Shown here one piece after another: positions 1 through 64,000 of a stretch of DNA of 64,000 nt. This DNA is from Candidatus Palauibacter poriticola (GTDB lineage Bacteria > Gemmatimonadota > Gemmatimonadetes > Palauibacterales > Palauibacteraceae), in assembly GCA_012270965.1 (NCBI GenBank), contig JAAXHJ010000082.1, positions 20,919-84,918 on the forward strand, given 5' to 3'. Positions within the stretch are counted from its first letter, which is position 1; the number at the start of each line of letters is the position of its first letter. A model generated the notes under the pieces. It was not told the origin of the DNA and made no database searches. It saw only the letters and a list, made by a program, of their open reading frames with translations. The position numbers and the translations under genes were made by a program.

Positions 1-879
1 GGCGAAGCCCCCCGGCAGTTCCGCCGGATCCAGCCCCCACAGCGCCAGGTACTGCAGGCCGGGCGTGTCCGCCACGTAGCCGCCCGCCGGATACCGATAG
101 AGCGCCGACGCCACCGTCGTATGCCGCCCTCGCCCCCGCCGCCCGCTGATCTCGCCGACACGCAGGTCGAGTTCGGGGACGAGCGCGTTCAACAGGCTCG
201 ACTTCCCCACGCCCGACTGCCCGCTGAGCACCGTGATCCGCCCCGCGAGCCGTCCCGCGAGCGTCGTCAGTCCCGCCCTCGTTTCGACGCTCGTCCGCAG
301 CGTCTCCACGCCCAAGGCCGCGTACTGCTCGAGGCCGTCTCCGGAAGCGGGCCTCTCCCGGACGCGACCGGCCGGGGCGCGGACTGTCCCGGGCGCGGGC
401 TTCCCGGAGGCCTTCCCGGAGGCGGCCTTCCCGGAGACGGCCTTCCCGGCGCCCGGCCTCGCCGCGTTCAGCGCGGGCTCCGCGAGGTCCGTCTTGTTCA
501 CGATGAGGAAGGCGTCGATGCCGCTCAGCGCCGCCAGCGCGAGCAGTCGGTCCACCATGAGGAAATCGGGATCCGGCGCCGTCACCGAAACGACGACGGC
601 GACTTGGTCCACGTTCGCGACGATCACCTGTTCGCGCCGCTTGGAGACGCCGTGCCGGGAGAGCGCGCCGCTTCGCGGGCGGAGCCGAACGATCCGCATC
701 TCGTCGCCGACGCGTTCCAGCTCGACGAGGTCGCCGACCGACACGATGCGCGAGTCCTTCCGCTTCAGGCGCCCGCGCAGCGACGCCTGAACCACGGTCG
801 TGGCATCGTCCACGTGATAGACCCCACCCGCGATCCGCAGCACGCGGGCGACGGTGCTGATGGGGCCACCCGATGTCAC
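1..879 (-). CDS. rsgA: Ribosome small-subunit-dependent GTPase RsgA (partial; 3' end beyond window start)
   Basis: The minus-strand translation contains the permuted GTPase motifs: G4 'LIVNKTDL' followed by the P-loop 'GQSGVGKSSLLNAL'. A GTG start at 879..877 overlaps the sufU stop (GTGA). No stop is reached before the window start, which is why the ORF track does not list it. Confidence 0.7.
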   Translation of the reverse strand, partial: MTSGGPISTVARVLRIAGGVYHVDDATTVVQASLRGRLKRKDSRIVSVGDLVELERVGDEMRIVRLRPRSGALSRHGVSKRREQVIVANVDQVAVVVSVTAPDPDFLMVDRLLALAALSGIDAFLIVNKTDLAEPALNAARPGAGKAVSGKAASGKASGKPAPGTVRAPAGRVRERPASGDGLEQYAALGVETLRTSVETRAGLTTLAGRLAGRITVLSGQSGVGKSSLLNALVPELDLRVGEISGRRGRGRHTTVASALYRYPAGGYVADTPGLQYLALWGLDPAELPGGFA

Positions 880-1373
880 GCCGAGCCGCCGTCCGCCTCC
901 ATCCCGCCCCCCAGCTCTTCGAGACAGTTCCACGCCAGCAGCGCGCACTTGATGCGAACCGGAAACTTCGAGACGCCCGCCAGCGTGCGCAGATCGCCCA
1001 AGTCGTCGTCCGACAGGAGCGTCCCGTCTCCGTGCAGGAGGTGCGTGAACTTCGCGGAGAGTTCCAGCGCCTGCTCGAGCGACTTCCCCCGCACGCGTCC
1101 CGTCAGCATCGACGCGGACGCGAGGCTGATCGAGCACCCGCGGCCAAGGAAGCGCGCCTCGGCGATGCTCCCGCCCTCCACGCGCAACATGAGTTCGATC
1201 ACGTCGCCGCAGAGCGGGTTGTTCATCGTGATCGCGTGCGTGGCTTCTTCCAGATGCCCCCTGTTCCGGGGCCTCCGGTAGTGATCGAGGATGACTTCCT
1301 GGTATAACTGGTTGAGCGACGAGGGGATCGCCCGGTCGATCGTCCCGGGCGTGCTCGGACGGGGTTCGATCAT
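876..1373 (-). CDS. sufU: SUF Fe-S cluster assembly scaffold, SufU/NifU-like
   Basis: 165 aa protein with 'ILDHYRRPRNRG', 'NPLCGD' and conserved Cys residues typical of SufU. It lies immediately downstream of sufS. Confidence 0.8.
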   Translation of the reverse strand: MIEPRPSTPGTIDRAIPSSLNQLYQEVILDHYRRPRNRGHLEEATHAITMNNPLCGDVIELMLRVEGGSIAEARFLGRGCSISLASASMLTGRVRGKSLEQALELSAKFTHLLHGDGTLLSDDDLGDLRTLAGVSKFPVRIKCALLAWNCLEELGGGMEADGGSA

Positions 1374-1377
1374 GGAT

Positions 1378-2745
1378 TCAGGCGATGCCGCCGAAGACTT
1401 CGGCTGCCAGAGCGAGGCCGTCGCACAGCGCGTCGACTTCCCGCGGCGAATTGTAGAAGAAGAAGCTCGCGCGGGCCGTGGCGCTGATCCCGTAGTGGTC
1501 CATCAGCGGCTGGTTGCAGTGGTGCCCCGCCCGGATCGCAACTCCCCGCTGGTCGAGGATCGTGGAAAGGTCGTGCGGATGTATGTCACCGTACGTGAAG
1601 GAGAAGACCGCCGTCCGCTCTTCGCGCGGACCGTACAGGTGAAGCCCTTCGATCTCGTCGAGCCGATCGAGGACGGCGCGCTTCAGGACGCCTTCGTGCG
1701 CCGCGATCGCCTCCGGCCCGAGGTCCGCGAGAAAGCGTGCGGCTTCGCCGAAGCCCACGACGCCCGAGATGTTGGGCGTCCCGGCCTCGAACTTGTGCGG
1801 AACCTTGGCCCAGGAAGATCCCTCGAGCCTCACGTCCGAGATCATCTCGCCCCCGCCTTGGTAGGGAGGCATCTCCTCCAGCAGCTCGCGTCTGGCCCAC
1901 AGCGCCCCGACGCCGGTGGGGCCGCACATCTTGTGGCTGCTGAACGCGTAGAAGTCGCACCCGGTCTTCGCGACGTCGGTCAGCATGTGGGGCGCGGCCT
2001 GCGCTCCATCGATGAGCGTCAAGGCGCCCGCCGCGTGCGCCCGGTTCACGACCTCCCGCACCGGATTGACGGTCCCCAGGCTGTTGGAGACGTGCGTACA
2101 GGCGACCAGCCGGGTTCGCTTCCCCAAGAGCCGGTCGAAGTCGTCCAGATCGAGCGTGCCCCCGGGCGTGACGTCGACGAAGCGGAGATCGCACCCCGTA
2201 CGGCCCGCCAGCAGTTGCCACGGCACGAGGTTCGAGTGGTGCTCCATCTTCGTGAGCACGATCTCATCGCCCGCGCCGATGAACGCGTCTCCCCAACTCG
2301 AGGCGACGAGGTTCACCGCCTCCGTCGTGCCGCGGGTGAAGACGATCTCCGACGGATCCGTCGTGCCCGCGTGCGCCGCCACCGAACGGCGGGCACCCTC
2401 GTAGGCCTCCGTCGCCTCCGCGCTGAGCTGATGCACGCCGCGGTGCACGTTGGCGTGCTCCCGGCGCAGATAGCGCTCGACGCGGTTTAGAACGCGGAGC
2501 GGTTGCTGCGAACTCGCCGCGTTGTCCAGATAGGCCAGCGGGTGGCCGTTGACTTCACGCGAGAGGATGGGGAACTGGGCCCGGATCTCCGCGAGATCCC
2601 AGGCGCCACCCTCCGACGCCTCACCTGCCGCGCGTCGGCCGGCCGCCGCGGATGAACCGTCGGATGCCGCCGCGCCCGTCGCGCCCGCCGCGTCCGTCGC
2701 GCCCGCCGCGCGCGCCGTATCCATCATCTCCGTCGTCTTCGCCAT
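1378..2745 (-). CDS. sufS: Cysteine desulfurase SufS (class V aminotransferase)
   Basis: The 'SSHKMCGPTGVGALW' PLP-lysine/active-site region and 'HHSNLVPWQ' motif are present. The protein has a Gly/Ala-rich N-terminal extension, so the true start may lie downstream of 2745. Confidence 0.9.
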   Translation of the reverse strand: MAKTTEMMDTARAAGATDAAGATGAAASDGSSAAAGRRAAGEASEGGAWDLAEIRAQFPILSREVNGHPLAYLDNAASSQQPLRVLNRVERYLRREHANVHRGVHQLSAEATEAYEGARRSVAAHAGTTDPSEIVFTRGTTEAVNLVASSWGDAFIGAGDEIVLTKMEHHSNLVPWQLLAGRTGCDLRFVDVTPGGTLDLDDFDRLLGKRTRLVACTHVSNSLGTVNPVREVVNRAHAAGALTLIDGAQAAPHMLTDVAKTGCDFYAFSSHKMCGPTGVGALWARRELLEEMPPYQGGGEMISDVRLEGSSWAKVPHKFEAGTPNISGVVGFGEAARFLADLGPEAIAAHEGVLKRAVLDRLDEIEGLHLYGPREERTAVFSFTYGDIHPHDLSTILDQRGVAIRAGHHCNQPLMDHYGISATARASFFFYNSPREVDALCDGLALAAEVFGGIA

Positions 2746-2773
2746 CGGGGCCCGGTCCTCGGCTGGATCCCGC

Positions 2774-3085
2774 TCAGGCGAGGTCGACCTGAATGTCGTC
2801 CCCGTCGATCCGCACGTCGAAGCGCCGGACCGGCACGACCGCCGGGAGCGCCCTCGGCGCGCCGGTCACAAGATCGAAGCGCGCCCCGTGGAGGAGACAG
2901 GTGATCTCGCCCGCCTCGACCTCGCCCTCCGAGAGCGGGAACTCCTCGTGCGAGCAGCAATCTTCGAGCGCGTAGACCTCGCCCCCGCTTCGGATGAGGG
3001 CGATCGCCACATCCCCGGCCATCACCCCGCACGTCCCGTTCTCCGGCACATCTTGGACCCTAGCCACCGTGACGAATCGGCTCAT
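2774..3085 (-). CDS. Rieske [2Fe-2S] ferredoxin-like protein embedded in the suf operon
   Basis: CxH...CxxH Rieske ligands are present ('CCSHEEFPL' and 'CLLHGARF'). The start overlaps the sufD stop with an ATGA overlap. Confidence 0.8.
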   Translation of the reverse strand: MSRFVTVARVQDVPENGTCGVMAGDVAIALIRSGGEVYALEDCCSHEEFPLSEGEVEAGEITCLLHGARFDLVTGAPRALPAVVPVRRFDVRIDGDDIQVDLA

Positions 3086-4413
3086 AACCCGATCTTCTCC
3101 TCGATCGCTTCGCGTACGCGCGCCCGCACCCCCTCCATCGGAAGGCGTCCGAGAACCTCATCGAAGAACCCGAACACGAGCAGGCGCTCGGCTTGGCGGC
3201 GCGTGAGGCCGCGGCTCATGAGGTAGAAGAGTTGCCCGTCCTCCACCTGTCCGATCGTCGCTCCATGCGAGCAGCGCACATCGTCGGCCTCGATCTCCAG
3301 GTTGGGAAGCGCGGAGGCGTGGGAGCCCTCGCTCAGAAGCAGGTTGCGGTTCGTCTGATAGGCGTCCGTGAGCTGGGCTCCCTTGTCGACCCGGATCAGC
3401 CCGCGGAAGACGCTCGAACCCGAGTCCGTCAGCGCCCCCTTGAAGAGCAGATCGCTGTGCGCGTGCGGCGCCGCGTGATGCTGCAGCGTGTGGTGGTCGA
3501 AATGCTGGTCGGAGTCGCCGAACCAGAGCGCGAGCATCTCGCTGTCGCCGCCGGGCCCGTCGAGGCGGCTCGTGACGTCGGCCCGCGAAAGGTCGCCGCC
3601 CAGCGCGACGTTGAAGGTCACGATACGCGAGTCGCGGCCTGCGGCGACGTGCTGCGCCGAGAAGCGCTTCACACCCCGGCCGAAGCGCTGGAGCGCCACG
3701 TACTCGATACTCGCGCCCCCCTCCCCCGTGATCGTCGCCCCATGAAGCGAGACGGTCTCCGCATCGAGGTCGTCGGAGAAAAACTCGTCGATGACCGCGC
3801 CCCGCGCCCCCGCCTCTCCGTACACGAACGAATGCGCGGAGGAGAGCGTCCCGGCCCGCTCGACGATGTGAAACGCGTGGACCGGCGCCGGCATCTCCAC
3901 CCCGCGCGGCACGTGGAGGAAGTAGCCGCCGCCCAGGAGGGCGAGGTGCAGCGCCCACAGCTTCTCCTCGGCCGGGGCCGGCTGCGCCTCCAGCAGCGCG
4001 CGCCTCAGCACGTCCGGATGCCGCTCCGCCGCCTCCCGGATCGAGCACAGGACCACGCCGCTCCGCGCCACCTCCGGTTCGAGTTCGAGATGCGCGACCC
4101 GTCCCTCCCGCAGCACGACGACGCCCGCGCGCTCCCCGGAGCGTCCGAGCACCTCGCGCACGTCCGCGGGCAGCGCTTCCGCCGTCGCGGGCGCCGGCAC
4201 GACCGGCGCAAGCGCGTCGAAACCGACCTTCGCGAGGTCCGTGTACCGCCATTCCTCCGACTTCCTCGTCGGCCAGGGAAGGGCGGTGAACCGTTCCCAT
4301 GCGGCGGCTCGCGCCCCCGCGACCGCTTCCGGCTCCGCCAGTCCGCCGGCAAGCGCATTGAAGTCCGCCGCGGCCAGCGTCGATTCCGCCGGCCCGGCCA
4401 TCACCGTGCTCAT
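3082..4413 (-). CDS. sufD: Fe-S cluster assembly protein SufD
   Basis: 443 aa protein between sufB and the Rieske gene. It has the SufBD-type C-terminal beta-helix signature 'LFYLMSRGL' and a Gly/Ala-rich N-terminus. Confidence 0.85.
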   Translation of the reverse strand: MSTVMAGPAESTLAAADFNALAGGLAEPEAVAGARAAAWERFTALPWPTRKSEEWRYTDLAKVGFDALAPVVPAPATAEALPADVREVLGRSGERAGVVVLREGRVAHLELEPEVARSGVVLCSIREAAERHPDVLRRALLEAQPAPAEEKLWALHLALLGGGYFLHVPRGVEMPAPVHAFHIVERAGTLSSAHSFVYGEAGARGAVIDEFFSDDLDAETVSLHGATITGEGGASIEYVALQRFGRGVKRFSAQHVAAGRDSRIVTFNVALGGDLSRADVTSRLDGPGGDSEMLALWFGDSDQHFDHHTLQHHAAPHAHSDLLFKGALTDSGSSVFRGLIRVDKGAQLTDAYQTNRNLLLSEGSHASALPNLEIEADDVRCSHGATIGQVEDGQLFYLMSRGLTRRQAERLLVFGFFDEVLGRLPMEGVRARVREAIEEKIGL

Positions 4414-4460
4414 ATCCCGAGAATCCCTCGTGTCCGTGTCCGGAAGTGGAGTCCGAACCG

Positions 4461-5876
4461 CTATCCGACCGACCCTTCCATCTCCAGTTCGATCAGCCGG
4501 TTCAGTTCGATCGCGTACTCGAGCGGCAACTCCTTGGCCACCGGCTCGATGAAGCCCCGCACGATCATCGCCATCGCCTCCGCCTCATCGAGACCACGGC
4601 TCATCAGATAGAAGAGCTGCTCGTCGCCGACCTTCGAGACCGTGGCCTCGTGCCCGATCGACGCCGTGTTCTCGTCGATCTCGATGTAGGGGTAGGTGTC
4701 CGTACGCGACCGCTCGTCGAGCAGCAGCGCGTCGCACTCGACGTTGGACTTCGCGCCCACCGCGCCGTCGTACACCTTGCACAGTCCGCGGTACGAGGAG
4801 CGCCCGAGCCCCTTCGAGATCGACTTCGAGGTGATCTGGGATGTCGTGTTCGGAGCGGCGTGGATCACCTTGCCGCCCGTGTCCTGGTGCTGCCCGTCCC
4901 CCGCGTACGCGATGGAGAGGATCTCGCCGTGCGCCCGCTCTCCGACCAGAAAGCACGACGGATACTTCATCGTGAGTTTCGAGCCCAGGTTCCCGTCGAG
5001 CCACTCCATCTTCGCCTCCTCGTGCACGAGTGCCCGCTGCGTGACGAGGTTGTACATGTTGTTCGACCAGTTCTGGATCGTCGTGTACCGGAAGCGCGCG
5101 CCCTTCTTGACCACGATCTCGATGACGCCGGAGTGGAACGAGTCCGTCGAGTAGACCGGCGCCGTACAACCCTCGATGTAGTGGGCTTCGGCCCCCTCTT
5201 CGCAGATGATGAGGGTGCGCTCGAACTGGCCCATGCGCTCCGCGTTGACCCGGAAGTAGGCCTGGAGGGGGATCTCCACCTTCACCCCCTTCGGGATGTG
5301 GACGAACGACCCTCCAGACCACACGGCCGAGTTGAGTGCCGCGAACTTGTTGTCGTGCGTGGGAACGACGGTCGAGAAATACTGCCGGAACAGCTGGGGG
5401 TGCTTCGCGAGCCCATCCTCGATCGACTCGAAGATCACACCCTGCTCCTCCCACTGCTCCTTTAGGGAGTGGTAGACCATCTCGGACTCGTACTGGGCCC
5501 CGACCCCGGCGAGCGCCTTACGCTCCGCCTCGGGGATCCCAAGCTTCTCGAACGTGTCCTTGATCTCCCGCGGGACATCGTCCCACGACCGTTCCATCTG
5601 GTCCTGCGGCTTCAGGTAGAAATAGATCTCGTCGAGCGTGTCCTCGAGTTTCGAGAGATCGCCGCCCCACTTCGGCATCGGCTTGGAGTAGTAGACCTCG
5701 AGCGCCTTCAGCCGGAAGTCGAGCATCCATTCCGGCTCTTCCTTGTGACGGGAGATCTGACGCACGATGTCGCTGGAGAGCCCGGGGACGGCCTTGAAGA
5801 CGGGCTTGTCCTCCGTAACGAACCCGTACTTGTACTCGTCGAGCCCGAGCCCGGTGATCGTCTCGTTCTGAGGCAT
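4461..5876 (-). CDS. sufB: Fe-S cluster assembly protein SufB
   Basis: 471 aa highly conserved SufB. Recognisable motifs include 'GLDEYKYGF', '[10 protein letters not shown]' and '[15 protein letters not shown]'. Confidence 0.95.
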
Positions 5877-5901
5877 GGTTCTTCCACCTTCCCTTACGGA
5901 G

Positions 5902-6675
5902 TCAGACCGTCGCCGCCGCCTGCTGGAGCCAGTCGTAACCCTCGGCTTCCAGCTTGTCGGCCAGCGAGGCGCCGCCGCTCTCCGCGATGCGGCCGGCCAC
6001 CATCACATGCACGGTGTCCGGCTCGATGTAGTTGAGGATCCGCTTGTAGTGCGTGATGAGCAGCACGCCGAGCGCCTCGTCGGCTTCGGACAGGCGGTTT
6101 ACGCCGCGGGCCACGATCTTGAGCGCGTCGATGTCGAGTCCGCTGTCGGTCTCGTCCAGAACCCCGAGCGCCGGCCGAAGCACGGCCATCTGCAGGATCT
6201 CGTTCCGCTTCTTCTCGCCGCCGGAGAAGCCGTCGTTCACATACCGGGCCGCGAAGCCCGGATCCATCTTCAACATCTCCATCTTCTCGGTGAGCGTGCG
6301 CTGGAACCCGAACACGTCCATTTCCTCGCCCTCGTCCAGCCGCGCGTTCACGGCGGTGCGCAGAAAATTGGCGATCGAGACGCCCGGGATCTCCGCCGGA
6401 TACTGGAAGGCGAGAAAGATCCCCGCGCGGCTCCGCTCATCGGGCTCCAGCTCGAGGACATCCTCCCCCTCGAACAGGATCTCGCCCGCCGTCACCTCGT
6501 ACGCGGGGTGGCCCGCGATGACCTTGGCGAGCGTGCTCTTGCCCGAGCCGTTGGGCCCCATCAGCGCGTGCACCTCGCCGCGCTCGAGGTCCAGATCGAC
6601 GCCGCGGAGGATCTCTCCGTCCTCGCCTCCGACCTTCGCCCGGAGTCCGCGTATCGACAGAAGCGGTTCTGACAT
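5902..6675 (-). CDS. sufC: Fe-S cluster assembly ATPase SufC
   Basis: The Walker A '[10 protein letters not shown]', ABC signature 'FSGGEKKR' and Walker B 'LDETDSGLD' are present. I use the ATG at 6675, which is preceded by an AAGAGGA RBS. The ORF track's longer start at 6735 is considered unlikely. Confidence 0.9.
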
Positions 6676-6756
6676 TCGTGTCCTCTTGTGTTGCAAAAGG
6701 CCGGTCACTCGGGGGCGCCGGCCTGCTGGAAGCATACCGAATCGAATCGGGATGAA

Positions 6757-6773
6757 CCGATAACGATTATCGG
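6757..6773. promoter_or_regulatory. Fur-box-like near-palindrome (CCGATAACGATTATCGG) in the suf promoter region
   Basis: This 17 bp 7-1-7 inverted repeat resembles the Fur consensus GATAATGATAATCATTATC. It lies about 85 bp upstream of the sufC start. A second inverted repeat, GTTGAGA-n5-TCTCAAC, lies at 6814-6832. Confidence 0.35.
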
Positions 6774-6894
6774 CGGGACAAAGTACGCCGGGCGCGACCC
6801 CATATCAAGCCTCGTTGAGACCCGTTCTCAACTGTGGCGACGCGGTCGGTCGGGTTCCTGCACGGGCCGCGGCGCGACCGTAGGTTTGGCGGCC

Positions 6895-7929
6895 ATGAGA
6901 GCGGCCTACTTCGAACGACACGGCGGGCCCGACGTCATCCGCGTCGGCGACCTGCGCGAGCCGTCGGCGGGTGCCGGCGAGGTGCTGATCCGCGTGCGCG
7001 CGGCGGGCCTCAATCACCTCGATCTCTGGACGCGGCGCGGCCTGCCGGGACTCACGCTGAAGATGCCGCACATCGGAGGATCGGATGTGGCGGGGGAGAT
7101 TGCGGCGACGGGGGATGGAGTGGAGGGCTGGTCTCCCGGCGACCGGGTGGCGGTAAACCCGGGACTCTGGTGCGCCCCCGCCGACTGCGAGTGGTGCGTC
7201 CGCGGCGAGCACCCCCTCTGCGCCTCCTACCGCATCCTCGGCGAGCACGTACCCGGCGGCTTCGCGGAACAGGTCGCGGTTCCGGCGCGCAATTTGGTCC
7301 GGCTCCCGGACGGCTTCCCGTTCGCGACCGCGGCCGTCGCGCCCCTCGTATACCAGACGGCGTGGCGCGGACTCCTCTCGCGGGGACGGCTGGCGGCGGG
7401 AGAGACGGTCCTCGTCACCGGGGCGTCGGGCGGCGTCTCCACCGCCGCGATCCAGATCGCGAAACACCGCGGGGCGCGCGTGTTCGCGGTCACGAGCGGC
7501 CCCGCGAACGTCCGGCGCGTGGAAGCGCTCGGAGCCGACCTCGTCATCGACCGTCTCGAGGAGGACTTCTCACGCCGCGTGTGGATGGAGACGGAGAAGC
7601 GCGGCGTCGACCTCGTCCTCGACAGCGTGGGCGCGGCGACGTGGGATGGCTGCGTTCGCGCGCTGGCGCGTGCGGGCAGGATGGTCGTGTACGGCGCGAC
7701 GACCGGTCCGCGGGGCACGCTCAACATCGCGCGTCTGTTCTGGAGCCAGACGTCGATCATGGGAACGACGATGGCGACGCGTGCCGAGTTCGAGGCCGTG
7801 ATGGGGCTCGTGCTGGACGGCGCCCTCACCCCGGTCGTCGATGACCTTTGGCCATTGGAGCGGGCGCGCGAGGCCCACGAGCGGCTGGAGGCGGGCGGGG
7901 TCTTCGGGAAGCTCGTCCTCGAGCCGTGA
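6895..7929 (+). CDS. Zinc-binding alcohol dehydrogenase / quinone oxidoreductase (MDR superfamily)
   Basis: The protein starts 'MRAAYFERHGGPDV', carries a GxGxxG Rossmann motif ('VTGASGGVSTAAIQIA') and MDR catalytic-domain motifs. It is divergent from the suf operon. Confidence 0.8.
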   Translation: MRAAYFERHGGPDVIRVGDLREPSAGAGEVLIRVRAAGLNHLDLWTRRGLPGLTLKMPHIGGSDVAGEIAATGDGVEGWSPGDRVAVNPGLWCAPADCEWCVRGEHPLCASYRILGEHVPGGFAEQVAVPARNLVRLPDGFPFATAAVAPLVYQTAWRGLLSRGRLAAGETVLVTGASGGVSTAAIQIAKHRGARVFAVTSGPANVRRVEALGADLVIDRLEEDFSRRVWMETEKRGVDLVLDSVGAATWDGCVRALARAGRMVVYGATTGPRGTLNIARLFWSQTSIMGTTMATRAEFEAVMGLVLDGALTPVVDDLWPLERAREAHERLEAGGVFGKLVLEP

Positions 7930-9698
7930 CTCCGGCAGCGGCTCCGGGGCGCGCCGAACGGTTCCGGAGCCTTGCGGAGACCGCCTTCGACATCCTCGTC
8001 ATCGGAGGCGGCATTTCCGGCGCGGCCGTCGCGCGCGACGCGGCCCGCCGCGGGTTTCGCACCGCTCTCGTTGAAGCGGCTGATTTCGCGCGGGGCACGA
8101 GCAGTCGTTCCTCCCGCCTCGTCCACGGCGGCCTGCGCTACCTGGAGCACTTCGAGTTCGACCTCGTGTTCGAGGCGAGTCAGGAACGGCGGACCCTGCT
8201 CCGCATCGCGACCCACCTCGTCCGGCCGCTGGAGTTCCACTTTCCCATCTTCCGTGAGGGTCGGATCGGCCGGCGCAAGCTGGACGCGGGGATGTGGCTC
8301 TACGACGCGCTCTCGCTGTTCCGGAACATCGAACGCCATCAGATGCTCGACCCGGAGGCCATGCTGGCCCGTGAACCGGGGCTGCGCGTTGAGGGGCTTC
8401 TCGGCGGCGCGCGCTATTTCGACGCCCAAGTCGACGATGCGCGGCTCGTCGTCACGACCATCGTGGCGGCCGTCGAGGCCGGCGCGACCGTGGTCAACCG
8501 GGCCGAAGTCGTCCGCATCGACACCTCGGACTGGCCGGGCCACCGGGCGCTGGTGAGAGATGCGGAGAGCGGACGGGAAGTAGAGGTCGACGCGCTCGCG
8601 ATCGTCAACGCCACCGGCGCGTGGGCCGAACAGACGCTCGACCGCGTCACCGCCGGCCCGCGGGCGCCGGGCGCGGACGCTGGCGCGGCCCCCGGCTCGG
8701 GCGCTGGCGCGGCCTCCGCCGTGCGCATCCGGCCCTCGCGGGGGACGCACATCCACGTGGCGCGCGAGCGGGTGGGGCACTCCGGCGCGCTGATCTTCGA
8801 GGCGCCCCAGGACGGCCGCGTGATGTTCATCCTCCCGTGGCGGGAGGACCTGACCCTGATCGGCACGACGGACGAGTTTTTCGACGGCCGCCCACACGAG
8901 GTCGCGGCCACCCCCGGCGACATCGCCTACCTGCTCGAGGCCACCCGTCGCCTGCTCCCCGCGTCGAAGCTGGGACCGGAGGATGTGATCAGCGCGTGGG
9001 CCGGCCTGCGGCCGCTCGTCGCGCCGCCCGCCGACGGCGCCGACGAGGGTGCCGTGTCGAGGGAGTTCGAGGTCCATCAGCATCCGCCGGGAATCTTCAC
9101 GCTGAGCGGAGGTAAGCTGACCTCTCACCGGCACATGGCCGAGGCGACGGTGGATCGCGTACAGGCGTTCCTCGCGCCGGCCGGCGTGAAGGCGCTTCGG
9201 AGGGTGGACACGGACAAGGTCCCGCTCCCCGGCGCGCGGTTCCGGGATCTGGAGGCGCTCCGCGGCCAAATCCGGGCGCGCGCCCGCGCCTTGGGCCTCG
9301 GGTGCGCCTCCGCGGGCCTCGTGCGCGCCTCCGCCGACCGCCTCACGCGCGCGTACGGGACGAGGGCGAACCGGGTGCTCGACTTGGTTGAGCGAGACCC
9401 GCGGCTCGGCGAGCGGGTCGTCGCGGAGAGGCCGCACCTTCTGGCCGAAGCGGTGTATTCGGTACGGAGCGAGATGGCCCTTCACGTCGAGGACATTCTC
9501 TTTCGGCGGATGCGGGTCGGCCTCGAAACGCGCTCCGGGACGCCGGAGGCCGCGCGCCGCGTCTCCGAAGTCGTGGCCCCGGAGCTGGACTGGACGGAGG
9601 AACGGCAGATGGAGGAAGTGAAACGGGCCTTGGCCTTCAGGGCGGTGGACGACGGCGCGATCCGCCAGTTGGCGGCCCGCGCGAAGGGGGTTCGTTGA
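7926..9698 (+). CDS. glpD: FAD-dependent glycerol-3-phosphate dehydrogenase/oxidase (GlpD/GlpA family)
   Basis: The 'DILVIGGGISGAAVARDAARRG' FAD-binding fold, 'RLVHGGLRYLE' and a C-terminal GlpD-type domain are present. The GTG start overlaps the alcohol dehydrogenase stop (GTGA). An alternative later start is possible. Confidence 0.8.
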   Translation: MTPAAAPGRAERFRSLAETAFDILVIGGGISGAAVARDAARRGFRTALVEAADFARGTSSRSSRLVHGGLRYLEHFEFDLVFEASQERRTLLRIATHLVRPLEFHFPIFREGRIGRRKLDAGMWLYDALSLFRNIERHQMLDPEAMLAREPGLRVEGLLGGARYFDAQVDDARLVVTTIVAAVEAGATVVNRAEVVRIDTSDWPGHRALVRDAESGREVEVDALAIVNATGAWAEQTLDRVTAGPRAPGADAGAAPGSGAGAASAVRIRPSRGTHIHVARERVGHSGALIFEAPQDGRVMFILPWREDLTLIGTTDEFFDGRPHEVAATPGDIAYLLEATRRLLPASKLGPEDVISAWAGLRPLVAPPADGADEGAVSREFEVHQHPPGIFTLSGGKLTSHRHMAEATVDRVQAFLAPAGVKALRRVDTDKVPLPGARFRDLEALRGQIRARARALGLGCASAGLVRASADRLTRAYGTRANRVLDLVERDPRLGERVVAERPHLLAEAVYSVRSEMALHVEDILFRRMRVGLETRSGTPEAARRVSEVVAPELDWTEERQMEEVKRALAFRAVDDGAIRQLAARAKGVR

Positions 9699-10171
9699 AC
9701 GTGCGGCCCGGCTGGCCGCGCCGCACCCTTCTTGCGTTCGCGTGGCTCGCGGCGGCGTGCGCGGCGGCCTGCGCTCCGCCCGCCGACACCGCGGATTCGT
9801 CCGCTGTCCCGCCGGATTCCGTGCCGTCCGGCGACGCCGCGGCGCTCGCCCCGCTCCCAGGCGAGGGCCCGGCCCGCGAGTACCGGATCCTCCTGGTCAA
9901 TCCGCTCGACCGCGACGCCTACGTCTTCGCCGCCGCCGGAGCCGGGAGCGTGGCGCTCGACACCGTGCCGCGCCGGGATTCGGTCCGCGTGAACATTCGA
10001 GTGCGCGCCGACCTCGTCCGTCTCGAGGCCCGCGCTGCGGAAGGCATGCTCTTGGCAGAGACCGACGTCGCGCTGGCCCGGGACACCCTCAACCGCTGGG
10101 TCATCGGGGCCGACGCCACCGCCCGGCGCGTCACCTCCAACGTGTCACCTTTGGGCCCGAGAGTTCGTTAA
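9695..10171 (+). CDS. Hypothetical lipoprotein
   Basis: A TTG start overlaps the glpD stop. The lipoprotein signal 'LLAFAWLAAACAAAC' is present. The protein is 158 aa with no recognised domain. Confidence 0.5.
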   Translation: MNVRPGWPRRTLLAFAWLAAACAAACAPPADTADSSAVPPDSVPSGDAAALAPLPGEGPAREYRILLVNPLDRDAYVFAAAGAGSVALDTVPRRDSVRVNIRVRADLVRLEARAAEGMLLAETDVALARDTLNRWVIGADATARRVTSNVSPLGPRVR

Positions 10172-10268
10172 ACGGGCAGGAAGGCGCTATATTATAGAGA
10201 GTGATCTGTGTCCGGATCCGGCGTTGGGTGCGGCGTTGGGTGCAGGGACGATGGAGGGGGGGGACGCC

Positions 10269-10415
10269 ATGAAGAAGCTCGGGATCGCGCTGGCGCTCGT
10301 CGCAAGCATCGCGATGATCGTCGTCGGGCAGCGTCAGGTCGGCCAGAAGGATGTGCGGACGCAGAAGGCGGACATCCAGGGGGTCGATTCCGAAAACGAG
10401 GCCTTGTTCATCTAG
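10269..10415 (+). CDS. Small (48 aa) membrane or secreted peptide
   Basis: 'MKKLGIALALVASIAMIVVGQRQ...' has a positively charged N-terminus followed by a hydrophobic helix. An AT-rich box lies about 75 bp upstream. Confidence 0.35.
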   Translation: MKKLGIALALVASIAMIVVGQRQVGQKDVRTQKADIQGVDSENEALFI

Positions 10416-10535
10416 CAGCCCGGGGACACGGGCTGCCAGCGGGACGACCGGCGGCCTCGCCGGTCCTTCCGTCCGAAGCACCGCCGGGCACTCTCGCGTC
10501 CGGCGGCGGCGCAGCGCGACAGGTGCGGGGCACCG

Positions 10536-11829
10536 GATGAATCCAGCCAGCAGACCGCGGCGAGACCCCGCGTCAGCGCCGAGAGCGGTACAGCGAGCCC
10601 GACGGGTCGGCTTGCGCGGTCGTCTGCTCCGAATTGCCTTGGTGCTGCACGCGGTGGGGCTCGCTGCATGCTCCGGAGAGAGCTTCGGCCCGTTGACCGG
10701 GTTCTCGAACTGCTCGCTTCCGCTCACGAACTTCACGGACGCCGGCGTGGAGCGCTCGAGCATTCCGGCGCTCACGAATCCGGATGTCGCCACGCGGCTC
10801 ATCGCGCCCCACGTCGGGTACGTCAACCGCAGCGATCTCGTGATCGGGCTCGAATTCAACGGCCAGCCCCTCGCCATACCCTTGAAGCTCCTCTGGTACC
10901 ACGAGGTTCTGAACCTGCAGGCCGACGCCGACCCGTCCGACCCGGATGCGACGGGAGAACGGCTCACGGTCACCTACTCGCCGCTCACGGGGTCGGTCAG
11001 CGTCTTCGATCCGGAGCCGAGCGGCACACCCGACTTCGCGGTATCCAACTACGTTCTCGACAACAACCTCGTGATGGACGACGGCTCCGGCACGCTCTAC
11101 CCTCAGTTGGCGCGCTCCGCCACGTGCGGCCCGGCGGACGGCAGCAGCCTGCAACGCGTGCCGTACGAGTTGATGTTGTACGGGGCTTGGCTCCAGATCT
11201 TTCTGGACACTTGGATCGCGACACGCGCGACGGGGCACGACTTCCTTTACACGCTCTACCCCTACGGGAACTACCGGGACCCGGACAACGCCTCGCTGTT
11301 CTATCCGACCTCCGCCCCGATTGATCCACGCCGAAAGCCGAAGGAGCGCGTGGTCGGCGTTCCCGCGGGAACCGGCGGCATCGCGTTCGCCATCGCGGAC
11401 CTGAGAGAAGTGGCGGCCCGGGACCAGGAGGGCCAGAGCACGTTCGTCTGGGCCGCGAGCGCAATGGCGCGCGGCGAGCCGGTCGTTGCGTTCTGGAACT
11501 CCCGCGCTCAGAGCGCGAGGATCTACCGGGCGCGAGCCAACGGGCGCCCGCTCACCTTCGAGGTCGTCGATGGTCGCCGGCAGGACGTGGAGACGGGGAG
11601 CGTGTGGAATTTTGCGGGCGAGGCCGTGGAGGGACCGCTGGATGGCGAACAGCTGGAGGCCCACCCCGAGGCGTACCACGCTTTCTGGTTCGCCTGGGCG
11701 GCGTTTCAGCCGGACGCGGATGTGTGGGTGGCGCCGATTCCCCTCACCGGGTCCGCAGACTTCATTCCGACGGACGACGCGACGCTGCTGCCGCCCGATC
11801 CGGATCTGACGAGACGGCGTCCGCGCTGA
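10536..11829 (+). CDS. DUF3179-like secreted lipoprotein
   Basis: The lipobox 'HAVGLAACSG' is present. The core 'LVIGLEFNGQPLAIPLKLLWYHEVLN...VTYSPLTGS' matches the DUF3179 pattern as I recall it. The start was chosen at ATG 10536; a later GTG is also possible. Confidence 0.65.
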
Positions 11830-11931
11830 GGCGCGGCTCCGCCCGGCTGTTGGAGATCAACGCGTCCCGGCGGCGTCAGCGTGGGACCTTCCGGCGGCGT
11901 CAGCGTGGCCCGGCGTCAGCGTGGCCCGGCG

Positions 11932-13146
11932 TCAGCGTGGTCCGGGCAACGCGGGCAACGCGTACTGCTCGAGCCAGGCGAAACCGAGTTCGTCGCTTCG
12001 GACCAAGTAGGCGCTCTCCGCTCCGAAGGCGACGAGCCGCCGCTCCTCGGGCAGTTGCACCTGGGCGACCCGCAGCCCGCCCGCGTCGAACACATCGTAC
12101 AGGTGCGCGTCGCCCGCGCGCACATGGCGCCGGACCCACGCCCGGCCGTCCGCATCGACGGCGACCGCCGCGGCCGGAATCACCGGCTTCACATCGGGCC
12201 ACTCGTAGTCGGAGGGATCCGCATCACCCGCGCCCGAAGGCGCGCGGCTCATGGACATCCGCATCCCGCTCCCGTCGTTCGTGGCCTCGACGCGCAAACC
12301 TCCCCCGAGGCCCTCGAGCCACTCATCTTGGTCCGCCCGGCGCACCGGCACTGGTTCGTAGGGTATCTCGGGCCCCCGCGTGACCCCGCCTGCGGAGTCC
12401 AGCCACTCCAGTCGGTAACCGTCCGCGCGAGCGACCGCCACGCGGCCGTCCCAGGCCACGCTCCACGAATCCTGGTCGGAAAACGGTACCGGCCGGATGC
12501 TCACGCTGCGGTTGTCGGCGTCCCCCGACTCCTCCCGCGTCTGTTGCGCGAGCCGGACCCGGCCGACCTCGAAGACCTCGCCCGTCGCCGGATCGAAGCG
12601 CGCCACGGCCGCCGAATCCGATGTCCCTCCCATCCCGTCGAGGCGCCGCTGGAAGTAGATTCCGCCGTCTCGGTCGGTCCCCACCGGAATCATCATCGTC
12701 ATCCCGGCATTCGGCCCACCTTGAGCGATGGGCCACGTCTCGCCGAAGCTGAGGTCCGCTTCGATGCGGGCGAGCCGCGCGTTGCCGAGGTCGACGAGGA
12801 GCGTCCCGCCGTCCGGAAGCGGGAAGAGACCGTCCGGCGTCCGATACTCCTCCGGACCCTGGCCCGTGTTCGTCAACGTGTCCGCGCCGCCCCCGGGCGT
12901 CCACGCGATGACCGCGGCGCCGAAGCCGTCCGCCAGGAGCACGCGCCCGTCCTCGAGTTCGCGGACGCCACGCATGGAGCCAAGGCCGTCCCTGAAGGCC
13001 GCGCCCGCCCGCCCGAACGAAACCCGCGGCGCCTCCTGCGCCTCCGCCACGCGCACCAACGCAAGGGACAACCCCACCGCAAGAAACAACCCCGCCGCCA
13101 CCAGCCCCACGCGGATCACACCGACGTTCCGTGCCGTGTTCATCAT
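11932..13146 (-). CDS. Secreted hypothetical protein (possible beta-propeller)
   Basis: The signal peptide is 'MMNTARNVGVIRVGLVAAGLFLAVGLSLALVRVAEAQ' and a GGAG RBS precedes the start. Repeated Gly/Asp-rich segments are present. The region upstream of M37 in the ORF track is judged non-coding. Confidence 0.6.
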   Translation of the reverse strand: MMNTARNVGVIRVGLVAAGLFLAVGLSLALVRVAEAQEAPRVSFGRAGAAFRDGLGSMRGVRELEDGRVLLADGFGAAVIAWTPGGGADTLTNTGQGPEEYRTPDGLFPLPDGGTLLVDLGNARLARIEADLSFGETWPIAQGGPNAGMTMMIPVGTDRDGGIYFQRRLDGMGGTSDSAAVARFDPATGEVFEVGRVRLAQQTREESGDADNRSVSIRPVPFSDQDSWSVAWDGRVAVARADGYRLEWLDSAGGVTRGPEIPYEPVPVRRADQDEWLEGLGGGLRVEATNDGSGMRMSMSRAPSGAGDADPSDYEWPDVKPVIPAAAVAVDADGRAWVRRHVRAGDAHLYDVFDAGGLRVAQVQLPEERRLVAFGAESAYLVRSDELGFAWLEQYALPALPGPR

Positions 13147-13165
13147 CGAATCTCCGCCGGTCCTC

Positions 13166-13477
13166 TTACCGGTGCTCTTCGGGCTCGTCCCATGTCTGAG
13201 CCCAGAATTCATCCTCCTCGGCCCTCGCCAACTCGAGATCCACCGGTTCGACATCCTCCGCGTCCACGCGGCCCACCGTCTCGATGCGCTGCACGATCTC
13301 GTCCGTCACACCGGTGCGGGTCTGGCGACGCAGATGGCTCCGGCGTCTCCAGCCGGCCACCGCGACCAGCACCGCAAGCGCCACGAAAATGTAACCGGTC
13401 ACCGCATTCCACTGCTCTCGACTGCCGGCGGACTGTGGCGGGACCCCGCGTGGCGTCTCCCGGAATCCGCAGGCCAC
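13166..13477 (-). CDS. Small hypothetical single-TM protein with acidic C-terminus
   Basis: 103 aa ORF that fills the gap between two minus-strand genes. A TM helix 'YIFVALAVLVAVAGW' is present. There is no homology support. Confidence 0.3.
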   Translation of the reverse strand: MACGFRETPRGVPPQSAGSREQWNAVTGYIFVALAVLVAVAGWRRRSHLRRQTRTGVTDEIVQRIETVGRVDAEDVEPVDLELARAEEDEFWAQTWDEPEEHR

Positions 13478-13531
13478 GGAAAGACGCCGCGCGGGCGAGT
13501 AGCCCGTGGCGAAAGCCCCGCGACGGGGTTG

Positions 13532-16258
13532 CTAGAGTCCCAGCCAGTGCTCGAACTTCACGAGGAAGATATTGGTGGAGGGAATCCGCGCGAGGTCCGT
13601 CAGATCCTCGCCGAGGCGAAACGATCCGTCGTTGCGGAACGATTGCTGGTCGCGGCTCCAGACGAGGAACACGGTCGATCCGGGCCGGTACTGCCAGCGC
13701 AGAACCAGGTTGGAGCGGAACGACTTCACGTTGAAGTCGGGGTCCCCGAAGCCGAAGTCCGCCGTCCCGTCCCGGTCGGCGTCGACTTGGTAGAGTCCGA
13801 AGCCGTTCGCCTCCACGCGCCGGATCTCGTCCTCGCCGTACGTCCGGAAGCGGTCGGCGAAATCGGCGGCCCGCGGATCATCGACTTCCATGAAACGGTC
13901 GTAGCTCCCCGCGCTCACGAAGGGCTGGGCGTAGAACTGAAGGGAGAGATCCGGGCTGAACGTGTAGTTGAGGCGCGTCGTGATCGAGACGGTCTGCTGG
14001 CGCAGACGCGCGAACACGTAGTGCGTCCCGTCGGAGGCGCCGGGCCGCGAGACGAACTGCCACGCCCGATCGTTCCACTGCAGGCTCGGGCCGAGGTTGA
14101 GCTGGAGGCGGCTCGACGGCTGGAGCATCAGGTTCGGCGACACGCCCCAGCGCCGGGTCGGGGTGGCGTACTCTCCTCCCGCGTTGAAGACGGCTCCGAG
14201 GCGCACCGGCTTGCGGGTGTCCGTGAACACGCCGCCCCAGGTGCTCCACCCGCTCGGTTGGTAGAGGGTGGGCCCTCCGCGCAGCGCCGTGGTGGCGAGT
14301 CCCGACCACTCCTGGTTGAACCCGGCGAAGCCGCGCCAGAAGTTCTTGAGCTGGAAATTCCCATTCACGTTGCCGCCCGTGAACTGCCGCTCGCCGCCGA
14401 ACGTCCAGCCGGACCATGTCGCCGCGTTCACTCCCCAGCTCCGAAACGGCCCCTGCGGACGGAACTGGTCGTAGTTCACCCAGACCGCCCCGACCCGGTA
14501 ATCCGCATTCTGCTGGAATCCGAGGTCGTTCGCTTCGAAGCCGGGCGAACGGTTCTCGCCGAACAGTCCGTAGCGCCAGTTTCCGCCTCCCACCCTCGAG
14601 AAACTGATCGTCGACGTGCTGCCGGAGAGACGCGTGCGGGTGGGGTCCAGCCCGTGCTTGGAGTCCGGGCTCTGGAAGTAGTGGACGGAGGAACGCTGGA
14701 TGCGCTCGATCGCCTCCGCGCTCCCGCTCACCGTGCTCCCGATCACATGACCGTTGATCTCGTAGTTGCCGTTCCCGAACCGATGCCGGAAGTCGATCCC
14801 TCCCGTGTACGCTTGGTCCGCGAGAAAGGCGAGCGTCCCCGCGCCGTCCAGGCGCCGGTTCGTGGCGGTGGCGATGACGCCGACGGCGCTCTCTCCGTCG
14901 CGGAAGTCCTTGATGACCCGCGCCACGGCGTAGTTGGTCATCGGCTCCACGAGCTGCTCGCCGGATGTGCCCCCCGGCGAAATGAAGCGCGCGTTCTCGC
15001 TTGAAGTGAGGGCATCGAGGAAGCCGATCGACCAGCCGTCCGCCGTTTTCCCGGACAGTTTCGCCGCTCCGAGAATGCTCGTCGCCTCCGGCACATCGCG
15101 GTAGTCCGCCGGACTCGTCACGGATCCTTGGGGCGTCCGCCCGATCCGGCGGCTGTAGAAGAGCGACTCGTTGTTGTCATCGCCCCCGCCGAAGTCAAAA
15201 CCGAAGATGTCCGATCCCTCCTGGAAGAACGGCCGCTTCTCGGGAAAGAACGTCTCGAACGCGCTGAGGTTCACGACCGAGGGATCCGCCTCGACCTGCC
15301 CGAAGTCGGGGTTGACGGTGACGTCGAGCGTTAGATTCTCCGTGATTCCGTACTTCAGATCGCCCCCCACGGTCTGGCGCAGGGCCGTGGCCGCGTAGAA
15401 CGGATCATCCGTGGTTCCCGGCGCCCGCGTCGCCGAAGAGAGGACGTAGGGCCGGACCTCCAGACTGCGGCGCGGCCGCAGGCCCCGAAGGCCGCTCAGC
15501 GTGCCGAAGGCGGAAACGACCCGCGAGCGGTCCTCCGGCAGGGGCGACCACGCGCTCGCCTCCTCCAAGCGGGCGATCTCGCGCAGGAAGTTGATGCCCC
15601 ACGTGCTTCCGGAACCTTCGTCCGATGAGCCGGCGAAGCGAAGTTGCGAGAGGGGGATCCGAAGTTCGGCCGTCCAGCCCGTTTCATCCGTGCGCGTCGC
15701 GCTCTCCCACACGGCGTCCCAATCGTCGTCCTCCTGCGTGTCGGAGAACATCAGCGCGTCGCTCTGAACCCCCGCCACGCTGACGGAGAAACGGAACGCC
15801 GTGCGGCGATCGAAGTAGCTGTCGACCGCGACGTGGAAGGCGTCCGTCGTGACCTGCTCATCGCGGCGCGCGAGCCGGCGGATGATCCCGTCGGGATCGC
15901 GGTCGTGCATCCGCGCGCCGATGTAGATGGCGTCGTCCGCGTAGAGGACCCGGACCTCGGTGCGCTCGCTCGCCGGCTCGCCCGGGTCGGGCTGGACCTG
16001 AACGAAGTCGGTGGCAACCGAAGCTCCGTTCCACGCGGGTTCGTCCAGCCGCCCGTCGATCTGCGGCGCCTCCGCGGCCCGGACGGCTTGGAGCGCCGGA
16101 GCCGCGGCGGCCCGCCCGTGTGTCTCGCCGCCGGTCGCGGAGTCCTGCGCCGCAAGCGGTGCGGCCAGGCCCATCAAGAGCGCGAATGCCGCCAACCGGC
16201 GCAGCGGGGCGGCGGAATCTATCGAAAACCAGGAGAATCCCAACGTGACCTTCCTCAT
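13532..16258 (-). CDS. CBM9-like / DUF5916 domain outer-membrane protein
   Basis: 908 aa protein with a signal peptide. An N-terminal CBM9-like region ('IDGRLDEPAWNGA...') is followed by a long beta-rich C-terminal region. This architecture is common in Bacteroidota and Gemmatimonadota. Confidence 0.75.
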   Translation of the reverse strand: MRKVTLGFSWFSIDSAAPLRRLAAFALLMGLAAPLAAQDSATGGETHGRAAAAPALQAVRAAEAPQIDGRLDEPAWNGASVATDFVQVQPDPGEPASERTEVRVLYADDAIYIGARMHDRDPDGIIRRLARRDEQVTTDAFHVAVDSYFDRRTAFRFSVSVAGVQSDALMFSDTQEDDDWDAVWESATRTDETGWTAELRIPLSQLRFAGSSDEGSGSTWGINFLREIARLEEASAWSPLPEDRSRVVSAFGTLSGLRGLRPRRSLEVRPYVLSSATRAPGTTDDPFYAATALRQTVGGDLKYGITENLTLDVTVNPDFGQVEADPSVVNLSAFETFFPEKRPFFQEGSDIFGFDFGGGDDNNESLFYSRRIGRTPQGSVTSPADYRDVPEATSILGAAKLSGKTADGWSIGFLDALTSSENARFISPGGTSGEQLVEPMTNYAVARVIKDFRDGESAVGVIATATNRRLDGAGTLAFLADQAYTGGIDFRHRFGNGNYEINGHVIGSTVSGSAEAIERIQRSSVHYFQSPDSKHGLDPTRTRLSGSTSTISFSRVGGGNWRYGLFGENRSPGFEANDLGFQQNADYRVGAVWVNYDQFRPQGPFRSWGVNAATWSGWTFGGERQFTGGNVNGNFQLKNFWRGFAGFNQEWSGLATTALRGGPTLYQPSGWSTWGGVFTDTRKPVRLGAVFNAGGEYATPTRRWGVSPNLMLQPSSRLQLNLGPSLQWNDRAWQFVSRPGASDGTHYVFARLRQQTVSITTRLNYTFSPDLSLQFYAQPFVSAGSYDRFMEVDDPRAADFADRFRTYGEDEIRRVEANGFGLYQVDADRDGTADFGFGDPDFNVKSFRSNLVLRWQYRPGSTVFLVWSRDQQSFRNDGSFRLGEDLTDLARIPSTNIFLVKFEHWLGL

Positions 16259-16471
16259 GCAGCACCGAACCAGAAACCTTGCGAAGTAGGACGCGTCGAG
16301 CCGTCGAAAGGTTGCGGCCGCGTGCGCCCCGGCACTCCATGGTAAGAGCCCCGCGAGCGCCTCACCGCTCTCGGTGCCGACGCGGGGGTCTCGCCACGGA
16401 TTGCCAGCGGAAACGAGGCCGGTGAGGAGAAAGTTGCAGCGGGTTAGCCGCCCGCGTCGCCGCTCTCGGCG

Positions 16472-17455
16472 CTAAGGAGGGGTTTCGCCGCGGCCTGCCA
16501 GGCGGGCGATCTCCGCCTCGGACGCGATGTAGCCGAACCCCGCCCACCCGGAACCCTCGAGGATGCGGCCGTACATCTCCGCCGCCTGCGCCTCGCGGCC
16601 GTTGTAGAGGTGCCAGGTCGCGACTCCGTAGGCCACCGCCACGCCCGCCGGATCCCCGCTCTCGGGATCCCACAGGTCGTCGGCCTCGAGTTCCCCCCTG
16701 TACATGAGGAGGAGCCGGTGATAGCTGCTGTTCTCGATGACATCGAGGTCCGCCGTCACGGGTTCGAGGACGGCCGCCGCCTCCGCGTCGCGGCCCAGGC
16801 GGCGGAGCGCCATGTACCACCAGTGCGAAATGGCCACGAGCTGGTCGGGGTTCGTCGTGACCGCCCCGTAGTCCTCGTAGGAGGGCAGCGCTCCCTCGAA
16901 GTCGCCCTGTAGATAACGGGCCAGCGCCAGATGGTAGTGGATGTTCGACTGCAGCGTGCTCGTCGGGATGCCGCGCGCGTTGGGCTGGCCGTCCGGCTCG
17001 ACCTCGTCCGGCTCGCCCCGAACGAGGTCGGCGGCGTGGGAGAGGTCCTCGATCGCGCGGTCGAACTCCCGCACGCTGATCCAGCGGTGTCCTCGATGAC
17101 GGTACATGCGCGCGTCGTCGGGGTGCTTCTCGATCCCTTCCGAGAAGATCCCGATCGCGTCGCGAAAGGCCCCCGTGTACCCGACGCGCCGACCGAGCCA
17201 GATGATCGCGTCCGCATCGTCGGGATCCGCGTCGTAGTCCCCGCGCGCGACTTCGATGTCGCGTGCCTGCCGCGCCGCGACGTCCGCCGAAGCGGGGGAT
17301 GGATAGAGAGGTTCGCCGAGGAGGGAGATCGCCTCCGCCCCCTCCGGGAGTCGGTCCGCGACGCCGGGTCCCGCAGTCTCGTCCGGCGCCTCGTCGCAGG
17401 CCGCCAGACACAGCGCAGACATAAGCAGACCAAGCTTCGTTCGATGGCGTCTCAT
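16472..17455 (-). CDS. TPR-like lipoprotein, hypothetical
   Basis: The lipoprotein signal 'MRRHRTKLGLLMSALCLAACDE' is followed by helical repeat-like sequence. The start was taken at M26 of the listed ORF. Confidence 0.6.
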   Translation of the reverse strand: MRRHRTKLGLLMSALCLAACDEAPDETAGPGVADRLPEGAEAISLLGEPLYPSPASADVAARQARDIEVARGDYDADPDDADAIIWLGRRVGYTGAFRDAIGIFSEGIEKHPDDARMYRHRGHRWISVREFDRAIEDLSHAADLVRGEPDEVEPDGQPNARGIPTSTLQSNIHYHLALARYLQGDFEGALPSYEDYGAVTTNPDQLVAISHWWYMALRRLGRDAEAAAVLEPVTADLDVIENSSYHRLLLMYRGELEADDLWDPESGDPAGVAVAYGVATWHLYNGREAQAAEMYGRILEGSGWAGFGYIASEAEIARLAGRGETPP

Positions 17456-17770
17456 TGTCTCCTCGCGAGAGGGGTCTCCACGCGGCTCGCAAAACCCGGG
17501 CCGGATCGCGACCGTACGGCGGACGGCCACACTTCACATCAAGCCGGACTCGCGGGCGCGCCGCAAGGGCCACGTCCGCCGCCCGATGAACGACATCGCC
17601 GTCGTCGGTCTCGGCAACTCCGAACCGGACGGCTATCTTGACGAATGCGGCGTCTTCGTAGAGCCGCCTGATCCGCGCGGGCCCGGCACCGGAGCGGGGC
17701 CTTGCGAAGCGTGGAGTGCCAGCGGGCGGGGCGACGGACCCCGGCCCCACCAGAAACGGACGGAGGTTTC

Positions 17771-18211
17771 ATGAAGAAGCGTTTGCTCAGGTTGTGCGTG
17801 CCATTCATCGTCGCGACCGTTATCGTCGGCTGCGGGGGAGACGGTCCCGCGGACCCGGACCCGCCCGCCGTCGAGCCACCGCCCAACCTCTCGGGTACCT
17901 ACGACCTCCAGTCCCTGACCCAATCCGGGGTGACGCTCGTTCCGCCGGCCGCCACGGGTACCTTCACGCTCACCCAGACGTCGTCCTCCGGCGACACCGC
18001 GACGGGTACCCTGAGTCTGAGTGTCCAAGTACCCGTCGTTGGGCTCATCGAGGACGAGGGCACGTTCACCGTCCGCACGGACGGGAGTTGGGAGCAGATG
18101 GGGCAGCAGGGGCAGGCCCTGGGCACGTTCACGCTGGCGGGCAGCGTTCTTACGGTGATGGTGACCGAGCCTCCGGCCGCAGTGTCGACGACGGTTTGGC
18201 GGCGGCGGTAG
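17771..18211 (+). CDS. Small lipoprotein, hypothetical
   Basis: A GGAGG RBS precedes 'MKKRLLRLCVPFIVATVIVGCGGDG'. The protein is Thr/Ser/Gly-rich. Its stop overlaps the TTG start of the TonB-dependent receptor gene. Confidence 0.55.
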   Translation: MKKRLLRLCVPFIVATVIVGCGGDGPADPDPPAVEPPPNLSGTYDLQSLTQSGVTLVPPAATGTFTLTQTSSSGDTATGTLSLSVQVPVVGLIEDEGTFTVRTDGSWEQMGQQGQALGTFTLAGSVLTVMVTEPPAAVSTTVWRRR

Positions 18212-20361
18212 CCGGCGGCGTACGCCGGTGTCTCGCGGCAGGCGCGGCGCTCGCCCTCCTCCTGGCGAGCGACCGGCTCGCTGCCCAAGCCCAGGATGAG
18301 GTGCGCGGCCGCGTTCTGGACGCGGAGACGGGTGCGCCCCTCGCCGGGGCCACCGTACTCATCCGCGACACCCCGTTACGCACGACGACGTGGCGCGATG
18401 GCGGTTTCGCGATCCCCTCGCCGTCCGGCGGCGCCTATACGCTGATCGTCGTCGCGGATGGCTTCCATGCCTCCGAACGCCGCATCGACCCCGATACAGC
18501 CGGCGAACTCAGCATCCTGCTCGAGCGCCGCATGTTCGACGTTCCCGAGTTGACCGTCACCGCCAGCCGCTCCGCCGCCCGGTCGGGCGAGGCCCCGGTG
18601 AGCGTCGCGGTCATGAGCGGCGACGAACTCGGCAACCGCGACATCGTGACGCTCGACGAAGCGCTTCCGTTCGCGCAGGGTGTGATCTTCAATTCCGGCC
18701 AGATGGACATCCGCGGCGCCACCGGCCTCGCGCGGGGCGTCGGAAGCCGCGTTCTCATGCTCCTCGACGGCCACCGCATGCTCTCCGGCGTGGGTGCCTC
18801 CATCGATTTCAGCGGTCTGCCCGTGCTGGACGTGGACCAGATCGAGATCGTGAAGGGTCCGCATTCCACCCTGTGGGGGACGAATGCGCTGGGCGGCGTC
18901 GTGAACGTGATCACGAAGCGGCCGTCGGCGGAGCCCGAGACGATCGTGCGCGGGTACGTCGGCCTCTTCGACACGCCGGCCCAACATTCATTCACGGACG
19001 AGCGGCTGAGCAGGGAGGGGATCGTGCTCCAACATTCCCGCCGCCTCGGCGATGTCGGCGCCACCGTGCACGTCGCGCGCGAGGAATCGGACGGGTTCCG
19101 GCAGAACGGCGCGCTGGCGCGCTGGCGGGTGCGGCTCAAGACGGTCTTCCCGGCGGAGTCCTCCCATCCTTGGGAGATCTTCGTCAACTGGAAGCGGAAG
19201 GACGAAGAGGAGTTCTTCACCTGGCTCTCACAGGAACGTCCGCTCGAAGTCGATCCGGCCGAACTCGGGGACTGGATTCGGACGGACGATCTCGTCCTCG
19301 GGGTGACGGCCAACCCGATCGTGACGCCGACGCAGCGCGTGCAGGTGCGGCCGCACGTCTACCACGCGCGATCCCAGAACCATTTTCACGACAACGAGGA
19401 TTCCCACCGATCGACGCGCATCGGCACCGATGTTCAGTGGTCCCTCTTCCCCAACCGTTCGCATGCGCTGACGATCGGGGCGGAAGGCGCCTTCACCGGC
19501 GTGACCTCGAACTTCTTGGAGCCGCCGCCCGACGTGACGGACCTCGCGCTGTTCGCACAGGATGAGATCACCTTCTCCGACCGGGTTCGAGGCTCGCTCG
19601 GCCTGAGACTCGACTACCACAGCGCCTCGGCCGCGATGGCGGACCGGTTCGTCAATCCGAAGCTCGGGATCGTCTTCGAGGCGAGTGATCGGTTGAGCCT
19701 GCGCGGATCCCTCAGTCGCGGATATCGGGCGCCGAGCGTGTCCGAACAGTTCACGTCGACGACCCAGTTCGGCTTTCGAGTCATCCCCAATCTCAAGCTG
19801 CGGGGAGAATACGCGTGGGCCCGCGAGGTGGCGGCGACGGTGAACCTGAGCGATCGCGTTTGGTTCGACGCCGGACTCTTCTGGAGCGACTACACCGATC
19901 TCATCGAACCGGCGCCGGCACCCAACAACGTGTTCGTGTTTCAGTTCCGCAACGTCGCCGAAGCGATGGTCCGGGGGTTGGACGCGGGTCTGCGGATCAG
20001 CGTCATCCCGCATCGTCTGGACCTAAGCTCGAGCTACACCTTCCTCGACACCGAGGACCACCGGACCGGGCGCCCCCTCCCCTACCGTTCGCGCCACAAC
20101 TTCACCGCGACCGCCACCGGCTGGAGCGGTGCCGTCGCCATCGACTTCCGCCACCGGAGCCGCGTGGAGCAGGTGCTTGCCTTCCCGCTCGACGAGCGGA
20201 ACGCCATCACTCTCGTCGACGTCCGCCTGGGCACCCGGATCTTGGGGACCCGCGTACAGGCGAAGATCGAGAACCTCTTCCAGACGACCTACGTGGACGT
20301 GCAGGAACGGAGTCCGGGACCGACCCGCAGCTTCCGCCTCACCGTAACTCCCCGCTTCTAG
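18196..20361 (+). CDS. TonB-dependent receptor with N-terminal carboxypeptidase-regulatory-like domain
   Basis: The signal peptide is 'LAAAVAGGVRRCLAAGAALALLLASDRLAAQAQ'. A CarbopepD_reg-like motif ('VRGRVLDAETGAPLAGATVLI') is followed by a plug domain ('DIRGATG...IEIVKGPHSTLWG..ALGGVVNVITK') and a C-terminal '...TPRF'. Confidence 0.8.
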   Translation: MAAAVAGGVRRCLAAGAALALLLASDRLAAQAQDEVRGRVLDAETGAPLAGATVLIRDTPLRTTTWRDGGFAIPSPSGGAYTLIVVADGFHASERRIDPDTAGELSILLERRMFDVPELTVTASRSAARSGEAPVSVAVMSGDELGNRDIVTLDEALPFAQGVIFNSGQMDIRGATGLARGVGSRVLMLLDGHRMLSGVGASIDFSGLPVLDVDQIEIVKGPHSTLWGTNALGGVVNVITKRPSAEPETIVRGYVGLFDTPAQHSFTDERLSREGIVLQHSRRLGDVGATVHVAREESDGFRQNGALARWRVRLKTVFPAESSHPWEIFVNWKRKDEEEFFTWLSQERPLEVDPAELGDWIRTDDLVLGVTANPIVTPTQRVQVRPHVYHARSQNHFHDNEDSHRSTRIGTDVQWSLFPNRSHALTIGAEGAFTGVTSNFLEPPPDVTDLALFAQDEITFSDRVRGSLGLRLDYHSASAAMADRFVNPKLGIVFEASDRLSLRGSLSRGYRAPSVSEQFTSTTQFGFRVIPNLKLRGEYAWAREVAATVNLSDRVWFDAGLFWSDYTDLIEPAPAPNNVFVFQFRNVAEAMVRGLDAGLRISVIPHRLDLSSSYTFLDTEDHRTGRPLPYRSRHNFTATATGWSGAVAIDFRHRSRVEQVLAFPLDERNAITLVDVRLGTRILGTRVQAKIENLFQTTYVDVQERSPGPTRSFRLTVTPRF

Positions 20362-20433
20362 CCCGAAGTTCGGGCCCGAATCGGCCCGCGATTCGCCGCA
20401 AGCTCCGGCGTCGTGTCCCTTACGGCGCCGTGG

Positions 20434-20847
20434 TTATCGGGGGTGTCCGGCGGGTCCCTCCGCCTTCGCCACGTCGAGTTCGACCGTCCGCTTGAGGTCC
20501 CGGTTGATGAAAATCGGAAACGTGTACCCACCGTACTTCTGAAGCGTCAGGTTGTTGATGCCCACGACGTGATTGAAGGTGGCCGGCTTCCCCGGCGGGG
20601 CTTGGACGGAGAACTCGCCCGTCACCTTGAACAGCTCCCGCCCGTCCTCGTCCATGCAGCGGATTTCGAGTTCGTGCTGCCGGTCGGTCTCGGACGGCTC
20701 GGCCCGGATCCTCAGGACGAGTTGCATGGACGGGTGGGTCACCGGCATGGCCGCGGCGTAGAGCGTGTCGAAGAGACCCATGAGGTTGAGCTTGCCGTCG
20801 CTCGAGGTATTGGCGGCGTCGGCTAGCGTGGCCAGCACGATTTCCAT
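20434..20847 (-). CDS. Hypothetical 137 aa protein (partner of the zf-TFIIB protein)
   Basis: An ATG preceded by a GGAGGG RBS lies 10 nt after the zinc-ribbon gene stop. No recognised domain was found. Confidence 0.5.
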   Translation of the reverse strand: MEIVLATLADAANTSSDGKLNLMGLFDTLYAAAMPVTHPSMQLVLRIRAEPSETDRQHELEIRCMDEDGRELFKVTGEFSVQAPPGKPATFNHVVGINNLTLQKYGGYTFPIFINRDLKRTVELDVAKAEGPAGHPR

Positions 20848-20857
20848 TAACCCTCCA

Positions 20858-21526
20858 TTAGCCGAAAATGCCGCCGACGATCTCGAGGATCGCCTCGAAT
20901 ACGCTCGCGGCCGCATCGCCGACGGCGTCGATTCCGGCCGGTGCCGCCTCCGCCGCGGCCGCCACGGCGTGGCCGGCGACGTGCGCGCCCGCGAAGACGA
21001 TTTCCGGGGCCCAGAAGAGCGTCTCGAACAGGACATCCGCGCCCGTCTCCGCGGTGCGCGCGACCGCCCCGTCCCCTCTCCGCCGCGCGACGAGCCGGTC
21101 CCGCTCCATCTTCCAGACCGCCTCGAGTTCGTGGTGGTCGAACCACACGCCCTTGCAGCGTTTGCAGACATCGAGCGTCAGCGAGGATTGGCGGACCTGC
21201 AGCATCCGGGTGTCACAGGCGGGACAGTTCAGGCGGGTCTTCGCCCCGCACGCGACGCACTCCGGGGCGTCGCGGTCCACGAACGCACGGCACGCGTGAC
21301 ACTGGGCCCGGTGCCGCTCCTCCCGCGCCGGAATCCGAGCCCACAGCGACTCGGGCCGCTCGGAACGGAGACGCTGCACCTCCCCCAACTCGAACCACAT
21401 GCCGCCGCACCGGGCGCAATGGTCGAGCGTCAGCAGGCCCGAGGCCCCTCCGGACCGGGTCGGTAGAGACGTCTTCTCCATCTTGGCCCCGAGACATACG
21501 GGGCACGGCCAGCGCGTCTCCCTCAC
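20858..21526 (-). CDS. Tandem zf-TFIIB-type zinc-ribbon domain protein
   Basis: There are two copies of C-P-x-C ... C-x2-C-x-G-[VM]-W-F-[DE] ... E-L. The motif instances are 'CPVCLGAKME..CARCGGMWFELGE' and 'CPACDTRML..CKRCKGVWFDHHEL'. Confidence 0.65.
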   Translation of the reverse strand: MRETRWPCPVCLGAKMEKTSLPTRSGGASGLLTLDHCARCGGMWFELGEVQRLRSERPESLWARIPAREERHRAQCHACRAFVDRDAPECVACGAKTRLNCPACDTRMLQVRQSSLTLDVCKRCKGVWFDHHELEAVWKMERDRLVARRRGDGAVARTAETGADVLFETLFWAPEIVFAGAHVAGHAVAAAAEAAPAGIDAVGDAAASVFEAILEIVGGIFG

Positions 21527-21582
21527 GGTTGCGACCCCGACCTCACGGTTGCGACCCCGTCTCTACGATTGGGGCACCGTCC

Positions 21583-22035
21583 TCACGAGTCCAGCAGCCC
21601 CCGCGCGGACTCCTTCTCGGAGAGCCGCCGCACGTCGTGGAAATCGTACACGAGGAGACCGGTGTCCGTGATCTCGAGTTCCGCCATCTCCCGCGCCATC
21701 AGCTCGTTGAGCAACCCCTCCGCCAGATCGGTGGGCACGGCCAGTTCCCCCGCGACTTCGAGCGCCGTCAACCGTCCGCCGTGGCGACCCGCCATCTTCA
21801 GAATCTCGGCCTCGAAGGTGTCCCGGCGGAGTGCCTCCCGCCGCCGTTCGATGCGGCGTCCGGCCCCGAAGTGGTGTGCAAGGAGCAGACCCCCGCCCGC
21901 GGCGGGCAGTCCGGCCGCGATGAAGAGCGCGAAGAGTGTTCTCAGGGCGAAGGGATCGGCGCCCGAGCGAAGGAACCCCCAAACCACGAACAACGCCAGC
22001 GCCAGAAGGGCCAAGCCTCCCGCGAGTTTGCCCAA
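21583..22035 (-). CDS. Hypothetical membrane protein (2 TM + cytoplasmic domain)
   Basis: The TTG start has a GAGG RBS and lies 20 nt after the SSS transporter stop. The N-terminus is hydrophobic ('LALLALALFVVWGF', 'LFALFIAAGL'). Confidence 0.5.
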   Translation of the reverse strand: MGKLAGGLALLALALFVVWGFLRSGADPFALRTLFALFIAAGLPAAGGGLLLAHHFGAGRRIERRREALRRDTFEAEILKMAGRHGGRLTALEVAGELAVPTDLAEGLLNELMAREMAELEITDTGLLVYDFHDVRRLSEKESARGLLDS

Positions 22036-22055
22036 CCGTCAGCCTCGGATTCCGG

Positions 22056-23549
22056 TCACGCGGGATCGCCCTCGTACACGAAGCGTTCGACCGCGCCGTG
22101 GATCCGCGACACGGTCACGTCGCTCGGCGGAAGCGTGAACCGGCTCACCACCCAAGTCACGGCGAAGTTCACCAGCAGCCCCCACACCCCGCCGTGCAGG
22201 CCCAGGGGATGGGGCACGAGGATGAGCGTGACGCAGAGTGTCGCGAGACCCGCGCCGATGCCCGCGATCACGCCGGCCTTCGTCGTCAGGCGCCGGCCCG
22301 GGAAGCAAACCCCGAGGACCGCCGGCATCAGTTGCAACGCCCCGGAACCCGACAGGGCCACGAGTTGCACGAGGAAGTCGAACGTGTTCACGGAGAGGAC
22401 GTACCCGACGGCGAGGAGGGCCACGACGATGCCTCGCCCGATGAGGATGTAGTGGTCTTGGCTCGCGCCGGTGCGGATATAGCGCTGATACACGTCTCGC
22501 GTCAGCACCGTCATGTTCGCGTGCAGCATCGAGTCGAGCGTGGACATCGCCGCCGCCGTCGCACCGGCCAGAATCGCGCCCGTAAGCCAAGCCGGCGCAT
22601 GCGCGAAGAGCATCTCCGGAAAGATCCGGTCCGGAATCGCAATATCCGGCATCACGAGCGCGCCGCCCAGGCCCACGAGCGCCGCCGGCATGAAGAGCGT
22701 CATGAGATAGATCGGCGTCGTCGCGCCCAGCAGCTTGATCGTGCGCGCGGAGACGGCGGTGTAGTACCGGATCAGGAGGTGCGGCTGGAAGATGATGCCG
22801 AAGGACAGCACGACGACCATCCCGAACCACATCCCGGGTGTGAAGAACCCTTCCGGCCCCGGGAGCGTCAGCAGATCGGGACGCTCCGCCGCCACCCGCC
22901 GCCACAACTCGAACGGACCGCCGAACAGTTTGAAGGCGAGCACAAGGGCGCCTGCCCACACGGCGACGTACATCCATATGCCTTGAATGACGTCGGTCCA
23001 GTAGACCGCGCGCAATCCCCCCGCGATGAGATAGCCTGCGGCGACCACGAGCAGGATCAGCGTCCCCAGCTCGAACGAGATCCGGTCGCCGGACGCGACC
23101 GAGAGGATGTAGCCCAGCCCCACCGCTTGGACTTGGATGTAGAGGATCGTGAACAACACGGATACGACGGCGGTCACCACCCGCACCGCGTCGGATTCGT
23201 AGAAGTCCGCCAGCAGGTCGGCCGGGGTGATGTAGCCGAACGTCTTGCCGAGCGCCCAAATGCGGCTGCCGAGCACATAAGTGATCGCCCCGACGAGGAC
23301 CGTCCACGCGCCCGCCGCCCAGAAACCGATCCCGTGCGTGTAGAAGAAGCCGCCCGAGCCGAGGAAGGCGAACGCCGAATGGTACGTGGCGACGACGGTC
23401 AGGTAGAGGACGATGAACCCGGCCTTGCGGCCGTAGAGGAGGAAGTCCTCCAGGTCCACCGACATGCGCCGGTTGGCGATCACCCCCAGCACGATGGTGG
23501 CCACGAGGTAGGTGAAGATGAGACCGGTCGCGACGACCCAGGCTTCCAT
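22056..23549 (-). CDS. Sodium:solute symporter family transporter (SSS)
   Basis: 497 aa protein with about 13 TM segments and SSS-family signatures ('GRKAGFIVLYLT', 'AVYWTDVIQG'). Confidence 0.9.
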   Translation of the reverse strand: MEAWVVATGLIFTYLVATIVLGVIANRRMSVDLEDFLLYGRKAGFIVLYLTVVATYHSAFAFLGSGGFFYTHGIGFWAAGAWTVLVGAITYVLGSRIWALGKTFGYITPADLLADFYESDAVRVVTAVVSVLFTILYIQVQAVGLGYILSVASGDRISFELGTLILLVVAAGYLIAGGLRAVYWTDVIQGIWMYVAVWAGALVLAFKLFGGPFELWRRVAAERPDLLTLPGPEGFFTPGMWFGMVVVLSFGIIFQPHLLIRYYTAVSARTIKLLGATTPIYLMTLFMPAALVGLGGALVMPDIAIPDRIFPEMLFAHAPAWLTGAILAGATAAAMSTLDSMLHANMTVLTRDVYQRYIRTGASQDHYILIGRGIVVALLAVGYVLSVNTFDFLVQLVALSGSGALQLMPAVLGVCFPGRRLTTKAGVIAGIGAGLATLCVTLILVPHPLGLHGGVWGLLVNFAVTWVVSRFTLPPSDVTVSRIHGAVERFVYEGDPA

Positions 23550-23782
23550 CAGAGTCCCCGCCTATGCACGAGGATCAGCACCCCGATGATGAGGAAGTAA
23601 AGGACGAGCAGGTACGCGTAGAGGAAGGGCATGCCGCCGATCCACGGCTCTTCGCGGTTGCCGATCCAGTACACAAGCGGTGGCTGCGTGAACGCGAACA
23701 GAACCAGAAAGAGACCAACGAGTCGGCGGCCCGTCGGCGTTCGCGGCAGGAAGTGCGACCGAAAGCGTGTCATGACCGCCAA
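23549..23782 (-). CDS. DUF3311-like small membrane protein coupled to the SSS transporter
   Basis: 77 aa two-TM protein. Its stop overlaps the transporter start (ATGA). A small-membrane-protein plus SSS arrangement of this kind is well known. Confidence 0.55.
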   Translation of the reverse strand: MAVMTRFRSHFLPRTPTGRRLVGLFLVLFAFTQPPLVYWIGNREEPWIGGMPFLYAYLLVLYFLIIGVLILVHRRGL

Positions 23783-23952
23783 CCTAACCGCCCGCCCGCT
23801 CCAGCGGCCAGCCGTCCGGGGCCTGCGTCAGCGGTCGGCACCAGCGGGCCAGCGCCAGCGGTCGGCGTCGGCGGACGTGAGCTTTGGGGGGGGGGGCGTC
23901 GGTGGGCGTGCGCCTGGGGCGGGCGTCGGCGTTCGAGCGCTTGGGGCCGGCG

Positions 23953-25089
23953 TCAGCGGTCGGCGTCCTCGCCCACGATTGTCACGTCAAAGCGGTCGAG
24001 CACAAGGTCGACCGGGTTCGCGATCGTGAGACGGCCGTCGCCGGCGAAGAGCAGCGCGACCGGCTTGCGGTCGTCCGGGCCTGCGTTCCCGTCACGGTCC
24101 AGATCGCGTGCCACGATGAGGGAGCCGGAATCGCCGCCCTTGCTGAAGTTGCAGCACACCATGATCTGACCGACAAAGCGGCCCACCTGCGACTCGGCCG
24201 ACCCGTAGGTCACGTTGATCGACGCGTTGACCGCTTCCACCTCCCCGACCGTGAGGCGCGTCGTCCGCCCGTACTTTTGGACCTGCAGCCCCGGCTTCGC
24301 CGCCATCGTCGTGCTGCGCGGCGACCCATAGCCCCCCACCGGCGTCTCCGGCAGCACCTCGTCGGTGCGCGCGATCGCCGCATCGATCCGGTTCGACGCG
24401 AAGGGCGACAAGACCACCGGCTCGAACGCCGCCAGCGTGGCGATCGCGTCCCCCGGGTCGGAGCCGCCATCCACGGGGCCCGGTTGTAGGAGGGTATCGC
24501 CCACGCGTCCCTCGCCGCCCGGCACGAACACGTGCCAGTTGCTGAGTGCGTACCGGCGCTCGCCATCGGTCACGACGGCGCCGATCGTGCCCGCCGTGGA
24601 GCGGGTGTGCCCCGTGGACACGCCCATGGGAACCGGCCGGTCGAAGCGCCCCGTGGGTACCGGCCCCCCGTCCGCCGCAACCGGAGCGGCGGGCTCCGGC
24701 GGAAGGATGCGGAACGGGCCGGCCGGCTCGACCGCGACCGGGAAGAGGCCGAGCGCCTCGGGGATGCCTTGAAGACCGGGGGACGCGGCGGGGTCGACGA
24801 AAACCTTGATCGTCGGCATCCCCGCGCCGGTGAGACCGATCCCCACGCCGACCACGCCGGGGAAGGAGAAGAGCATCGACTCGTTGGCGCTCTGCACCTG
24901 CATGGCGGCCGCCAGCAACTCTTGGGCGGAGGAACCGGGGGGAGGCAACGGCGGACGCGTCGGAAGCCGCGGCGGAGGGAGCGTCGGGGGCCGTGTGGGC
25001 CAGGACGTCAGCGTCCAGTGGATGCCGACCCCGACGCATGTGAGGGCCGCAATCGCGATGGCGAGAACCAGGTTCCGGCGCGGCGTCAT
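23953..25089 (-). CDS. Membrane-anchored S1 (chymotrypsin/streptogrisin-like) serine peptidase
   Basis: An N-terminal TM anchor and Pro-rich linker precede the catalytic residues: His in 'LSNWHV' and Ser in 'GDSGSLIV'. Confidence 0.8.
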   Translation of the reverse strand: MTPRRNLVLAIAIAALTCVGVGIHWTLTSWPTRPPTLPPPRLPTRPPLPPPGSSAQELLAAAMQVQSANESMLFSFPGVVGVGIGLTGAGMPTIKVFVDPAASPGLQGIPEALGLFPVAVEPAGPFRILPPEPAAPVAADGGPVPTGRFDRPVPMGVSTGHTRSTAGTIGAVVTDGERRYALSNWHVFVPGGEGRVGDTLLQPGPVDGGSDPGDAIATLAAFEPVVLSPFASNRIDAAIARTDEVLPETPVGGYGSPRSTTMAAKPGLQVQKYGRTTRLTVGEVEAVNASINVTYGSAESQVGRFVGQIMVCCNFSKGGDSGSLIVARDLDRDGNAGPDDRKPVALLFAGDGRLTIANPVDLVLDRFDVTIVGEDADR

Positions 25090-25108
25090 CGCTTGACTCC
25101 TTCGCCCG

Positions 25109-25354
25109 TCACGCGCTGCCCGCCGATGGGCCCGGCGACCCGTTCCCCTGCGCCCGGAAGGGGCCCCCGCCGACCACCCGCACCGGGTGCCCGTCGTAAC
25201 GGTCGGGGATCGATTCCCGGGACGAGGGCCCGGAGAGATAGACCTTCAGGCACGGGTCACCGTTGTCGGCCCCGATGCCCACGGCGGACACGCCCTTGCG
25301 CGAAAGCAGCTTCTCAGCGAGTCGTTGCTGCGCGTCTTCGATCGAGCGTTTCAT
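25109..25354 (-). CDS. Small protein resembling the protease N-terminal (pro-domain-like) segment
   Basis: This 82 aa protein contains 'KGVSAVGIGADNG..LKVYL....IP..YDGHPVRVV'. That parallels 'PGVVGVGIGLTGAGMPTIKVFV....IPEALGLFPVAVE' in the downstream protease. The spacing to the RBS is short. Confidence 0.4.
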   Translation of the reverse strand: MKRSIEDAQQRLAEKLLSRKGVSAVGIGADNGDPCLKVYLSGPSSRESIPDRYDGHPVRVVGGGPFRAQGNGSPGPSAGSA

Positions 25355-25463
25355 GCGCCTCCGTACGGGCGTCCCGTTATCTAGGTGTCGCCGTGGCGGC
25401 CAGACGCCGCCGCGTCCATCGATCTCGGCGCAGCCGTCGCGCCGGCGGCGAGGGAACGCCGCT

Positions 25464-26762
25464 TCACGGCGTCCCCGAGGGTGGCCGGTGCCGGTAGACC
25501 ACTCCACCCCGCATGACGAGTACGACATGCTCAAGCGCGCCGATATCGGCCGTCGGATCACCCGCCACCGCGATCACATCGGCCTCGAACCCCGGCGCGA
25601 GGGTCCCCACCGTCCCCTCGAGTTCGAGCGAAGCCGCCGCCAGGCTCGTGGCCGAGACGATGGCGTCCATCGCGTCCTGTCCGCCCTCGCGCACTCTATA
25701 CACCAGTTCCGTCCAATTGCGCCCGTGCGCTCCGGCCACGGCGTCGGTCCCGAACACGATGTCGAGCCCTTCGACGTCGAGGGCCTCGCGGAAGGCGGCG
25801 AGCGCGGTCGGCACCGCCTCCCGCATCTGACGGAATCCGTCTTCGGTGTAGTTCCCGATGCCGAGGTAGCGGTCCTGGTTCGCAAAGTAATTCTCGAAGA
25901 TCAGGTGCGTGTGGGGATCGTAGTAGAGACCGTGTTCGGCCAACACCTCGAGGGTCTCTCGGTCGAGGAGGGCGCCGTGCTCGATCTGCCGGCACCCGGC
26001 GAGGGCCGAGCGTCGCGCGCTCTCCGGGCCGTGAGCGTGGACCACCGCGCGCAGGCCATGCTCGCGCGCCCGGCCACACGCGGCGTCGAGCTGCTCTTGG
26101 CTCAGCGTGGGCGCGCCGCCGACCCTGATGCTGGCGGACGCGAAGATCTTGATCACGTCCGCCCCCCCCGCCGCCAGCTCGTCCACGCGGGTCCGGATCT
26201 CCTCGGGTCCGCCGCTTCCGGACGTGATGGGCAGGATCGACGTGAGCACCCGCGGTCCCGGCAGCGATCCGCGCGCAATCGCGTCCCGCACCGGCACGTC
26301 CTCCGGCCCGCCCAGGCTCTGCACCGTGGTGACGCCGCTCGCGAGCATGTTCCAAGCGTTCTCGGCCGCATAGAGCACGCGGTCCTCAGCCGTGTCCGTC
26401 GACTCCGCGCCGTGCAGCCGCCCCGTCTCCGCGTCGAAGTGCCAGCCGAGATGGACGTGCGTGTCGATGAGCCCCGGCAGCGCGGTCGCCCCCGGAAGTT
26501 CGTAGACCACGGCGTCCTCCGTGGTCCCCGCCTCGGCGATGGCTTCGATCCGCCCGTCCCGCACCACGAGTTCCCGGCCCGTGAGCACGGCGCCGCGCCC
26601 GTCGAGAATCCGGTCCGCCCGGATCACGATGGCGGCGTCTCGACCGGCGAGGTACGAATCCGAGGCGTCCTGCCCGGCGTCCGTCGCGCACCCGCTCGGA
26701 ATCGGGATCGCGAGGATGGATACGGCGGCCGTGCGGGCCATCGGCGCTCGGCGGCCTCGCAT
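25464..26762 (-). CDS. Amidohydrolase-family metallo-hydrolase lipoprotein
   Basis: The lipoprotein signal is 'MRGRRAPMARTAAVSILAIPIPSGC'. The motifs 'GLIDTHVHLGWHF' and 'VHAHG' indicate a metal-dependent hydrolase fold. Confidence 0.8.
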   Translation of the reverse strand: MRGRRAPMARTAAVSILAIPIPSGCATDAGQDASDSYLAGRDAAIVIRADRILDGRGAVLTGRELVVRDGRIEAIAEAGTTEDAVVYELPGATALPGLIDTHVHLGWHFDAETGRLHGAESTDTAEDRVLYAAENAWNMLASGVTTVQSLGGPEDVPVRDAIARGSLPGPRVLTSILPITSGSGGPEEIRTRVDELAAGGADVIKIFASASIRVGGAPTLSQEQLDAACGRAREHGLRAVVHAHGPESARRSALAGCRQIEHGALLDRETLEVLAEHGLYYDPHTHLIFENYFANQDRYLGIGNYTEDGFRQMREAVPTALAAFREALDVEGLDIVFGTDAVAGAHGRNWTELVYRVREGGQDAMDAIVSATSLAAASLELEGTVGTLAPGFEADVIAVAGDPTADIGALEHVVLVMRGGVVYRHRPPSGTP

Positions 26763-26995
26763 CGAACCAGGGGCACGTGGCGGCATGACATCCTCCCGAG
26801 CGCGAACAGGATCGTGGATTCGGAGTCCCCGGGGCGGCATCGTTGAACACTAGTTGCTCGGGCCCGGCTCAGGTAGGATCACTCGACACCCGCAACCGCC
26901 GCAGCCACGGGCTGCCCGACCTTGAGGCATCGATCCAGACCCCAAGGCGCCCATCCCAAGACCATGAGGCACCCATCCAAAACACCGAGGCATCC

Positions 26996-27529
26996 ATGGT
27001 GAACGTGCTGAACGACGCCGGCCGCCGGTCGCGTCGGCTTTTCCCTGCCCGCCTAGCCGGTTTCGCTCTCGTCATCGCGTCGGCGTCGCCGGTCTCGCCC
27101 CTCGCCGGGCAGGATGACGTCCGGGACGACGTCTCCGCGACGCTCGACGCGCTCCACGAGGCGGCCTCGGAGGCCGACTTCGACCGCTACTTCAGCCTCT
27201 ACGCCCGCGAGGCCGTCTTCCTCGGCACCGACGCGACCGAGCGCTGGACGCGCGAAGAGTTCATGGACTACACGAAGGCCCGCTTCGACGCGGGCACGGG
27301 CTGGACCTACCACATGCTCGAGCGCCACATCGCCATCGCGCCCGGCGGGCGCACCGCCTGGTTCGACGAGCGTCTCGAGAACGCCAACCTCGGCGAGACG
27401 CGCGGCAGCGGCGTGCTCGTGATGGAGGACGGGAATTGGAGGATCGCGCAGTACAACCTCACGATCCCGATTCCCAACGAGATGGCCCGCGAGGTGGCCG
27501 AGCGGATCCGGGCACTGACGGGCGGCTGA
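26996..27529 (+). CDS. Secreted NTF2-like (SnoaL/DUF4440-type) protein
   Basis: A signal peptide is followed by 'DALHEAASEADFDRYFSLYAREAVFLGTDATERWT..' and 'GNWRIAQYNL', which are typical of the NTF2-like fold. Confidence 0.7.
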   Translation: MVNVLNDAGRRSRRLFPARLAGFALVIASASPVSPLAGQDDVRDDVSATLDALHEAASEADFDRYFSLYAREAVFLGTDATERWTREEFMDYTKARFDAGTGWTYHMLERHIAIAPGGRTAWFDERLENANLGETRGSGVLVMEDGNWRIAQYNLTIPIPNEMAREVAERIRALTGG

Positions 27530-27632
27530 AGCGCGCGGCACCGCGGACCCGCCCCAAGCCGGTGAGCGGCTCCCGGCTCCTACCGGCGGGTGGCTCCCGG
27601 CTCCTACCGGCGGCGGGGAGCGCGGCGGGCTC

Positions 27633-30600
27633 CTACCGGCGAACGAGCAGGGCGCCGTCGGCGTCGATCGTGACCTCGAGCGGCGTCGGAGCGTCCAGCG
27701 GCGTGACGGTCTCGGAGCCGTCGGGCCAGCGGACGCGGATGGCGGTCGGTTCCGCCGCGAGTCCCAGCACCTGAACCGGATCGTCCTGCGACCAGTAGCC
27801 TCCGCCGGCCCGTACTTCCCGCAGCGGACCGAGCGCTCCGCCTCCGTACTCAAGGCGAATCGCGGCGCCGATGGCCGCCGGGTTGCCCGGGCCGCCCCGC
27901 AGTCGCACGCGCAGCCCGGGCTTCGCGCCCGTGTTGCGGTACAGCCTCGTCCCGGCTGCGTTCTGGCTGATGAGCACGTCCACGCGGCCGTCTCCATCGT
28001 AGTCCGCGAACGCGGCCCCGCGCTGCTCGCCGTACACCGCGATGCCCGACCGCTGTCCCGGGACCGGCGTCAGCGCCCCGGTGCCGTCGCCCCGCAGCCA
28101 CAGGCCGCGGCCCCCGTCGTTCCGGTCCGCCTCGCCGCGCAGCGCGAACAGGTTCTGGGTCAGGAAGACATCCTCGTGCCCGTCCCCGTCCATGTCGGCC
28201 ACGCCCGCGTGAAAGGCGGGCGCCAACTGCGCCTCGCGCGGCATCTCGAACGCCTCGAACGACCCTCCCCGGTTGATGAACATTGTGTGCGCCAGCGTCG
28301 TCGCCTCGACCGTCGGCAGAAGGTCCGCCGGCTGCTCGAGGATCTCGTTCACGCCCAACTGCCCGTAGTGCTCGAACCCTTGGATGCGGCCGCGAAGAAA
28401 GGGGAGCCCGCCCGCTAGCGTGAGGAGTCCACGCACCGGCACCATCGAGCGCGTGAACTCGTCGTAACGCGCCTCGATCACATCGCGGAAACCGTCGTTA
28501 TCCAGATCGGCATGATAGGCGGTAGCCGGACGTTCGGGACTCGCGGTGAACTGCGAGTTGAGCCCCCGGTTGGATGCGATGAGATCGGGCAGCCCGTCTT
28601 CGTTCAGGTCTCCCGCCGTTACCCCGTTCCACCACCCGGTCCGGGATTTGAGTCCGAAGGCGGCCGTCGCGTCCTCGAATCGTCCGTCCCGATTGAGCAG
28701 GAGCCGAACGGGTCCCCACTCGATGGCGAGCAGAAGATCCGGGTCTCCGTCCGCGTCCACATCGCTGAACACGGCGCCGGACACGAGGCCCGCGTCGGCC
28801 AGGACCGCCGCGTTCGACTCGTCGAGGACGTAGCGTTCGCCCTCGTTGAGAAAGAGGCGGGAGGTCGCCGGAGCCGGATACTGGCCGGGAACCACGCGGC
28901 CGCCCGCGAAGAGATCGACATCGCCGTCCCCGTCGTAGTCGGCCGCGGCAAGAGGGCCGGTGCTCGACTCGGCGGCCGTAAGCACCTGCACCTCCCGGAG
29001 CGCCCTGCCGGGGGCCCTGATCGTCGCCGCGGAGGCCCCGAGCGCCGTCCCGGAGGCCCGGAGCACCGTGGCCGAGGGGGCCGCCCGGTCGGTGCCGTCG
29101 TACGTCGCGGTTCCGACGACCACCGTGGTGCCGGCCCGGCCGGGAGCGATGACGAGGCCCGTCTGGTCGCCCGGGGATGGCGCCGGCCCGGCCACCCCGC
29201 CGCCGCCCGCTCCCCGGTCCGCCGTGAACCCGCCCCCGCCGTCGCCGCGGAAGACCGAAAGGCCGGCGCCGCCCCCGCCGCCGACCAGGGCGTCCGTGTC
29301 TCCGTCACCGTCGATATCGCTCCACGCCACGCCCGGGCCGCCCTGTCCAAGACGCCAAGTGATGAGCGGCTGTTGCGCGAAGTCGTCGAACGCGTTCTCA
29401 CGGTGACGGTGCCCGAGCAGCGCGGACACATCGTCGAACAGGGGCGCGTCCGATGCAGCCGCACGCGCCGCGACCCCGCCGCCGGCTCCCGGTGGAGGCG
29501 CCGCACCGACCACCGCTGCGGCCGCCGCGCCGCCGGCCGCCGCATCCACGCCGCCGCCGGCCGCCGCGCCGCCGGCCGCCGGTTCCCGGATCTCGTAGAT
29601 GCGGTTCGCGCGGACGCCCTCCACCCGGCTCCCCGTCCCGTTCCGCCACACGACTTCGATGGTCATCTCTCCGTCGGCCGCGGCGAAGCTGGCCATCGCT
29701 TCCGAGCCGGAGAGGTACAGACCTCCCGCGACGATCTCCTTCGTCTGCGTCGGCAACTCGCCCCCGGAGAGGCGGACGTGCGCGCCGACGCCCCCGGTAT
29801 TGAGTCCCCGGCCGACGAGGCGCACGGCTACGCGCGGCGCCCGCCCCACGTTCCGGTACACCCCCGCGGGCGCCAGCAGCCGGTTCGTGACAATGTCCAG
29901 ATCCCCGTCGCCGTCGAGATCCGCCGCCGCCATCCCGTGCGTAATGTCCTCGTCCCCCGCGAACCCCCACGCCTCCCCCACCTCCTCGAAGGTCAGGTCT
30001 CCGCGATTGCGGAAGGCGATGTTGGAGAGACGCAGCGGCGGGAAGCCGAGGATCCGCTGCCGCCAGTCCATCGATCCCACCCTCTGCGCCGCGTCCTTGT
30101 CCATCGCGTCGTAGAAGTGCCCCGTCCCCACGAGCAGGTCCTCGAACCCGTCGAGATCGACGTCCACGAACGTGCTCCCCCACGACCAGCCGGACGCGTC
30201 GAGGCCCGCGAGCTGCGCCGCCTCCGTCCAGGTCCCGTCCCCCCGGCTCAGGTAGAGCGTGTTGCGCGGCTTCTGCGGCCGGTTCCGGATCCGTCCCGCG
30301 AAGTGCGGATCGGCAACGCCACCGACGATCTGCTTCATGCGCAGCCGGTGCTCCCGGCTCAGCATCTCCACGACGAAGAAGTCCGTGAACCCGTCCCGGT
30401 CCACGTCCGAAAAGTCCACGCCCATTGACGCGAAGCTCGTGCTCCGCATGGCGAGCGGCGCAAGCATCCGGAAGCGCCCGGCCCCGTCGTTGATCCAGAT
30501 GTGGTCCGGGCTGTGGAAGTCGTTGCAGACGTACAGGTCGGGATCCCCGTCCCCGTCCATGTCCTGGAAGCGGGCCGCGAGTCCCCACTCCAGCGGTTCG

Positions 30601-31484
30601 GCCTCGAGGGGCCGCCCCTGCTCGTCGAGGAACGCGCCCTCCGTCCACGGCACCGGCGTGAACCGTCCCGTCCCGTCGTTCAGATAAAGGCGGTCGGGCT
30701 CCGCGAGTTCGAGCCGCGGGACCATCCCCTCGCGGACCTCGCCGAGCGCGAAGTGTTCCCGCCACTCGGGGAGAATCTCGAACCCGTCCTCCGTCCGCCG
30801 GTAGATGTTGCTCGGCTGAAGGACGTCGGGCGGGAAGAGATCCTGCACGGTCGCGACCTTGTTGTTCACCACGTACAGGTCGAGGTCGCCGTCCCCGTCG
30901 ATGTCGGCGAGGGTCATCGACATGCTCCCGAGCGTCGACGAGAGCCCCGCCTCATCCGTCCCGTCCGTGAAATGGCCGCCACCGTCGTTCAGGTAGAGCG
31001 CGTTCGGTCCCCCGAGCGCGTTGACCAGCAGGTCGAGGTCGCCGTCCCCGTCCACATCCGCGAACACGGCGCCCGTCGAGAAGCGGTTCGCCGCCGCGAC
31101 CCCCGCCTCCCCGGCGATGTCCTCGAAGCGCCAGCCGCCCAGGTTCCGGTAGAGCCGGTTCGGCCCGTCCATCCCCGCGAAATAGAGGTCGACCCGGCCG
31201 TCGCCGTCCACGTCCCCCGCCGCGACGCCGGACCCGTTCAGGTAGTGGCTGTTCTCGATGTACTGCTCTTCCGTCACCACGTTCTCGAACGAGATCCCGG
31301 TCTCCGACGGGTCGAGCTGCTCAAACCCGGGCCCGTCCTCGCCCGAGACCCGAAGCTCGGCCCAGCGGTATCCATCCTCCTCGACCCAATCGAGCGCTCC
31401 CGGTCCACATCCGCCGCAGAGCACGACTGCCGCCGGCAGGGTTACGCGGACGAGGAATCGGGCGTATTGATGAATGTCGGGCAT
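27633..31484 (-). CDS. CRTAC1-family FG-GAP/VCBS repeat protein with two ASPIC/UnbV modules (secreted lipoprotein)
   Basis: 1283 aa protein with lipobox 'VVLCGGCG'. There are many 'DxDGDGxxDL' FG-GAP repeats. The UnbV_ASPIC-like segments 'GAHVRLSGGELPTQTKEIVAGGLYLSGSEA' and 'AIGAAIRLEYGGG' are separated by a Gly/Ala low-complexity linker. Confidence 0.85.
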   Translation of the reverse strand: MPDIHQYARFLVRVTLPAAVVLCGGCGPGALDWVEEDGYRWAELRVSGEDGPGFEQLDPSETGISFENVVTEEQYIENSHYLNGSGVAAGDVDGDGRVDLYFAGMDGPNRLYRNLGGWRFEDIAGEAGVAAANRFSTGAVFADVDGDGDLDLLVNALGGPNALYLNDGGGHFTDGTDEAGLSSTLGSMSMTLADIDGDGDLDLYVVNNKVATVQDLFPPDVLQPSNIYRRTEDGFEILPEWREHFALGEVREGMVPRLELAEPDRLYLNDGTGRFTPVPWTEGAFLDEQGRPLEAEPLEWGLAARFQDMDGDGDPDLYVCNDFHSPDHIWINDGAGRFRMLAPLAMRSTSFASMGVDFSDVDRDGFTDFFVVEMLSREHRLRMKQIVGGVADPHFAGRIRNRPQKPRNTLYLSRGDGTWTEAAQLAGLDASGWSWGSTFVDVDLDGFEDLLVGTGHFYDAMDKDAAQRVGSMDWRQRILGFPPLRLSNIAFRNRGDLTFEEVGEAWGFAGDEDITHGMAAADLDGDGDLDIVTNRLLAPAGVYRNVGRAPRVAVRLVGRGLNTGGVGAHVRLSGGELPTQTKEIVAGGLYLSGSEAMASFAAADGEMTIEVVWRNGTGSRVEGVRANRIYEIREPAAGGAAAGGGVDAAAGGAAAAAVVGAAPPPGAGGGVAARAAASDAPLFDDVSALLGHRHRENAFDDFAQQPLITWRLGQGGPGVAWSDIDGDGDTDALVGGGGGAGLSVFRGDGGGGFTADRGAGGGGVAGPAPSPGDQTGLVIAPGRAGTTVVVGTATYDGTDRAAPSATVLRASGTALGASAATIRAPGRALREVQVLTAAESSTGPLAAADYDGDGDVDLFAGGRVVPGQYPAPATSRLFLNEGERYVLDESNAAVLADAGLVSGAVFSDVDADGDPDLLLAIEWGPVRLLLNRDGRFEDATAAFGLKSRTGWWNGVTAGDLNEDGLPDLIASNRGLNSQFTASPERPATAYHADLDNDGFRDVIEARYDEFTRSMVPVRGLLTLAGGLPFLRGRIQGFEHYGQLGVNEILEQPADLLPTVEATTLAHTMFINRGGSFEAFEMPREAQLAPAFHAGVADMDGDGHEDVFLTQNLFALRGEADRNDGGRGLWLRGDGTGALTPVPGQRSGIAVYGEQRGAAFADYDGDGRVDVLISQNAAGTRLYRNTGAKPGLRVRLRGGPGNPAAIGAAIRLEYGGGALGPLREVRAGGGYWSQDDPVQVLGLAAEPTAIRVRWPDGSETVTPLDAPTPLEVTIDADGALLVRR

Positions 31485-31620
31485 GCGCCTCGCGAAGGTT
31501 GGGGATCGGCTCGCTCCCTCCCGCACCGCGACACAACGAGCGAGTCGGCTGTATCATATCACCTGCCTATGCTGCGGGAATGCGTACCCACGTTCCCGAA
31601 CCGGGGGAGGAGGAGGTCAA

Positions 31621-32211
31621 ATGAAGCCGAGGTTCATCGCCGTTCTCGTCGTCGCCGGGGTTCTGGCCCCCGCAACTCTGTTGTCCCAGGATGGCGTCGC
31701 CCCCCGTCCCGGCGGGCTCCCCGCAGCGTCCCCGGCCATCGCGGTGACGGATCCGGCCGCCGTCCGGGACGAGATCCTCGACCACTTCCGGCGCTCGAGC
31801 TACAAGATCTCCGAACTCGCGCGCGTGATGCCCGCCGACAAGTTCTCGTGGGCCCCCGGCGAGGGCGTGATGGAAGTGGGTGAGGTCTACATGCACATCG
31901 CGCGCTACAACTTCATGTACCTCGACCAGAACCTGGGGATCGCGCCTCCGAACGGATTCGACTACGCGGACATCGAGTCGATTCGCGACAAGGAGAAGGT
32001 GCGCGAGATCCACGAGATGTCCGTCCGCCATGTCGTGGAGCTGGTGGGCGTCCTCACACCGGCCGAACTCGACGCAAAGACGGAACTCTACGGCCGGCGG
32101 GTGCAGGGTTGGGCCGTCCTCCTGCAGCTCGTCTCCCACATGAACGAACACGTCGGCCAGTCCGTCGCCTACGCCCGCATGAACGGCGTCGTCCCCCCCT
32201 GGTCGAACTGA
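31621..32211 (+). CDS. DinB-family (DinB_2/DUF664-like) secreted protein
   Basis: A strong GGAGGAGG RBS precedes the signal peptide 'MKPRFIAVLVVAGVLAPATLLSQD'. The protein carries DinB-like four-helix-bundle His motifs. Confidence 0.7.
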   Translation: MKPRFIAVLVVAGVLAPATLLSQDGVAPRPGGLPAASPAIAVTDPAAVRDEILDHFRRSSYKISELARVMPADKFSWAPGEGVMEVGEVYMHIARYNFMYLDQNLGIAPPNGFDYADIESIRDKEKVREIHEMSVRHVVELVGVLTPAELDAKTELYGRRVQGWAVLLQLVSHMNEHVGQSVAYARMNGVVPPWSN

Positions 32212-32612
32212 ACAGGCTGCCACCACGGCGATGGCGGTGGAGGTGGTTGTGGGGGGGCGTGCCACCCTCGGACGATCGAATCGCATCGAATGGAGGCGAC
32301 GGTGGCCGGGGGTTTCCGGGAGAGACGTGATCGTCCCACTGGAGGATCTCTCCCTTGGCGATCACTTCGAGATCGAGATTGGACCTGGTGGTGGTTGGCG
32401 GTGTAGGTGGGGATGGCTTCGAGAGGGGAACGGCAGGCCGCGGCGGACCAGGTGGGTGGGTGATTCTCGTCCCACTCTTTGCGGCGATGCCTTCGACCTA
32501 TATTCGTTGCTTGCCGAATGAGGGGTGACGCCCTTCCGGCGGGCGACCTGATCGCAGAATGCGTTGTGGACATGCATCCCGCGACCACAGCGATCAATGG
32601 TTGAGTCGCGGC

Positions 32613-33377
32613 ATGCGGATGCGCAGACGTAAGCGATTCCGACCGGGCCACTCCAGCGCTGCGGTCGCGGTGTGGGTGGTAGCTGCGGTGTGCGTGGCGG
32701 TTGTCGGCTGTGGGTTCTCGACGGATCCGGCCGAGAGGCCGCTGGAAGGGACCTGGCTCGGCGCCGTGAGTCTGATCGACGGGGGCGTGTCGTGGCAGCT
32801 CTGGCTGCGGGAGGACGGGCGGGGCGACGTCTCGGGCCGGGTCAGCCGGACGGATTTCCGCCGCATCCCGCACCCGGCCGAGGAGGTGTCTCACGGCACC
32901 GTGCGCGGCGTGCACGAGCCATCGCGAGTCCTCTTGACGCCCGACTACGGCGAGTCCTCGGAGATCTACGACGGTCGCGTCCGGTCCGATGATCGCATCA
33001 CCGGCTTCATCGAGCGCGGCACCATGCTTCGGAGCATCGGCACGCTGGAGTTCCGCCGGATACTTCTTCGATCAGCCGACGCCAAGACTTGCAATCAGCC
33101 GCTGGGACGGTCCCGTTCGGAGAAGGTCGCTACGCCGGCCCGATGCGCCAGCTCTGAGCGGTCACATAACCTTGCCGGACCTCGACCGGTCATCATGTGG
33201 CCTGGTTCCCTCCACCGGGCGAACGTGGCAGGTTACCGCGCCCGCTGGATCGTCACCGCTCGGAGGGCGGCGACCGCGCACCCACAACGGAGTCTCCATG
33301 ATCGCTCAACAGGTCCTCATGCAGTTCGACCACATCTTGACGGGCTGCCGCGCCACGCTCGAAGCCGTGCCGGATGA
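32613..33377 (+). CDS. Hypothetical lipoprotein (3' end uncertain)
   Basis: 'MRMRRRKRFRPGHSSAAVAVWVVAAVCVAVVGCGFS' is a lipoprotein signal. The last roughly 90 codons look like low-complexity read-through and overlap the next gene, so a frameshift or an earlier true stop is possible. Confidence 0.4.
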   Translation: MRMRRRKRFRPGHSSAAVAVWVVAAVCVAVVGCGFSTDPAERPLEGTWLGAVSLIDGGVSWQLWLREDGRGDVSGRVSRTDFRRIPHPAEEVSHGTVRGVHEPSRVLLTPDYGESSEIYDGRVRSDDRITGFIERGTMLRSIGTLEFRRILLRSADAKTCNQPLGRSRSEKVATPARCASSERSHNLAGPRPVIMWPGSLHRANVAGYRARWIVTARRAATAHPQRSLHDRSTGPHAVRPHLDGLPRHARSRAG

Positions 33378-33804
33378 TCGCCTCGACTGGCGCCCGCACG
33401 AGAAATCGTGGACGCTCGGCGAGTTGGCGACCCACGTCGCGATGCTCCCGAACTGGACTGTGGCGACGCTGACCATGTCCGAGTTCGACGTCGCTCCGGA
33501 GGGCGGCGGCCCGCCGCGGAATCCCGAACTCAAGTCTTCGGCTGAACTCATCGCGGCGCTTGAACAGAGCGCGGGCGCGGCCCGAGAGACGATCGAGGCC
33601 ACTTCGGACGAGGCGTTCACCGGTTCGTGGACGCTGAAGGTGGCGGGCGAAGAACGCTTCACGATGCCAAAGGCGGTCGTGATGCGGAGCTTCATCCTCG
33701 ACCACCTGATCCACCACCGGGCGCAACTGGGGGTCTACCTGCGGCTGCTCGACGTGCCGGTACCCCAGATGTTCGGACCCACGGCGGACTATCCGGATAT
33801 GTGA
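33298..33804 (+). CDS. DinB-family protein (DinB_2-like)
   Basis: 'MIAQQVLMQFDHILTGCRATLEAVPDDRLDWRPHEKSWTLGELATHVA...LDHLIHHRAQLGVYLRLL' matches the conserved DinB/YfiT helical-bundle His triad. The upstream part of the listed ORF is non-coding. Confidence 0.75.
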   Translation: MIAQQVLMQFDHILTGCRATLEAVPDDRLDWRPHEKSWTLGELATHVAMLPNWTVATLTMSEFDVAPEGGGPPRNPELKSSAELIAALEQSAGAARETIEATSDEAFTGSWTLKVAGEERFTMPKAVVMRSFILDHLIHHRAQLGVYLRLLDVPVPQMFGPTADYPDM

Positions 33805-33888
33805 GGGGAAGGGGCGGTGCCGTCTGCGACTCGACCACCGCGGTAAGATGGCGGACGGGCCCGGCCGGTCGACACGTCGAGCCGGAAT

Positions 33889-35016
33889 CTACGGAAACCG
33901 GCTTTGATCGATGTCGGGGATGATCCGAAGCGCGTTCTCGAAGTAGACCTTCCGCAGGACTTCGTCCGGGAGGTCGAGGCCGTACATGCGCCAGAAGGCG
34001 TGGTATCTGCGGTAGTACGGGAAGTACTCGTCCGCCGTCTCCAGCACGCGGAAGTACGTGGGGTATTCGTCCGGCGCCCAGGAATCCTTCCCCATCAGGA
34101 TCCGGTCCTGATACCTGATGAAGAAGTCGCGGGCGAAGCGGGGCTGCCGGCCCGGCTCGTAGATCACGGCGCCGAGGCCGACGTTCATGTTGGGGATACC
34201 GTCCAGGGTGCGACCGAGGCGGCCGAGATCGTGGCCGAGCCACGCGAGGTGCGCGGCGATGAACGTCGTCTCCGGGTGGCGGCGAAACATGTTCAACTGC
34301 TCGCCCAGTACCTGCTCGAAGGAGGGCGGGCCGGTCTGGCGACGCCGGGGTCGCTGGCGAAGCTCGAGCCAGCGCTCGTTGCGTTCGTCCATCGGCTCCC
34401 AAAACGGCGACGGGTCCCCCGAGTGGATGAGGACGGGGATGCCCAGTTCACCCGCCTTGGCCCAGATCGGATCGAGGCGGGGATCGTCGACCGGGACGCG
34501 CCGTTCGGCCGCATCGGTGAGCCACAGCCCGAGGTTCTTGAAGATCTTGAGCCCGCGGGCCCCGGCCTCGACGTCGGCTTCGAGGCGCGCCGCGGCGAGC
34601 GCCCCGAACTCCGGGTCGGCGATGTCGCTGAAGTCCACATTCGCGAACACGACGAAGCGGCCGGGATGCGCCGCCTCGAAGGCTTCGATCTGCTGCGCGA
34701 GCCGGGGGCCGGTGCCGCCGCTCAGGTTCACGCCGACGGCGAGGTTGAGCGCATCCATGTCGCGCACGAGCTGGTCGAGCTGCGCCCGCGGCATCGTCCC
34801 GTTGAGGTGCAGGTGGACATCCACGAAGGGGAAGGCCGCGCGAGCGACCGGGTTCTCGGGCACGACAAGCGTCGAGCGTGGATCGTACGCCTCGACCGTC
34901 ATCGGCGGCGACGTGTCCGGGGGCACGGGTGGCGGGCCGCGCCGCACCTGAGCCGCGGCTGGCGTCACCGCCGCCAGCATGATCGCGATCGTCATCCCCG
35001 TCCGCGCGTCACTCAT
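33889..35016 (-). CDS. Amidohydrolase-2 family (PF04909-like) secreted protein
   Basis: A signal peptide is followed by 'FPFVDVHLHL' and 'PVLIHSGD', the metal-binding motifs of the ACMSD-like amidohydrolase 2 family. Confidence 0.8.
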   Translation of the reverse strand: MSDARTGMTIAIMLAAVTPAAAQVRRGPPPVPPDTSPPMTVEAYDPRSTLVVPENPVARAAFPFVDVHLHLNGTMPRAQLDQLVRDMDALNLAVGVNLSGGTGPRLAQQIEAFEAAHPGRFVVFANVDFSDIADPEFGALAAARLEADVEAGARGLKIFKNLGLWLTDAAERRVPVDDPRLDPIWAKAGELGIPVLIHSGDPSPFWEPMDERNERWLELRQRPRRRQTGPPSFEQVLGEQLNMFRRHPETTFIAAHLAWLGHDLGRLGRTLDGIPNMNVGLGAVIYEPGRQPRFARDFFIRYQDRILMGKDSWAPDEYPTYFRVLETADEYFPYYRRYHAFWRMYGLDLPDEVLRKVYFENALRIIPDIDQSRFP

Positions 35017-35146
35017 CCAGTCGTCTCCATCTTCCGGTCCGAAACGGGTACAACCCGGGGTCTGAGCTGGGGCCCGAACCGGGGCCCGAACCGGGGTCTG
35101 AGCCGGGGTCTGAGCCAGGGGTCCAGACCGGGGGTCCGAAGCGAAG

Positions 35147-35905
35147 CTACGCCCCAAAGTGTGCGGCCATGCGATCCGCCAGCGCCGCGATCATCTTCTC
35201 GCCGAGTTGGGCCGTCGCGCCACGGGCATCGCCCAGGATGCCGTTCGGCGTCACGCTCGCGAACCCCTCGCCGAGGACGCGCCGGATGAGTTCCGGCTCC
35301 TCTTCCGGCGTCGTCAGGCGTCCGCACTCGGCCAGTTCGTCGCGCACGATCCCGTCGTGCATGGCCATCATGATCGACGTCTCGGCGATGTCGGCGTGCC
35401 CGCCCACGCGGATTCCGAGGCCCGCCTCCGCTTCGGCGACCTCGCGCCAGACCCCGATGACCTCGGCCAAGTCCGCATATACGTCCACGAAACAGTCCGG
35501 CCCCGCCGCTTCGATGAACGCGTCGCGCGCCTCGGCGAGCGGGGCGAAGTTCCCGCCGTGTGAGGGGACGAAGCAGACGCGCCGGAAGCCGTGGTGCGCG
35601 AGGCTGACGACGTAGTCCCTACACACTGCGAGGAAGGTCGTCTTCTCGAGGGACACGGTGCCGGGGAACGCCATGTGGTGAGCCGACCACCCGACCCGGA
35701 TTGTGGGAGCGACGAGCGCGGCCCCGAGCCGCCGGGCGATCTCGACCGCGAGCCGGTCGCCGTGCTCGGCGTCCATGAACAGCGGCAGGTGCGGCCCGTG
35801 CTGCTCGACCGCCCCCGCCGCGACGACGACCGTCGCAACCCCGGCCTTAATCGCCGCCCCGACCTCCGGCGAGGTCATCCGTTCCATCCGAACTTCATCA
35901 GGCAT
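35147..35905 (-). CDS. Creatininase-family amidohydrolase
   Basis: 252 aa protein with creatinine amidohydrolase family motifs 'VEQHGPHLP' and 'SHGGN'. Confidence 0.85.
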   Translation of the reverse strand: MPDEVRMERMTSPEVGAAIKAGVATVVVAAGAVEQHGPHLPLFMDAEHGDRLAVEIARRLGAALVAPTIRVGWSAHHMAFPGTVSLEKTTFLAVCRDYVVSLAHHGFRRVCFVPSHGGNFAPLAEARDAFIEAAGPDCFVDVYADLAEVIGVWREVAEAEAGLGIRVGGHADIAETSIMMAMHDGIVRDELAECGRLTTPEEEPELIRRVLGEGFASVTPNGILGDARGATAQLGEKMIAALADRMAAHFGA

Positions 35906-36021
35906 GGGTGATGCTCCGGCGCGGTGGGCTGGAAGGTGGACGACTCGGATCCCGCGGCCTGTCGCAAGCCGAAGATCCGCCGAGCCGGAGATCTACGCCA
36001 CCCGGCGTCGGATCAGATCCG

Positions 36022-36390
36022 TCAACCTCCCTCCAGCATCTCCCGCAGGCGCTCGATCTCCTCCGGCTCGAGCTTCCGCTCTTCCATCAACTGCGTGATC
36101 ATCGGCACGAGCGAGCCTCCCGTGACGCGGTCGGCCAGCGCCTCGAGGCGGCCGGACGCGTATGCCTCGCGGCTGATCCTCGCGGAGAAGAGTTGGGTTC
36201 CGAGACTGGCGTCGCGGTGGACGAAGCCCTTGTCCTCGAGCCGCTGCAGCAGGCGCTGGATGGTGCCGTGCGCCGATCTCGCGGCGTCCGCGTAGAGTTG
36301 GTCGCGAAGCTGGCGCGCCGTGAGACGGCCCTCCTTCCAGAGTCGCTCCATGACCGCGAGTTCGGCGTTGGCCAAACGCGGCGTCGTCAT
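36022..36390 (-). CDS. blaI: BlaI/MecI/CopY-family transcriptional repressor
   Basis: 'LANAELAVMERLWKEGRLTARQLRDQLY...GTIQRLLQRLEDKGFV' is the penicillinase-repressor winged helix, followed by a C-terminal dimerisation helix. The start is taken at the internal ATG, 12 nt after the blaR1 stop. Confidence 0.85.
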   Translation of the reverse strand: MTTPRLANAELAVMERLWKEGRLTARQLRDQLYADAARSAHGTIQRLLQRLEDKGFVHRDASLGTQLFSARISREAYASGRLEALADRVTGGSLVPMITQLMEERKLEPEEIERLREMLEGG

Positions 36391-36401
36391 GCGAAACCTC
36401 C

Positions 36402-38012
36402 CTAATCCTTCGGACGGGGCTCCTTCGCTTTCACGCGGAGCCTTCCGGTGCTGGTCTCCGCCGTTTCGCACGTCATGCCTGTGCCGGCAGAATCGCCATC
36501 GTCCGTGCGGAGCACCGAAATCGAGGCGCCGGTGCACTCCAGATGCACTCCTTCGAAGAGTGACTGGAACGGCGAGAGTTTCGGATTCCGGCTCACCCGA
36601 AGGTGCCGAGCGAGTTCGGCACGGAGGGCTTCCGGCGGGAGCGGGCCTTCCGAGAGCACGGACCGCAGGCCGGCGAGGTCCATGACGACCGTCTTGGAAT
36701 CCCCGGCCCCGTCGTCCGGCGTCACGGCTATGAAGGCGTCGGCGGCACCGCCGCGAAGCCCCGCGACCTCACCGTCGCTCCCGAGCAGCCGCACCGCTTC
36801 ACCGGACACGGCCCGTTCACCGGCGGCACCAAGGGCCTCGGCGAGTTGAACGGGGAGCGCGTGCTCCCTTGCGTGCGCCGCGATCCCGTCGACGAGCGCG
36901 CGAATCACCTGCCGGGTTCTGTCCGCGGCCGGATCGTCTCTCCCGCCATCGAAGCGAGCGACTTCCTCGTGGTTCGGCGCGACCAGGGCCGGGTCGACGG
37001 AGGTGAGGTCCGACTGATCGGTGCAGTAGATGAATCCGCCCGCGAGCAGACATACGGCGCCGCACCGCCGGACGCCGCGAAGCCAAGTCGGAGTCGGACT
37101 GGGGGTCGGCGTTCGGTTCGTCACGATCACAAATAATCTCCTTTCCAGCCGCGACGCTCGGCCGCGGCGATCAATGGGGCTCGCGAAGGCGAGCGGGCCC
37201 GGCGTCCGCGTCTTCGACATGAAGTCGATCACCCGGAGCAGCGCCCCCGCGTAGGTGCGGGGGTCGGCTGTGATCGCCGAGACGGCGAGTGCGTCGCAGC
37301 ACAACTCCTCGGAGGCCCGCAGCCTCCGGCGCGTCCACCAGGCGGCGGGGTTCCACCAGAAGGCCGCGCAGGCGAGCCACTCGAGCCAGCGGACGACGTG
37401 GTCGCGGCGCCGGAGGTGGGCCAGTTCGTGCGCCAGAATGCAGCGCAGCTCGGATCTGCCGATGTTCGTAAGCAGCTCCGAAGGAAGGAGGACGCGGGCC
37501 TTCCCCCCGGCCCACCACAGCATGGGCGAAAGCTGCGCGCGCGTCGCGTAGACGGTAGGGACCGAACCGAGTCCGAGCCGAAGCGAAATCTCCCGCGCGA
37601 GGCGCTGAACCTCGCGTGGCGCGGTCTCCGAAGCACTGCCGAGCAAGCGGTGGAAACGGAGGGTGCGCGCGAGCGTCCCGCCGAGTACGGAAGCCGTCCC
37701 CATCAGCCACAGCCAGACAAGCGCTTCCTTACCGTGATCCCCGAGCCAGTTCGGGAGCGAGGCCACCGTCGATGGTGCCGGACCCGGCTGCGGGAGACCG
37801 ATCGCGTCCGCGGGGGTGACCGTATCGATGCCCGCCGACCAGACCGGGACCGCGACGAATGGCGGTACGACCAAGACCGCGAGCGGCAGCAGCCACAACC
37901 CGTGCGCCAGCGGCGGGTTCCCGAGGCGCCGCCCCAGGGTCCATGCCACTCCGGCGAGGCCGACCGAGAGTGCCAGCTTGCTGGCTCCAATCTGGAGAAT
38001 CACGTCCGCCAT
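36402..38012 (-). CDS. blaR1: BlaR1/MecR1-like M56 peptidase signal transducer
   Basis: An N-terminal TM region carries the HEXXH motif 'HELAHLRRRDH' of the M56 family. A large C-terminal extracytoplasmic domain follows; it is not an obvious PBP-type sensor. Confidence 0.8.
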   Translation of the reverse strand: MADVILQIGASKLALSVGLAGVAWTLGRRLGNPPLAHGLWLLPLAVLVVPPFVAVPVWSAGIDTVTPADAIGLPQPGPAPSTVASLPNWLGDHGKEALVWLWLMGTASVLGGTLARTLRFHRLLGSASETAPREVQRLAREISLRLGLGSVPTVYATRAQLSPMLWWAGGKARVLLPSELLTNIGRSELRCILAHELAHLRRRDHVVRWLEWLACAAFWWNPAAWWTRRRLRASEELCCDALAVSAITADPRTYAGALLRVIDFMSKTRTPGPLAFASPIDRRGRASRLERRLFVIVTNRTPTPSPTPTWLRGVRRCGAVCLLAGGFIYCTDQSDLTSVDPALVAPNHEEVARFDGGRDDPAADRTRQVIRALVDGIAAHAREHALPVQLAEALGAAGERAVSGEAVRLLGSDGEVAGLRGGAADAFIAVTPDDGAGDSKTVVMDLAGLRSVLSEGPLPPEALRAELARHLRVSRNPKLSPFQSLFEGVHLECTGASISVLRTDDGDSAGTGMTCETAETSTGRLRVKAKEPRPKD

Positions 38013-38042
38013 ACGTCTCTCATCCGAATGACCAGCCGTTCC

Positions 38043-38057
38043 ACGACAAGATGTCGT
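38043..38057. promoter_or_regulatory. Candidate BlaI operator (ACGACA-aga-TGTCGT perfect dyad)
   Basis: A 6-3-6 inverted repeat lies about 35 bp upstream of the blaR1 start. BlaI/MecI operators are dyads built on ACA/TGT half-sites. Confidence 0.4.
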
Positions 38058-38321
38058 AATTATGCGATGATCTGTCGTGGTCGTCAAGCGCGCGACCGTG
38101 CGTGGGCGAAGCCACCACCGGCAGGGTCCGGGTGCGGCGCGGGTGTTGTCGGGTGCCGGCTCCGCGGGATCCCACCGAACCGGCTCTGCCGGACCCTGTT
38201 TCAGATTCCGGCGGGCTCCTCTATTATATATGAGTTGTATGGTCGGGTGGGGTGGCCGGTGCCGGTTTCCTTGCCCGGACGCTCCCTCCCGTGGAACCCC
38301 TGCCGAAACGAGGTAAGCGAG

Positions 38322-41300
38322 ATGCGTACGCGCTCAGGGCTCCCGGTGTGTCTTCCTCTCCTCGCGGTGCTTGCCCTCGCCGCAACCCCTCTTCCCGCGC
38401 CGGCCCAGGACGCCGATCTGCAGGCGGCCGTCCAAGCGCTCGAATGGCGCGAAATCGGACCCACGATCATGGGTGGACGGATCGCCGACATCGCGGTCGA
38501 CGAATCCGACCCCTCCACCTTCTACGTCGGCGTCGCGACGGGCGGCGTATGGAAGACGATCAACCGCGGGAACACGTTCGAATCCGTCTTCGACGACCAG
38601 CCGATGCTCTCCGTCGGGGACATCACGCTCGCACCGTCGAACCCCAACGTCGTATGGGTCGGATCGGGCGAGCCGCAGAACCGGCAGTCGTCCCCGTGGG
38701 GGATGGGCGTGTTCCGGTCGACGGACGCCGGCCGGACGTGGACCCACCTCGGACTCGAGGCCACGCACCACATCTCGCGGATTCAGGTCCATCCGCGGAA
38801 TCCGGACGTGGCCTACGTGGCGGCGATGGGCCGCCTGTGGGGCGCGAACCCCGAGCGCGGGGTCTACCGAACGGTGGACGGCGGTCAAACTTGGGAACTC
38901 GTCCTCTACGTCGACGAGCACACGGGCGCGATCGACCTCGCGATGGATCCGGGCGATCCGATGACGCTGTTCGCGGCCATGTATCAGCGGCAGCGGACGC
39001 TGTGGGGCTTCAACGGCGGCGGTCCGGGCGGCGGCATCTACCGGACGATGGACGGCGGCGACAACTGGAAGAAGCTCGCGGGCGGCTTGCCGGAGGGTGA
39101 CGTCGGCCGCATCGGGCTCGACATCTATCGCCGGGACCCCAACATCGTGATGGCGATCGTCGAAGCCGACGCGCGCGCCCCGGGACAGGGCGGCGGTCCG
39201 CAGGGTGCCGGAGACCCCGACCGCAAGACGGGGACCTACAAGTCGACCGACCGCGGCGAGACGTGGGTGCAGACCAGCACGACCAACAACCGTCCCATGT
39301 ACTACAGCCAGATCCGCATCGATCCGAACGATCCGGAGCGGGTCTACCTCGGCGGTTCGAGTCTGTACCGCTCCTCCGACGGCGGGAACAACTTCACGCC
39401 CGACGCGGCCTCCGAGGTCCACTCCGACCACCACGCGCTGTGGATCGACCCGGCGAACTCCGACCACCTCATCCTGGGCGGTGACGGCGGCGTCTCGATC
39501 AGCTGGGACCGCTCCGACAACTGGCGCCAGCTCCGCAACCTGCCGCTCGCGCAGTTCTACGAGATCGGCGTCGACAACCGCGATCCCTATCACGTGTGCG
39601 GGGGCCTGCAGGACAACGGCTCGTGGTGCGGACCCTCGGACACTTGGTCCAACCAGGGGATCCGGCCGCGCGACTGGTACAACGTGGGCAGCGGCGACGG
39701 ATACTTCACCGTCCTCCATCCCAACGGCGAGGAGATGATCGCGGAGTCCCAGAACGGGAACCCGATGCGCGTGAACCTCAAGACGGGCGAGCGGCTGCGG
39801 ATGCGTCCGCTCGGGCGTCCGGAGGGGGAGGGCGAGGACCTGCCCGACTTCCGCTGGAACTGGGACACGCCGGTCGAGGTGTCGCCGCGCGATCCGAACA
39901 CGGTCTACTACGGGTCGAATGTCGTGTTCAAGACGCCCGACTACGGCCAGACGTGGGAGCAGATCTCGCCGGATCTGACGAAGAATATCGACCGCGAGAC
40001 GCTGGAGATCATGGGCGTCCCCGGCTCCGAGCCGATGATGTCGGCGAACGACGGGACCTCGAGCTTCGGCAACATGATCTCGATCGAGGAGTCGCCGCTC
40101 GATCCGATGGTCGTGTACGCGGGCACGGACGACGGGAACCTGCAGGTCACGCGAGACGGCGGTGGGACGTGGACGAACGTGGCGCCGAACATGCCGGGCG
40201 TCCCCGACCAGCTGTACATGACGCGCATCGTGGCCTCGCACGCCGACGCGGGGACGGTCTGGGTCGCGGGGGACAACCACCGCAACGACGACATGGACCC
40301 CTACCTGTACGTGTCGAACGATTTCGGCGAGTCGTGGCGGGCCGGCAGGGACGGAATCCCGGACGGCTGGTCGCTGAACGCGCTGGCGCAACACCCGCGG
40401 GCGGCGAACCTCCTCTTCGCCGGCAACGAGATCGGCACCTACTTCTCGATCGATGCGGGAAACTCGTGGCACCCGCTGCTGCGGAACATGCCGCCCGCGC
40501 CGGTGGACGACATCAAGATCCAGGAGCGCGAGAACGACCTCGTGATCGGCACGCACGGGCGCGGGATCTGGATCATGGAGGACATCACGCCGCTCGAGGA
40601 GCTGAGCCAGGCCGTGCTCGCCTCCGAGGCCCACCTCTTCTCAACCCAGTCGGCGGTCGCCTACAACCCGTACACGCCGCAGGGGTGGACGCCGGGCGTG
40701 TGGGAGGCGGAGAATCCGCCGCAGGGGGCCCGTATCCGCTACTGGCTGGGGAGCGACCTTCCGGACGCCCCGGTGGCGGAGGAGGAAGGCGGCGAGACTG
40801 GCGAGCGGGTCGTGACCGGGGGCGGGCCGTCCGCGAACGGCGATGACCCGGCGCCGATGTCCGAGATGGCGGGCACGGCGGCGATCACGATCCTCGACTC
40901 CGACGGCTCCGTCATCCGCGAACTCGAGGGCGGCGGCGACCGCGGCCTGAACGAGGTGATCTGGGACCTCCGCTACGAGCCGCCACCCGCACCACCGGGC
41001 GGGGGCGGATTCTTCTTCCGGGCGGGCAGCGTGGCGCCGAAGGTCCTCCCGGGGACGTACACGGCGCGACTGGAGGCGGCGGGGCAGGCGCTCGAGACGG
41101 TGGTCACGGTGCGGCTGGACCCGCGCGTGAACATCAGCCAGGGCGACCTCATGGCGCGGCAGGAGGCGCTCATGAGCGCGTATGCGCTCGCGAAGCCGAC
41201 GAACGAGGGGCTGCAGGCGCTGGCCCGGATGCGCGACCACCTGTCCGCCATCGAGGACCAGCTCGAGGGCCACGACGTGTCCGAATCCCTCACCGGGGAG

Positions 41301-41582
41301 GTCGAGGCCGTGGGCGAGGAGTTGGACGAGATCGGTGACGAACTCGACACGGCCCGGGGGGGCGCCGGCGTGTCCGGCAGCCTGTCCGGATACCACACCG
41401 CGCCGACGGCGGACATGCTCTACCAGCTCGAACGCGGCTGGGACGCGCTCCCCGGCGCCATCGACCGCCTCAACGTGGTCATCGAGGGCCGGATGCCGGC
41501 GCTCTACGCGGCGCTGCAGGCCGCGGGCGTCCGTCCGGAGCTTGGCGATCCGGTACGGGTCCCGATGCCGCCGATGCGCTGA
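38322..41582 (+). CDS. Secreted BNR/Asp-box repeat protein of the sortilin/VPS10-like family
   Basis: 1086 aa protein with a signal peptide. At least eight S-x-D-x-G-x-[TN]-[WF] Asp-box repeats are present (STDAGRTW, TVDGGQTW, TMDGGDNW, STDRGETW, TRDGGGTW, SIDAGNSW and others). The upstream part of the listed ORF overlaps blaR1 and is rejected. Confidence 0.85.
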   Translation: MRTRSGLPVCLPLLAVLALAATPLPAPAQDADLQAAVQALEWREIGPTIMGGRIADIAVDESDPSTFYVGVATGGVWKTINRGNTFESVFDDQPMLSVGDITLAPSNPNVVWVGSGEPQNRQSSPWGMGVFRSTDAGRTWTHLGLEATHHISRIQVHPRNPDVAYVAAMGRLWGANPERGVYRTVDGGQTWELVLYVDEHTGAIDLAMDPGDPMTLFAAMYQRQRTLWGFNGGGPGGGIYRTMDGGDNWKKLAGGLPEGDVGRIGLDIYRRDPNIVMAIVEADARAPGQGGGPQGAGDPDRKTGTYKSTDRGETWVQTSTTNNRPMYYSQIRIDPNDPERVYLGGSSLYRSSDGGNNFTPDAASEVHSDHHALWIDPANSDHLILGGDGGVSISWDRSDNWRQLRNLPLAQFYEIGVDNRDPYHVCGGLQDNGSWCGPSDTWSNQGIRPRDWYNVGSGDGYFTVLHPNGEEMIAESQNGNPMRVNLKTGERLRMRPLGRPEGEGEDLPDFRWNWDTPVEVSPRDPNTVYYGSNVVFKTPDYGQTWEQISPDLTKNIDRETLEIMGVPGSEPMMSANDGTSSFGNMISIEESPLDPMVVYAGTDDGNLQVTRDGGGTWTNVAPNMPGVPDQLYMTRIVASHADAGTVWVAGDNHRNDDMDPYLYVSNDFGESWRAGRDGIPDGWSLNALAQHPRAANLLFAGNEIGTYFSIDAGNSWHPLLRNMPPAPVDDIKIQERENDLVIGTHGRGIWIMEDITPLEELSQAVLASEAHLFSTQSAVAYNPYTPQGWTPGVWEAENPPQGARIRYWLGSDLPDAPVAEEEGGETGERVVTGGGPSANGDDPAPMSEMAGTAAITILDSDGSVIRELEGGGDRGLNEVIWDLRYEPPPAPPGGGGFFFRAGSVAPKVLPGTYTARLEAAGQALETVVTVRLDPRVNISQGDLMARQEALMSAYALAKPTNEGLQALARMRDHLSAIEDQLEGHDVSESLTGEVEAVGEELDEIGDELDTARGGAGVSGSLSGYHTAPTADMLYQLERGWDALPGAIDRLNVVIEGRMPALYAALQAAGVRPELGDPVRVPMPPMR

Positions 41583-41720
41583 CGCTGGCCGCCCGGGTGC
41601 GCCGACGCTGGCCGCCCGGGTGCGCTGGCGCTGGCCGCCGGTGCGCCGGGCGCGGCTGTGGGTGTGCCGACGCGGCCGCCGGTGCGCCGAGGCGGCCGCC
41701 GGACCGCCGATGCCAGGCTT
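41583..41720. repeat. Tandem ~21-23 bp GC-rich direct repeats (about 6 copies, GACGCTGGCCGCCCGGGTGCGCC-like)
   Basis: Visible as 'gacgctggccgcccgggtgcgcc gacgctggccgcccgggtgcgct ggcgctggccgccggtgcgcc ...'. A second set, 'gccggtgggcggcggcgcttcc' x3, lies at about 41766-41850. Confidence 0.7.
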
Positions 41721-41926
41721 GGTCCCGGCTCAAGCCGAAGCCGCCCGCCGCGAGCCCGGAGATTCGGGCTCGCCGGTGGGCGGCGGCGCTTCCCGGCCGG
41801 TGGGCGGCCGCTTCCTAGCCGGTGAGCGGCGGCGCTTCCGGGTCGGCGTGCTTTGGCTTCCCGGGCACGCCGTCGCCATAATGGGCACCGAACTCTGCAC
41901 ACGATCTGCGCAAGGAGAGTCCGCAC

Positions 41927-44725
41927 ATGTCGTTCTTCGTCCCCCATCGGGCTTCGGCCCGCGGCGTCCCGTCCGCCGCGATCATCCTCTGCGTCTTGGC
42001 GGCGCGACCCGGTCTCGCGCAGGAGCTGACGACCCCGGAGGCCTTCTTCGGCCACCGGATCGGCGCCGACTACGAACTCCCGGACTACGGCGATCTCACC
42101 CGCTACTGGGAGACGCTTGCCGCCGAGTCGCCGCGCATGACCCTGCAGTCGATCGGGACGACGGCCGAGGGGCGCGACCAGCTCATGGCGATCGTCACCT
42201 CGCCCGAAAACCACGCGAACCTCGACGAATACCGGGAGATCTCCGCCCGCCTCGCCCTCGCGCGCGGGGTGTCGGAGGCTGAGGCGCGTGCGCTCGCAAG
42301 ACGAGGGAAGGCGGTCGTGTGGATCGACGGCGGCCTCCACGCCACGGAGGTGCTGGGCGCGCAGCAGCTCATGGAGACGCTGTGGCAGTTCGTGAGCGGG
42401 ACCGACGATGAGACAATGCGAATCCTCGACGACGTCATCATCCTCTTCGTCCACGCAAACCCGGACGGGATGGACCTCGTCTCGAACTGGTATACGCGGA
42501 TCGAGGAGAAGACGGAGCGCTCCACGCGCGGGATTCCCGTCCTCTACCAGAAGTACGTGGGGCACGACAACAACCGGGACTTCTACACGTCCTTCCAGCC
42601 GGAATCGGAGAACATGAACCGGCAGATGTACCGGACGTGGTATCCGCAGATCGTCTACAACCACCACCAGACGGGACCCACCGGGACCGTGCTCTTCGCG
42701 CCCCCGTTCCGCGATCCGTTCAACTACAACATCGACCCGATGGTCATCACCGGGATCGATCTCGTGGGGTCCGCCATGCACTCGCGCTTCACGGAGGAGG
42801 GGAAGCCGGGGGCGACGCGGCGGCGCGGCGCGAACTACTCCACGTGGTGGAACGGCGGTCTGCGCACGACGCCCTACTTCAAGAACATGATCGGGCTCCT
42901 CACGGAAACGATCGGGAACCCGACCCCGATGGAGATCCCGCTGATACTCGAACGGGTCCTGCCCAACGACAATCTGCCGGCCCCCATCGAGCCGCAGCCG
43001 TGGCACTTCCGGCAGTCGGTCGACTATTCGGTGACCGCGAACAAGGCGGTGCTCGACGTGGCCTCCCGCTACCGCGAGACGTTCCTGTACCGCATCTGGC
43101 GCATGGGGATGAACTCGATCGAGCGCGGCGGCATGGACACCTGGACGGTTCAGCCCAGGCGAGTGGAATGGCTGCGCGAGGAAATGCGGGCCGGCGCGGC
43201 GGAGGCGGACTTCGCCCGCAACGTGGGCGGTTTCGGGGGCAGCCGCGGCACGCGCGCGGACTACGACAAGCTGTTCGATCCGGGCCTGCGCGATCCCCGC
43301 GGCTACATCCTCCCGTCGGATCAGGCTGACTTCCCGACCGCGACGAAGTTCGTCAACGCGCTGCTTGAGAACGGCGTGATCGTGGAGCGGGCGACGGCCG
43401 ATTTCAGTGTGGAAGGGAAGGAGTATCCCGCGGGCTCCTACGTGGTGCGGGCCGCGCAGGCGTTCCGCCCGCATGTGCTGGACATGTTCGAGCCGCAGGA
43501 CCACCCGGACGACTTCCTCTACCCGGGGGCCTCGCCGACGCCGCCGTACGACAACGCGGGGTGGACGCTCGCGGTCCAGATGGGGGTGGCGTTCAACCGC
43601 ATCCTGGAGGGTTTCGACGGGCCGTTCGAGGAGATCGCGGAGTGGAACGCGAGTCCGATGCCGGGGGCGGTCGCGGACCCGGACGGAGCGGACGGCTTTC
43701 TGTTCAGTCACGAGGTGAACGACGCGTTCACGGCGATCAACCGGCTGCAGGGGTCTGGGCACGAGGTCTACTGGCTTACCTCGCCGCTGCGCGAGGACGG
43801 GCGGATGCACCCGGCCGGCACCTTCTACGTGAAGAGCCGTCGCGGAACTACGGACGCGATCGCGTCGCTGGCCGCGGAGTTGGGGATCGACTTCCGGGGT
43901 TTGGCGAACGATCCGGACGTGGACGCCCTGAGGCTGCGGGCGCCCCGCATCGCGCTCTGGGACACGTACGGCGGCTCCATGCCGTCCGGCTGGATCCGCT
44001 GGATCCTCGAGCAGTTCGAGTACGCGGACTTCGAACTCGTCTTCCCGCAGCGGCTCGACGCGGGAGGTCTGAGCGACGACTACGACGTCATCATCTTCCC
44101 GCAAGGCGCCATCGGTGCGCGGTTCCAGTTCGGAGGGTTCGGCGCCCCGGAGCCGGAGACGATTCCCGAGGAGTACCGGGACCGGCTCGGCCGAGTCACC
44201 TCCGATGCGACGATGCCGGCGCTGATCGAGTTCCTCGAGGACGGCGGTTCGATCGTCACCATCGGCGGTTCGACAGACCTCGGGAGGGCACTCGGGCTCC
44301 CCCTCGAGGACCATCTGGTCAGGGACGGACAGCCGCTGGGCCGGGAGGAGTACTATGTGCCCGGGTCGATCCTGGAGGTCACGGTCGACAACTCGCGGCT
44401 CGTCGCCGCGGGGGTTCCGTCGACGCTCGCGGTATCGTTCAACAACAGCCCCGTGTTCTCCGCGCCGGCGCTGGCAGCGAAGAACGACGGGGCGAAGGGG
44501 GTGACCCCGCTCGCTTGGTTCGACACCGACAAACCTCTCATCAGCGGGTGGGCGTGGGGTCAGGAGTCCCTGCGGGGCGGCGTGACGATGGCGGAAGCGA
44601 GGGTGGGCAATGGGCATCTCTACCTGTTCGGCCCGCTCATCACGCGGCGCGCCCAGCCGCACGGCACCTTCAAGTTCCTCTTCAACGCGATCGCCCTCTC
44701 CACGGCCGAGCCCGCTCGCCCCTGA
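41927..44725 (+). CDS. M14-family zinc carboxypeptidase (large, secreted)
   Basis: An AAGGAGAG RBS and signal peptide are present. The zinc ligands lie in 'WIDGGLHATEV' (HxxE) and 'LFVHANPDG', with a catalytic region typical of M14. A long C-terminal extension follows. Confidence 0.85.
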   Translation: MSFFVPHRASARGVPSAAIILCVLAARPGLAQELTTPEAFFGHRIGADYELPDYGDLTRYWETLAAESPRMTLQSIGTTAEGRDQLMAIVTSPENHANLDEYREISARLALARGVSEAEARALARRGKAVVWIDGGLHATEVLGAQQLMETLWQFVSGTDDETMRILDDVIILFVHANPDGMDLVSNWYTRIEEKTERSTRGIPVLYQKYVGHDNNRDFYTSFQPESENMNRQMYRTWYPQIVYNHHQTGPTGTVLFAPPFRDPFNYNIDPMVITGIDLVGSAMHSRFTEEGKPGATRRRGANYSTWWNGGLRTTPYFKNMIGLLTETIGNPTPMEIPLILERVLPNDNLPAPIEPQPWHFRQSVDYSVTANKAVLDVASRYRETFLYRIWRMGMNSIERGGMDTWTVQPRRVEWLREEMRAGAAEADFARNVGGFGGSRGTRADYDKLFDPGLRDPRGYILPSDQADFPTATKFVNALLENGVIVERATADFSVEGKEYPAGSYVVRAAQAFRPHVLDMFEPQDHPDDFLYPGASPTPPYDNAGWTLAVQMGVAFNRILEGFDGPFEEIAEWNASPMPGAVADPDGADGFLFSHEVNDAFTAINRLQGSGHEVYWLTSPLREDGRMHPAGTFYVKSRRGTTDAIASLAAELGIDFRGLANDPDVDALRLRAPRIALWDTYGGSMPSGWIRWILEQFEYADFELVFPQRLDAGGLSDDYDVIIFPQGAIGARFQFGGFGAPEPETIPEEYRDRLGRVTSDATMPALIEFLEDGGSIVTIGGSTDLGRALGLPLEDHLVRDGQPLGREEYYVPGSILEVTVDNSRLVAAGVPSTLAVSFNNSPVFSAPALAAKNDGAKGVTPLAWFDTDKPLISGWAWGQESLRGGVTMAEARVGNGHLYLFGPLITRRAQPHGTFKFLFNAIALSTAEPARP

Positions 44726-44857
44726 GGGCGGCTGAATCCCACGTGTTGACAGCGAGTTGACGCAAGCACGGAGAATACGGTTGTTCGATCGCCGCAACCC
44801 CGCGGCGTATCTTGCAAGGTCGACTCGGGAGGGATCGTTGCGAAGGAAGAGGGCCGC

Positions 44858-45109
44858 ATGAGCGGCGAGATGATCGCGATCATTGCAGCCGCCATTGCGC
44901 TGGCGGGTGTGATGGTGCCGGGCATGCGCGGGATGCGGCGCGACATGCAGCAACTGGAGGTCCGGCTCACCGAGCGGATGACGGCGTTGGAGACGAAGCT
45001 CACTGAGCGGATGGCGCGGCTGGAGACGACGCTCACCGAGAGCGTGGCTCGCCTCGAGGGATTGTTCGAAGGGTCCATGCGCACACGAGAGCCGCGCAAG
45101 ACGCGGTGA
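44858..45109 (+). CDS. Small single-TM protein with four 11-residue (hendecad) repeats
   Basis: A GGAAGAGGG RBS precedes the TM helix 'MIAIIAAAIALAGVMV'. Four repeats follow: LEVRLTERMTA, LETKLTERMAR, LETTLTESVAR and LEGLFEGSMRT. The stop overlaps the GTG start of the next gene. Confidence 0.45.
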   Translation: MSGEMIAIIAAAIALAGVMVPGMRGMRRDMQQLEVRLTERMTALETKLTERMARLETTLTESVARLEGLFEGSMRTREPRKTR

Positions 45110-45984
45110 CACCGCCTGCCCTCTCCGTCATCCTCAGCACGTACAACGCGCCGGACGAACTGGAACGGGCGCTCTGGGGTTACTCGGCGCAGACACGCGA
45201 AGGGTTCGAGGTGGTGGTCGCGGATGACGGATCCGGCCCCGAGACGCGCGACCGAATCAAGCGCCTGAGGGCATCCACCGGTCTCGCGATCTCCCATCTC
45301 TGGCAGGAGGACGACGGGTTCAAAAAGTGTCGAATCCTGAACCGGGCGATCGCCGAGGCCCGCGGAGATTATCTCATCCTCAGCGACGGCGACTGCATCC
45401 CGCGGGACGACTTCGTGGATGCGCACGCTAGGCTCGCCAGACCGGGGTTCTTCGTTTCGGGCGGCAGGATTCGCCTCTCGAGCGCGGCCGGGGCGCGAAT
45501 CGAGAGAGCGGATGTTCTCGACGGTTCGCTGTTCGAGTCGCCGTGGCTCCATGAGAAACAAGCGCTGACGCGGAGGCGGGACCGGAGCAAACTCAGCCGC
45601 TCGCCTCGTCGCGCCACGTGGTTTGATCGCTTGACGACGACGCGGGCGACGTGGAACGGGCACAACGCCTCGGCTTGGAAGACCGACCTCCTGCGCGTGA
45701 ACGGCTTCGACGAGCGCATGACGTACCCGGTCGAGGACCGCGAACTGGGCGAGCGTCTCCGCAACGCCGGGATTCGCGCCCGCCAAGCTCGGCATCGGGC
45801 GGTCTGCGCGCACGTCGAGCACGACCGGCCTTGGTTGGATCCCGAAGCGCGGGCGAGAAACGAACGGTTGCGCGCCGAGACGCGCGGCGTGCCCCGGCCG
45901 CTCCGCATCTTCCAAGGGTTCGTGCGAGGGCGCGAATGGACGGAGCACGGGATTCGGAAGGGCCCGAGGCCGGTTCAGTCGTAG
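45106..45984 (+). CDS. Glycosyltransferase family 2 with GalT-like (Glyco_transf_7C-type) C-terminal region
   Basis: 'VILSTYNAPDELERAL', 'VVVADDGSGPETR' and 'DGDCIPRDDFV' (DxD motif) are present. The C-terminal 'LRVNGFDERMTYPVEDRELGERL' is also present. Confidence 0.8.
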   Translation: MTPPALSVILSTYNAPDELERALWGYSAQTREGFEVVVADDGSGPETRDRIKRLRASTGLAISHLWQEDDGFKKCRILNRAIAEARGDYLILSDGDCIPRDDFVDAHARLARPGFFVSGGRIRLSSAAGARIERADVLDGSLFESPWLHEKQALTRRRDRSKLSRSPRRATWFDRLTTTRATWNGHNASAWKTDLLRVNGFDERMTYPVEDRELGERLRNAGIRARQARHRAVCAHVEHDRPWLDPEARARNERLRAETRGVPRPLRIFQGFVRGREWTEHGIRKGPRPVQS

Positions 45985-46799
45985 CCGTCGATTCCCCGTT
46001 CGGCGCGGACCGCGTCGGAGCGAAGACGGCGCTCCAGGCGCTTGCGGCTCGCCGGGTCGGGCGACCGCGCCTCGTGCCAGAGGTGCAGAACCGGGACGGC
46101 GTAGCGCCCCTCCTTGCGTCGCACGCCGCTGCGGATGAGGCGGACGACGAGGTCGTTGTCCTCGAAGCCCCAGCCTTGGAAGCCCTCGTCGAACCCGTTC
46201 ACCGCCACGAAGTCCGAACGCCACAGGGCGAGATTGCACCCCTTGACGCCATGCCACCGCCGGGGTGACATCTGGCGCAGGGGTCCCAGCGGCAGGCGCA
46301 GCAGAGGCGTGAAGCGGTCCACGCGTCCCCGGAGCCACTCGCCGAGCCAGCGGACGGCGCCCCAGCGCTCGATTGCGGGCGGGACCTGCCCGATCGCGAA
46401 CCGCGAGAGTCCGGGGGCGAGCCGCACCCGGCTCCCGTGGACGAAATGCCCCGGCTCGGCGAACCGTGCGTGTCTCGCCACATAGTCCGGCCGCACGAGA
46501 CAATCGCCGTCGAGGAAGATGAGGTACGGCTGGTCGGTCGCGGCGGCGGCCCTGTTCCGGATCGCGGCCAGTCGATACCCCCGGTCCTCTTGCCGGACGT
46601 GCCGTAGGTCGAGGCCGGATTCCTCCGCGTGCCACAGGACGAGTTCGCGCGTCTCCGGGCCGGAACCGTCATCGGCCACGACGATCTCGAAGCGGCGGTA
46701 CGTCTGTTCGGCGAGACTCCTCAGGACCGCGTGGAGGGCGTCGGGCCGGTCATGGGTCGAGACGATGACCGCGATTCCGGGGCCGTCGGACGCCTTCAC
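45975..46799 (-). CDS. Glycosyltransferase family 2 paralog (GalT-like C-terminus)
   Basis: 'VIVSTHDRPDALHAVLRSL', 'IVVADDGSGPETR', 'DGDCLVRPDYV' and 'VAVNGFDEGFQGWGFEDNDLVVRL' are present. The gene is convergent with its paralog at 45106. Confidence 0.8.
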   Translation of the reverse strand: MKASDGPGIAVIVSTHDRPDALHAVLRSLAEQTYRRFEIVVADDGSGPETRELVLWHAEESGLDLRHVRQEDRGYRLAAIRNRAAAATDQPYLIFLDGDCLVRPDYVARHARFAEPGHFVHGSRVRLAPGLSRFAIGQVPPAIERWGAVRWLGEWLRGRVDRFTPLLRLPLGPLRQMSPRRWHGVKGCNLALWRSDFVAVNGFDEGFQGWGFEDNDLVVRLIRSGVRRKEGRYAVPVLHLWHEARSPDPASRKRLERRLRSDAVRAERGIDGYD

Positions 46800-47821
46800 A
46801 CCAAGTATCCCGCGCGCTCCATGACGGGGCCGAACGCGGCTTCGATCCGGGCCGCGTCGGCCGGATCAAGCTCATCCCTCCACCCCTCGGCCTCTCCCCG
46901 GCGAACGAACCGCCCCTCGCCACGCGCGCGCCCCGCGTAGGCCTCCGCGCCGTAGCGCCCCTCCAAGTCTCGCATGGCCTCGAACGACCCGCGCGCCACC
47001 GCCCGCGAGAGCCTCGCGGATGTTTCCGCAGCAACGTCTCCCGCGGCGGCCTGTCTCGCGGCAGCCTGTCCCACCGCAAGGTGTCCCACGGCAAGGTCGT
47101 CCACGGCAAGGTCTTCCGCCGGAACACCGCCCGCGGGAACCGCTCCGATGAACTCCGCCACGCGGCGCAACGCCGCCCCGCGGTCGGCGACAATATCCTC
47201 GTAGCGCACCACGCAGACCCTCTCCCCGCCCTCCGCGCGCCGGAGCGCCGCCGCGACCTGCCGGTCCCATCGCATCAGGTGCCGGTGCCAGGCGTCGAAC
47301 GGAGCGCCGCCGGACAGGTATCCATCCACAAACCTCGAGAGCGTCATGTCACGGTCATCGAACATCGTCGCGAACATGTGCCGGAAGGAGACCAGGACCG
47401 CCCGCGGATCACGCACGAGATAAACGGTTCCGGGATAGCGTCGCGGATGGCGGGGATACTCGTTCCGGAACACCCTCGGGTCCGGGAGGTGGCCGTAGGT
47501 GGTGATCGCGTGGTCGCGGCCGTGAACGAACGGCACGTAGTCGCCGACGTTGTAGAGATTCACGTCCCCGCGGCGATCATCCGACAGCAACACGGCCAGC
47601 ATGTATGCGAGCCAGGTGTTCCCCGACTTGGGATGGCCGACAAGGAAGACATCGGTGGGCCGCAGGGCCCGGCGAAACTCGGGCTCCCGCAGCCGGTTCC
47701 GAAGCCCGTCGCGCAGCCGGTAATACCCGGCTTGGCGCTTGCCGCGACCGAACCATCGCTTGAAGGCGGGGACCGGGCGCCGCCGGATCCGGGGCGGGTC
47801 GAGCCTCGCAGGCCGGTTCAC
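46796..47821 (-). CDS. Sulfotransferase (cytosolic SULT-like, PF00685-type)
   Basis: The 5'-PSB motif 'HPKSGNTW' and 3'-PB motif 'RDPRAVLVSFRHMF' match the PAPS-binding signatures of the Sulfotransfer_1 family. The GTG start at 47821 overlaps the upstream gene's stop (GTGA). The longer ORF-track start would overlap the upstream gene. Confidence 0.7.
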   Translation of the reverse strand: MNRPARLDPPRIRRRPVPAFKRWFGRGKRQAGYYRLRDGLRNRLREPEFRRALRPTDVFLVGHPKSGNTWLAYMLAVLLSDDRRGDVNLYNVGDYVPFVHGRDHAITTYGHLPDPRVFRNEYPRHPRRYPGTVYLVRDPRAVLVSFRHMFATMFDDRDMTLSRFVDGYLSGGAPFDAWHRHLMRWDRQVAAALRRAEGGERVCVVRYEDIVADRGAALRRVAEFIGAVPAGGVPAEDLAVDDLAVGHLAVGQAAARQAAAGDVAAETSARLSRAVARGSFEAMRDLEGRYGAEAYAGRARGEGRFVRRGEAEGWRDELDPADAARIEAAFGPVMERAGYLV

Positions 47822-49488
47822 CGGGACCACGGAACCTGCCGTCCGATGAGTTCCGAGACCTCGTCCGCGTCGAACGCGTACTCCCGTTCGAGGTGATCGC
47901 GTACCCAGTCCGGCATGGGGACGGGATCCGAAGCATTCACCGGCCTCTCCAACGACTCCGCGTCCGGCGTAACGATGTCCGCCTCGAGGAAGCCCAGAAG
48001 ATCGCGTATCAGGTGCCCGGGACCCTCCCGGATCTCGTCCAAAAAACCAAAGAAGAACTGCTCCTGCGGAAAGTGCCCGAACCACGCCCGCAGACACGTC
48101 GCGTAGTCGCTGCGCCGGCGGACCGGATCGCTGTCGAGGAACGAGACGAGTTCGTCGCGGCTCACGGACTCCAACGGTTTGCCCCGCCACCGCGGAAACC
48201 CGTACCGTGCCTGAGACCACGCGCGCTTGATCGGATCGCGCATCATGAAGATGAGCCTCGCGTCGGGCATCCACTCCGCGACGCGCCGGATGACCGCCGG
48301 TTCGAGAATCGCATATGCGGGCGTAATCTCGCCCCGAATCCGGTCGCCCCCCCCGATGCGGCCGCCCCCCCCGATGCGGCCGCCCCCCCGCACGCGGACG
48401 AAGCGGGCGAGATAGCGGAGGCGATCGATGCGATCCCGCACGGATCCGCTCGCGGCGAGTGGCCCAAGCTTGCGGTCGAAGAAGTGGATTTCCTTCCGGC
48501 CCATCCGAATCTGCGGGTGGTGGGAGAGCTGCGCCGCCACCCAACTCGTGCCCGCTCGTGTGGCGCCGATCCCGAGAAAACGAGGCATCTGGCGCGACAG
48601 AGCGCGTTTGCGCACCGAACGCCCGTCGGGTGGCCGAGGCGGATCGATCGGGTCATCGAGAAAGGTCGAGGGCAGGCGGCGAACCGCGACATCCTCCTGC
48701 TCGCCGCGGAGGCGCTGGAACGTGACCCATTCGCGTCGCTTGCGGGGCGAGGGAAAGTCCATCGTCGACCAGTGATCGAACTCCTCCTCGTCAAGGAACT
48801 TCAACTCGTAGAAGCAGACGGGCGCGAAGTGATGCGTCCGAAGCCAGCGGGGGCGGATGAGCTGTTCCCAATGTTCCCGCTTGTGGAACCTAACGCGATA
48901 GCCGCAGGGGGCGATCCGCACCTCCCGGTTCAACTCTCCGCGCCGCGCCAGAAGTGACCCGTCGGCCGTCCGGTATACCGTCTGGCCGGCGAGCGACCAG
49001 GCCCCGGGCCATCCCCGTCCGAGTCCGGCGAGCAAAGCGTCGAAGGCATGCCGCTGCTCGCCCGCGAGCACCATGTCCGCGTCCCACTTGCAGGCGTACC
49101 GCCGGGTGCAGCGCGACAGGGCCCAGTTCGTGAAGTAGACCAGGGAGTGCAGCGAGTCGGCCGGGGTCTCGTCGTGCTCGGGTCCGAACCGTCCCACCCG
49201 GAAGGGATATGAATGAAGGCGGATGTTTGCGCCCCCGGAGGCGGACCCGCGCACGCGCCGCACGATGTCCGCGGTATCGTCACGACTCCCGTTGTCGATC
49301 ACGTGGATCTCTTCGAACACGGGGAGGATCGAGCGCAGGCAGTGCTCGATCTTCGTCCCCTCGTCCCTCGCCCGCACGAAGGCGCTCGTCCCCGGCGCAC
49401 GATTCCGGCGCGGAAGGGAGAACGCGTACTCCTCGTTCCCCTCCCGGTTTCGAAACTCCATCCGGTGGCGGTACGGTAGGCGCATCAT
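47818..49488 (-). CDS. Bifunctional glycosyltransferase (GT2-like) - sulfotransferase fusion protein
   Basis: The N-terminal roughly 230 aa carry 'VIDNGSRDDTADIVRR', a GT2-like motif. The Gly-rich linker is 'RGGGRIGGGGRIGGGDRIRG'. The C-terminal roughly 250 aa carry 'RFLGIGATRAGTSWVAAQL', the PAPS-binding P-loop of Sulfotransfer_3-type enzymes. Confidence 0.7.
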   Translation of the reverse strand: MMRLPYRHRMEFRNREGNEEYAFSLPRRNRAPGTSAFVRARDEGTKIEHCLRSILPVFEEIHVIDNGSRDDTADIVRRVRGSASGGANIRLHSYPFRVGRFGPEHDETPADSLHSLVYFTNWALSRCTRRYACKWDADMVLAGEQRHAFDALLAGLGRGWPGAWSLAGQTVYRTADGSLLARRGELNREVRIAPCGYRVRFHKREHWEQLIRPRWLRTHHFAPVCFYELKFLDEEEFDHWSTMDFPSPRKRREWVTFQRLRGEQEDVAVRRLPSTFLDDPIDPPRPPDGRSVRKRALSRQMPRFLGIGATRAGTSWVAAQLSHHPQIRMGRKEIHFFDRKLGPLAASGSVRDRIDRLRYLARFVRVRGGGRIGGGGRIGGGDRIRGEITPAYAILEPAVIRRVAEWMPDARLIFMMRDPIKRAWSQARYGFPRWRGKPLESVSRDELVSFLDSDPVRRRSDYATCLRAWFGHFPQEQFFFGFLDEIREGPGHLIRDLLGFLEADIVTPDAESLERPVNASDPVPMPDWVRDHLEREYAFDADEVSELIGRQVPWSR

Positions 49489-49622
49489 GTCGGCAAGCTA
49501 CGGCCGCCCCTTCCTCGGGTCAGCCCGCGATCGGATGCTTCCCTTTCGGCTCGCGTCGGCTTAGCCTTCGTGCATGGACGTTACGAATCCCGCTGAGCGG
49601 ACCAACGGGAAGAGGGGAACCG

Positions 49623-50663
49623 TTGCAGCTTTCTGCCATTAGTCTATTCGCCGGTGCCGGCGGCTTGGACCTGGGGGCCCATCAAGCCGGCTTCAGGACG
49701 ATCTGCGCCGTGGAATTGGATCGCCATTGCGCGTCAACGCTGCGGAAGAACCTTCGCCGCAGCGCGATCTGGCAGGTAGACGTTCGTGCACTAGACCCTC
49801 GCCTTGCGGTCGACGCCCTCGGCGTTAAGCCCGGAACGCTAGTGCTGCTACATGGCGGGCCACCCCGCCAACCCTTCAGTCAGATTGGCAAGCAGCTCGG
49901 CGTTGACGACCCACGGGGGCGTCTGATCTTTGAAATGGTTCGCTTTGCAGAGGCCCTACGGCCCGCCGCCGTGTTGATCGAGCAGGTACCGCGGTTCCTG
50001 CAGGCGAACGGCTCTCGGGCGCGGAACATGCAGGATGTGCTACGGGAGCAATTCTCGGCCATCGGTTATGATTATCACGCCGGGATTCTGGACGCCACGC
50101 TGTACGGCGTTCCGCAGCGCCGCAAGCGTGCGATCATTGTCTGCGTACCCGCGGGAACCAGGTTTCACTTTAGCCAGCCCATCTTTCGCGCGACGCCAAC
50201 CGTCGGCGACGCCATCGGCGATCTCCCGCCCGCCGTGCCCAAGGGCGAACCCCCCTTGGCTCCGAATCATGTGGTCGTTACGCCCCTCCGTGATCGAGAG
50301 CGGATTTCGTACGTTCCCGAGGGCGGGTGGCTCTCGAAGGTTCTCGATGCGCCTCCCGACATACGGCGTCGCTTGACCAAGAAGGACACGACCAAGTTCC
50401 GCCGCCTTGACCGAAATCTCCCATCCCTCACCCTTCGGTGCGGCGAGGCCTTGTATCACCCCACCGAGGACCGCTACCTGACTCCACGCGAAGCGGCGCG
50501 GATTCAGGGCCTCCCGGACAGCCACATCTTCGTCGGTCCTCTCCGGCGCCGAACTGGCACCGTGCCCGACCTGGATCAGCACCGGCAGGTCGCCAACGCC
50601 GTACCGCCTCCCTTAGCCAAGAGTGCGGTGGCCGACATCAGGAAGGCTCTGTGCCTCGGGTAG
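49623..50663 (+). CDS. DNA (cytosine-5)-methyltransferase homolog with catalytic Cys replaced by Arg
   Basis: The TTG start follows a GAGGGG RBS. Motif I is 'LFAGAGGLDLG' and motif VIII is 'QRRKR'; motifs IX/X are present ('GNAVPPPLA'). Motif IV reads 'GGPPRQPFS' (codon cgc) instead of 'GGPPCQGFS'. Motif VI reads 'EQV' rather than 'ENV'. Confidence 0.75.
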   Translation: MQLSAISLFAGAGGLDLGAHQAGFRTICAVELDRHCASTLRKNLRRSAIWQVDVRALDPRLAVDALGVKPGTLVLLHGGPPRQPFSQIGKQLGVDDPRGRLIFEMVRFAEALRPAAVLIEQVPRFLQANGSRARNMQDVLREQFSAIGYDYHAGILDATLYGVPQRRKRAIIVCVPAGTRFHFSQPIFRATPTVGDAIGDLPPAVPKGEPPLAPNHVVVTPLRDRERISYVPEGGWLSKVLDAPPDIRRRLTKKDTTKFRRLDRNLPSLTLRCGEALYHPTEDRYLTPREAARIQGLPDSHIFVGPLRRRTGTVPDLDQHRQVANAVPPPLAKSAVADIRKALCLG

Positions 50664-50677
50664 CGGAACTGTTTGGC

Positions 50678-51241
50678 ATGCGACTCGGCGAAGCCGGCTC
50701 GGTGCGGGATCACGTGTGGACGGCACCGTGTCCCCATCGTCGGGAACAGTGCAATGGCGGCGGCAACCGGAATATGGCAAGGTGGCCAGCCATCGAGCAG
50801 CCCTTGGCTCCCCTGTTCGATGCGTCCGTCGGCATCAACTCGAACGGTTTCATCCCATGCGGTGTCTGTTCGGTTCGCGTGGGTGGGGAGGTGTGGGCGA
50901 GAATGGCGTCGCAGCTGATCGTGAAATCCGAGATGGCAAACGCGTGGGGAGGCCGCACGATTTGGGTAATCCAGCATCAATTGGCGGATTACATTCGGAA
51001 AAGCACGGGCTTGAGGCTGGACGCATTGCGGAAGGCGAGTTGGGTTTCAGATGAGGTGAACGTAGTATCCGCCAGCTTGGACGAGCCGAACGACATCAGA
51101 CTATACGCGGGGCGTATTGGCGAAGTGACGGAGGAGGCCGTGTGGTGGGAGTTGGTGAGGTCACCGGGTCTTCCAAGCGTGGAGGTCCTGGAGCGGAGAC
51201 TCTCGGAGCGGGTGCGCAAGACGAGGCTGAGAGTGCGATGA
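50678..51241 (+). CDS. Hypothetical Cys-rich protein downstream of the MTase homolog
   Basis: 188 aa protein with 'CPHRREQC' and 'PCGVC', giving four Cys as a possible zinc site. No confident family assignment was made. The stop overlaps the rhodanese gene start (ATGATGA). Confidence 0.45.
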   Translation: MRLGEAGSVRDHVWTAPCPHRREQCNGGGNRNMARWPAIEQPLAPLFDASVGINSNGFIPCGVCSVRVGGEVWARMASQLIVKSEMANAWGGRTIWVIQHQLADYIRKSTGLRLDALRKASWVSDEVNVVSASLDEPNDIRLYAGRIGEVTEEAVWWELVRSPGLPSVEVLERRLSERVRKTRLRVR

Positions 51242-52167
51242 TGACGGTACCCGGTGCGGCGTGTGGGAGGCGGGGGCTGTGGGCCGCAGCGGCGCTTCCG
51301 ATATTGGCTCTTGCCCTTCAGGCGTGCGGCGGCGGGCAGGCGAATCCGGGCGTGCTGGTGAGCGCCGACTGGCTGGTTGAACACCGCGATGACCCCGGCG
51401 TCCTCGTCCTGCATGTGGGAATGAACCGCAGGGGGCCGCTCGAGGAATACGTGCGGGGAGCGCGCTTTCTCGAGTACCACGACATCGCTGTCGAGCGGAA
51501 CGATCTCATCACGGAACTCGCGCCGGTCGAGGATCTCGTCGAGGCGTTCCGCGCCGTCGGCGTCTCGAACGACCGGCGGGTTGTCGTCGTGGGAGACCCG
51601 GGTCATGTGGCGGCCCGCGTCTTCATGACCCTCGACTACCTGGGCCACGGCGAGCGCACGTCCGTGCTCGACGGGGGGCTCGCGGCGTGGAAGGCGGCCG
51701 GCGGTGAGGTCTCGCCCGAGCCCGTGACGCCGACGCGCGCCGGCTTCGAAGCCGAGGTGCGGGAGGACATGCTCGTGACCGCGGAGTGGATCCGCGAGCG
51801 GCTCGACGACCCGGACGTGACGCTCATCGATGCCCGGCCCGAGGACGAGTACACGGGGGAGCGCCCGGGACGGGATTTCCTGCGCGGGGGCCACATCCCC
51901 GGGGCCTACAACCTCTACTGGCAGGACCTGACGCGGCAAGAGATCCCCACGCTGGTGGACTTGGCCGAAGTGCGGGCGCGCTTCGACGCAGCCGGGGCAA
52001 CGCCGGACGGGATCGTCGTCAACTACTGCCTCATCGGCATGCGGGCGAGCTACACGTACATGATATCGAGGCACTTGGGTTACGATGCGAAGTTCTACGA
52101 CGCCTCATGGAACGAATGGGGCCGAAGGGACGACCTCCCGCTCGTCACGGGCCGGGAGCGCGGGTAG
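51238..52167 (+). CDS. Thiosulfate/3-mercaptopyruvate sulfurtransferase (two rhodanese domains), lipoprotein
   Basis: The lipobox 'LALQACGGG' precedes tandem rhodanese domains. The second domain carries the active-site Cys in 'VVNYCLIGMRAS'. Confidence 0.85.
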   Translation: MMTVPGAACGRRGLWAAAALPILALALQACGGGQANPGVLVSADWLVEHRDDPGVLVLHVGMNRRGPLEEYVRGARFLEYHDIAVERNDLITELAPVEDLVEAFRAVGVSNDRRVVVVGDPGHVAARVFMTLDYLGHGERTSVLDGGLAAWKAAGGEVSPEPVTPTRAGFEAEVREDMLVTAEWIRERLDDPDVTLIDARPEDEYTGERPGRDFLRGGHIPGAYNLYWQDLTRQEIPTLVDLAEVRARFDAAGATPDGIVVNYCLIGMRASYTYMISRHLGYDAKFYDASWNEWGRRDDLPLVTGRERG

Positions 52168-52203
52168 TTTCTGGAGATCGCTGGATCCGCTGGAGGTTGT
52201 GAC

Positions 52204-53766
52204 ATGAAGACCGTATCCGGAGTACTTGGCCTGATCCTCATCGCCGCCATCACGGTTCTGATCATCGGCGGTACCGACCGCAGCGAGGCCGGAGCCGCCG
52301 AGGCGCCGCCGGCCGAGCCGCGGGTCGAGGCGTTGCCGGCTGCGGCCCCCACGACCTCGGCCGTCGTGTCTCTCGTCTCGCCGGCCCCGCACTCGATCGA
52401 GGCCGGTCCGGAGTCGCCGGTCGAACTGGTGCTCGTGGAGCCGCTCGATCCGGGCGGGTTCGATCCGGCGGCGCTGTCCGTCTTCGGCCGCTGGAGCGGT
52501 GTGATGACTGGCTCCGTGCATCTATCGGACGATGGCCGGCGCATCCGCTTCGAACCCGGCGAAGCCTTCCACGCCGGCGAATCGGTCACGGCTTCGCTGC
52601 GCGCCGGGGAGAAACTCGCGGATGGCGGCGCCATGGAGACGGGTTTCGCGTGGAACTTCTGGATCCGCCCCCAGGCGGGCTCGCTCGACATGATCGACCG
52701 AGGCTCGCGGATCGTGCTCGACGACGGTGAGAAGCACGTCCAGCCATACGGGGCCTACGCCGGCGACTTCAACGGCGACGGCTATCCCGACATCGCGATC
52801 CCCAACGAAGTCACGGCGGACGTCCGCGTGATGTTCAACGACGGGAAGGGGGACTACAACGAATTCCGCGTCCTCGACATCCCCGGCGGGAGTTGGCCGA
52901 GCCCCAACGAGGGCGCGGACTTCAACGGCGACGGCCTCACCGACTTCGCGGTCGGGAACGCGGGGAACGATCTCGTGTCCGTCTTCCTCGCCGACGGGAA
53001 CGGCTGGTTCGAGCTGGGGAGCAACATCGAGTCCGGACGGAACGTCCGCGGCGTGTGCGTCGGCGACTTCGACCAGGACGGGTGGGCGGATTTGGCGGCG
53101 GTGAACATGTCCGTCGGACCTGAGGAATCGCGCGGCAACGTCGCGATGCTCCTCAACAACGCCGATGGCACCGGAGACCTGACGCGAACCTCGGAGATCG
53201 CCTCGCCGGGCCAGGGCGAGAAGACGTGCGCGGCGGCCGATGTGAACAACGACGGCCTGCCCGACCTGCTGGTCGGAGCCTACTTCACCGACGAAGTGCT
53301 CACCTACCTGGGAGACGGGCGCGGCAACTTGGAGTTGGGCACGCGGGTGCGCGCCGGCGGCAAGCCGTGGATGATCGTGGCGGGCGACGTGAACGGCGAC
53401 GGGAACGTGGACGTGATGTCCGCGAACCGTGAAGGGAACAACGTGGCCGTCCTCCTCGGCGATGGCGCGGGCGGCTTCGCGGATCCCGTCGAGTACGATA
53501 CGGGCGACTCGCCGCTGGCGGTCGACGTGGGCGACATCGACGGCGACGGCGATCTCGACGTCGTCACCAGCGACTTCGATGGCAACAGCTTCACCGTGCA
53601 TGAGAACGCCGGCGACGGCACGTTCGTGAACCCCCGGTCGTACGCGGCGAGCACGAACGGCTCGTGCGTCGTCATTCATGATCGCGACCTGGATGGGGAC
53701 CTCGACCTCACCGGCGTGGATGAGACGGACGACAAGATCTTCCTCCTGGAGAACCCCGGCCGGTGA
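52204..53766 (+). CDS. FG-GAP/VCBS repeat protein with N-terminal signal anchor
   Basis: A GGAGG RBS is present. 'FNGDGYPDIA', 'FNGDGLTDFA', 'DFDQDGWADL', 'DVNNDGLPDL', 'DVNGDGNVDV', 'DIDGDGDLDV' and 'DRDLDGDLDL' make seven FG-GAP blades. Confidence 0.75.
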   Translation: MKTVSGVLGLILIAAITVLIIGGTDRSEAGAAEAPPAEPRVEALPAAAPTTSAVVSLVSPAPHSIEAGPESPVELVLVEPLDPGGFDPAALSVFGRWSGVMTGSVHLSDDGRRIRFEPGEAFHAGESVTASLRAGEKLADGGAMETGFAWNFWIRPQAGSLDMIDRGSRIVLDDGEKHVQPYGAYAGDFNGDGYPDIAIPNEVTADVRVMFNDGKGDYNEFRVLDIPGGSWPSPNEGADFNGDGLTDFAVGNAGNDLVSVFLADGNGWFELGSNIESGRNVRGVCVGDFDQDGWADLAAVNMSVGPEESRGNVAMLLNNADGTGDLTRTSEIASPGQGEKTCAAADVNNDGLPDLLVGAYFTDEVLTYLGDGRGNLELGTRVRAGGKPWMIVAGDVNGDGNVDVMSANREGNNVAVLLGDGAGGFADPVEYDTGDSPLAVDVGDIDGDGDLDVVTSDFDGNSFTVHENAGDGTFVNPRSYAASTNGSCVVIHDRDLDGDLDLTGVDETDDKIFLLENPGR

Positions 53767-53813
53767 CCAGGAAGTTGAAGTCCCGGAAGTCAAAGTCCCG
53801 GAAGTCAAAGTCC

Positions 53814-54206
53814 ATGAGGTCGAAGGAGGAGTGGCGGGAGGCGCTCCCCGAGCAGGCCTACAAGGTCCTGTTCGAGCAAGCGACCGAACGCGCGGGGACG
53901 AGTCCGCTGAACGAGGAGAAGCGTCCCGGCACCTTCCAGTGCGCGGCGTGCGGAGAGGCGCTGTTCACGACCGACATGAAGTACGACAGCGGCACGGGGT
54001 GGCCGAGCTTCTTCGAGAGCCTCCCCGGCACGCTGGAGACAAAGCGCGACTTCAAGCTCATCCTGCCGCGCACCGAATACCACTGCGCCCGCTGCGGCGG
54101 ACACCACGGCCACGTCTTCAACGACGGGCCGGAGCCGACGGGCAAACGGTACTGCAACAACGGCGTCGCCCTCCGGTTCATCCCGGACGACGACCCGGAC
54201 GGCTGA
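53814..54206 (+). CDS. msrB: Peptide-methionine (R)-S-oxide reductase MsrB
   Basis: 'CAACGEALF', 'GWPSF', 'HCARCGGHHGHVFNDGP' and 'RYCNNG' are the SelR zinc and catalytic motifs. A GTG at 53763 that overlaps the upstream stop would add a Lys/Ser-rich N-terminus 'MTRKLKSRKSKSRKSKS'. Confidence 0.9.
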   Translation: MRSKEEWREALPEQAYKVLFEQATERAGTSPLNEEKRPGTFQCAACGEALFTTDMKYDSGTGWPSFFESLPGTLETKRDFKLILPRTEYHCARCGGHHGHVFNDGPEPTGKRYCNNGVALRFIPDDDPDG

Positions 54207-54238
54207 TCCGACATTCGGCGGGGGCGCTAACGGCGGGA

Positions 54239-56482
54239 GTGTTCGGCCTGCTCGCCGCGGTGCCCGGAGCGAAGGGCCAGCTTCCGGGCTCCAGCGGTGC
54301 CTGCGAAGCGCGGGCCGCGGAGACTCGCGCCGCCGGGGCGGCGGGTGCGCTCACGGACACGCCGTCGGGCCGGGTGGCGGCCGACCTCCATTGCATCAGT
54401 CTCTTCTCCACGGCGCGGGGCGGCGACGCGGAGGGGTTCGTCGAACTCGGCCGGGTGCCGTCGCCGTTCGGCGTGACGGTGACGCCGTCCGGCCACCACG
54501 TCCGCGCGTTGACCGTCCACATCGAGGGCCTCCCGCCGCCCTCCAGCCTAGGGCCATACACGGCCTACATGGCGTGGGCGACGCCGCTCGAACTGGCGCC
54601 CGTGGTGCCGCTGGGCCCGGTCGGGAACGGCGAGCACCGGCTGGGGCGCGTCGCGTTCAACAAGTTCCTCGTGATGGTCAGCGCGGAGGTGTCGGCCGGC
54701 GTGGCGACGCGCGAGGGACCGCTCGTGCTGCGCGGGCGCTCGCCGTCCGCGCTCATGGAGGCGCACGATCTCCTGGCCCTCGCGCCGTCGGCGACGCGGC
54801 GCGCGGCCGAGCGGGCCCCGAGCCGCTGGGAGGCGCCGCCCGCGTACCCCGGCATCGCCATGCTGCCCGGCGTGATGGACCTCGAACCGCGTGCCCGCCC
54901 CGCAAGCCTCGAAAGCGCGGCCGACCCGCCCCCGTGGGAGTCGCTCCCCGAAGCCGCCGAGCGTCGGCTCGTCGATCTCCCCGACGGTGGCACGCTCGAC
55001 CTCGAGGCGACCATCGTCCGGCGCGAAATCGACGGCCGCCGCCTCGCCATGCTCGCCTACAACGGCCAGCATCCCGGACCCCTCATCCGGGTTCCGGAGA
55101 AATCCACCATCTTCGTGAACTTCACGAACCGCACGCCGTACCCGACGGCGGTGCACTGGCACGGCATCCGGCTCGCCAACGAGTTCGACGGCGTCCCCGG
55201 CCTCACCCAGGATCCCGTCGCCCCCGGCGAGTCCTTCCAGTACCGGATCTTCTTCCGGGACCCGGGCATCTACTGGTACCACCCGCACCACCGCGAGGAC
55301 GTGCAGCAGGAACTCGGCCTGTACGGGAACCTCCTCGTCGACCCCGCCGACGCCGGCTACTACGGGCCCGCGACCCGCGAGGAAGTCCTCATGCTCGACG
55401 ACATCCTCTTGGACGAGGAAGGGCTCGTGGACTTCGGGGACGAATCGGCGAACTACATGCTGATGGGCCGGTTCGGGAACCTGGCCCTCGTCAACGGCGA
55501 GCCGGGTTACGAACTGGAAGTCGACTGCGGAGAGGTCGTCCGCTTCCACCTCACGAACGCCTCCAACACGCGCACCTTCAACCTCTCCTTCGTGGACACG
55601 GAACGCGGCGGGCTTCCCGATCCCGACCAGCGCGTCGCCGATCGCGATGCGGCGGACCCGAATCGTCTTCCCCTCAAAGTCGTCGCGTCGGACGTGGGCC
55701 GCTTCGAGCGCGAGGAGTGGGTCCGAAGCGTGGTCCTGGCTCCCGCGGAGCGCTACGTGATCGACGTCCGCTTCGACCGCCCCGGCCGGCACGCGCTCGT
55801 CAACCACGTACAGGGGATCAACCACCGGCAGGGCGTCTTCCGCGCCGAACTCCGGACGCTGGGGAGCGTGACGGTCGCGCCCCGGGACGCGGCCCATGCC
55901 CACGGAGACGCGTTCGAGACGTTGCGCGAACATGCGGACGTCATCGCGGACATCGACCGCTACCGGCCGCGCTTCGGCGACGAGCCCGACCACGAACTCG
56001 TGATGACGCTCGAGACCGAAGATCTCCCGCTCCCCATCGAACGCTCCATGGCCTACGACTGGGTCTACTTCAATCCCGTGGAATGGACCGGGACCATGCC
56101 GCGCATGAACTGGGCCACGACGGGGAGCGAGATCCGCTGGATCCTCAGGGAAACGGCCACCGGGCGGGAAAACGAGGAGATCGAGTGGGATTTCATGGTC
56201 GGGGACGTGGTGAAGATCCGCGTCATCAACGACCGGGGCGCCTTCCACGCGATGCAGCACCCGCTCCACATCCACGGGCAGCGCTTCCTCGTACTGTCGC
56301 AGAACGGCGTGCCGAACTCGAACCTGGTGTGGAAGGACACGGTCCTGCTGCCGGCCGCATCGACGACGGACATCCTGCTGGAGCTGTCGAACCCCGGCCG
56401 CTGGATGATCCACTGCCACATCGCGGAACACCTCGAAGCCGGGATGAGGATGGTGATGAACGTCACCGAGGCCCCGCCGTGA
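54239..56482 (+). CDS. Multicopper oxidase (laccase-like, three cupredoxin domains) with a ~250 aa N-terminal extension
   Basis: The copper-ligand motifs 'HWHG', 'WYHPH', 'HPLHIHG' and 'HCHIAEH' are present. The start is uncertain; the GTG at 54239 is the first candidate after the msrB stop. Confidence 0.8.
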   Translation: MFGLLAAVPGAKGQLPGSSGACEARAAETRAAGAAGALTDTPSGRVAADLHCISLFSTARGGDAEGFVELGRVPSPFGVTVTPSGHHVRALTVHIEGLPPPSSLGPYTAYMAWATPLELAPVVPLGPVGNGEHRLGRVAFNKFLVMVSAEVSAGVATREGPLVLRGRSPSALMEAHDLLALAPSATRRAAERAPSRWEAPPAYPGIAMLPGVMDLEPRARPASLESAADPPPWESLPEAAERRLVDLPDGGTLDLEATIVRREIDGRRLAMLAYNGQHPGPLIRVPEKSTIFVNFTNRTPYPTAVHWHGIRLANEFDGVPGLTQDPVAPGESFQYRIFFRDPGIYWYHPHHREDVQQELGLYGNLLVDPADAGYYGPATREEVLMLDDILLDEEGLVDFGDESANYMLMGRFGNLALVNGEPGYELEVDCGEVVRFHLTNASNTRTFNLSFVDTERGGLPDPDQRVADRDAADPNRLPLKVVASDVGRFEREEWVRSVVLAPAERYVIDVRFDRPGRHALVNHVQGINHRQGVFRAELRTLGSVTVAPRDAAHAHGDAFETLREHADVIADIDRYRPRFGDEPDHELVMTLETEDLPLPIERSMAYDWVYFNPVEWTGTMPRMNWATTGSEIRWILRETATGRENEEIEWDFMVGDVVKIRVINDRGAFHAMQHPLHIHGQRFLVLSQNGVPNSNLVWKDTVLLPAASTTDILLELSNPGRWMIHCHIAEHLEAGMRMVMNVTEAPP

Positions 56483-56763
56483 CCCCGACCGGGCCAGCAC
56501 GTACCGAGACGGCGATTTCCCTGCCGGACGAACTGTTCGCCTCGGCCGACGCCCTCGCCATGCGGCTGGGAGTCTCCCGAAGCGAACTCTACGCGACCGC
56601 GGTGGCCGAGTACGTGGCGAAACACCGCAGCGAGGAGGTCACCGCACGGCTGAATGCCGTGTACGCCGACCTCGCCAGCGGAGTCGATCCCGGCCTCCGC
56701 CGGGCACAGGTCCGGTCCGTCGCCGCCTCCGCCACGCCCGAAATGGAAATACCAGTCAAATAA
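56479..56763 (+). CDS. Ribbon-helix-helix (CopG/Arc/MetJ-like) DNA-binding protein
   Basis: The GTG start overlaps the oxidase stop (GTGA). 'ISLPDELFASADALAMRLGVSRSELYATAVAEYVA' fits the RHH beta-strand plus two helices. Confidence 0.45.
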   Translation: MTPTGPARTETAISLPDELFASADALAMRLGVSRSELYATAVAEYVAKHRSEEVTARLNAVYADLASGVDPGLRRAQVRSVAASATPEMEIPVK

Positions 56764-56916
56764 ACATCTCGTGACATGTCAACGAGTTACGAAGATTGCG
56801 CCCGATCCGGCGGATTCCCAGTGAAATAAACGGCGGTGGTTTCGGAGCCTGCGGCGACCCCCGAACGACCGATCCCAACCGGCATGCGGACCGCCGAGTG
56901 AGCGGCGCGATCTCGC

Positions 56917-57395
56917 TCACGACCCCGCCCAAAACGGCAGGTACCGCCGCGCCCGGGGACCCGTCTCGGGATCCGCGACCACGATCAGCCCCTTGTTCAC
57001 GGTATCGGCGAGGATGCGGGATGCCATCGAGGCGTTCCTGTCGACGATCCCGAAAAACGCACCCGCAGCGAGAAGTTCGTCATGGGCTGCTGGGTCACGT
57101 AACGAAGGCAGGCATGCATGTAACACGCGTGAAGCCGCTCTTGGCGGTCCATCTCGCGCAGCCGCTTGTGGGCGAACAGGATGGCACGCGTGAAACCCGG
57201 TGGCCGCTCGAAGACGGGGGCTGGAAGCACGTAGCTCTCCACGGCGTGAACGACCTTGTCGATGCCGGTACCGCGCTCCTCGCAGATGTTCAGGCGGCGC
57301 ATGTTCAGAGCCCCGTGCGATCCTCCCCTCGCCCTGTCGGCGTCCCCCACACGGGGTCTCCGCGTGGCCTGCGGCACGCCGGATCGCCGCCACAT
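56917..57395 (-). pseudogene. Decayed C-terminal remnant of an HATPase_c_4-type (RecG-C-terminal-like) regulator
   Basis: Frame A carries 'LNICEERGTGIDKVVHAVESYVLPAPVFE...'. Frame B carries the tail 'IVDRNASMASRILADTVNKGLIVVADPETG...YLPFWA'. There is no N-terminal ATPase/AlbA part, and the two pieces are split by a frameshift. Confidence 0.4.
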
Positions 57396-57410
57396 GCACA
57401 GGCCGCGGGC

Positions 57411-57475
57411 GATACCGGCGGCGAGCGATACCCGGCGGCGAGCAATACCCGGCGGCGAGCGATGCCGGTGGGTAT
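57411..57475. repeat. Tandem 17-bp repeats (GATACCCGGCGGCGAGC, about 3.5 copies)
   Basis: The intergenic sequence reads 'gataccggcggcgagc gatacccggcggcgagc aatacccggcggcgagc gatgccggtgggtatcg'. It lies upstream of the amidohydrolase gene. Confidence 0.7.
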
Positions 57476-57599
57476 CGGGCCGGCGGGGCGTGGCGGGAGG
57501 CGGTGCCGTTGCCCGTCGTAGCGGCGAGGAGCATGATGCTGGAGCCGTCGAACCCCGGCCCGTGAATGATCCACGGCCACGTCGCGAAAGGACGCCTCG

Positions 57600-59051
57600 A
57601 TGATCGCCGCCCGTCTCCGCCGCACCCCGCTTCTCGCTCTCGTCGCGACCATCGCGTGCCTCGCGGCCGGCTTGCCCTCCGGCGCTCGGGCGCAGGAGGA
57701 ACCGATGGAGAGCTTCATCGCGGTGCAGGCGCCGACGGTCGCGCTCACCAACGTCAAGGTGATCGACGGAACCGGCGGGCCCGCCCGCGACGGCCAGACG
57801 ATCGTCATCCGGGACGGCCGCATCGCGGACATCGGGCCCGCGGAAGAGGTGGCGGACCGGATCCGGAACGCGCGGGTCTTGGATCTAGCGGGCCATACCG
57901 TCATTCCGGGTCTCATCGGGCTCCACAACCACAGCTACTACACGGGCGGGAACGGACGGGCGGCGCAGCTCTCCTTCTCGGGGTCTCGGCTCTACCTCGC
58001 GTCCGGCGTGACGACGATCCGGACGACGGGCGCGCGGGCACCGTACGAAGAGATCAACCTCAAGCGCGCGATCGACGAGGGCCGCGCCATCGGTCCCAAC
58101 ATGTTCACGACCGGTCCCTACCTTACGGGGCAGGAGGGCTCGCGGACGATGGCCCAGCTCGAGGGGCCGGAGCAGGCGCGGCGGCTCGTCCGCTACTGGG
58201 CCGAGGAGGGCGTGCCTTGGTTCAAGGCGTACACCTGGATCAGCCGCGAGGAACTCGGGGCGGCGATCGACGAGGCGCACCGCCACGGCGTGAAGGTGAC
58301 GGCCCACCTCTGCTCGGTCGGATACCGGGAGGCGGTGGCGCTCGGGATCGACAACCTCGAGCACGGCCTGCTTGCCAACAGCGAGTACTTCCCGGGGAAG
58401 GAGCCGGACGACTGCCCGTCGGGGTTCCGGAACGGCTACGCCGACCTCGACGTGAACTCCGAGGAGGTGCGGGAAACGTTCCGCATGATGATCGAGAACG
58501 ACGTCGCGATGACCTCCACGCTGGCCGTGTACGAGATCTCGGTGCCGGGACGGGGTCCGATCGACGAGCGCGTCTACGACATCCTCGCGCCCGAAATCGC
58601 GACGGAGGTGCGGGAGATCGCGGACCTGCGGCGCAACGCGACCCTCGATTCCGGGATCGGGATCCACCCCGACGTTTACCGGAAGGCGCTCGAGTACGAG
58701 CACGCCTTCGTGCGGGCGGGAGGGACGCTCGCGGCCGGGGTCGACCCGACGGGGTACGGCGCGGCGCCCCCGGGTTACGGCGACCAGAAGAACTACGAAC
58801 TGCTGCTCGAGGCCGGGTTCACGCCCGCCGAGGTCGTCCGGATCATGAGCGCGAACGGCGCCAGGGTGCTCGGTATCGACGACGAAACGGGGACGATCGA
58901 AGTCGGCAAGGTCGCGGACCTCGTCGTGCTGGAGGGAGACCCGGAGGCGGACCGCCACATCCGAGAGACCCGCATCGTGTTCAAGGGCGGCGTGGGATGG
59001 GACGCCCCCAAGCTCATCGAGTCGATCCGCGGCATCGTAGGCATCCGCTGA
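57600..59051 (+). CDS. Amidohydrolase-family secreted metallo-hydrolase
   Basis: A signal peptide precedes 'IPGLIGLHNHSYY', 'VKVTAHLCS' and 'VGKVADLVVLEGDP', which is the PF01979-type fold. Confidence 0.85.
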   Translation: MIAARLRRTPLLALVATIACLAAGLPSGARAQEEPMESFIAVQAPTVALTNVKVIDGTGGPARDGQTIVIRDGRIADIGPAEEVADRIRNARVLDLAGHTVIPGLIGLHNHSYYTGGNGRAAQLSFSGSRLYLASGVTTIRTTGARAPYEEINLKRAIDEGRAIGPNMFTTGPYLTGQEGSRTMAQLEGPEQARRLVRYWAEEGVPWFKAYTWISREELGAAIDEAHRHGVKVTAHLCSVGYREAVALGIDNLEHGLLANSEYFPGKEPDDCPSGFRNGYADLDVNSEEVRETFRMMIENDVAMTSTLAVYEISVPGRGPIDERVYDILAPEIATEVREIADLRRNATLDSGIGIHPDVYRKALEYEHAFVRAGGTLAAGVDPTGYGAAPPGYGDQKNYELLLEAGFTPAEVVRIMSANGARVLGIDDETGTIEVGKVADLVVLEGDPEADRHIRETRIVFKGGVGWDAPKLIESIRGIVGIR

Positions 59052-59174
59052 TGACCAGGAGTGGAGACACGGCACCAACGACGTTCATCGAGGACGTGAG
59101 CCCGTTTCTGGCGGCTTGCCCCGGTCCGCCCTTGGCTGCGAAGGGACTGCGGATCGCCGCCCTGCAACCGGTCG

Positions 59175-59573
59175 ATGGTATCCCCGGTTTGTGTATCAAT
59201 ACTCGTAACATCATTGGTGTCAATCCATTACACAAAACATGGGGGGGGGGGGCGATATCTTCGGACGGTCATCGACATAGCCGCACGGCTGAATTGCCGA
59301 CCGCAATACTTGTCGGATACGGCGAGACGGCACAACTACCACTATTCGCACGCCCTTCGGTGGATCCGGTTCCTGCACTTGGTCGCGCTGAAGGCGGAGG
59401 GCTTCCCGACCGACCGGACGCTGTGGCCGCTGGGTTTCAGCGACCCGGGGGGAGTGACCCGCTTCGTCAAGGCGCTCCATGGCCGCACGCTGAGCGAACT
59501 CCCGCCGGACCCCCTCCGCCGTTGGGTTCCGCGCGGCATCGTCGATGTGTTTCTGGGCGGCGCCGGTTCGTGA
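59175..59573 (+). CDS. Stand-alone or truncated AraC-family HTH domain protein containing a G12 homopolymer
   Basis: 'TVIDIAARLNCRPQYLSDTARRHNYHYSHALRWIRFLHLVALKAEGFPTDRTLWPLGFSDPGGVTRFVKALHGRTLSEL' is a complete AraC-type dual HTH. No sensor domain is present. The Gly4 codons lie inside the G12 run at 59241-59252, and the 5' region is unusually GC-poor. Confidence 0.45.
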   Translation: MVSPVCVSILVTSLVSIHYTKHGGGGRYLRTVIDIAARLNCRPQYLSDTARRHNYHYSHALRWIRFLHLVALKAEGFPTDRTLWPLGFSDPGGVTRFVKALHGRTLSELPPDPLRRWVPRGIVDVFLGGAGS

Positions 59574-59878
59574 CGCATAGCCGCGTGTCTCGGGACGTAC
59601 CGGGGTGAATTGCGCCCCCGGTTCTTTGACATCTGTTCAGCACGACCGGGGTTTGCCGAGAAGGGAGTGCCGTCGATTCGGCGCGCGTGCGAAATCGAAA
59701 CCGGCGAAACAACAAGGCGCGACACCCGCATCCTACCCAGCTTCCCTTCCTACCATGTGCTGCGCCGTTTTGGCGCACTACGTCAAACGTCAGCGGTGCG
59801 ACGAACTCCTCCGTCGGGCGGGCCAGGGGGGGCGGATCGTGTCGATGGCGCTGTCTCACGAACCGCACGGGAGGGAAA

Positions 59879-60463
59879 ATGGCAAAACGGTTTTCACTTC
59901 ACAGTTTGGTTGCCGCACTAGCGGCAATCTCGCTGGTCTCCGTGGCTTGCGCCGATTCCACCCCCCAGGGGCCAGGCGCGTTCGAAGAAGAGCCTACTTT
60001 CGTGACGGCACCTCTGATCGGCGGTGTGGCTTGCGAAGCTCCAAGCGAGCCGGGGGCGGGACCGATGGCCGGTTGCTTCTGGGAGGGACTGGCGACGGCC
60101 GCCGCTCTGGCGAAATGTGGAGGTTCCGTTTCGACGTTGCTGGCGGTTGTCGGAGGTACTGGGGGGGCGGCGGCACCCGGCGCAGTCGCAGCCGCAGTGT
60201 GGGTGCAAGCGTGGTGCGTTGGCGCAGCCGCCGCTGTTGGCAAATTCTTGCAATGCCTCGGGTTCGCGGACGTGGGCTCTCCTCCCAGTGGAGCTGGCCC
60301 CTTGACGGACAATCACCCGCTACGGATGTTGCAAATCCGCGCTCAGGAGTATGTGTCCGAGTACGACGAAATCGCGGACCGTTTCAACGAGGCTGTTGAA
60401 GAATACAACTTGGGTGTTGAGAAACTGGAGCTGATCGGTGATGCCCCAATGATTGTGCGTTAG
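59879..60463 (+). CDS. Cys-rich, Gly/Ala-rich lipoprotein, hypothetical
   Basis: A GGAGGG RBS precedes the lipoprotein signal 'MAKRFSLHSLVAALAAISLVSVACADS'. Six further Cys residues follow, with a C-terminal acidic helix. Confidence 0.5.
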   Translation: MAKRFSLHSLVAALAAISLVSVACADSTPQGPGAFEEEPTFVTAPLIGGVACEAPSEPGAGPMAGCFWEGLATAAALAKCGGSVSTLLAVVGGTGGAAAPGAVAAAVWVQAWCVGAAAAVGKFLQCLGFADVGSPPSGAGPLTDNHPLRMLQIRAQEYVSEYDEIADRFNEAVEEYNLGVEKLELIGDAPMIVR

Positions 60464-60468
60464 CGAAG

Positions 60469-60741
60469 ATGGCGATGATATCGTGGGACATGTTGGCGAT
60501 AGGGATGGGACTGCTGTCTCTGGTCGAAGTCGCCGTGTTTTTTGGGGCGTGGCGATGGCCTTGGAAGCCGTCCGGCCGCAGTATTTTCCTGTCGGCGTTC
60601 GCCACGTTCTGCGCGGCGATGGCGGCGAATCCGTCTTGGGTTGTGGTTGTGGAGCCGACGGTGTGGGTTGCTCTGCTTGTCGTGAGTGTCGTTATGTGGA
60701 CACGCGTGCTGCGCCACGCACGCAAGCACGCCGGCAAGTAG
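60469..60741 (+). CDS. Small 3-TM membrane protein, hypothetical
   Basis: The ATG lies 6 nt after the lipoprotein stop. The 90 aa protein has three hydrophobic helices. Confidence 0.45.
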   Translation: MAMISWDMLAIGMGLLSLVEVAVFFGAWRWPWKPSGRSIFLSAFATFCAAMAANPSWVVVVEPTVWVALLVVSVVMWTRVLRHARKHAGK

Positions 60742-60756
60742 GGTGGCGGCACCCGG

Positions 60757-60935
60757 GTGCCAGGGATCGGCGACGAAACGGGTACGATCAAGGTCGGCAA
60801 GGTCGCGGCTCTCCTCGAGGGAGACCCTGAGGCGGACGGCCCCATCCGCGCGACGCGCATCGTGTTCAAGGAAGGCGGTGGTTGGGGCGTGCGGAAGCTG
60901 ATCGACTCGGTTCGAGGCATTGTCGGCATCCGGTA
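60757..60935 (+). pseudogene. Diverged duplicate of the 3' end (last ~59 codons) of an amidohydrolase gene
   Basis: It encodes 'GIGDETGTIKVGKVAALLEGDPEADGPIRATRIVFKEGGGWGVRKLIDSVRGIVGIR*'. Compare the C-terminus of the 57600..59051 product, 'GIDDETGTIEVGKVADLVVLEGDPEADRHIRETRIVFKGGVGWDAPKLIESIRGIVGIR*', which is about 80% identical at the nucleotide level. No upstream gene body is present. Confidence 0.6.
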
Positions 60936-62061
60936 GCCGCAATGGCCCATGCCCTTCCTCGACGCTCTCGCGGCTGATCCTGGGTGGACTGCTCCTTTTG
61001 GGCTGCCAGCCGCAAGATGAGGCGGAACCAGACATCGGTCGACGGGCCGAGACCGTAGCCGAGGAGTCTCGGATCGCGAAAGGGCCCGCCCGTACTCTCT
61101 CCCCCCGAACCATGCTGGCCATCCCCGACACGACGCCGGGGTCGGAGTGGCTGAACGTCGTTCTGGACATGCGGTACGATGCGGCGACGGGCACGCTTTT
61201 CACGCTGGACAGGATGGGCGGGAAAGTGGCCGAAGTGGACACGCTGGGGACGTTGGTCCGCACCTACGGCGGGGGGCGCGGCCAAGGGCCGATGAGGTGC
61301 GCGACTTGACCGATTACAGCTACTCACGGGCCTCAGTGGTCTTCCTCGACCGGGGCAACACGAAGGTGCTGGTCTTTCCGCGCCGGGGGTCGCGCGTGAC
61401 GCAGTTCCCGGTCCCGGCGGCCTACCGCAGCATCGCCTTGGCGGCGGATGAGACGGTATTGCTGGTGCCGGGTACGGGCGCTCATGCGGTGGACGTGTAT
61501 TCGGCCGCGGGCGACCCCGTGGGCGGCATCGGCGCCTTCGAGGAACTCCCCGTGCGCTGCGCTCCCAACGAGGACTGCGAGCGGACTCGCCGCCAGTGTA
61601 TGGGCTGCGTCGTGCGGGTGCTCGGGGACGCCGTCCTGGTCATGAACACGGAGCTGGATCTGATGACCGTATTCGCCGGCGAAGGACGTCCGGCGCGCTC
61701 GCTGGACCTTCGGGCGCGCCTCGCGCGGCTGCGGGAGTGGATCGCGACGGACGAGCCCCTGTTGGCCCGCATGCAGGAACGCGCCGACGCGCGCTCCAGT
61801 GGAGCGACGGTGCCCGTCGTTCTCAAGAGCTACTTCAACAATGTCCACGCCTCCCCGGATGGGCGGCTAGCTTTCTCGGTCAAGCCCGCCAGCCCGGTGC
61901 TCCAGTCGTCGGGCTACCAGTATTCGCTGCTGGACGTCGAGACTCTGGAGGTGGAGAGCGTCGGGTTCAGTGACCATTCGCACGGCCTTCGTGCGACGGG
62001 CTGGCAGACCGTGTTCGGGGTCCAGCGGGGCACCTACGCGATCTACCGCTTTCAAGACTGA
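60920..62061 (+). pseudogene. Lipoprotein gene (beta-propeller-like C-terminal part) interrupted by a frameshift at a G6 tract
   Basis: Frame A (60920..61309) encodes the lipoprotein signal 'LSRLILGGLLLLGC' and the N-terminus. Frame C (to 62061) encodes a roughly 260 aa C-terminal body. Adding one G to the run at 61271-61276 fuses the two into a single ~380 aa ORF. Confidence 0.5.
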
Positions 62062-62287
62062 CCGGCCTCGAGTTCGCCGGCTCCCACTCCGCGACTTCGC
62101 TGGCTCCCACTTCGTCGATTCACTGGAGCCCAAGGCCCAAGCCCGTCCGCATCTTGGCGAGTTGCTCAAGGTATGTCGCGGAACAAGCGCGTGCGTACCT
62201 TCCACGTTTCGAGCGACCGTTTCGATCGGAGTCGGGGTGGGTTTGATCGTGGGATGGCGGATGTTCGTGGATCGCGGCAGAGGCCGG

Positions 62288-63511
62288 GGGATGCCGGCGC
62301 GGCGACGCGGCGTGCGTGGTGGGGCCGTGTGGCTGGTGTGCGTCTGGGTGGCCGCGGGAGCGGTCGTTGCTCCCCCTTCCGCCACGGCCCAGATCACGGC
62401 GGCCGATTCCGCGGCCGTCCTCGTCGCGACCGCCACCGACATCGAGGCGCGCGGCGAGCTTGAGGTCGCCCGATGGCTGTACGAAGAGGTCATCCGGCGC
62501 TACCCCGGCACGCCGGGCGCGGAGTTGGCCCGGACTCGGCTGGAAGGGTTGGGTGCGAGGGCGGGCCCGATGTCGGCGAGGCTGACGCCGGGCGTCGCTC
62601 CGCAGGACCGGCGCGGCGATACGGAGTTTCGGGTCTGGTCGACGCTCTACGGGCTGTGGCTGGGCGTCGCGGTGCCGATCTTGGCGGACGCTGAGGGTTC
62701 CGAGCCGTACGGTGCCGGTCTTCTGCTCGGCGGGCCGGTGGGTTACTTGGCCGGCCGTGTTTTTTTGCGCTCCCTCACGGTGGGACGGGCGCGCACGATC
62801 AGTTGGGCCGGCACGTGGGGCACTTGGCAGGGCGTGGGCTGGGCGCACGCGCTGGAGCTGGGTGCCGATCCGGGCTGCAAGCACTGCGAACCGGGGGAGA
62901 AGGAGGTCGTGACCGCGGCACTGGCCGGCGGACTGGCCGGTATCGTCGCGAGCGGCCTCCTCTCGCGCGACATCACTGAGGGTACCGCCGCGTCGATGTA
63001 TCTGGGCAGCCTGTGGGGGACGTGGTTCGGCCTCGGGGGAGCGGCCGCGCTGGATCTGGACGACGAGGCGATGTGGGCGACCACGCTGCTCGTGGGCAAC
63101 GCGGGCTTGGTCGCCGGAGCCCTGGCCGGGAGCAGGCTCGACCTGTCCTCCCGCCGCGCGCACATGAGCAGCCTCGGAGGTCTGATCGGCGGTTTCGGCG
63201 GGGTCGGCATCGTGCTCATCGCGAAGCCGCGCGGCACCGGCGCCGAGTTCGGGATTCCGCTTGCGACGAGTCTCGCGGGTCTGGGCCTGGGGGTTCTGCT
63301 GACCTCGCAGGACGACGGCGCGCCGGAAGGAGAGTCGAGCGCGGCCCGGACGCGAGCCGGTTCGTTGTCGCCGGCCCTCTTGAACTGGTCGAATGGAGCA
63401 CGATTCGAGGTCGGCCTGCCGATGCCGTTCCCGACGACCGTCCTCGATCCGGGACGGAACGGACGGCGGCACACCGCTTGGAACGTCCCGCTCCTCCGCC
63501 TTCGCTTCTGA
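62288..63511 (+). CDS. Hypothetical secreted/membrane protein with glycine-zipper-like segments
   Basis: A signal peptide 'MPARRRGVRGGAVWLVCVWVAAGAVVAPPSATAQ' is followed by a helical N-terminal region. Several Gly-rich hydrophobic segments follow ('GLLLGGPVGYLAG', 'LAGGLAGIVASGLL', 'GLGGAAAL'). The protein ends in '...LRLRF'. The start was chosen among in-frame Met codons and is uncertain. Confidence 0.45.
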   Translation, partial: GMPARRRGVRGGAVWLVCVWVAAGAVVAPPSATAQITAADSAAVLVATATDIEARGELEVARWLYEEVIRRYPGTPGAELARTRLEGLGARAGPMSARLTPGVAPQDRRGDTEFRVWSTLYGLWLGVAVPILADAEGSEPYGAGLLLGGPVGYLAGRVFLRSLTVGRARTISWAGTWGTWQGVGWAHALELGADPGCKHCEPGEKEVVTAALAGGLAGIVASGLLSRDITEGTAASMYLGSLWGTWFGLGGAAALDLDDEAMWATTLLVGNAGLVAGALAGSRLDLSSRRAHMSSLGGLIGGFGGVGIVLIAKPRGTGAEFGIPLATSLAGLGLGVLLTSQDDGAPEGESSAARTRAGSLSPALLNWSNGARFEVGLPMPFPTTVLDPGRNGRRHTAWNVPLLRLRF

Positions 63512-63516
63512 AGCGA

Positions 63517-64000
63517 ATGCCGGACCGTCCGCTAAGAGACCGCGTGGCCGTCGTCGCCGGAGCGACGCGCGGCGCCGGGCGCGGCATCGCCCGCATGCTC
63601 GGCGCGGCGGGTGGCACCGTCTATTGCACCGGCCGCAGCGTCCGGGGCCGTCCCGCCACGCCGGGCCGGCCCGAGACGTTGGAGGAAACTGCGGAGCTGG
63701 TAACGTCGGAGGGCGGTGTGGGGATCGCCGTCCGCACCGACCACACCGTCGAGCCAGAGGTCGAGCAACTCTTCGCCCGCGTCTGCGCCGAGGCGGGTCG
63801 GCTCGATGTTCTCGTGAACGACATCTGGGGCGGGGACGCGCTGACCGAGTGGGGAAAGCCCTTCTGGGAACTCTCCACCGCACAGGGCCGGCAGATGCTG
63901 GAGCGCGCCGTCCACAGCCACATCATCACGAGCCGGCACGGCGTTCCGCTGATGATCGAGCGCAACGCGGGCCTCGTCGTCGAGGTCACCGACGGCGATA
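63517..64000 (+). CDS. Short-chain dehydrogenase/reductase (SDR) family protein, partial (continues past window end)
   Basis: 'RVAVVAGATRGAGRGIARMLGAAGGTVYCTGR' is an SDR Rossmann TGxxxGxG-type motif and 'LDVLVNDIWGG' an NNAG-like motif. There is no stop within the window, so the ORF track does not list it. Confidence 0.75.
   Translation, partial: MPDRPLRDRVAVVAGATRGAGRGIARMLGAAGGTVYCTGRSVRGRPATPGRPETLEETAELVTSEGGVGIAVRTDHTVEPEVEQLFARVCAEAGRLDVLVNDIWGGDALTEWGKPFWELSTAQGRQMLERAVHSHIITSRHGVPLMIERNAGLVVEVTDGD

Follow-up and report, generated by a model that had tools for sequence, protein, structure and literature searches.

The window analysed here, a 64,000-nucleotide stretch (64 kb) of a contig from Candidatus Palauibacter poriticola, a marine member of the Gemmatimonadota, carries five adjacent genes that the original prediction took for a set building and sulfating a glycan, and our check of its open reading frames found all five where it had placed them. 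Four of these genes, between 45106 and 49488, encode real, conserved enzymes, which together account for three glycosyl-transfer and two sulfate-transfer activities, with one of each housed in a single protein. They are arranged as two convergent units. The plus strand carries GT2a, sometimes preceded by the small gene g1, while the minus-strand unit runs from the fusion gene through ORF4 to GT2b, with successive genes joined by stop/start codon overlaps. On an identical contig, public gene calling assigns the first four products lengths of 83, 292, 274 and 344 aa; for ORF4, the fourth, 344 aa corresponds to an alternative start at 47830, and the start used here gives 341 aa. A hydropathy scan found no transmembrane segment in any of the four enzymes, and four soluble enzymes are consistent with PAPS-dependent chemistry in the cytoplasm.

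The first gene, g1 (44858..45109, plus strand), encodes a protein of 83 aa, in which a transmembrane helix at the N-terminus (hydropathy peak 2.33 at aa 5-23, KD19) is followed by three 11-residue LETxLTERMxx repeats. TRF detects a 33-nt repeat of 2.3 copies in the gene, and the homologues of g1 carry 3-7 repeats each. The Pfam scan returned just a weak Apolipoprotein-like coiled-coil match. The stop codon of g1 overlaps the start of GT2a (GTGA). Of the 17 syntenic genomes with a locus extending that far, tblastn finds g1 in only 8. In two loci (L003 and L004) the intergenic distances read at this position are 45-80 nt, too short for g1. Since roughly half of the syntenic genomes lack it, we regard g1 as accessory and not as part of the cluster core. 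The predicted five-gene set holds for the four enzymes, which are co-inherited, but not for g1.

Two of these enzymes are paralogous GT2 glycosyltransferases, as had been proposed, with PF00535 matches in both and 38% mutual identity. GT2a (45106..45984, plus strand; PF00535 at 5e-17) is a soluble inverting GT-A (GT2) enzyme of 292 aa, 76-88% identical among Palauibacter genomes and 57-59% identical in the more distant loci L019 and L029. GT2b (45975..46799, minus strand; 274 aa; PF00535 at 1e-21, PF02709, Glyco_transf_7C, at 5e-14) is the final gene of the minus-strand operon, with positions 46796-46799 shared by its start and the stop of ORF4. ORF4 itself (46796..47821, minus strand) is a SULT-type PAPS-dependent sulfotransferase, and the profile search places it as predicted (PF00685, Sulfotransfer_1, 4e-24). 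It matches cytosolic SULT structures at 1e-12 to 1e-10 and carries the PSB loop HPKSGNTW and the 3'-PB motif RDPRAVLVS; in the alignment to these structures, the position of the SULT catalytic His is occupied by Glu. A variable insert in ORF4 is made of 15-nt tandem repeats (47042-47117, TRF), and its GTG start overlaps the TGA stop of the fusion gene.

The fusion gene (47818..49488, minus strand; 556 aa) is the most distinctive member of the cluster. Residues 1-262 (48703..49488) form a divergent GT-A glycosyltransferase domain, which we call N-dom, and residues 301-556 plus the stop codon (47818..48588) form a PAPS-dependent sulfotransferase domain of the heparan sulfate 3-O-sulfotransferase (HS 3-OST)/Sulfotransfer_3 type. 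The latter is placed by profile search in PF13469 (Sulfotransfer_3, 1.6e-9), and against the PDB the fusion profile matches 3rnl at 1.7e-15 and HS 3-OST-3A, -1 and -5 at 1e-12 to 3e-10. The homologue alignment shows conserved motifs at G308..R311-x-G313-T314..W316, K332-E333-I-H-F-F-D338 and R417-D418-P419..W424-S425. With both catalytic folds confirmed, family, motif and fold evidence agree that a GT2-like domain and a second, different sulfotransferase reside in one protein, and the fusion is a genuine GT-A/sulfotransferase joint protein. Its homologues in Candidatus Palauibacter, more than 40 proteins at 70-81% identity, are likewise single ORFs, so neither a frameshift artefact nor a concealed stop between two genes accounts for it.

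The boundary between the two domains does not lie where it had been drawn. The glycine-rich stretch first taken for the linker is an in-frame tandem repeat of 18 nt encoding GGRIGG (48332..48389, minus strand; aa 367-386; 3.2 copies with 92% matches in TRF). We reject it as a linker, as it lies inside the sulfotransferase domain, about 55 residues in and past the PAPS 5'-phosphosulfate-binding loop (aa 307-316); most fusion homologues lack this expansion. The true interdomain linker spans aa ~263-300 (48589..48702, minus strand), is hypervariable in length and sequence (alignment columns ~300-385) and is rich in proline and arginine in the homologue alignment. Its position corresponds to a former stop/start junction, still visible as a GTGA overlap in L029, one of the more distant Gemmatimonadota loci.

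Conservation of the neighbourhood supports the unity of the four enzymes and reveals the origin of the fusion. In all, 18 Palauibacter genomes keep the four genes in synteny, with one of the loci stopping inside the fusion gene; in 17 of them, at 68-88% identity, the set is flanked by an M14 peptidase gene and a rhodanese gene. Three Gemmatimonadota loci at greater distance (L019, L029 and L033) keep the gene set as well. N-dom is absent altogether from L019, which keeps the remaining cluster, while in L029 N-dom (290 aa) and the sulfotransferase (257 aa) are separate genes that overlap by GTGA, with gene order unchanged. Such overlapping neighbours in a distant relative identify the fusion as a lineage-specific join of adjacent genes, and the comparison shows that it was born in the Palauibacter lineage by loss of the stop codon between them. 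The join is recent, the two genes still being separate in relatives, and the module, a chromosomal cluster, has been inherited vertically.

N-dom belongs to an uncharacterised GT-A subfamily that is repeatedly linked to sulfotransferases. Besides the window protein, P0048 and P0068 combine it with Sulfotransfer_3 domains, P0053 (46% identity to both parts) and P0391 with an ORF4-like SULT, and P0071, P0102 and P0078 with Sulfotransfer_2. These fusions span three Pfam sulfotransferase families, with N- and C-terminal orientations both seen, and in every informative N-dom locus a sulfotransferase lies within 10 kb. Four of these N-dom loci are classical polysaccharide loci: L020 carries Wzy_C, L023 a Poly_export gene together with a weak PEP-CTERM domain match, L024 a Polysacc_synt (Wzx-type) flippase and L026 Wzm/Wzt ABC transporter genes. 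Similarly, Wzy_C and another GT2 gene adjoin the GT2b orthologue of Nitrospina watsonii (51% identical).

The enzymes are supported as a co-inherited set for sulfated-glycan synthesis. It seems to us somewhat probable that they work together as a module in the cytoplasm, where a short stretch of a cell-envelope glycan, be it LPS O-antigen or core or a capsular or exopolysaccharide, would be assembled and O-sulfated. In this scenario, the three soluble inverting GT-A enzymes (GT2a, GT2b and N-dom) would transfer sugars from nucleotide-sugar donors to an acceptor on the membrane's inner face, probably an oligosaccharide linked to undecaprenyl or to lipid A-core, and the two PAPS-dependent sulfotransferases would then sulfate sugar hydroxyls ahead of export. 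The fusion would physically couple sugar addition to sulfation, its sulfotransferase likely targeting the residue added by N-dom or a neighbouring one. The enzyme identities, the intact cofactor and catalytic motifs and the confirmed folds all speak for this proposal, as do the stop/start overlaps tying fusion, ORF4 and GT2b, and g1 and GT2a, the recurrent N-dom/sulfotransferase linkage and the polysaccharide genes around distant homologues. The 21-kb syntenic loci were compared with the genes of the window only, so the envelope-polysaccharide link rests on these distant contexts. Against it, the Pfam scan found no flippase, polymerase or PAPS-synthesis gene among the ~40 ORFs of the window, as the original prediction had noted, nor any priming phosphoglycosyltransferase, export, nucleotide-sugar or cysDNC/PAPS gene in the 64 kb; priming, flipping or export and PAPS synthesis would need genes elsewhere in the genome. 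The assignment of ORF4 to the cytosolic SULT family, whose characterised members are mostly small-molecule enzymes, and the nearest solved structures of N-dom, the peptide S-glycosyltransferases SunS and ThuS, also count against it.

Could the product be a soluble or lipidic small molecule, such as a sulfated glycoside, a glycolipid or a tailored natural product? Enzymes acting on a cytoplasmic aglycone or lipid would need no flippase or polymerase, and the missing assembly and export genes, the solubility of all four enzymes and the SULT-like ORF4 would all fit. Moreover, both GT2 enzymes distantly match MftF, the mycofactocin small-molecule glycosyltransferase, an acyltransferase-ACP-thioesterase gene lies immediately upstream of the fusion on the same strand in one locus (L008), and the characterised bacterial carbohydrate sulfotransferases named in a review (NodH, Stf0 and KpsS) act on glycolipids (PMC11625862). 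However, that gene is found neither in the window nor in most syntenic genomes, the cluster holds no conserved aglycone-forming enzyme, and homologues of N-dom, the ORF4-like SULT and GT2b occur with Wzx-type flippase, Wzm/Wzt, Poly_export and Wzy_C genes, which leaves us doubtful of a small-molecule product.

One could also speculate that the fusion is functionally meaningless, a neutral by-product of stop-codon loss in which one domain may be inactive. The ancestral GTGA overlap meant that a single change was enough, several lineages have fused N-dom to whatever sulfotransferase is downstream, and L019 does without N-dom. We consider this unlikely, as the cofactor and catalytic motifs of both domains are invariant in the 70-81%-identical orthologues and in family members of 31-44% identity, the fused state is kept in more than 40 homologous proteins (18 from genomes of different GTDB species), and fusion to three sulfotransferase families in both orientations points to a functional link over mere adjacency. 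Finally, a protein target, either the Thr-rich cytoplasmic repeats of co-transcribed g1 or another envelope or secreted protein, is very improbable: the best short sequence matches of the fusion are indeed SunS and GmaR (the latter annotated by name only, and described in the literature as a flagellin O-GlcNAc transferase), translational coupling links g1 to GT2a, and the recurring Thr and Ser residues of g1 would face the cytoplasm by the positive-inside rule. However, about half of the genomes with all four enzymes lack g1, the structural likeness to SunS covers only a generic GT-A core (~180 residues, 19% identity), homologue contexts indicate polysaccharides, and among the characterised carbohydrate sulfotransferases encountered in our PDB searches or in the review (PMC11625862), none has a bacterial glycoprotein glycan as its substrate.

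Returning to the sulfated envelope glycan, this kind of system is known. Glycosyltransferases are likewise clustered with PAPS-dependent sulfotransferases in Synechocystis PCC 6803, in the xss cluster for synechan (PMC8205485), and in the marine Vibrio sp. KMM 8419 and Cobetia marina, in loci for sulfated capsule and O-antigen (PMC11641403, PMC11766843); as in our module, the sulfate is presumed to be added from the cytoplasmic side, ahead of export. Those loci also include genes for export or polymerisation (Wzx/Wzy or ABC/Kps), with cysDNC for PAPS synthesis as a further part of the Vibrio locus; the four-enzyme module has none of these within its 64 kb. None of the three papers mentions a GT-sulfotransferase fusion, and our literature search found no published description of one, so that this part of the system appears undescribed, as had been suspected. 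To call the whole an undescribed modification system was too strong, since the cluster is vertically inherited, the join is recent and homologues of its parts occur in ordinary polysaccharide loci that also hold Wzx, Wzm/Wzt, Wza-type or Wzy_C genes. Nor are bacterial sulfotransferases of the fusion's type rare, contrary to the earlier view of bacterial carbohydrate sulfotransferases as uncommon: 13,478 representative proteins match at E <= 1e-3, most of the top ones aligning to the sulfotransferase half only.

The individual domains also have known relatives. Among solved structures, GT2a (6e-12) and GT2b (2.4e-19, to K4CP residues 93-317) are closest to E. coli K4 chondroitin polymerase (K4CP/KfoC; PDB 2z86, 2z87), specifically to its first GT-A domain, with which they share a GT2-type N-terminal half and a C-terminal motif resembling beta-4-GalT. 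K4CP is a two-domain polymerase, whereas GT2a and GT2b are single-domain proteins of ~280 aa, and the likeness, at family level only, does not fix donor or linkage. For the fusion sulfotransferase domain, 3rnl from Alicyclobacillus acidocaldarius is the top match in both sequence and structure (Foldseek TMt 0.70, 24% identity), yet it is a standalone, uncharacterised protein whose entry, titled merely 'Sulfotransferase', gives no functional clue. The fold is also that of the animal HS 3-O-sulfotransferases and the NDST sulfotransferase domain (PDB 1t8u, 1zrh, 3uan, 3bd9, 1nst; TMt 0.63-0.72), with the PSB loop, the E-x-H-F-F-D catalytic base, E-x-T-P-x-Y and the 3'-PB RDP...S in common, although identity is only ~20% and the PSB loop reads R-x-G in place of K-G-G, the R-x-G form being typical of Sulfotransfer_3 and NodH (PMC11625862). 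Unlike these enzymes, the fusion domain is cytoplasmic and joined to a glycosyltransferase, and the likeness gives no evidence for a glucosaminoglycan substrate. A separate Polysacc_deac_1 gene adjoins the N-dom gene in L020, L032 and L033 and is absent from the window. NDST, the bifunctional heparan sulfate N-deacetylase/N-sulfotransferase, whose structure 8cd0 is among the fold matches, provides a precedent for the architecture, as it unites in one polypeptide a preparatory glycan step with a PAPS-dependent HS-type sulfotransferase domain; the partner is a deacetylase in NDST and a GT-A glycosyltransferase in the fusion.

The five genes of the locus all lie where they had been predicted, arranged as two units that converge. 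The plus-strand unit has g1, which encodes a small membrane protein (44858-45109), followed by the glycosyltransferase gene GT2a (45106-45984) across a GTGA stop/start overlap. On the minus strand, the gene for the 556-residue glycosyltransferase-sulfotransferase fusion (49488-47818) comes first, followed by ORF4, encoding a SULT-type sulfotransferase (47821-46796), and lastly by GT2b (46799-45975), a paralogue of GT2a, with stop/start overlaps at both junctions; GT2a and GT2b share 10 nt at their 3' ends. The codon-position G+C of the five ORFs has the pattern typical of real genes, and the public gene calls on the identical contig give the first four 83, 292, 274 and 344 residues, ORF4 having 341 from the start used in this analysis. 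No transmembrane segment is present in any of the four enzymes. A scan of the locus found nothing promoter-like and a single terminator-like site, which is below shuffle expectation. The window has a G+C content of ~69%, and homologues place its source in Candidatus Palauibacter (Gemmatimonadota, order Palauibacterales), a genus known from metagenome-assembled genomes alone, some of which originate from sponges.

The C-terminal half of the fusion belongs to the PAPS-sulfotransferase superfamily, as had been proposed: it matches Sulfotransfer_3 (1.6e-9), and motifs and fold agree. A profile of 20 homologues of the fusion matched the bacterial sulfotransferase 3rnl (1.7e-15) and the heparan sulfate (HS) 3-O-sulfotransferases (3-OSTs) 1, 3A and 5 (1e-12 to 3e-10), with the PAPS 5'-phosphosulfate-binding (PSB) loop and the motifs KEIHFFD, EITPAY and RDP...WS all aligned. 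The PSB loop, GIGATRAGTSW, aligns with those of 3rnl and HS 3-OST-3A, and in the 20 homologues G308, G313 and W316 never vary, while conservation is at least 90% for R311 and T314. In the 3'-phosphate-binding motif, aligned with RDPVTRAIS of HS 3-OST-3A, the same homologues keep R417, P419 and W424 invariant and D418 and S425 at least 90% conserved. E333 in KEIHFFD, aligned with AEPHFFD of 3-OST-3A, is conserved in at least 90% and would act as the catalytic base, as the glutamate does in the HS 3-OSTs. The full-length model, for which only 20 close homologues were aligned, was poor (pLDDT 58.7), and the C-terminal half alone was used; this model, of moderate confidence (pLDDT ~66-88 over residues 384-556), was matched by Foldseek with probability 1.0 to 3rnl (TMt 0.70) and to HS 3-OSTs (0.63-0.72). 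Among annotated plasmids, the search for NodH/LpsS relatives of this domain gave generic 'sulfotransferase' matches at 25-29% identity and no named enzyme.

The Gly-rich stretch that had been taken for the linker between the two domains sits within the sulfotransferase domain, beyond the PSB loop (residues 307-316). It is an in-frame 18-nt tandem repeat (48332-48389, residues 367-386) whose expansion is missing from most homologues; these repeats enlarge a surface loop, and its length differs between species. The true interdomain linker is a hypervariable segment at residues ~263-300. The domain before it (hereafter N-dom) falls under the gathering score of PF00535, reaching 20-21 bits where 23.3 are required and covering residues 37-81 alone; members of its family reach 3.4e-11 for PF00535, and 11 of 25 also match CgtA (PF06306). 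The 25 diverse homologues that we aligned are only 31-44% identical, and in them N66, S68 and D70 of the nucleotide-binding motif VIDNGSRDDT are invariant, as are W135 and D136 of the metal-binding DxD motif KWDADM, of which D138 is at least 90% conserved. Re-predicted with these homologues, N-dom has a GT-A fold (pLDDT 92.9, pTM 0.90); it represents a divergent GT-A subfamily.

One gene does encode both domains: over 40 homologues, including 18 drawn from the genomes of different species, have the fusion as one uninterrupted ORF, which rules out a frameshift or hidden stop. This ORF measures 542-614 residues; identity is 70-81% for the more than 40 proteins and 58-59% for three additional ones. 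The four enzyme genes keep the same order, between genes for an M14-type peptidase and a rhodanese, in 17 Palauibacter species genomes, and an 18th Palauibacter locus stops inside the fusion gene. Since this order is conserved in these genomes, the cluster is vertically inherited; a horizontally acquired island is ruled out, as flanking synteny is kept and the GC of 0.66-0.70 agrees with that of the remaining window.

More distant Gemmatimonadota loci display the ancestral and derived states of the fusion. In L029 (65% G+C), flanks and gene order are as in the window, and N-dom (290 residues, 43% identical) and the sulfotransferase (257 residues, 47% identical) are separate genes with a GTGA overlap. 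In L033 an N-dom gene (59% identical) immediately precedes an unfused SULT-like gene, and L019 has the sulfotransferase alone, with no N-dom. Many N-dom orthologues stand alone, as proteins of 283-284 residues with 52-61% identity, and the annotation of several names Gemmatimonadales or Gemmatimonadota; fused forms begin at ~63% identity. Thus, the fusion came about recently, within one lineage, when neighbouring genes that overlapped were joined.

In an exhaustive search, residues 8-281 of the fusion define a distinct family, whose named sources span phyla, including Gemmatimonadota and Gammaproteobacteria. The majority of members either stand alone, at 280-330 residues, or lie C-terminal to a canonical GT2 domain, and members are also joined to sulfotransferases from three Pfam families: to Sulfotransfer_3 in the window protein, P0048 and P0068; to an ORF4-like Sulfotransfer_1 in P0053 (46% identical to N-dom and 46.5% to ORF4), P0374 and P0391; and to Sulfotransfer_2, in either domain order, in P0071, P0102 and P0078, the last a protein of 1294 residues whose cluster contains a protein labelled as from Halioglobus. 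Wherever the flanking DNA sufficed (about nine loci), the N-dom locus has at least one sulfotransferase nearby. Four N-dom loci are recognisable as polysaccharide loci: L023, from the Longimicrobiaceae MAG contig DASSTO010000035.1, has a Poly_export gene, a weak PEP-CTERM domain match and, next to its fusion gene, four further Sulfotransfer_3 genes; a second has a Polysacc_synt (Wzx-type) flippase; a third has Wzm/Wzt ABC transporter genes directly before the N-dom gene, together with an ORF4-like SULT; and a fourth has a Wzy_C gene. L023, which is of the exopolysaccharide type, is unusually rich in sulfotransferases, also carrying Sulfotransfer_4, Sulfotransfer_2, an N-dom:Sulfotransfer_2 fusion and a second N-dom gene.

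The second sulfotransferase, ORF4, was likewise assigned correctly to a PAPS-sulfotransferase family: it matches Sulfotransfer_1 (PF00685) at 4e-24, with 85.8 bits against a cut-off of 22, as well as structures of cytosolic SULTs (~1e-12), and its PSB loop HPKSGNTW and 3'-phosphate-binding motif RDPRAVLVS are intact and align to the SULT motifs. The catalytic histidine of the SULT motif SH(L/I)P is not found in ORF4, where a glutamate is aligned instead (FRNEYP vs FSSHIP of 7v1o). This glutamate is common to the ORF4 orthologues in L019 and L008 (a related locus with insertions in the cluster) and to the SULT part of P0053, and an extra SULT paralogue in L019 keeps the histidine. Because glutamate is the catalytic base of HS-type sulfotransferases, activity is plausible for ORF4, which its motifs mark as an atypical SULT. 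Its gene also carries in-frame tandem repeats of a 15-nt unit (47042-47117), which expand a surface loop of a length that varies among species.

GT2a and GT2b, 38% identical to each other, both match Glycos_transf_2 (5e-17 and 1e-21, respectively), and GT2b also has the galactosyltransferase C-terminal motif PF02709 (5e-14). The closest solved relative of both is the first GT-A domain of the E. coli K4 chondroitin polymerase (K4CP; 6e-12 and 2.4e-19), and in Nitrospina watsonii a GT2b orthologue adjoins a Wzy_C gene. The likeness of the locus to K4CP and to the 3-OSTs is at the family level only, which does not qualify it as a heparan sulfate or chondroitin biosynthesis locus, and the window ORFs scanned include no two-domain polymerase, UDP-glucose dehydrogenase or epimerase.

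The original prediction had counted g1 among five cluster genes. Its product is membrane-anchored, repeats the 11-residue unit LETxLTERMxx 3-7 times and gave no family match beyond a weak apolipoprotein-like coiled coil; positive charges that follow the transmembrane helix point to a cytoplasmic location of the repeats. Of the syntenic genomes, 17 have a locus that extends to the position of g1, and the gene was detected in 8 of these; L003 and L004 have 45-80 nt alone there. Given this variable presence, g1 is accessory and is ruled out as a core component. Presence and repeat number both vary (44858-45109 in the window; L001, L002, L006, L009, L010, L017 and L018 among related loci).

Between the fusion and rhodanese genes (49600-51241) lie a C-5 cytosine DNA methylase gene (PF00145, 3e-52) and an ORF of ~193 residues (50660-51241), the latter without matches in Pfam or PDB. 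Neither had a tblastn match in 19 related loci, in most of which fusion and rhodanese genes are less than ~250 nt apart; the insertion is thus confined to the window genome, and is probably a restriction-modification or orphan methylase cassette. In L008 (insertions at 7373-9472 and 13463-14869), a gene for an acyltransferase-ACP-thioesterase tridomain protein has been inserted immediately upstream of the fusion gene, in the same orientation, and one for a secreted 6-bladed beta-propeller between GT2b and GT2a; L011 and L012 have similar-sized gaps at both positions. Elsewhere, the window holds a SUF iron-sulfur cluster assembly operon (1378-6804; a SufS-like aminotransferase, two SufB/D and a SufC-like ABC ATPase) and housekeeping or envelope genes (a TonB-dependent receptor, FG-GAP/ASPIC proteins, amidohydrolases and a multicopper oxidase). 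None of these genes has to do with exporting glycans or activating sulfate.

The best-supported reading is that the cluster works in the cytoplasm as a module tailoring a sulfated glycan of the envelope, this class of acceptor being suggested by the contexts of distant homologues. Three inverting GT-A enzymes would add sugars to a membrane-associated acceptor, and two PAPS-dependent enzymes would then, in the presumed order, sulfate the added sugars; the fusion would couple one sugar addition to one sulfation, perhaps with channelling between its domains. As first noted, flippase, polymerase and PAPS-synthesis genes are absent from the ~40 window ORFs scanned, and these ORFs do not make up a complete Wzx/Wzy or ABC-transporter polysaccharide locus, since genes for priming, flipping or transport, polymerisation or ligation, and export are lacking. 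Assembly and export genes were seen solely in the loci of distant homologues. Because the window is without assembly, export and PAPS-synthesis genes, we keep a small molecule or glycolipid as an unlikely alternative product. Protein glycosylation is a weaker reading, as g1 is dispensable.

Beyond a tailoring module for an envelope glycan, it is tempting to speculate that N-dom is a GT-A subfamily devoted to sulfated glycans, with a sulfotransferase as obligate partner, and that in Palauibacter it builds a glycosaminoglycan-like sulfated surface glycan that could imitate the sulfated extracellular matrix of an animal host or interact with it; taken as a whole, we hold this proposal to be quite improbable. 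An obligate partnership would explain the independent fusions to three sulfotransferase families. Palauibacter has sponge-associated members, and the host matrix is rich in sulfated glycans. If it is true that Palauibacter displays a sulfated surface glycan, this would bear on the recognition and tolerance of symbionts by their hosts.

In metagenomes, bacterial sulfotransferases of this type are not as uncommon as had been stated: 13,478 representative proteins match (E <= 1e-3), most of the best matches covering the sulfotransferase half alone. To our knowledge, a substrate is known for few of the carbohydrate sulfotransferases of bacteria. Enzymes making defined sulfated glycans are sought for animal-free heparin- or chondroitin-like materials, and a natural polypeptide joining sugar addition and sulfation could serve such production. 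Moreover, a GT-A subfamily marking sulfated-glycan loci across phyla would offer a genomic handle for finding producers, and with it a compact enzyme set. The scope of these ideas is bounded: chemistry of this sort is already known, the fusion arose recently in evolution, and the predictions come from sequence and models.

In the literature searched we found no mention of the fusion or of the subfamily, in keeping with the original prediction, and nothing relevant on sulfotransferases in sponge symbionts or Palauibacter; database labels of the fusion's homologues read 'glycosyltransferase' or 'sulfotransferase', and nothing more. In three related loci the N-dom gene has a Polysacc_deac_1 gene near it: L020 (5131-6141), L032 (2076-3083) and L033 (9003-9971), directly adjoining and divergent in the latter two. 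While the window's cluster has no deacetylase, this arrangement recalls the deacetylase plus sulfotransferase logic of animal NDST. Sulfated polysaccharide loci that bear sulfotransferases are already known, as for synechan (PMC8205485), and the capsule loci of marine Vibrio and Cobetia likewise carry them (PMC11641403, PMC11766843). The domains of the fusion are themselves distant members of known superfamilies; it is their joining in one protein, and the sulfotransferase-linked GT-A subfamily to which N-dom belongs, that seem to be undescribed.

Follow-up and report, generated by a model that had tools for sequence, protein, structure and literature searches.

What is a cytosine methyltransferase gene that carries arginine where its family carries the catalytic cysteine: an enzyme fallen into decay, a DNA-binding protein made from one, or a misread base? 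The question is raised by a single gene, referred to here as M, within the 64,000 nucleotides of DNA that were analysed as a whole (the window). The answer that we favour, and consider very probable from sequence comparisons, is early pseudogenisation of M in a decaying NotI-like type II restriction–modification (RM) system, the endonuclease partner of which is denoted R.

The methyltransferase and its missing cysteine

M and the features within it are the following (loci in other assemblies carry L numbers, proteins P numbers).

49623..50663, + strand: C5 cytosine methyltransferase gene (M) of a type II RM pair; full length, catalytic Cys lost
49623..49640, + strand: start region, degraded, as read from the codons and the alignment with L003, L005 and L006
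49866..49868, + strand: CGC codon (Arg82) at the catalytic position of motif IV; ancestral TGC (Cys), one T-to-C transition
49980..49988, + strand: motif VI, EQV; the usual subfamily form, found also in Cys-bearing homologs, and no lesion
50274..50276, + strand: GTC (Val218); Asp in at least 98% of the family, GAC in orthologs
50511..50513, + strand: CTC (Leu297) in the RE.ARIQGFPD block; Phe in at least 98% of the family, TTT in orthologs

The open reading frame of M runs from a TTG at 49623 to a TAG stop at 50663 and encodes 346 amino acids. Its product matches Pfam PF00145 over profile positions 2-322 of 324 (E = 9.5e-53; 180 bits, cutoff 22), NCBIfam TIGR00675 (dcm; E = 4.4e-44; 151 bits, cutoff 100.65) and PADLOC MTase_II (E = 1e-72), aligns with M.HaeIII (1dct_A) over the whole chain (E = 1.8e-29), and is 78-79% identical to its syntenic orthologs P0001, P0002 and P0003. 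The near-complete Pfam match and the end-to-end alignment, with the motifs in the same order, bear out the first-pass annotation, which had described a Dcm-type methyltransferase with its motifs in order. M resembles the type II C5 methyltransferases (PF00145; M.HaeIII and M.HhaI type) in full-length homology, in motif order, in the SAM-binding FAGAGG of motif I (F-x-G-x-G; SLFAGAGGLD, aligned with SLFSGAGGLD of M.HaeIII), in QRR(K)R, and in the C-terminal RE.A..QG.PD and NAVPP. It differs from them in motif IV, where GGPPRQPFS stands opposite GGPPCQSWS of M.HaeIII and, as the annotation had read it, PRQ replaces PCQ, with Arg aligned to the catalytic Cys. A second defect had been seen in EQV. 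That reading has to be given up, since EQV is common among Cys-bearing homologs, including those with an intact R partner, which carry (V/I/L)(L/M/I)IEQV; the Glu of motif VI is retained in M. Judged by its sequence, M is a member of the family by descent that lacks the catalytic residue.

In C5 methyl transfer, the Cys of motif IV adds covalently to C6 of the flipped cytosine to give a Michael adduct; M.HhaI C81S, which has no thiol, is unable to form this bond (PMC3089467). Because the transfer needs thiolate attack on C6, the Arg82 protein is predicted to be catalytically dead, and it may be regarded as the natural counterpart of the laboratory mutants M.HhaI C81S and M.EcoRII C186A.

How widespread is arginine at this position? 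The codon had been placed at about 49878-49880, which is AGT (Ser); the true site lies 12 nt upstream, at 49866-49868. Among 5.8 billion proteins searched, 6,501 were homologous to M at E <= 1e-10, and the best 120 of these are 63-100% identical to M and mostly 345-350 amino acids long. One of the 120, P0007, is this very gene as annotated in other assemblies, where its start was placed at an internal Met and motif IV is left uncovered. All 119 others (63-79% identity) carry PCQ, 118 by pattern match and P0021 (SGPPCQ) by direct reading, and none has Arg. Among loci aligned by tblastn, Cys is present in 82 of 85, and Arg occupies the motif IV position in 0 of the 82 other surveyed loci. The codon is TGC in the syntenic orthologs at L003 and L006, so that the CGC of the window is a single T-to-C transition. 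Orthologs had been named as the check on this position, and with TGC in both of these loci the substitution is a lineage-private mutation and there is no Cys-less protein family.

P0007 sits on two contigs, L001 (ENA ERZ23495086) and L002 (ERZ27298220), both of which have CGC; L001 and the window differ at a single position out of 12,729, and L002 equals the window sequence up to the end of its contig. Arg82 is private to one population. Could the CGC instead be a sequencing, assembly or consensus artefact, the real gene having TGC and encoding an active orphan methyltransferase? A single transition would suffice, and three assemblies could share overlapping read sets and hence a systematic error. 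However, CGC is read in all three assemblies (the window, L001 and L002), which fall under at least two ENA analysis accessions and differ elsewhere, and an artefact would leave the co-occurring private changes in M unexplained. We consider it very improbable. A random assembly or consensus error in particular, such as the single T-to-C sequencing error that the annotation had allowed for, seems unlikely because L001 and L002 also read CGC and the gene has further degenerative changes. Codon 82 may be polymorphic within the population; two metagenome scans for a near-identical TGC allele, with exact flanks and a free first codon base, returned no contigs of any kind and so have no bearing on the allele.

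The further changes fit a gene in decay rather than a misread one. Orthologs begin with ATG-AAA-CGG-CGC-GCC-ATG (MKRRAM), whereas the window has TTG...ATT (LQLSAI), the TTG replacing the orthologous ATG and the ATT (Ile6) the second in-frame ATG. A GAGG Shine-Dalgarno-like site at 49612-49615 precedes the TTG, which is a usable start; gene callers on the L001 and L002 assemblies chose the internal Met at 49935 (P0007). Among 110 columns conserved at 98% or more, M of the window has three private changes (C82R, D218V and F297L), a number reached by just 2 of 118 full-length members, and P0001-P0005 show no deviation at these columns. Against decay, the frame of M is free of internal stop codons and frameshifts, and its start, as noted, is usable.

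The endonuclease partner and its remnant

What would the partner of M have been? At L003, L004 and L005, the gene downstream of P0001 encodes a protein of 327 amino acids, P0121, and overlaps the last 13 nt of M. A relative 56% identical to P0121, P0224, is named 'NotI family restriction endonuclease' by NCBI, and P0121 itself matches PADLOC REase_II (E = 6e-6). Its AlphaFold2 model (pLDDT 76, pTM 0.80), compared with the PDB by Foldseek, finds NotI as the only significant match (3c25_A, E = 8e-8; 3bvq, E = 1e-5 to 9e-5; probability 1.00), the next match having E >0.04; the TM-score to NotI is 0.40-0.49 at an identity of just 11-14%. HMMER searches of Pfam, NCBIfam and the PDB, with P0121 as a single sequence or as a 25-sequence profile, gave nothing significant; their best match, 4ic1_A over the D...E-x-K block, was non-significant (E = 0.61) and was set aside. 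The R family has four invariant Cys (C27, C34, C70 and C73), present also in the remnant described below, and a near-invariant block, YRLDYV...PPVIVEIMT. NotI holds Fe in a Cys4 structural motif and has a PD-(D/E)XK site in which Lys is replaced by Gln (PMC4081073). P0121 is like NotI in a PD-(D/E)XK-like D...E-x-(non-K) core, and its four invariant Cys may correspond to the Fe-Cys4 site; it is unlike NotI in that the third core residue is Met (E-I-M) and that no match exists at the HMMER level. Given the NCBI name of P0224, the REase_II match, the Foldseek match to NotI, and the four Cys together with the core block, we take P0121, as modelled, to be a restriction endonuclease with the NotI fold.

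In the window, the corresponding features are the following.

50651..51241, + strand: remnant of a NotI-family restriction endonuclease (R), found by tblastn with P0121; 196-aa open frame
50879..50890, + strand: in-frame deletion junction; ~129 codons gone, family residues ~78-206

The first-pass annotation had seen no recognisable RM context around M, and here it missed the partner: the open reading frame overlapping the 3' end of M is what is left of a NotI-family endonuclease. It opens with a GTG at the orthologous start and overlaps the end of M by 13 nt, as does the intact ortholog of L003, and in a single frame it matches residues 1-77 of P0121 at 66% and residues 207-320 at 62% identity (tblastn). 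M and R are thus co-oriented and overlapping, as in NotI-family RM systems, with the difference that the core of R is deleted in the window. The deleted segment carries WAVCPRRLL, YRLDYVLR and PPVIVEIMTASTSGGN..KRTD, and corresponds to the best-modelled part of P0121, the beta-sheet core. The PD-(D/E)XK core is accordingly not intact, alignment columns 82-211 being gone and the almost invariant D146, E162 and M164 with them. What remains is the N-terminal domain, with its four invariant Cys, and the C-terminal domain; against PADLOC REase_II the remnant reaches no better than E = 0.006. Its dN/dS of ~0.15 against L003 says nothing about selection, dS being saturated. A second copy of M or R is absent from the 64-kb window. 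With its nuclease core deleted, R is dead, and the RM system in the window is non-functional.

The remnants of R in the window and at three other loci, L015 (5157-5390), L029 (5029-5250) and L068 (5038-5274), break to within a few codons of one another, just after CGVC(S/T)V at about residue 75-78. The four remnants are independent. Their shared break might mark a hot spot for deletions, the boundary of an N-terminal four-Cys domain that is stable by itself, or no more than the end of a conserved block. Avoidance of GCGGCCGC gave no signal in the window, with 17 sites observed against 12.6 expected. The sites are clustered, with three within 140 nt (41672-41811) and two within 26 nt (48358-48383), and the clustered ones fall in repetitive Gly/Arg/Ala-rich coding sequence.

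Stages of decay in related loci

The neighbours of M in the window, with genes for GT2 glycosyltransferases and sulfotransferases on the upstream side and rhodanese, FG-GAP and SelR genes on the downstream side, recur around M at L003-L006 and L087, and these copies are therefore true orthologs. Across the four syntenic lineages, the M proteins share 78-90% mutual identity, and the states of the pair are as follows.

L003/L004/L005: R intact; M with Cys (P0001, 79% identical)
L087: R with an out-of-frame deletion, ~residues 159-236; M with Cys
L006: R absent, M abutting the rhodanese gene; M with Cys
Window/L001/L002: R with an in-frame core deletion; M with Arg

One clade displays four stages of RM decay side by side, and by these lesions R was inactivated at least three separate times within it. 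The species-representative genomes hold no syntenic copy of the M locus, a contig location for P0009 was not found, and Rfam, promoter and terminator scans yielded nothing relevant. Two adjacent sulfotransferase-domain genes lie on the - strand at 46796-49488, one of them encoding a protein of 556 amino acids that is weakly GT2-like at its N-terminus, ends in a sulfotransferase domain and contains a GGGRIGGGGRIGGGDRI repeat. The sulfotransferase cluster and the GT2 genes are conserved in all syntenic lineages and may represent a sulfated-glycan locus.

Does the state of R predict that of M more widely? We surveyed 80 species-representative genomes with the M family; 81 loci, the window among them, could be scored. 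A full-length R lies directly downstream of M in 44 of the 81, so that the two families are often found together.

R full: 44 loci; Cys in 44/44
R degraded: 18 loci; Cys in 17, the other being the window (Arg)
R absent: 19 loci; Cys in 17, the others being L082 (His, in-frame stop) and L084 (Trp, scrambled motif)

Loss of the Cys occurs only where R is dead or absent, in 3 of 37 loci against 0 of 44 (one-sided Fisher p = 0.09), an association that, at such small numbers, is not significant on its own. The damage to R in these genomes takes the form of truncations, frameshifts, an insertion and another in-frame core deletion. At L006, L087 and in ~34 surveyed genomes, R is gone or broken and M is intact with its Cys, as in solitary (orphan) methyltransferases; the window differs from these in having gone one step further, M itself being inactivated.

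The survey also bears on the notion that the Arg82 enzyme is still an active methyltransferase, relying on another nucleophile or mechanism. The SAM-binding motif and all others are present, as such an enzyme would have them. Against this, the inability of M.HhaI C81S to form the covalent bond shows that the thiol is needed (PMC3089467), the Cys is kept at every locus with an intact R and so is required, and motifs IV and VI contain no replacement Cys. We give this notion almost no credence, the least of the alternatives considered here; an Arg82 protein that decayed after its partner accounts for M in the window far better.

The surveyed genomes are metagenome-assembled genomes of many phyla, for example Ca. 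Synechococcus spongiarum, Ca. Poriferihabitaceae and Ca. Porisulfidus, and probably belong to sponge symbionts. The closest genome matches (68-70%) come from unrelated phyla, which points to horizontal spread of the system. Several individual loci deserve mention. OZ244059.1 (Aestuariivita sp.) carries two copies of the system: at L036, R aligns over residues 20-322 of P0121 and M has its Cys, and at L082 (4001-5032) there is no R, PHQ stands for PCQ and the frame contains a stop. L082 is thus a second natural case of Cys loss after R loss. At L025 (493-1527), M has an in-frame stop at about residue 101 next to an apparently full-length R, a combination that should be lethal unless it reflects an assembly error or another copy of M protects the genome. 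At L065 (5003-7448), an insertion of ~1.5 kb, which may be an insertion sequence, splits R between residues 239 and 238-311. Four loci from Terriglobia and Bryobacterales MAGs (L040, L053, L058 and L083) have an R-less M that keeps the Cys, with PCQ replaced by PCP, PCL or PCV and the LLHGG before it by LLCG(G/A); these look like a vertically inherited clade of solitary methyltransferases with an altered motif IV.

Proposed order of events and selection on M

We propose the following model for the locus. An RM pair of a C5 methyltransferase and a NotI-family PD-(D/E)XK endonuclease would have been inherited vertically in the clade and would now be decaying in the lineage of the window. R would first have lost its catalytic core through the in-frame deletion of ~129 codons that is seen in the window, and the cell would therefore no longer have needed protective methylation. 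M, freed from constraint, would then have gained the TGC-to-CGC change that replaces Cys82 with Arg, and would also have lost both ATG starts, leaving TTG, and acquired D218V and F297L. The substitution itself, like the lost starts, D218V and F297L, is read directly from the codons; that the loss in R preceded it we infer because loss of M under an active R is lethal, and this order agrees with every surveyed locus. Of the options that the first-pass annotation had left standing, an inactivated methyltransferase is the one that gains from these findings, with the nucleophile and both ATG starts lost and the core of the partner deleted. M of the window is probably an early-stage pseudogene, its frame still intact and weakly translated.

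Proteins with bulky substitutions of the catalytic Cys are inactive and are not known to be toxic. Gly and Ala substitutions in M.HhaI and M.EcoRII, by comparison, produce lethal tight-binding proteins (PMC4437897; bioRxiv 10.1101/2020.03.09.983320). By analogy, the bulky Arg82 may avoid the toxic tight binding of the Gly and Ala mutants, and the weak TTG start would limit any toxicity.

Could the protein, having lost its Cys, have been recruited as a dead, sequence-specific DNA-binding regulator or roadblock, possibly together with the in-frame remnant of R? Several points favour this: both frames are open; the in-frame deletion in R spares both terminal domains, the N-terminal one with its four Cys; M.EcoRII and M.HhaI mutated at the catalytic Cys retain binding to their sites, in some cases very tight (PMC4437897; bioRxiv 10.1101/2020.03.09.983320); and the overall dN/dS is low. 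However, Arg82 occurs in one population only and is not conserved across diverged orthologs; the regulator that the annotation had offered as an option draws no support from the homologs, with Arg in 0 of 119 (the best 120 minus P0007) and in 0 of the 82 other loci. The changes found alongside it are degenerative, namely the loss of both ATGs, D218V, and F297L, the last of these in a DNA-contact or fold motif; other R-less loci are plainly pseudogenised (L082, with His and a stop codon), and a low dN/dS reflects the long functional history that preceded the mutation. We therefore think a binding role improbable, if marginally less so than an artefact, and retain early pseudogenisation as the reading of the locus.

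What does selection on M say about the timing? Three-taxon branch estimates for M of the window give dN 0.100 and dS 0.957, a ratio of ~0.10. The Cys-bearing orthologs have the same level (0.12 for L003, 0.09 for L006), and most flanking genes lie above it. For M and R alike, dS approaches saturation (1.0-1.9), and the ratios are to be read accordingly. Apart from the few private changes, branch dN/dS detected no relaxed selection on M. Such a low ratio fits decay only if the inactivation of M is recent, and since the whole-branch value is still 0.10, we infer that it is: C82R would be a recent change in a gene that had been constrained for nearly all its history.

Both enzyme families, the C5 methyltransferases and the NotI-like endonucleases, are already known, as is the path by which RM systems decay to solitary and then dead methyltransferases. 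The locus is an ordinary case of recent inactivation, and the 'Cys-less methyltransferase' is no new protein class. It offers a natural snapshot of RM decay in the expected order, with death of the nuclease followed by drift of the methylase. For annotation, M of the window should neither be recorded as an active methyltransferase nor counted as a functional defence system.

At 63-64%, the G+C content of the segment containing M and R (49500-51000) lies below that of the flanking 10 kb (66-73%). Between orthologs, the segment also has a higher dS (1.0-1.5) than the flanking genes (0.4-1.2). Both values fit a horizontally acquired cassette of other codon usage that was later inherited vertically.

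What the first reader, a model, noticed from the sequence alone, without database searches (positions are those of the whole stretch)
59051..60935. A ~1.7 kb insert between an amidohydrolase gene and a diverged copy of its own 3' end
The last ~59 codons of the amidohydrolase (57600..59051) recur at 60757..60935 as a diverged copy. They are roughly 80% identical at the nucleotide level and retain the reading frame and stop. The intervening DNA has a GC-poor stretch (59190-59240) and a G12 run. It carries a sensor-less AraC-HTH ORF, a secreted Cys-rich lipoprotein and an adjacent 3-TM mini-protein. The paired lipoprotein and membrane protein have a toxin/immunity-like or bacteriocin/immunity-like layout. 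This looks like an old insertion or recombination scar that displaced a paralogous gene end, carrying a small cargo module of unknown function.
Basis: partly seen in the sequence, partly recalled or inferred. Interest (0 to 1): 0.7.

Follow-up and report, generated by a model that had tools for sequence, protein, structure and literature searches.

The report
Decaying gene-end relic beside inserted cargo
A leftover, decaying copy of the end of an amidohydrolase gene marks where about 3.2 kb of mixed, partly broken foreign genes were inserted between two tightly packed core genes of an uncultured marine Gemmatimonadota bacterium; this is an ordinary recombination scar, though it carries one very rare two-gene membrane module of unknown function.

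Summary
Window 60747-60936 (b2) is a copy of the amidohydrolase 3' end, 58856-59051 (b1): 80% identical, one in-frame 6-nt deletion, E=6e-43. It appears in at least four independent assemblies. The organism is a Candidatus Palauibacter. In 12 of about 20 related loci the amidohydrolase stop is followed within ~13 nt by the next core gene (down2). The extra DNA in the window is therefore larger than reported, 59052-62290 (3.24 kb). It is a mosaic of five parts: a small HTH_18 regulator gene broken at the G12 run (intact with G11 in another assembly); an orphan pair of a Cys-rich lipoprotein and a 3-TM protein; the b2 relic; a frameshifted beta-propeller lipoprotein pseudogene; and a spacer. b2 is a Palauibacter-clade allele that is decaying neutrally, not a paralogue. 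Other species carry different cargo at the same spot. Similar relics flank inserts at the two neighbouring gene junctions and, independently, in another genome. No recombinase is present. The best reading is a recombination scar at a gene-flux hotspot between tightly coupled genes. It has the same topology as e14/icd-icdC but apparently arose without an integrase. Nothing supports or excludes a toxin/immunity role for the lipoprotein pair. Interest is low to moderate.

The parts
57600..59051 (+). Intact amidohydrolase gene (483 aa), a core gene of a conserved cluster: multicopper oxidase, amidohydrolase, down2, SDR
   Evidence: Pfam Amidohydro_1 E=6e-24 and Amidohydro_3. Orthologues at 88-93% nt identity in 18 Palauibacter loci.
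58856..59051 (+). b1: the functional 3' end of the amidohydrolase, which is the duplicated segment
   Evidence: 88-92% identical to orthologous ends, like the rest of the gene. Codon positions 1+2 are 96-99% conserved.
59051..59573 (+). Small HTH_18 (AraC-like) regulator gene. Its ATG overlaps the amidohydrolase stop (ATGA). It is frameshifted in this window at the poly-G run and is an intact 173-aa gene in assembly L001.
   Evidence: HTH_18 at 26-27 bits, below the Pfam cut-off of 33.6. Homologues of 160-177 aa at ~61% identity cover 92-100% of the query, including the part upstream of the G-run. The family recurs at this hotspot in L084 and L085/L086.
59241..59252 (+). Poly-G tract (G12) that breaks the HTH_18 reading frame
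   Evidence: G12 in the window and L002 (that contig begins at the run), G11 in L001, and G9 at the same position in the 61%-identical homologue of L083.
59879..60463 (+). Cys-rich predicted lipoprotein (194 aa). It has a signal peptide and lipobox-like VSVAC, a disordered linker, a helical hairpin with a conserved C-x13-C ... C-x12-C pattern, and a C-terminal helix.
   Evidence: Only two relatives among 1.84e9 representatives: P0010 at 47% and P0011 at 38%. AF2 core pLDDT ~80 with helices 62-93, 100-127 and 148-176. Cys spacing conserved. GC3 0.63. A GGGAGGG Shine-Dalgarno-like motif sits upstream of the ATG (sequence).
60469..60741 (+). Small membrane protein (90 aa), the partner of the lipoprotein, starting 6 nt after its stop.
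   Evidence: Homologous small ORFs follow both lipoprotein relatives with a 4-nt overlap (31% and 43% identity, E~4e-11).
60747..60936 (+). b2: a 5'-truncated, decaying relic of an amidohydrolase 3' end
   Evidence: 80% identical to b1, and 80-84% to Palauibacter orthologues against 74% or less to more distant ones. It has 21 b2-specific changes, 2/10/9 by codon position, and a 2-codon deletion in ADLVVLEGDP. It shares 0 of 5 b1-specific states.
60748..60761 (.). Perfect 14-nt palindrome GGCACCCGGGTGCC at the 5' edge of b2, the junction with the cargo
   Evidence: Orthologues lack it, and there are 9 such palindromes in the 64 kb window. Its significance is unknown.
60920..62061 (+). down1: a beta-propeller-type lipoprotein pseudogene (-1 frameshift near 61288-61291). 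Its only in-frame start (TTG at 60920) lies inside b2.
   Evidence: Adding one base restores a 380-aa ORF. Intact 371-383-aa homologues at 63-73% identity cover 96-97%. It is distantly related to the DUF5128-type genes at the same spot in L011.
62062..62290 (.). Spacer with a 23-nt tandem repeat (62066-62111), forming the end of the window-specific DNA
   Evidence: Homology to relatives resumes at about 62375, inside down2.
62291..63511 (+). down2: a core membrane/TPR-like protein (406 aa). In 'empty' relatives it starts ~13 nt after the amidohydrolase stop.
57487..57589 (+). a2: a relic of the multicopper-oxidase 3' end (containing a stop codon), directly upstream of the amidohydrolase start. 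This is the analogous scar at the neighbouring junction.
   Evidence: 76% identical to 56326-56428, E=5e-16. It is shared at ~89% with L003, L005 and L006.
56479..57486 (.). Cargo of the neighbouring junction: an RHH antitoxin-like ORF (+), a HATPase_c_4 fragment (56997-57395, minus strand) and a 17-nt x4 tandem repeat (57399-57466)
   Evidence: Relatives carry an RHH plus PemK toxin pair here.

Best explanation
The feature is a recombination scar at a gene-flux hotspot. In Candidatus Palauibacter, the genes for a multicopper oxidase, an amidohydrolase, a membrane protein (down2) and an SDR form a conserved cluster with spacers of only ~13-15 nt. In the lineage of this window, foreign DNA entered at the amidohydrolase|down2 junction. 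I infer that the left crossover was homologous and lay inside the amidohydrolase gene, so the incoming DNA supplied, or re-created, a complete 3' end (b1). I infer that the right join was illegitimate and fell ~190 nt before the resident stop codon. That left the old 3' end (b2) stranded distal to the cargo. This could have happened by Campbell-type single-crossover integration of a circular fragment, by homology-facilitated illegitimate recombination, or by tandem joining of two haplotypes followed by erosion. Because the junction is so tight, only insertions that duplicate a gene end keep both flanking genes intact, and this would explain why relics accompany inserts here. b2 has since decayed neutrally and has no function of its own. 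The 3.24-kb islet is a mosaic built in more than one step: an HTH_18 regulator gene that recurs at this hotspot, an orphan lipoprotein + small membrane protein operon, the relic, and a beta-propeller lipoprotein pseudogene. Most of it is degenerating. SHOWN: the repeat; its absence from relatives; the variable cargo; the decay pattern; the frameshifts; the lack of any recombinase; and that the lipoprotein/TM pair is conserved as a pair. INFERRED: the order of events, the recombination mechanism, and any function of the cargo.
For: The repeat is real and significant and is present in 4 assemblies. Twelve related loci have the amidohydrolase stop ~13 nt from the down2 start. The same spot holds Fur+MerC in L003, two DUF5128 genes in L011, an ABC transporter pair in L017, and an ~8 kb island with an HTH_18 homologue and IS110 in L084. 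b2 is a Palauibacter-clade allele with 21 private changes at codon positions 2/10/9, whereas in the orthologous (functional) ends positions 1+2 are 96-99% identical to b1 and position 3 only 68-85%; b2 also has a 2-codon deletion in a conserved strand. b2 shares 0 of 5 b1-private states, so the event is old. An independent relic with different breakpoints exists in L084, where the intact gene is followed by an L016-type empty-site spacer and the relic by the L003-type Fur/MerC arrangement, i.e. two haplotypes joined. Analogous relics occur at the MCO|amidohydrolase junction (window, L003, L005, L006) and at the down2|SDR junction (L017); only 25 such repeat pairs exist in 1.55 Mb of related loci. 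No recombinase domain was found in any island ORF on either strand, and there are no tRNA or Rfam features. Cargo GC3 is 0.62-0.79 against 0.84-0.92 for core genes.
Against: No donor haplotype was found, that is, an amidohydrolase directly followed by the HTH_18 gene, or a b2-type end followed by an intact down1. No clear recombination breakpoint is visible inside the intact gene. The event cannot be polarised: whether b1 or b2 was the resident end is unresolved because the phylogeny is star-like. No microhomology of 8 nt or more was detected between junction neighbourhoods. A decayed integrase-borne element cannot be excluded, because 11% neutral decay would erase an att core. The 14-nt palindrome at the b2 edge is unexplained.
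Confidence: 0.6

Rival explanations
1. This is an e14/icd-like site-specific integration. An integrase-bearing element targeted the 3' end of the amidohydrolase gene and carried its own replacement 3' end, so that b1 is element-borne and b2 is the displaced host end. The element later lost its integrase and most of its genes, leaving a 1.7-3.2 kb remnant.
For: The topology is the same as icd - e14 - icdC in E. coli K-12 (PMC13626634, read). The cargo has foreign composition. The first cargo gene's ATG overlaps the stop of the intact gene, as expected if that junction is native to a donor element.
Against: No recombinase domain is present in any ORF of the islet or in the rest of the 18-kb contig L001. 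There are no identical cores at the repeat boundaries. The independent relic in L084 has different breakpoints. Scars at the two neighbouring junctions carry unrelated cargo and also lack an integrase. b1 is as similar to orthologues as the rest of the gene, so it does not look element-borne. Neither cargo family is found on viral contigs.
Confidence: 0.15
2. This is merodiploid or tandem-copy erosion. A second, complete allele of the amidohydrolase (with its own downstream genes) once lay beside the resident gene, and b2 is what deletions have left of it.
For: L084's relic retains an internal piece (aa 244-300) as well as the C-terminus (aa 411-482), as expected from a longer copy eroded by deletions. 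b2 abuts, and overlaps the start of, a different downstream gene (down1), as if it had its own native junction.
Against: None of about 20 Palauibacter loci has a full second copy. b2 is no closer to b1 than to other species' alleles, and nothing upstream of 60747 resembles the gene. down1's closest homologues sit at a different locus with no amidohydrolase relic beside them.
Confidence: 0.17
3. b2 is retained for a function. It might provide the promoter, RBS and start codon of down1, or encode a 59-aa mini-protein, or the palindrome at its edge might act as a terminator or recombination site.
For: The only in-frame start codon of down1 (TTG at 60920) lies inside b2. The frame and the stop are retained. 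A 14-nt perfect palindrome lies at the 5' edge.
Against: down1 is itself frameshifted in all assemblies. More than half of the b2-private changes (12 of 21) fall at codon positions 1 and 2, and a conserved strand is deleted. An open 59-codon frame is unremarkable at 66-69% GC. No promoter-like site was found.
Confidence: 0.04
4. The arrangement is an assembly or binning artefact that joins two strains' versions of the locus.
For: The source is a metagenome. One short-read contig (L002) breaks exactly at the poly-G run.
Against: The same junctions (b1/cargo, cargo/b2, b2/down1) are contiguous and base-identical in three to four independently assembled samples.
Confidence: 0.01

Closest known systems
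e14 cryptic prophage (and phage 21) in the icd gene of E. coli K-12: icd - prophage - icdC pseudogene
   Same: An intact gene whose 3' end is followed by inserted DNA, and then by a 5'-truncated copy of the same 3' end that keeps its frame and stop. The duplicate is a by-product of the insertion and not an independent gene (PMC13626634; Hill et al. 1989 as cited there).
   Different: e14 is a ~15 kb element with its own integrase, excises at a defined att core, and its two ends are nearly identical. Here the insert is 3.2 kb, no recombinase or att core is detectable, the copies are 20% diverged, and independent events at the same gene have different breakpoints.
Chromosomal integration hotspots or 'islets' between conserved core genes, filled by homologous recombination in flanking genes; homology-facilitated illegitimate recombination; Campbell-type insertion-duplication (established concepts, cited from my own knowledge and not checked in papers here)
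   Same: The same interval between the same core genes holds different cargo in different species and is empty in most. The cargo is compositionally atypical and there is no dedicated recombinase. Partial duplications of the anchor gene are the known by-product of one-sided homologous integration.
   Different: The hotspot here lies inside an operon-like cluster with 13-15 nt spacers. All three junctions of that cluster show relic-flanked inserts in one lineage or another, which is denser than the usual picture. The mechanism is inferred, not demonstrated.
Small disulfide-stabilised helical-hairpin proteins (twin CX9C/CHCH-type hairpins), class II bacteriocin plus small multi-TM immunity protein pairs, and glycine-zipper lipoproteins such as SlyB (resemblances recalled from knowledge)
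   Same: A small secreted or lipid-anchored protein with an Ala/Gly-rich hydrophobic helical hairpin bracketed by two Cys pairs, followed by a translationally coupled small membrane protein.
   Different: There is no sequence or fold match to any such family. The spacing is C-x13-C / C-x12-C. No export, processing or regulatory genes typical of bacteriocin loci are nearby. This is a lead only.
AraC/XylS-type HTH_18 regulators
   Same: The C-terminal ~75 residues match Pfam HTH_18 weakly, and homologues carry precomputed PF12833 hits.
   Different: The protein is only 173 aa and its score (26-27 bits) is below the Pfam cut-off. The N-terminal ~60 residues form a conserved block of unknown type rather than a known sensor domain. 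In this window the gene is frameshifted.

Membership tests
Gene-fragment pseudogene (insertion relic) | Homologous to part of a functional gene but truncated, lacking the 5' part and its own start context | tested here: met
   Homology starts abruptly at 60747, 6 nt after the stop of the preceding gene. Nothing upstream matches the amidohydrolase.
Gene-fragment pseudogene (insertion relic) | Relaxed constraint relative to functional orthologues | tested here: met
   The 21 private changes are distributed 2/10/9 over codon positions, and codon positions 1+2 are 87-90% identical to functional ends, against 96-99% among those ends. There is a 2-codon deletion in the conserved ADLVVLEGDP strand.
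Site-specific integrative element at a gene 3' end (e14/phage 21 type) | Tyrosine or serine recombinase gene within or next to the element | tested here: not met
   Pfam scans of all sizeable ORFs on both strands of 59052-62493 found no recombinase, and none is called on the 18-kb contig L001.
Site-specific integrative element at a gene 3' end (e14/phage 21 type) | Identical att core at the start of both copies of the duplicated segment | tested here: inconclusive
   The 5' edges differ (CGGCGCCAGGGTGCT vs CGGCACCCGGGTGCC), and the longest identical runs lie in the interior. About 11% decay could have erased a core.
Site-specific integrative element at a gene 3' end (e14/phage 21 type) | The same breakpoint recurs in independent insertions into the same gene | tested here: not met
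   The L084 relic has different boundaries, including an internal piece at aa 244-300 that the window's relic lacks, and different neighbours.
Chromosomal gene-flux hotspot between core genes | The same interval between orthologous core genes is empty in some genomes and holds unrelated cargo in others | tested here: met
   12 loci are empty. Fur+MerC, DUF5128 genes, an ABC transporter, an IS110-containing island and the window's islet occupy the same interval in others.
AraC/XylS family (Pfam HTH_18, PF12833) | Score at or above the Pfam gathering threshold for the HTH_18 domain | tested here: not met
   26.4-27.2 bits against a cut-off of 33.6. Some homologues carry precomputed PF12833 hits, so the protein is a divergent relative at best.
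Bacterial lipoprotein | N-terminal signal peptide ending in a lipobox with an invariant Cys | tested here: inconclusive
   By inspection only: MAKRFSLHSLVAALAAISLVSVA|C, a hydrophobic segment at residues 4-29. P0011 has LAAAC. No dedicated predictor was available.
Known toxin-immunity, bacteriocin or anti-phage defence families | Sequence or fold match of either protein to a described family | tested here: not met
   No Pfam, NCBIfam or PADLOC hits and only noise in PHROGs. Foldseek against the PDB gave a best E of 0.55, generic helical bundles.
DUF5128-type 6-bladed beta-propeller lipoproteins (down1) | Pfam PF17170 match | tested here: inconclusive
   No Pfam hit for the window fragment. There is weak similarity (28% over 79 aa, E=5e-5) around the GRGQGPxE motif to the L011 gene, which has weak or significant DUF5128 hits.
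Tandem paralogue decay | Relatives with a complete second copy at the relic's position | tested here: not met
   None in about 20 Palauibacter loci. L084 has only a two-piece fragment.

The most novel reading that the evidence does not exclude
Two novel readings are not excluded. (a) The relic-flanked inserts at all three 13-15-nt junctions of this four-gene cluster (window, L003/L005/L006, L017, L084) may reflect a specific, recombinase-independent or trans-acting insertion process in Palauibacter that homes to the ends of tightly coupled genes and regenerates them, rather than generic recombination plus selection. (b) The lipoprotein + small membrane protein pair, with a twin C-x13-C/C-x12-C hairpin and only 3 occurrences among ~15 billion proteins, may be a new kind of envelope effector/immunity module whose neighbouring HTH_18 regulator is switched on and off by slippage of the poly-G tract (G9, G11 and G12 variants observed).
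Probability: 0.1. Interest if true: 0.6.

Novelty: new member of a known kind. Interest (0 to 1): 0.27.

Why it matters
On its own this is a routine genomic scar. Its value is descriptive. First, it documents, in an uncultured sponge and marine Gemmatimonadota genus, a very compact gene cluster whose three junctions repeatedly accept small cargo, often leaving datable relics of the flanking genes. This could be used to study gene flux and recombination in organisms that cannot be cultured. Second, it flags an extremely rare, conserved two-gene membrane module and a small HTH_18 family carrying a poly-G tract, both uncharacterised. Third, it warns annotators that 59175-59573, 60757-60936 and 60920-62061 are broken or relic ORFs and not genes.

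Tried and rejected
- Assembly artefact: rejected, because the junctions are identical in 4 assemblies.
- Paralogous origin of b2: rejected, because b2 groups with Palauibacter orthologues at 80-84% and with more distant clades at 74% or less.
- Recent in-lineage duplication: rejected, because b2 shares 0 of 5 b1-private states.
- Recombination breakpoint inside the intact gene: a sliding-window comparison with 18 orthologues gave no clear switch of nearest relative.
- att-like repeats or microhomology at the junctions: none of 8 nt or more. No trace of the empty-site spacer in the window.
- RNA elements, tRNAs and promoters: none found. One terminator-like hairpin lies after the HTH_18 gene, but the count is not above the shuffled expectation.
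- Hidden recombinase remnants in alternative frames: none.
- Function of the lipoprotein: word-index search found only the protein itself; exhaustive HMMER found two distant relatives; four HMM libraries were negative; the AF2 model has moderate confidence and Foldseek gives only generic helical bundles.
- Phage association of the cargo: none on viral contigs.
- More instances in JGI metagenome contigs: none for the lipoprotein family or for a b2-specific 23-mer.
- Population variant lacking the lipoprotein module: the fourth contig with down1 is just a shorter fragment of the same arrangement.
- Donor haplotype for b2 + down1: down1 homologues lie elsewhere with no amidohydrolase relic beside them.

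Full report
OBSERVATION. The last ~63 codons of the amidohydrolase gene (57600-59051) recur downstream. Window 58856-59051 (b1) aligns with 60747-60936 (b2) at 80% identity, with one in-frame 6-nt deletion, and both end in a stop codon. Against the whole 64-kb window, b2 matches b1 with E=6e-43 and nothing else below E=0.1. The arrangement is base-identical in independently assembled metagenomes: L001/L092 from ERZ27298222, L002 from ERZ23495086 and L093 from ERZ27298220. It is therefore not an assembly chimera.

ORGANISM AND CONSERVED BACKBONE. A scan of one genome per species found 80 related loci. The closest, with the amidohydrolase at 90-96% amino-acid and 88-93% nucleotide identity, are Candidatus Palauibacter MAGs from sponges and seawater. 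Mapping window segments onto them shows a conserved cluster: multicopper oxidase (MCO), amidohydrolase, a membrane/TPR-like protein (down2, window 62291-63511) and an SDR. In 12 loci the down2 start lies ~13 nt after the amidohydrolase stop. The MCO-to-amidohydrolase spacer is similarly ~15 nt in the loci that lack cargo there. The window-specific DNA is therefore 59052-62290 (3.24 kb), about twice what the finding described. It includes b2 and the next gene.

ANATOMY OF THE ISLET.
(1) 59051-59573 is a small HTH_18-like regulator gene. In L001 the G-run is G11 and the gene is an intact 173-aa ORF whose ATG overlaps the amidohydrolase stop. In the window (G12) it is frameshifted, and this produced the apparent 132-aa 'sensor-less' ORF. 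Homologues of 160-177 aa at ~61% identity cover the whole 173 aa, including a conserved N-terminal block upstream of the G-run. This family recurs at the same hotspot in other genomes, L084 and L085/L086. Its HTH_18 score is below Pfam's cut-off.
(2) 59879-60463 and 60469-60741 are a Cys-rich predicted lipoprotein and a 90-aa membrane protein. The lipoprotein has only two relatives among 1.84 billion cluster representatives (47% and 38% identity). Both relatives are followed, with a 4-nt overlap, by a homologous small membrane protein (31-43% identity). The pair is therefore a conserved but extremely rare module. The family core is a helical hairpin with invariant C-x13-C and C-x12-C pairs plus a C-terminal helix. 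No HMM library or fold search links it to any known family. It is absent from viral contigs and from JGI metagenome contigs.
(3) 60747-60936 is the b2 relic.
(4) 60920-62061 (down1) is a single lipoprotein gene with a -1 frameshift near 61290. Adding one base restores 380 aa, and intact homologues of 371-383 aa at 63-73% identity cover 96-97% of it. It is distantly related to the DUF5128-type beta-propeller genes that occupy the same spot in L011. Its closest homologues lie at another locus in L089 and L090, and in L091 one lies in this hotspot but after down2.
(5) 62062-62290 is a spacer with a 23-nt tandem repeat.
The cargo genes have GC3 of 0.62-0.79, against 0.84-0.92 for the flanking core genes. 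No ORF on either strand has a recombinase domain. There are no tRNA, Rfam or promoter signals.

NATURE OF b2. b2 is 80-84% identical to the ends of Palauibacter orthologues and 74% or less to more distant Gemmatimonadota. It is thus an allele from within the genus and not a paralogue. Functional ends differ from one another almost only at third codon positions: positions 1+2 are 96-99% identical and position 3 is 68-85% identical. b2 has lost ~10% at positions 1+2. Its 21 private substitutions fall 2/10/9 on codon positions 1/2/3. It has also lost two codons of the conserved ADLVVLEGDP strand. That pattern indicates neutral decay. b2 shares none of the five substitutions private to the window's b1. 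Either the split is about as old as this lineage's terminal branch, or the two ends come from different Palauibacter lineages. The near star-like relationships cannot decide between these.

THE LOCUS IS A HOTSPOT, AND RELICS RECUR. At the amidohydrolase|down2 junction other species carry Fur+MerC (L003), two DUF5128 genes (L011), an ABC-transporter pair (L017), or an ~8-kb island (L084) with DUF5128 genes, an HTH_18 homologue and an IS110 transposase. L084 also has its own independent amidohydrolase relic. It has two pieces: aa 244-300 at 88% and aa 411-482 at 98% identity to its own gene. The intact gene there is followed by an L016-type empty-site spacer, and the relic is followed by the L003-type Fur/MerC arrangement, so two haplotypes are joined. 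At the MCO|amidohydrolase junction the window, L003, L005 and L006 carry a ~100-nt relic of the MCO 3' end (window 57487-57589, with an internal stop). It lies distal to cargo that in relatives is an RHH-PemK toxin-antitoxin pair. At the down2|SDR junction L017 has fragments of the SDR 5' end, then a 2.6-kb insert, then the intact SDR. A self-comparison of 1.55 Mb of related loci found only 25 diverged direct-repeat pairs. In the Palauibacter loci carrying this cluster nearly all of them lie at or within these junction inserts.

INTERPRETATION. The simplest account is that b2 is a by-product of insertion at a very tight gene junction. Incoming DNA recombined homologously within the amidohydrolase gene on one side and joined illegitimately on the other, ~190 nt before the resident stop. 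One complete gene end (b1) was kept and the other (b2) was stranded. Equivalently, a circular fragment carrying a gene piece integrated by a single crossover, or two haplotypes were joined in tandem and then eroded. With 13-15-nt spacers, insertions that do not duplicate an end would destroy a flanking gene, so selection would enrich for relic-bearing insertions. These mechanistic steps are inferred. What is shown is the topology, the decay, the variability across species, the recurrence with different breakpoints, and the absence of a recombinase.

The closest textbook parallel is icd - e14 - icdC in E. coli K-12 (PMC13626634). An e14-like integrase model fails the tests that could be run: there is no recombinase, no shared breakpoint and no recognisable core. 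A long-decayed element cannot be strictly excluded.

CARGO FUNCTION. The toxin/immunity or bacteriocin/immunity reading rests only on layout: a small secreted Cys-rich protein followed by a small membrane protein. Nothing found here supports it or excludes it. My best guess is a lipid-anchored, disulfide-stapled helical-hairpin protein acting at the envelope together with its membrane partner. I would give an antagonism/immunity role perhaps one chance in four.

VERDICT. The finding is a real and correctly noticed feature, with an ordinary explanation: a pseudogene relic marking an old, multi-step insertion in a gene-flux hotspot, with much of the inserted DNA itself degenerating. It is a new member of a known kind. 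The residual interest lies in three things: the unusually dense, relic-rich insertion pattern at all three junctions of one compact cluster; the very rare lipoprotein/TM module; and the variable poly-G tract in the adjacent regulator gene.

Noticed in passing
window 56326-56428 vs 57487-57589 (and the cargo at 56479-57486): A second scar of the same type lies one junction upstream. A ~100-nt relic of the multicopper-oxidase 3' end (HCH copper-site motif, now with a stop codon) sits just before the amidohydrolase start. It lies distal to an RHH antitoxin-like ORF and a minus-strand HATPase_c_4 fragment. Relatives have an RHH-PemK pair here, and the relic is shared with L003, L005 and L006.
   Followed up: partly
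window 59241-59252; L001 10891-10901; L002 1-12; L083 ~8199-8207: The poly-G tract inside the HTH_18 gene varies. It is G12 in the window and in L002, whose contig begins at the run; G11 in L001, where the gene is intact; and G9 at the same position in a 61%-identical homologue. This could be slipped-strand phase variation or a homopolymer sequencing error.
   Followed up: partly
window 23886-23896: This is the only other long homopolymer in the window (G11). It lies near a pair of 57-nt direct repeats (23813-23869 and 23911-23967). It was not examined.
   Followed up: no
window 60748-60761: A perfect 14-nt palindrome, GGCACCCGGGTGCC, lies exactly at the junction between the cargo and b2. It was created by b2-private substitutions and is absent from all orthologous ends. 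There are 9 palindromes of this length in the 64 kb window.
   Followed up: partly
window 57399-57466 and 62066-62111: Short tandem repeats sit next to relic and island boundaries: a 17-nt unit repeated 4 times just upstream of the MCO relic, and a 23-nt unit repeated twice just after the down1 stop.
   Followed up: no
L084 8906-10352 (ERZ25068633 ctg159398): An IS110-family transposase gene lies ~125 nt from an independent, internally deleted amidohydrolase relic in the same hotspot. Whether the IS created that breakpoint is unknown. No Rfam family matched the region.
   Followed up: partly
L017 14044-14273 and 16769-17301: Fragments of the SDR gene's 5' end lie directly after down2, followed by a 2.6-kb insert with a HEAT-repeat ORF and then the intact SDR gene. 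This is a mirror-image relic at the third junction of the cluster.
   Followed up: partly
L088 8001-12034 (ERZ23495130 scaffold_41): The most distant lipoprotein + small-TM pair lies convergent to two amidohydrolase-family genes, one of them 24% identical to the window's enzyme. This may be coincidence or a weak functional link between the module and amidohydrolases.
   Followed up: no
window 53678-56482: The longest ORF for the multicopper oxidase is 934 aa, but gene callers on the identical contig start it later (747 aa). The N-terminal ~190 codons of the long ORF are probably not coding.
   Followed up: no
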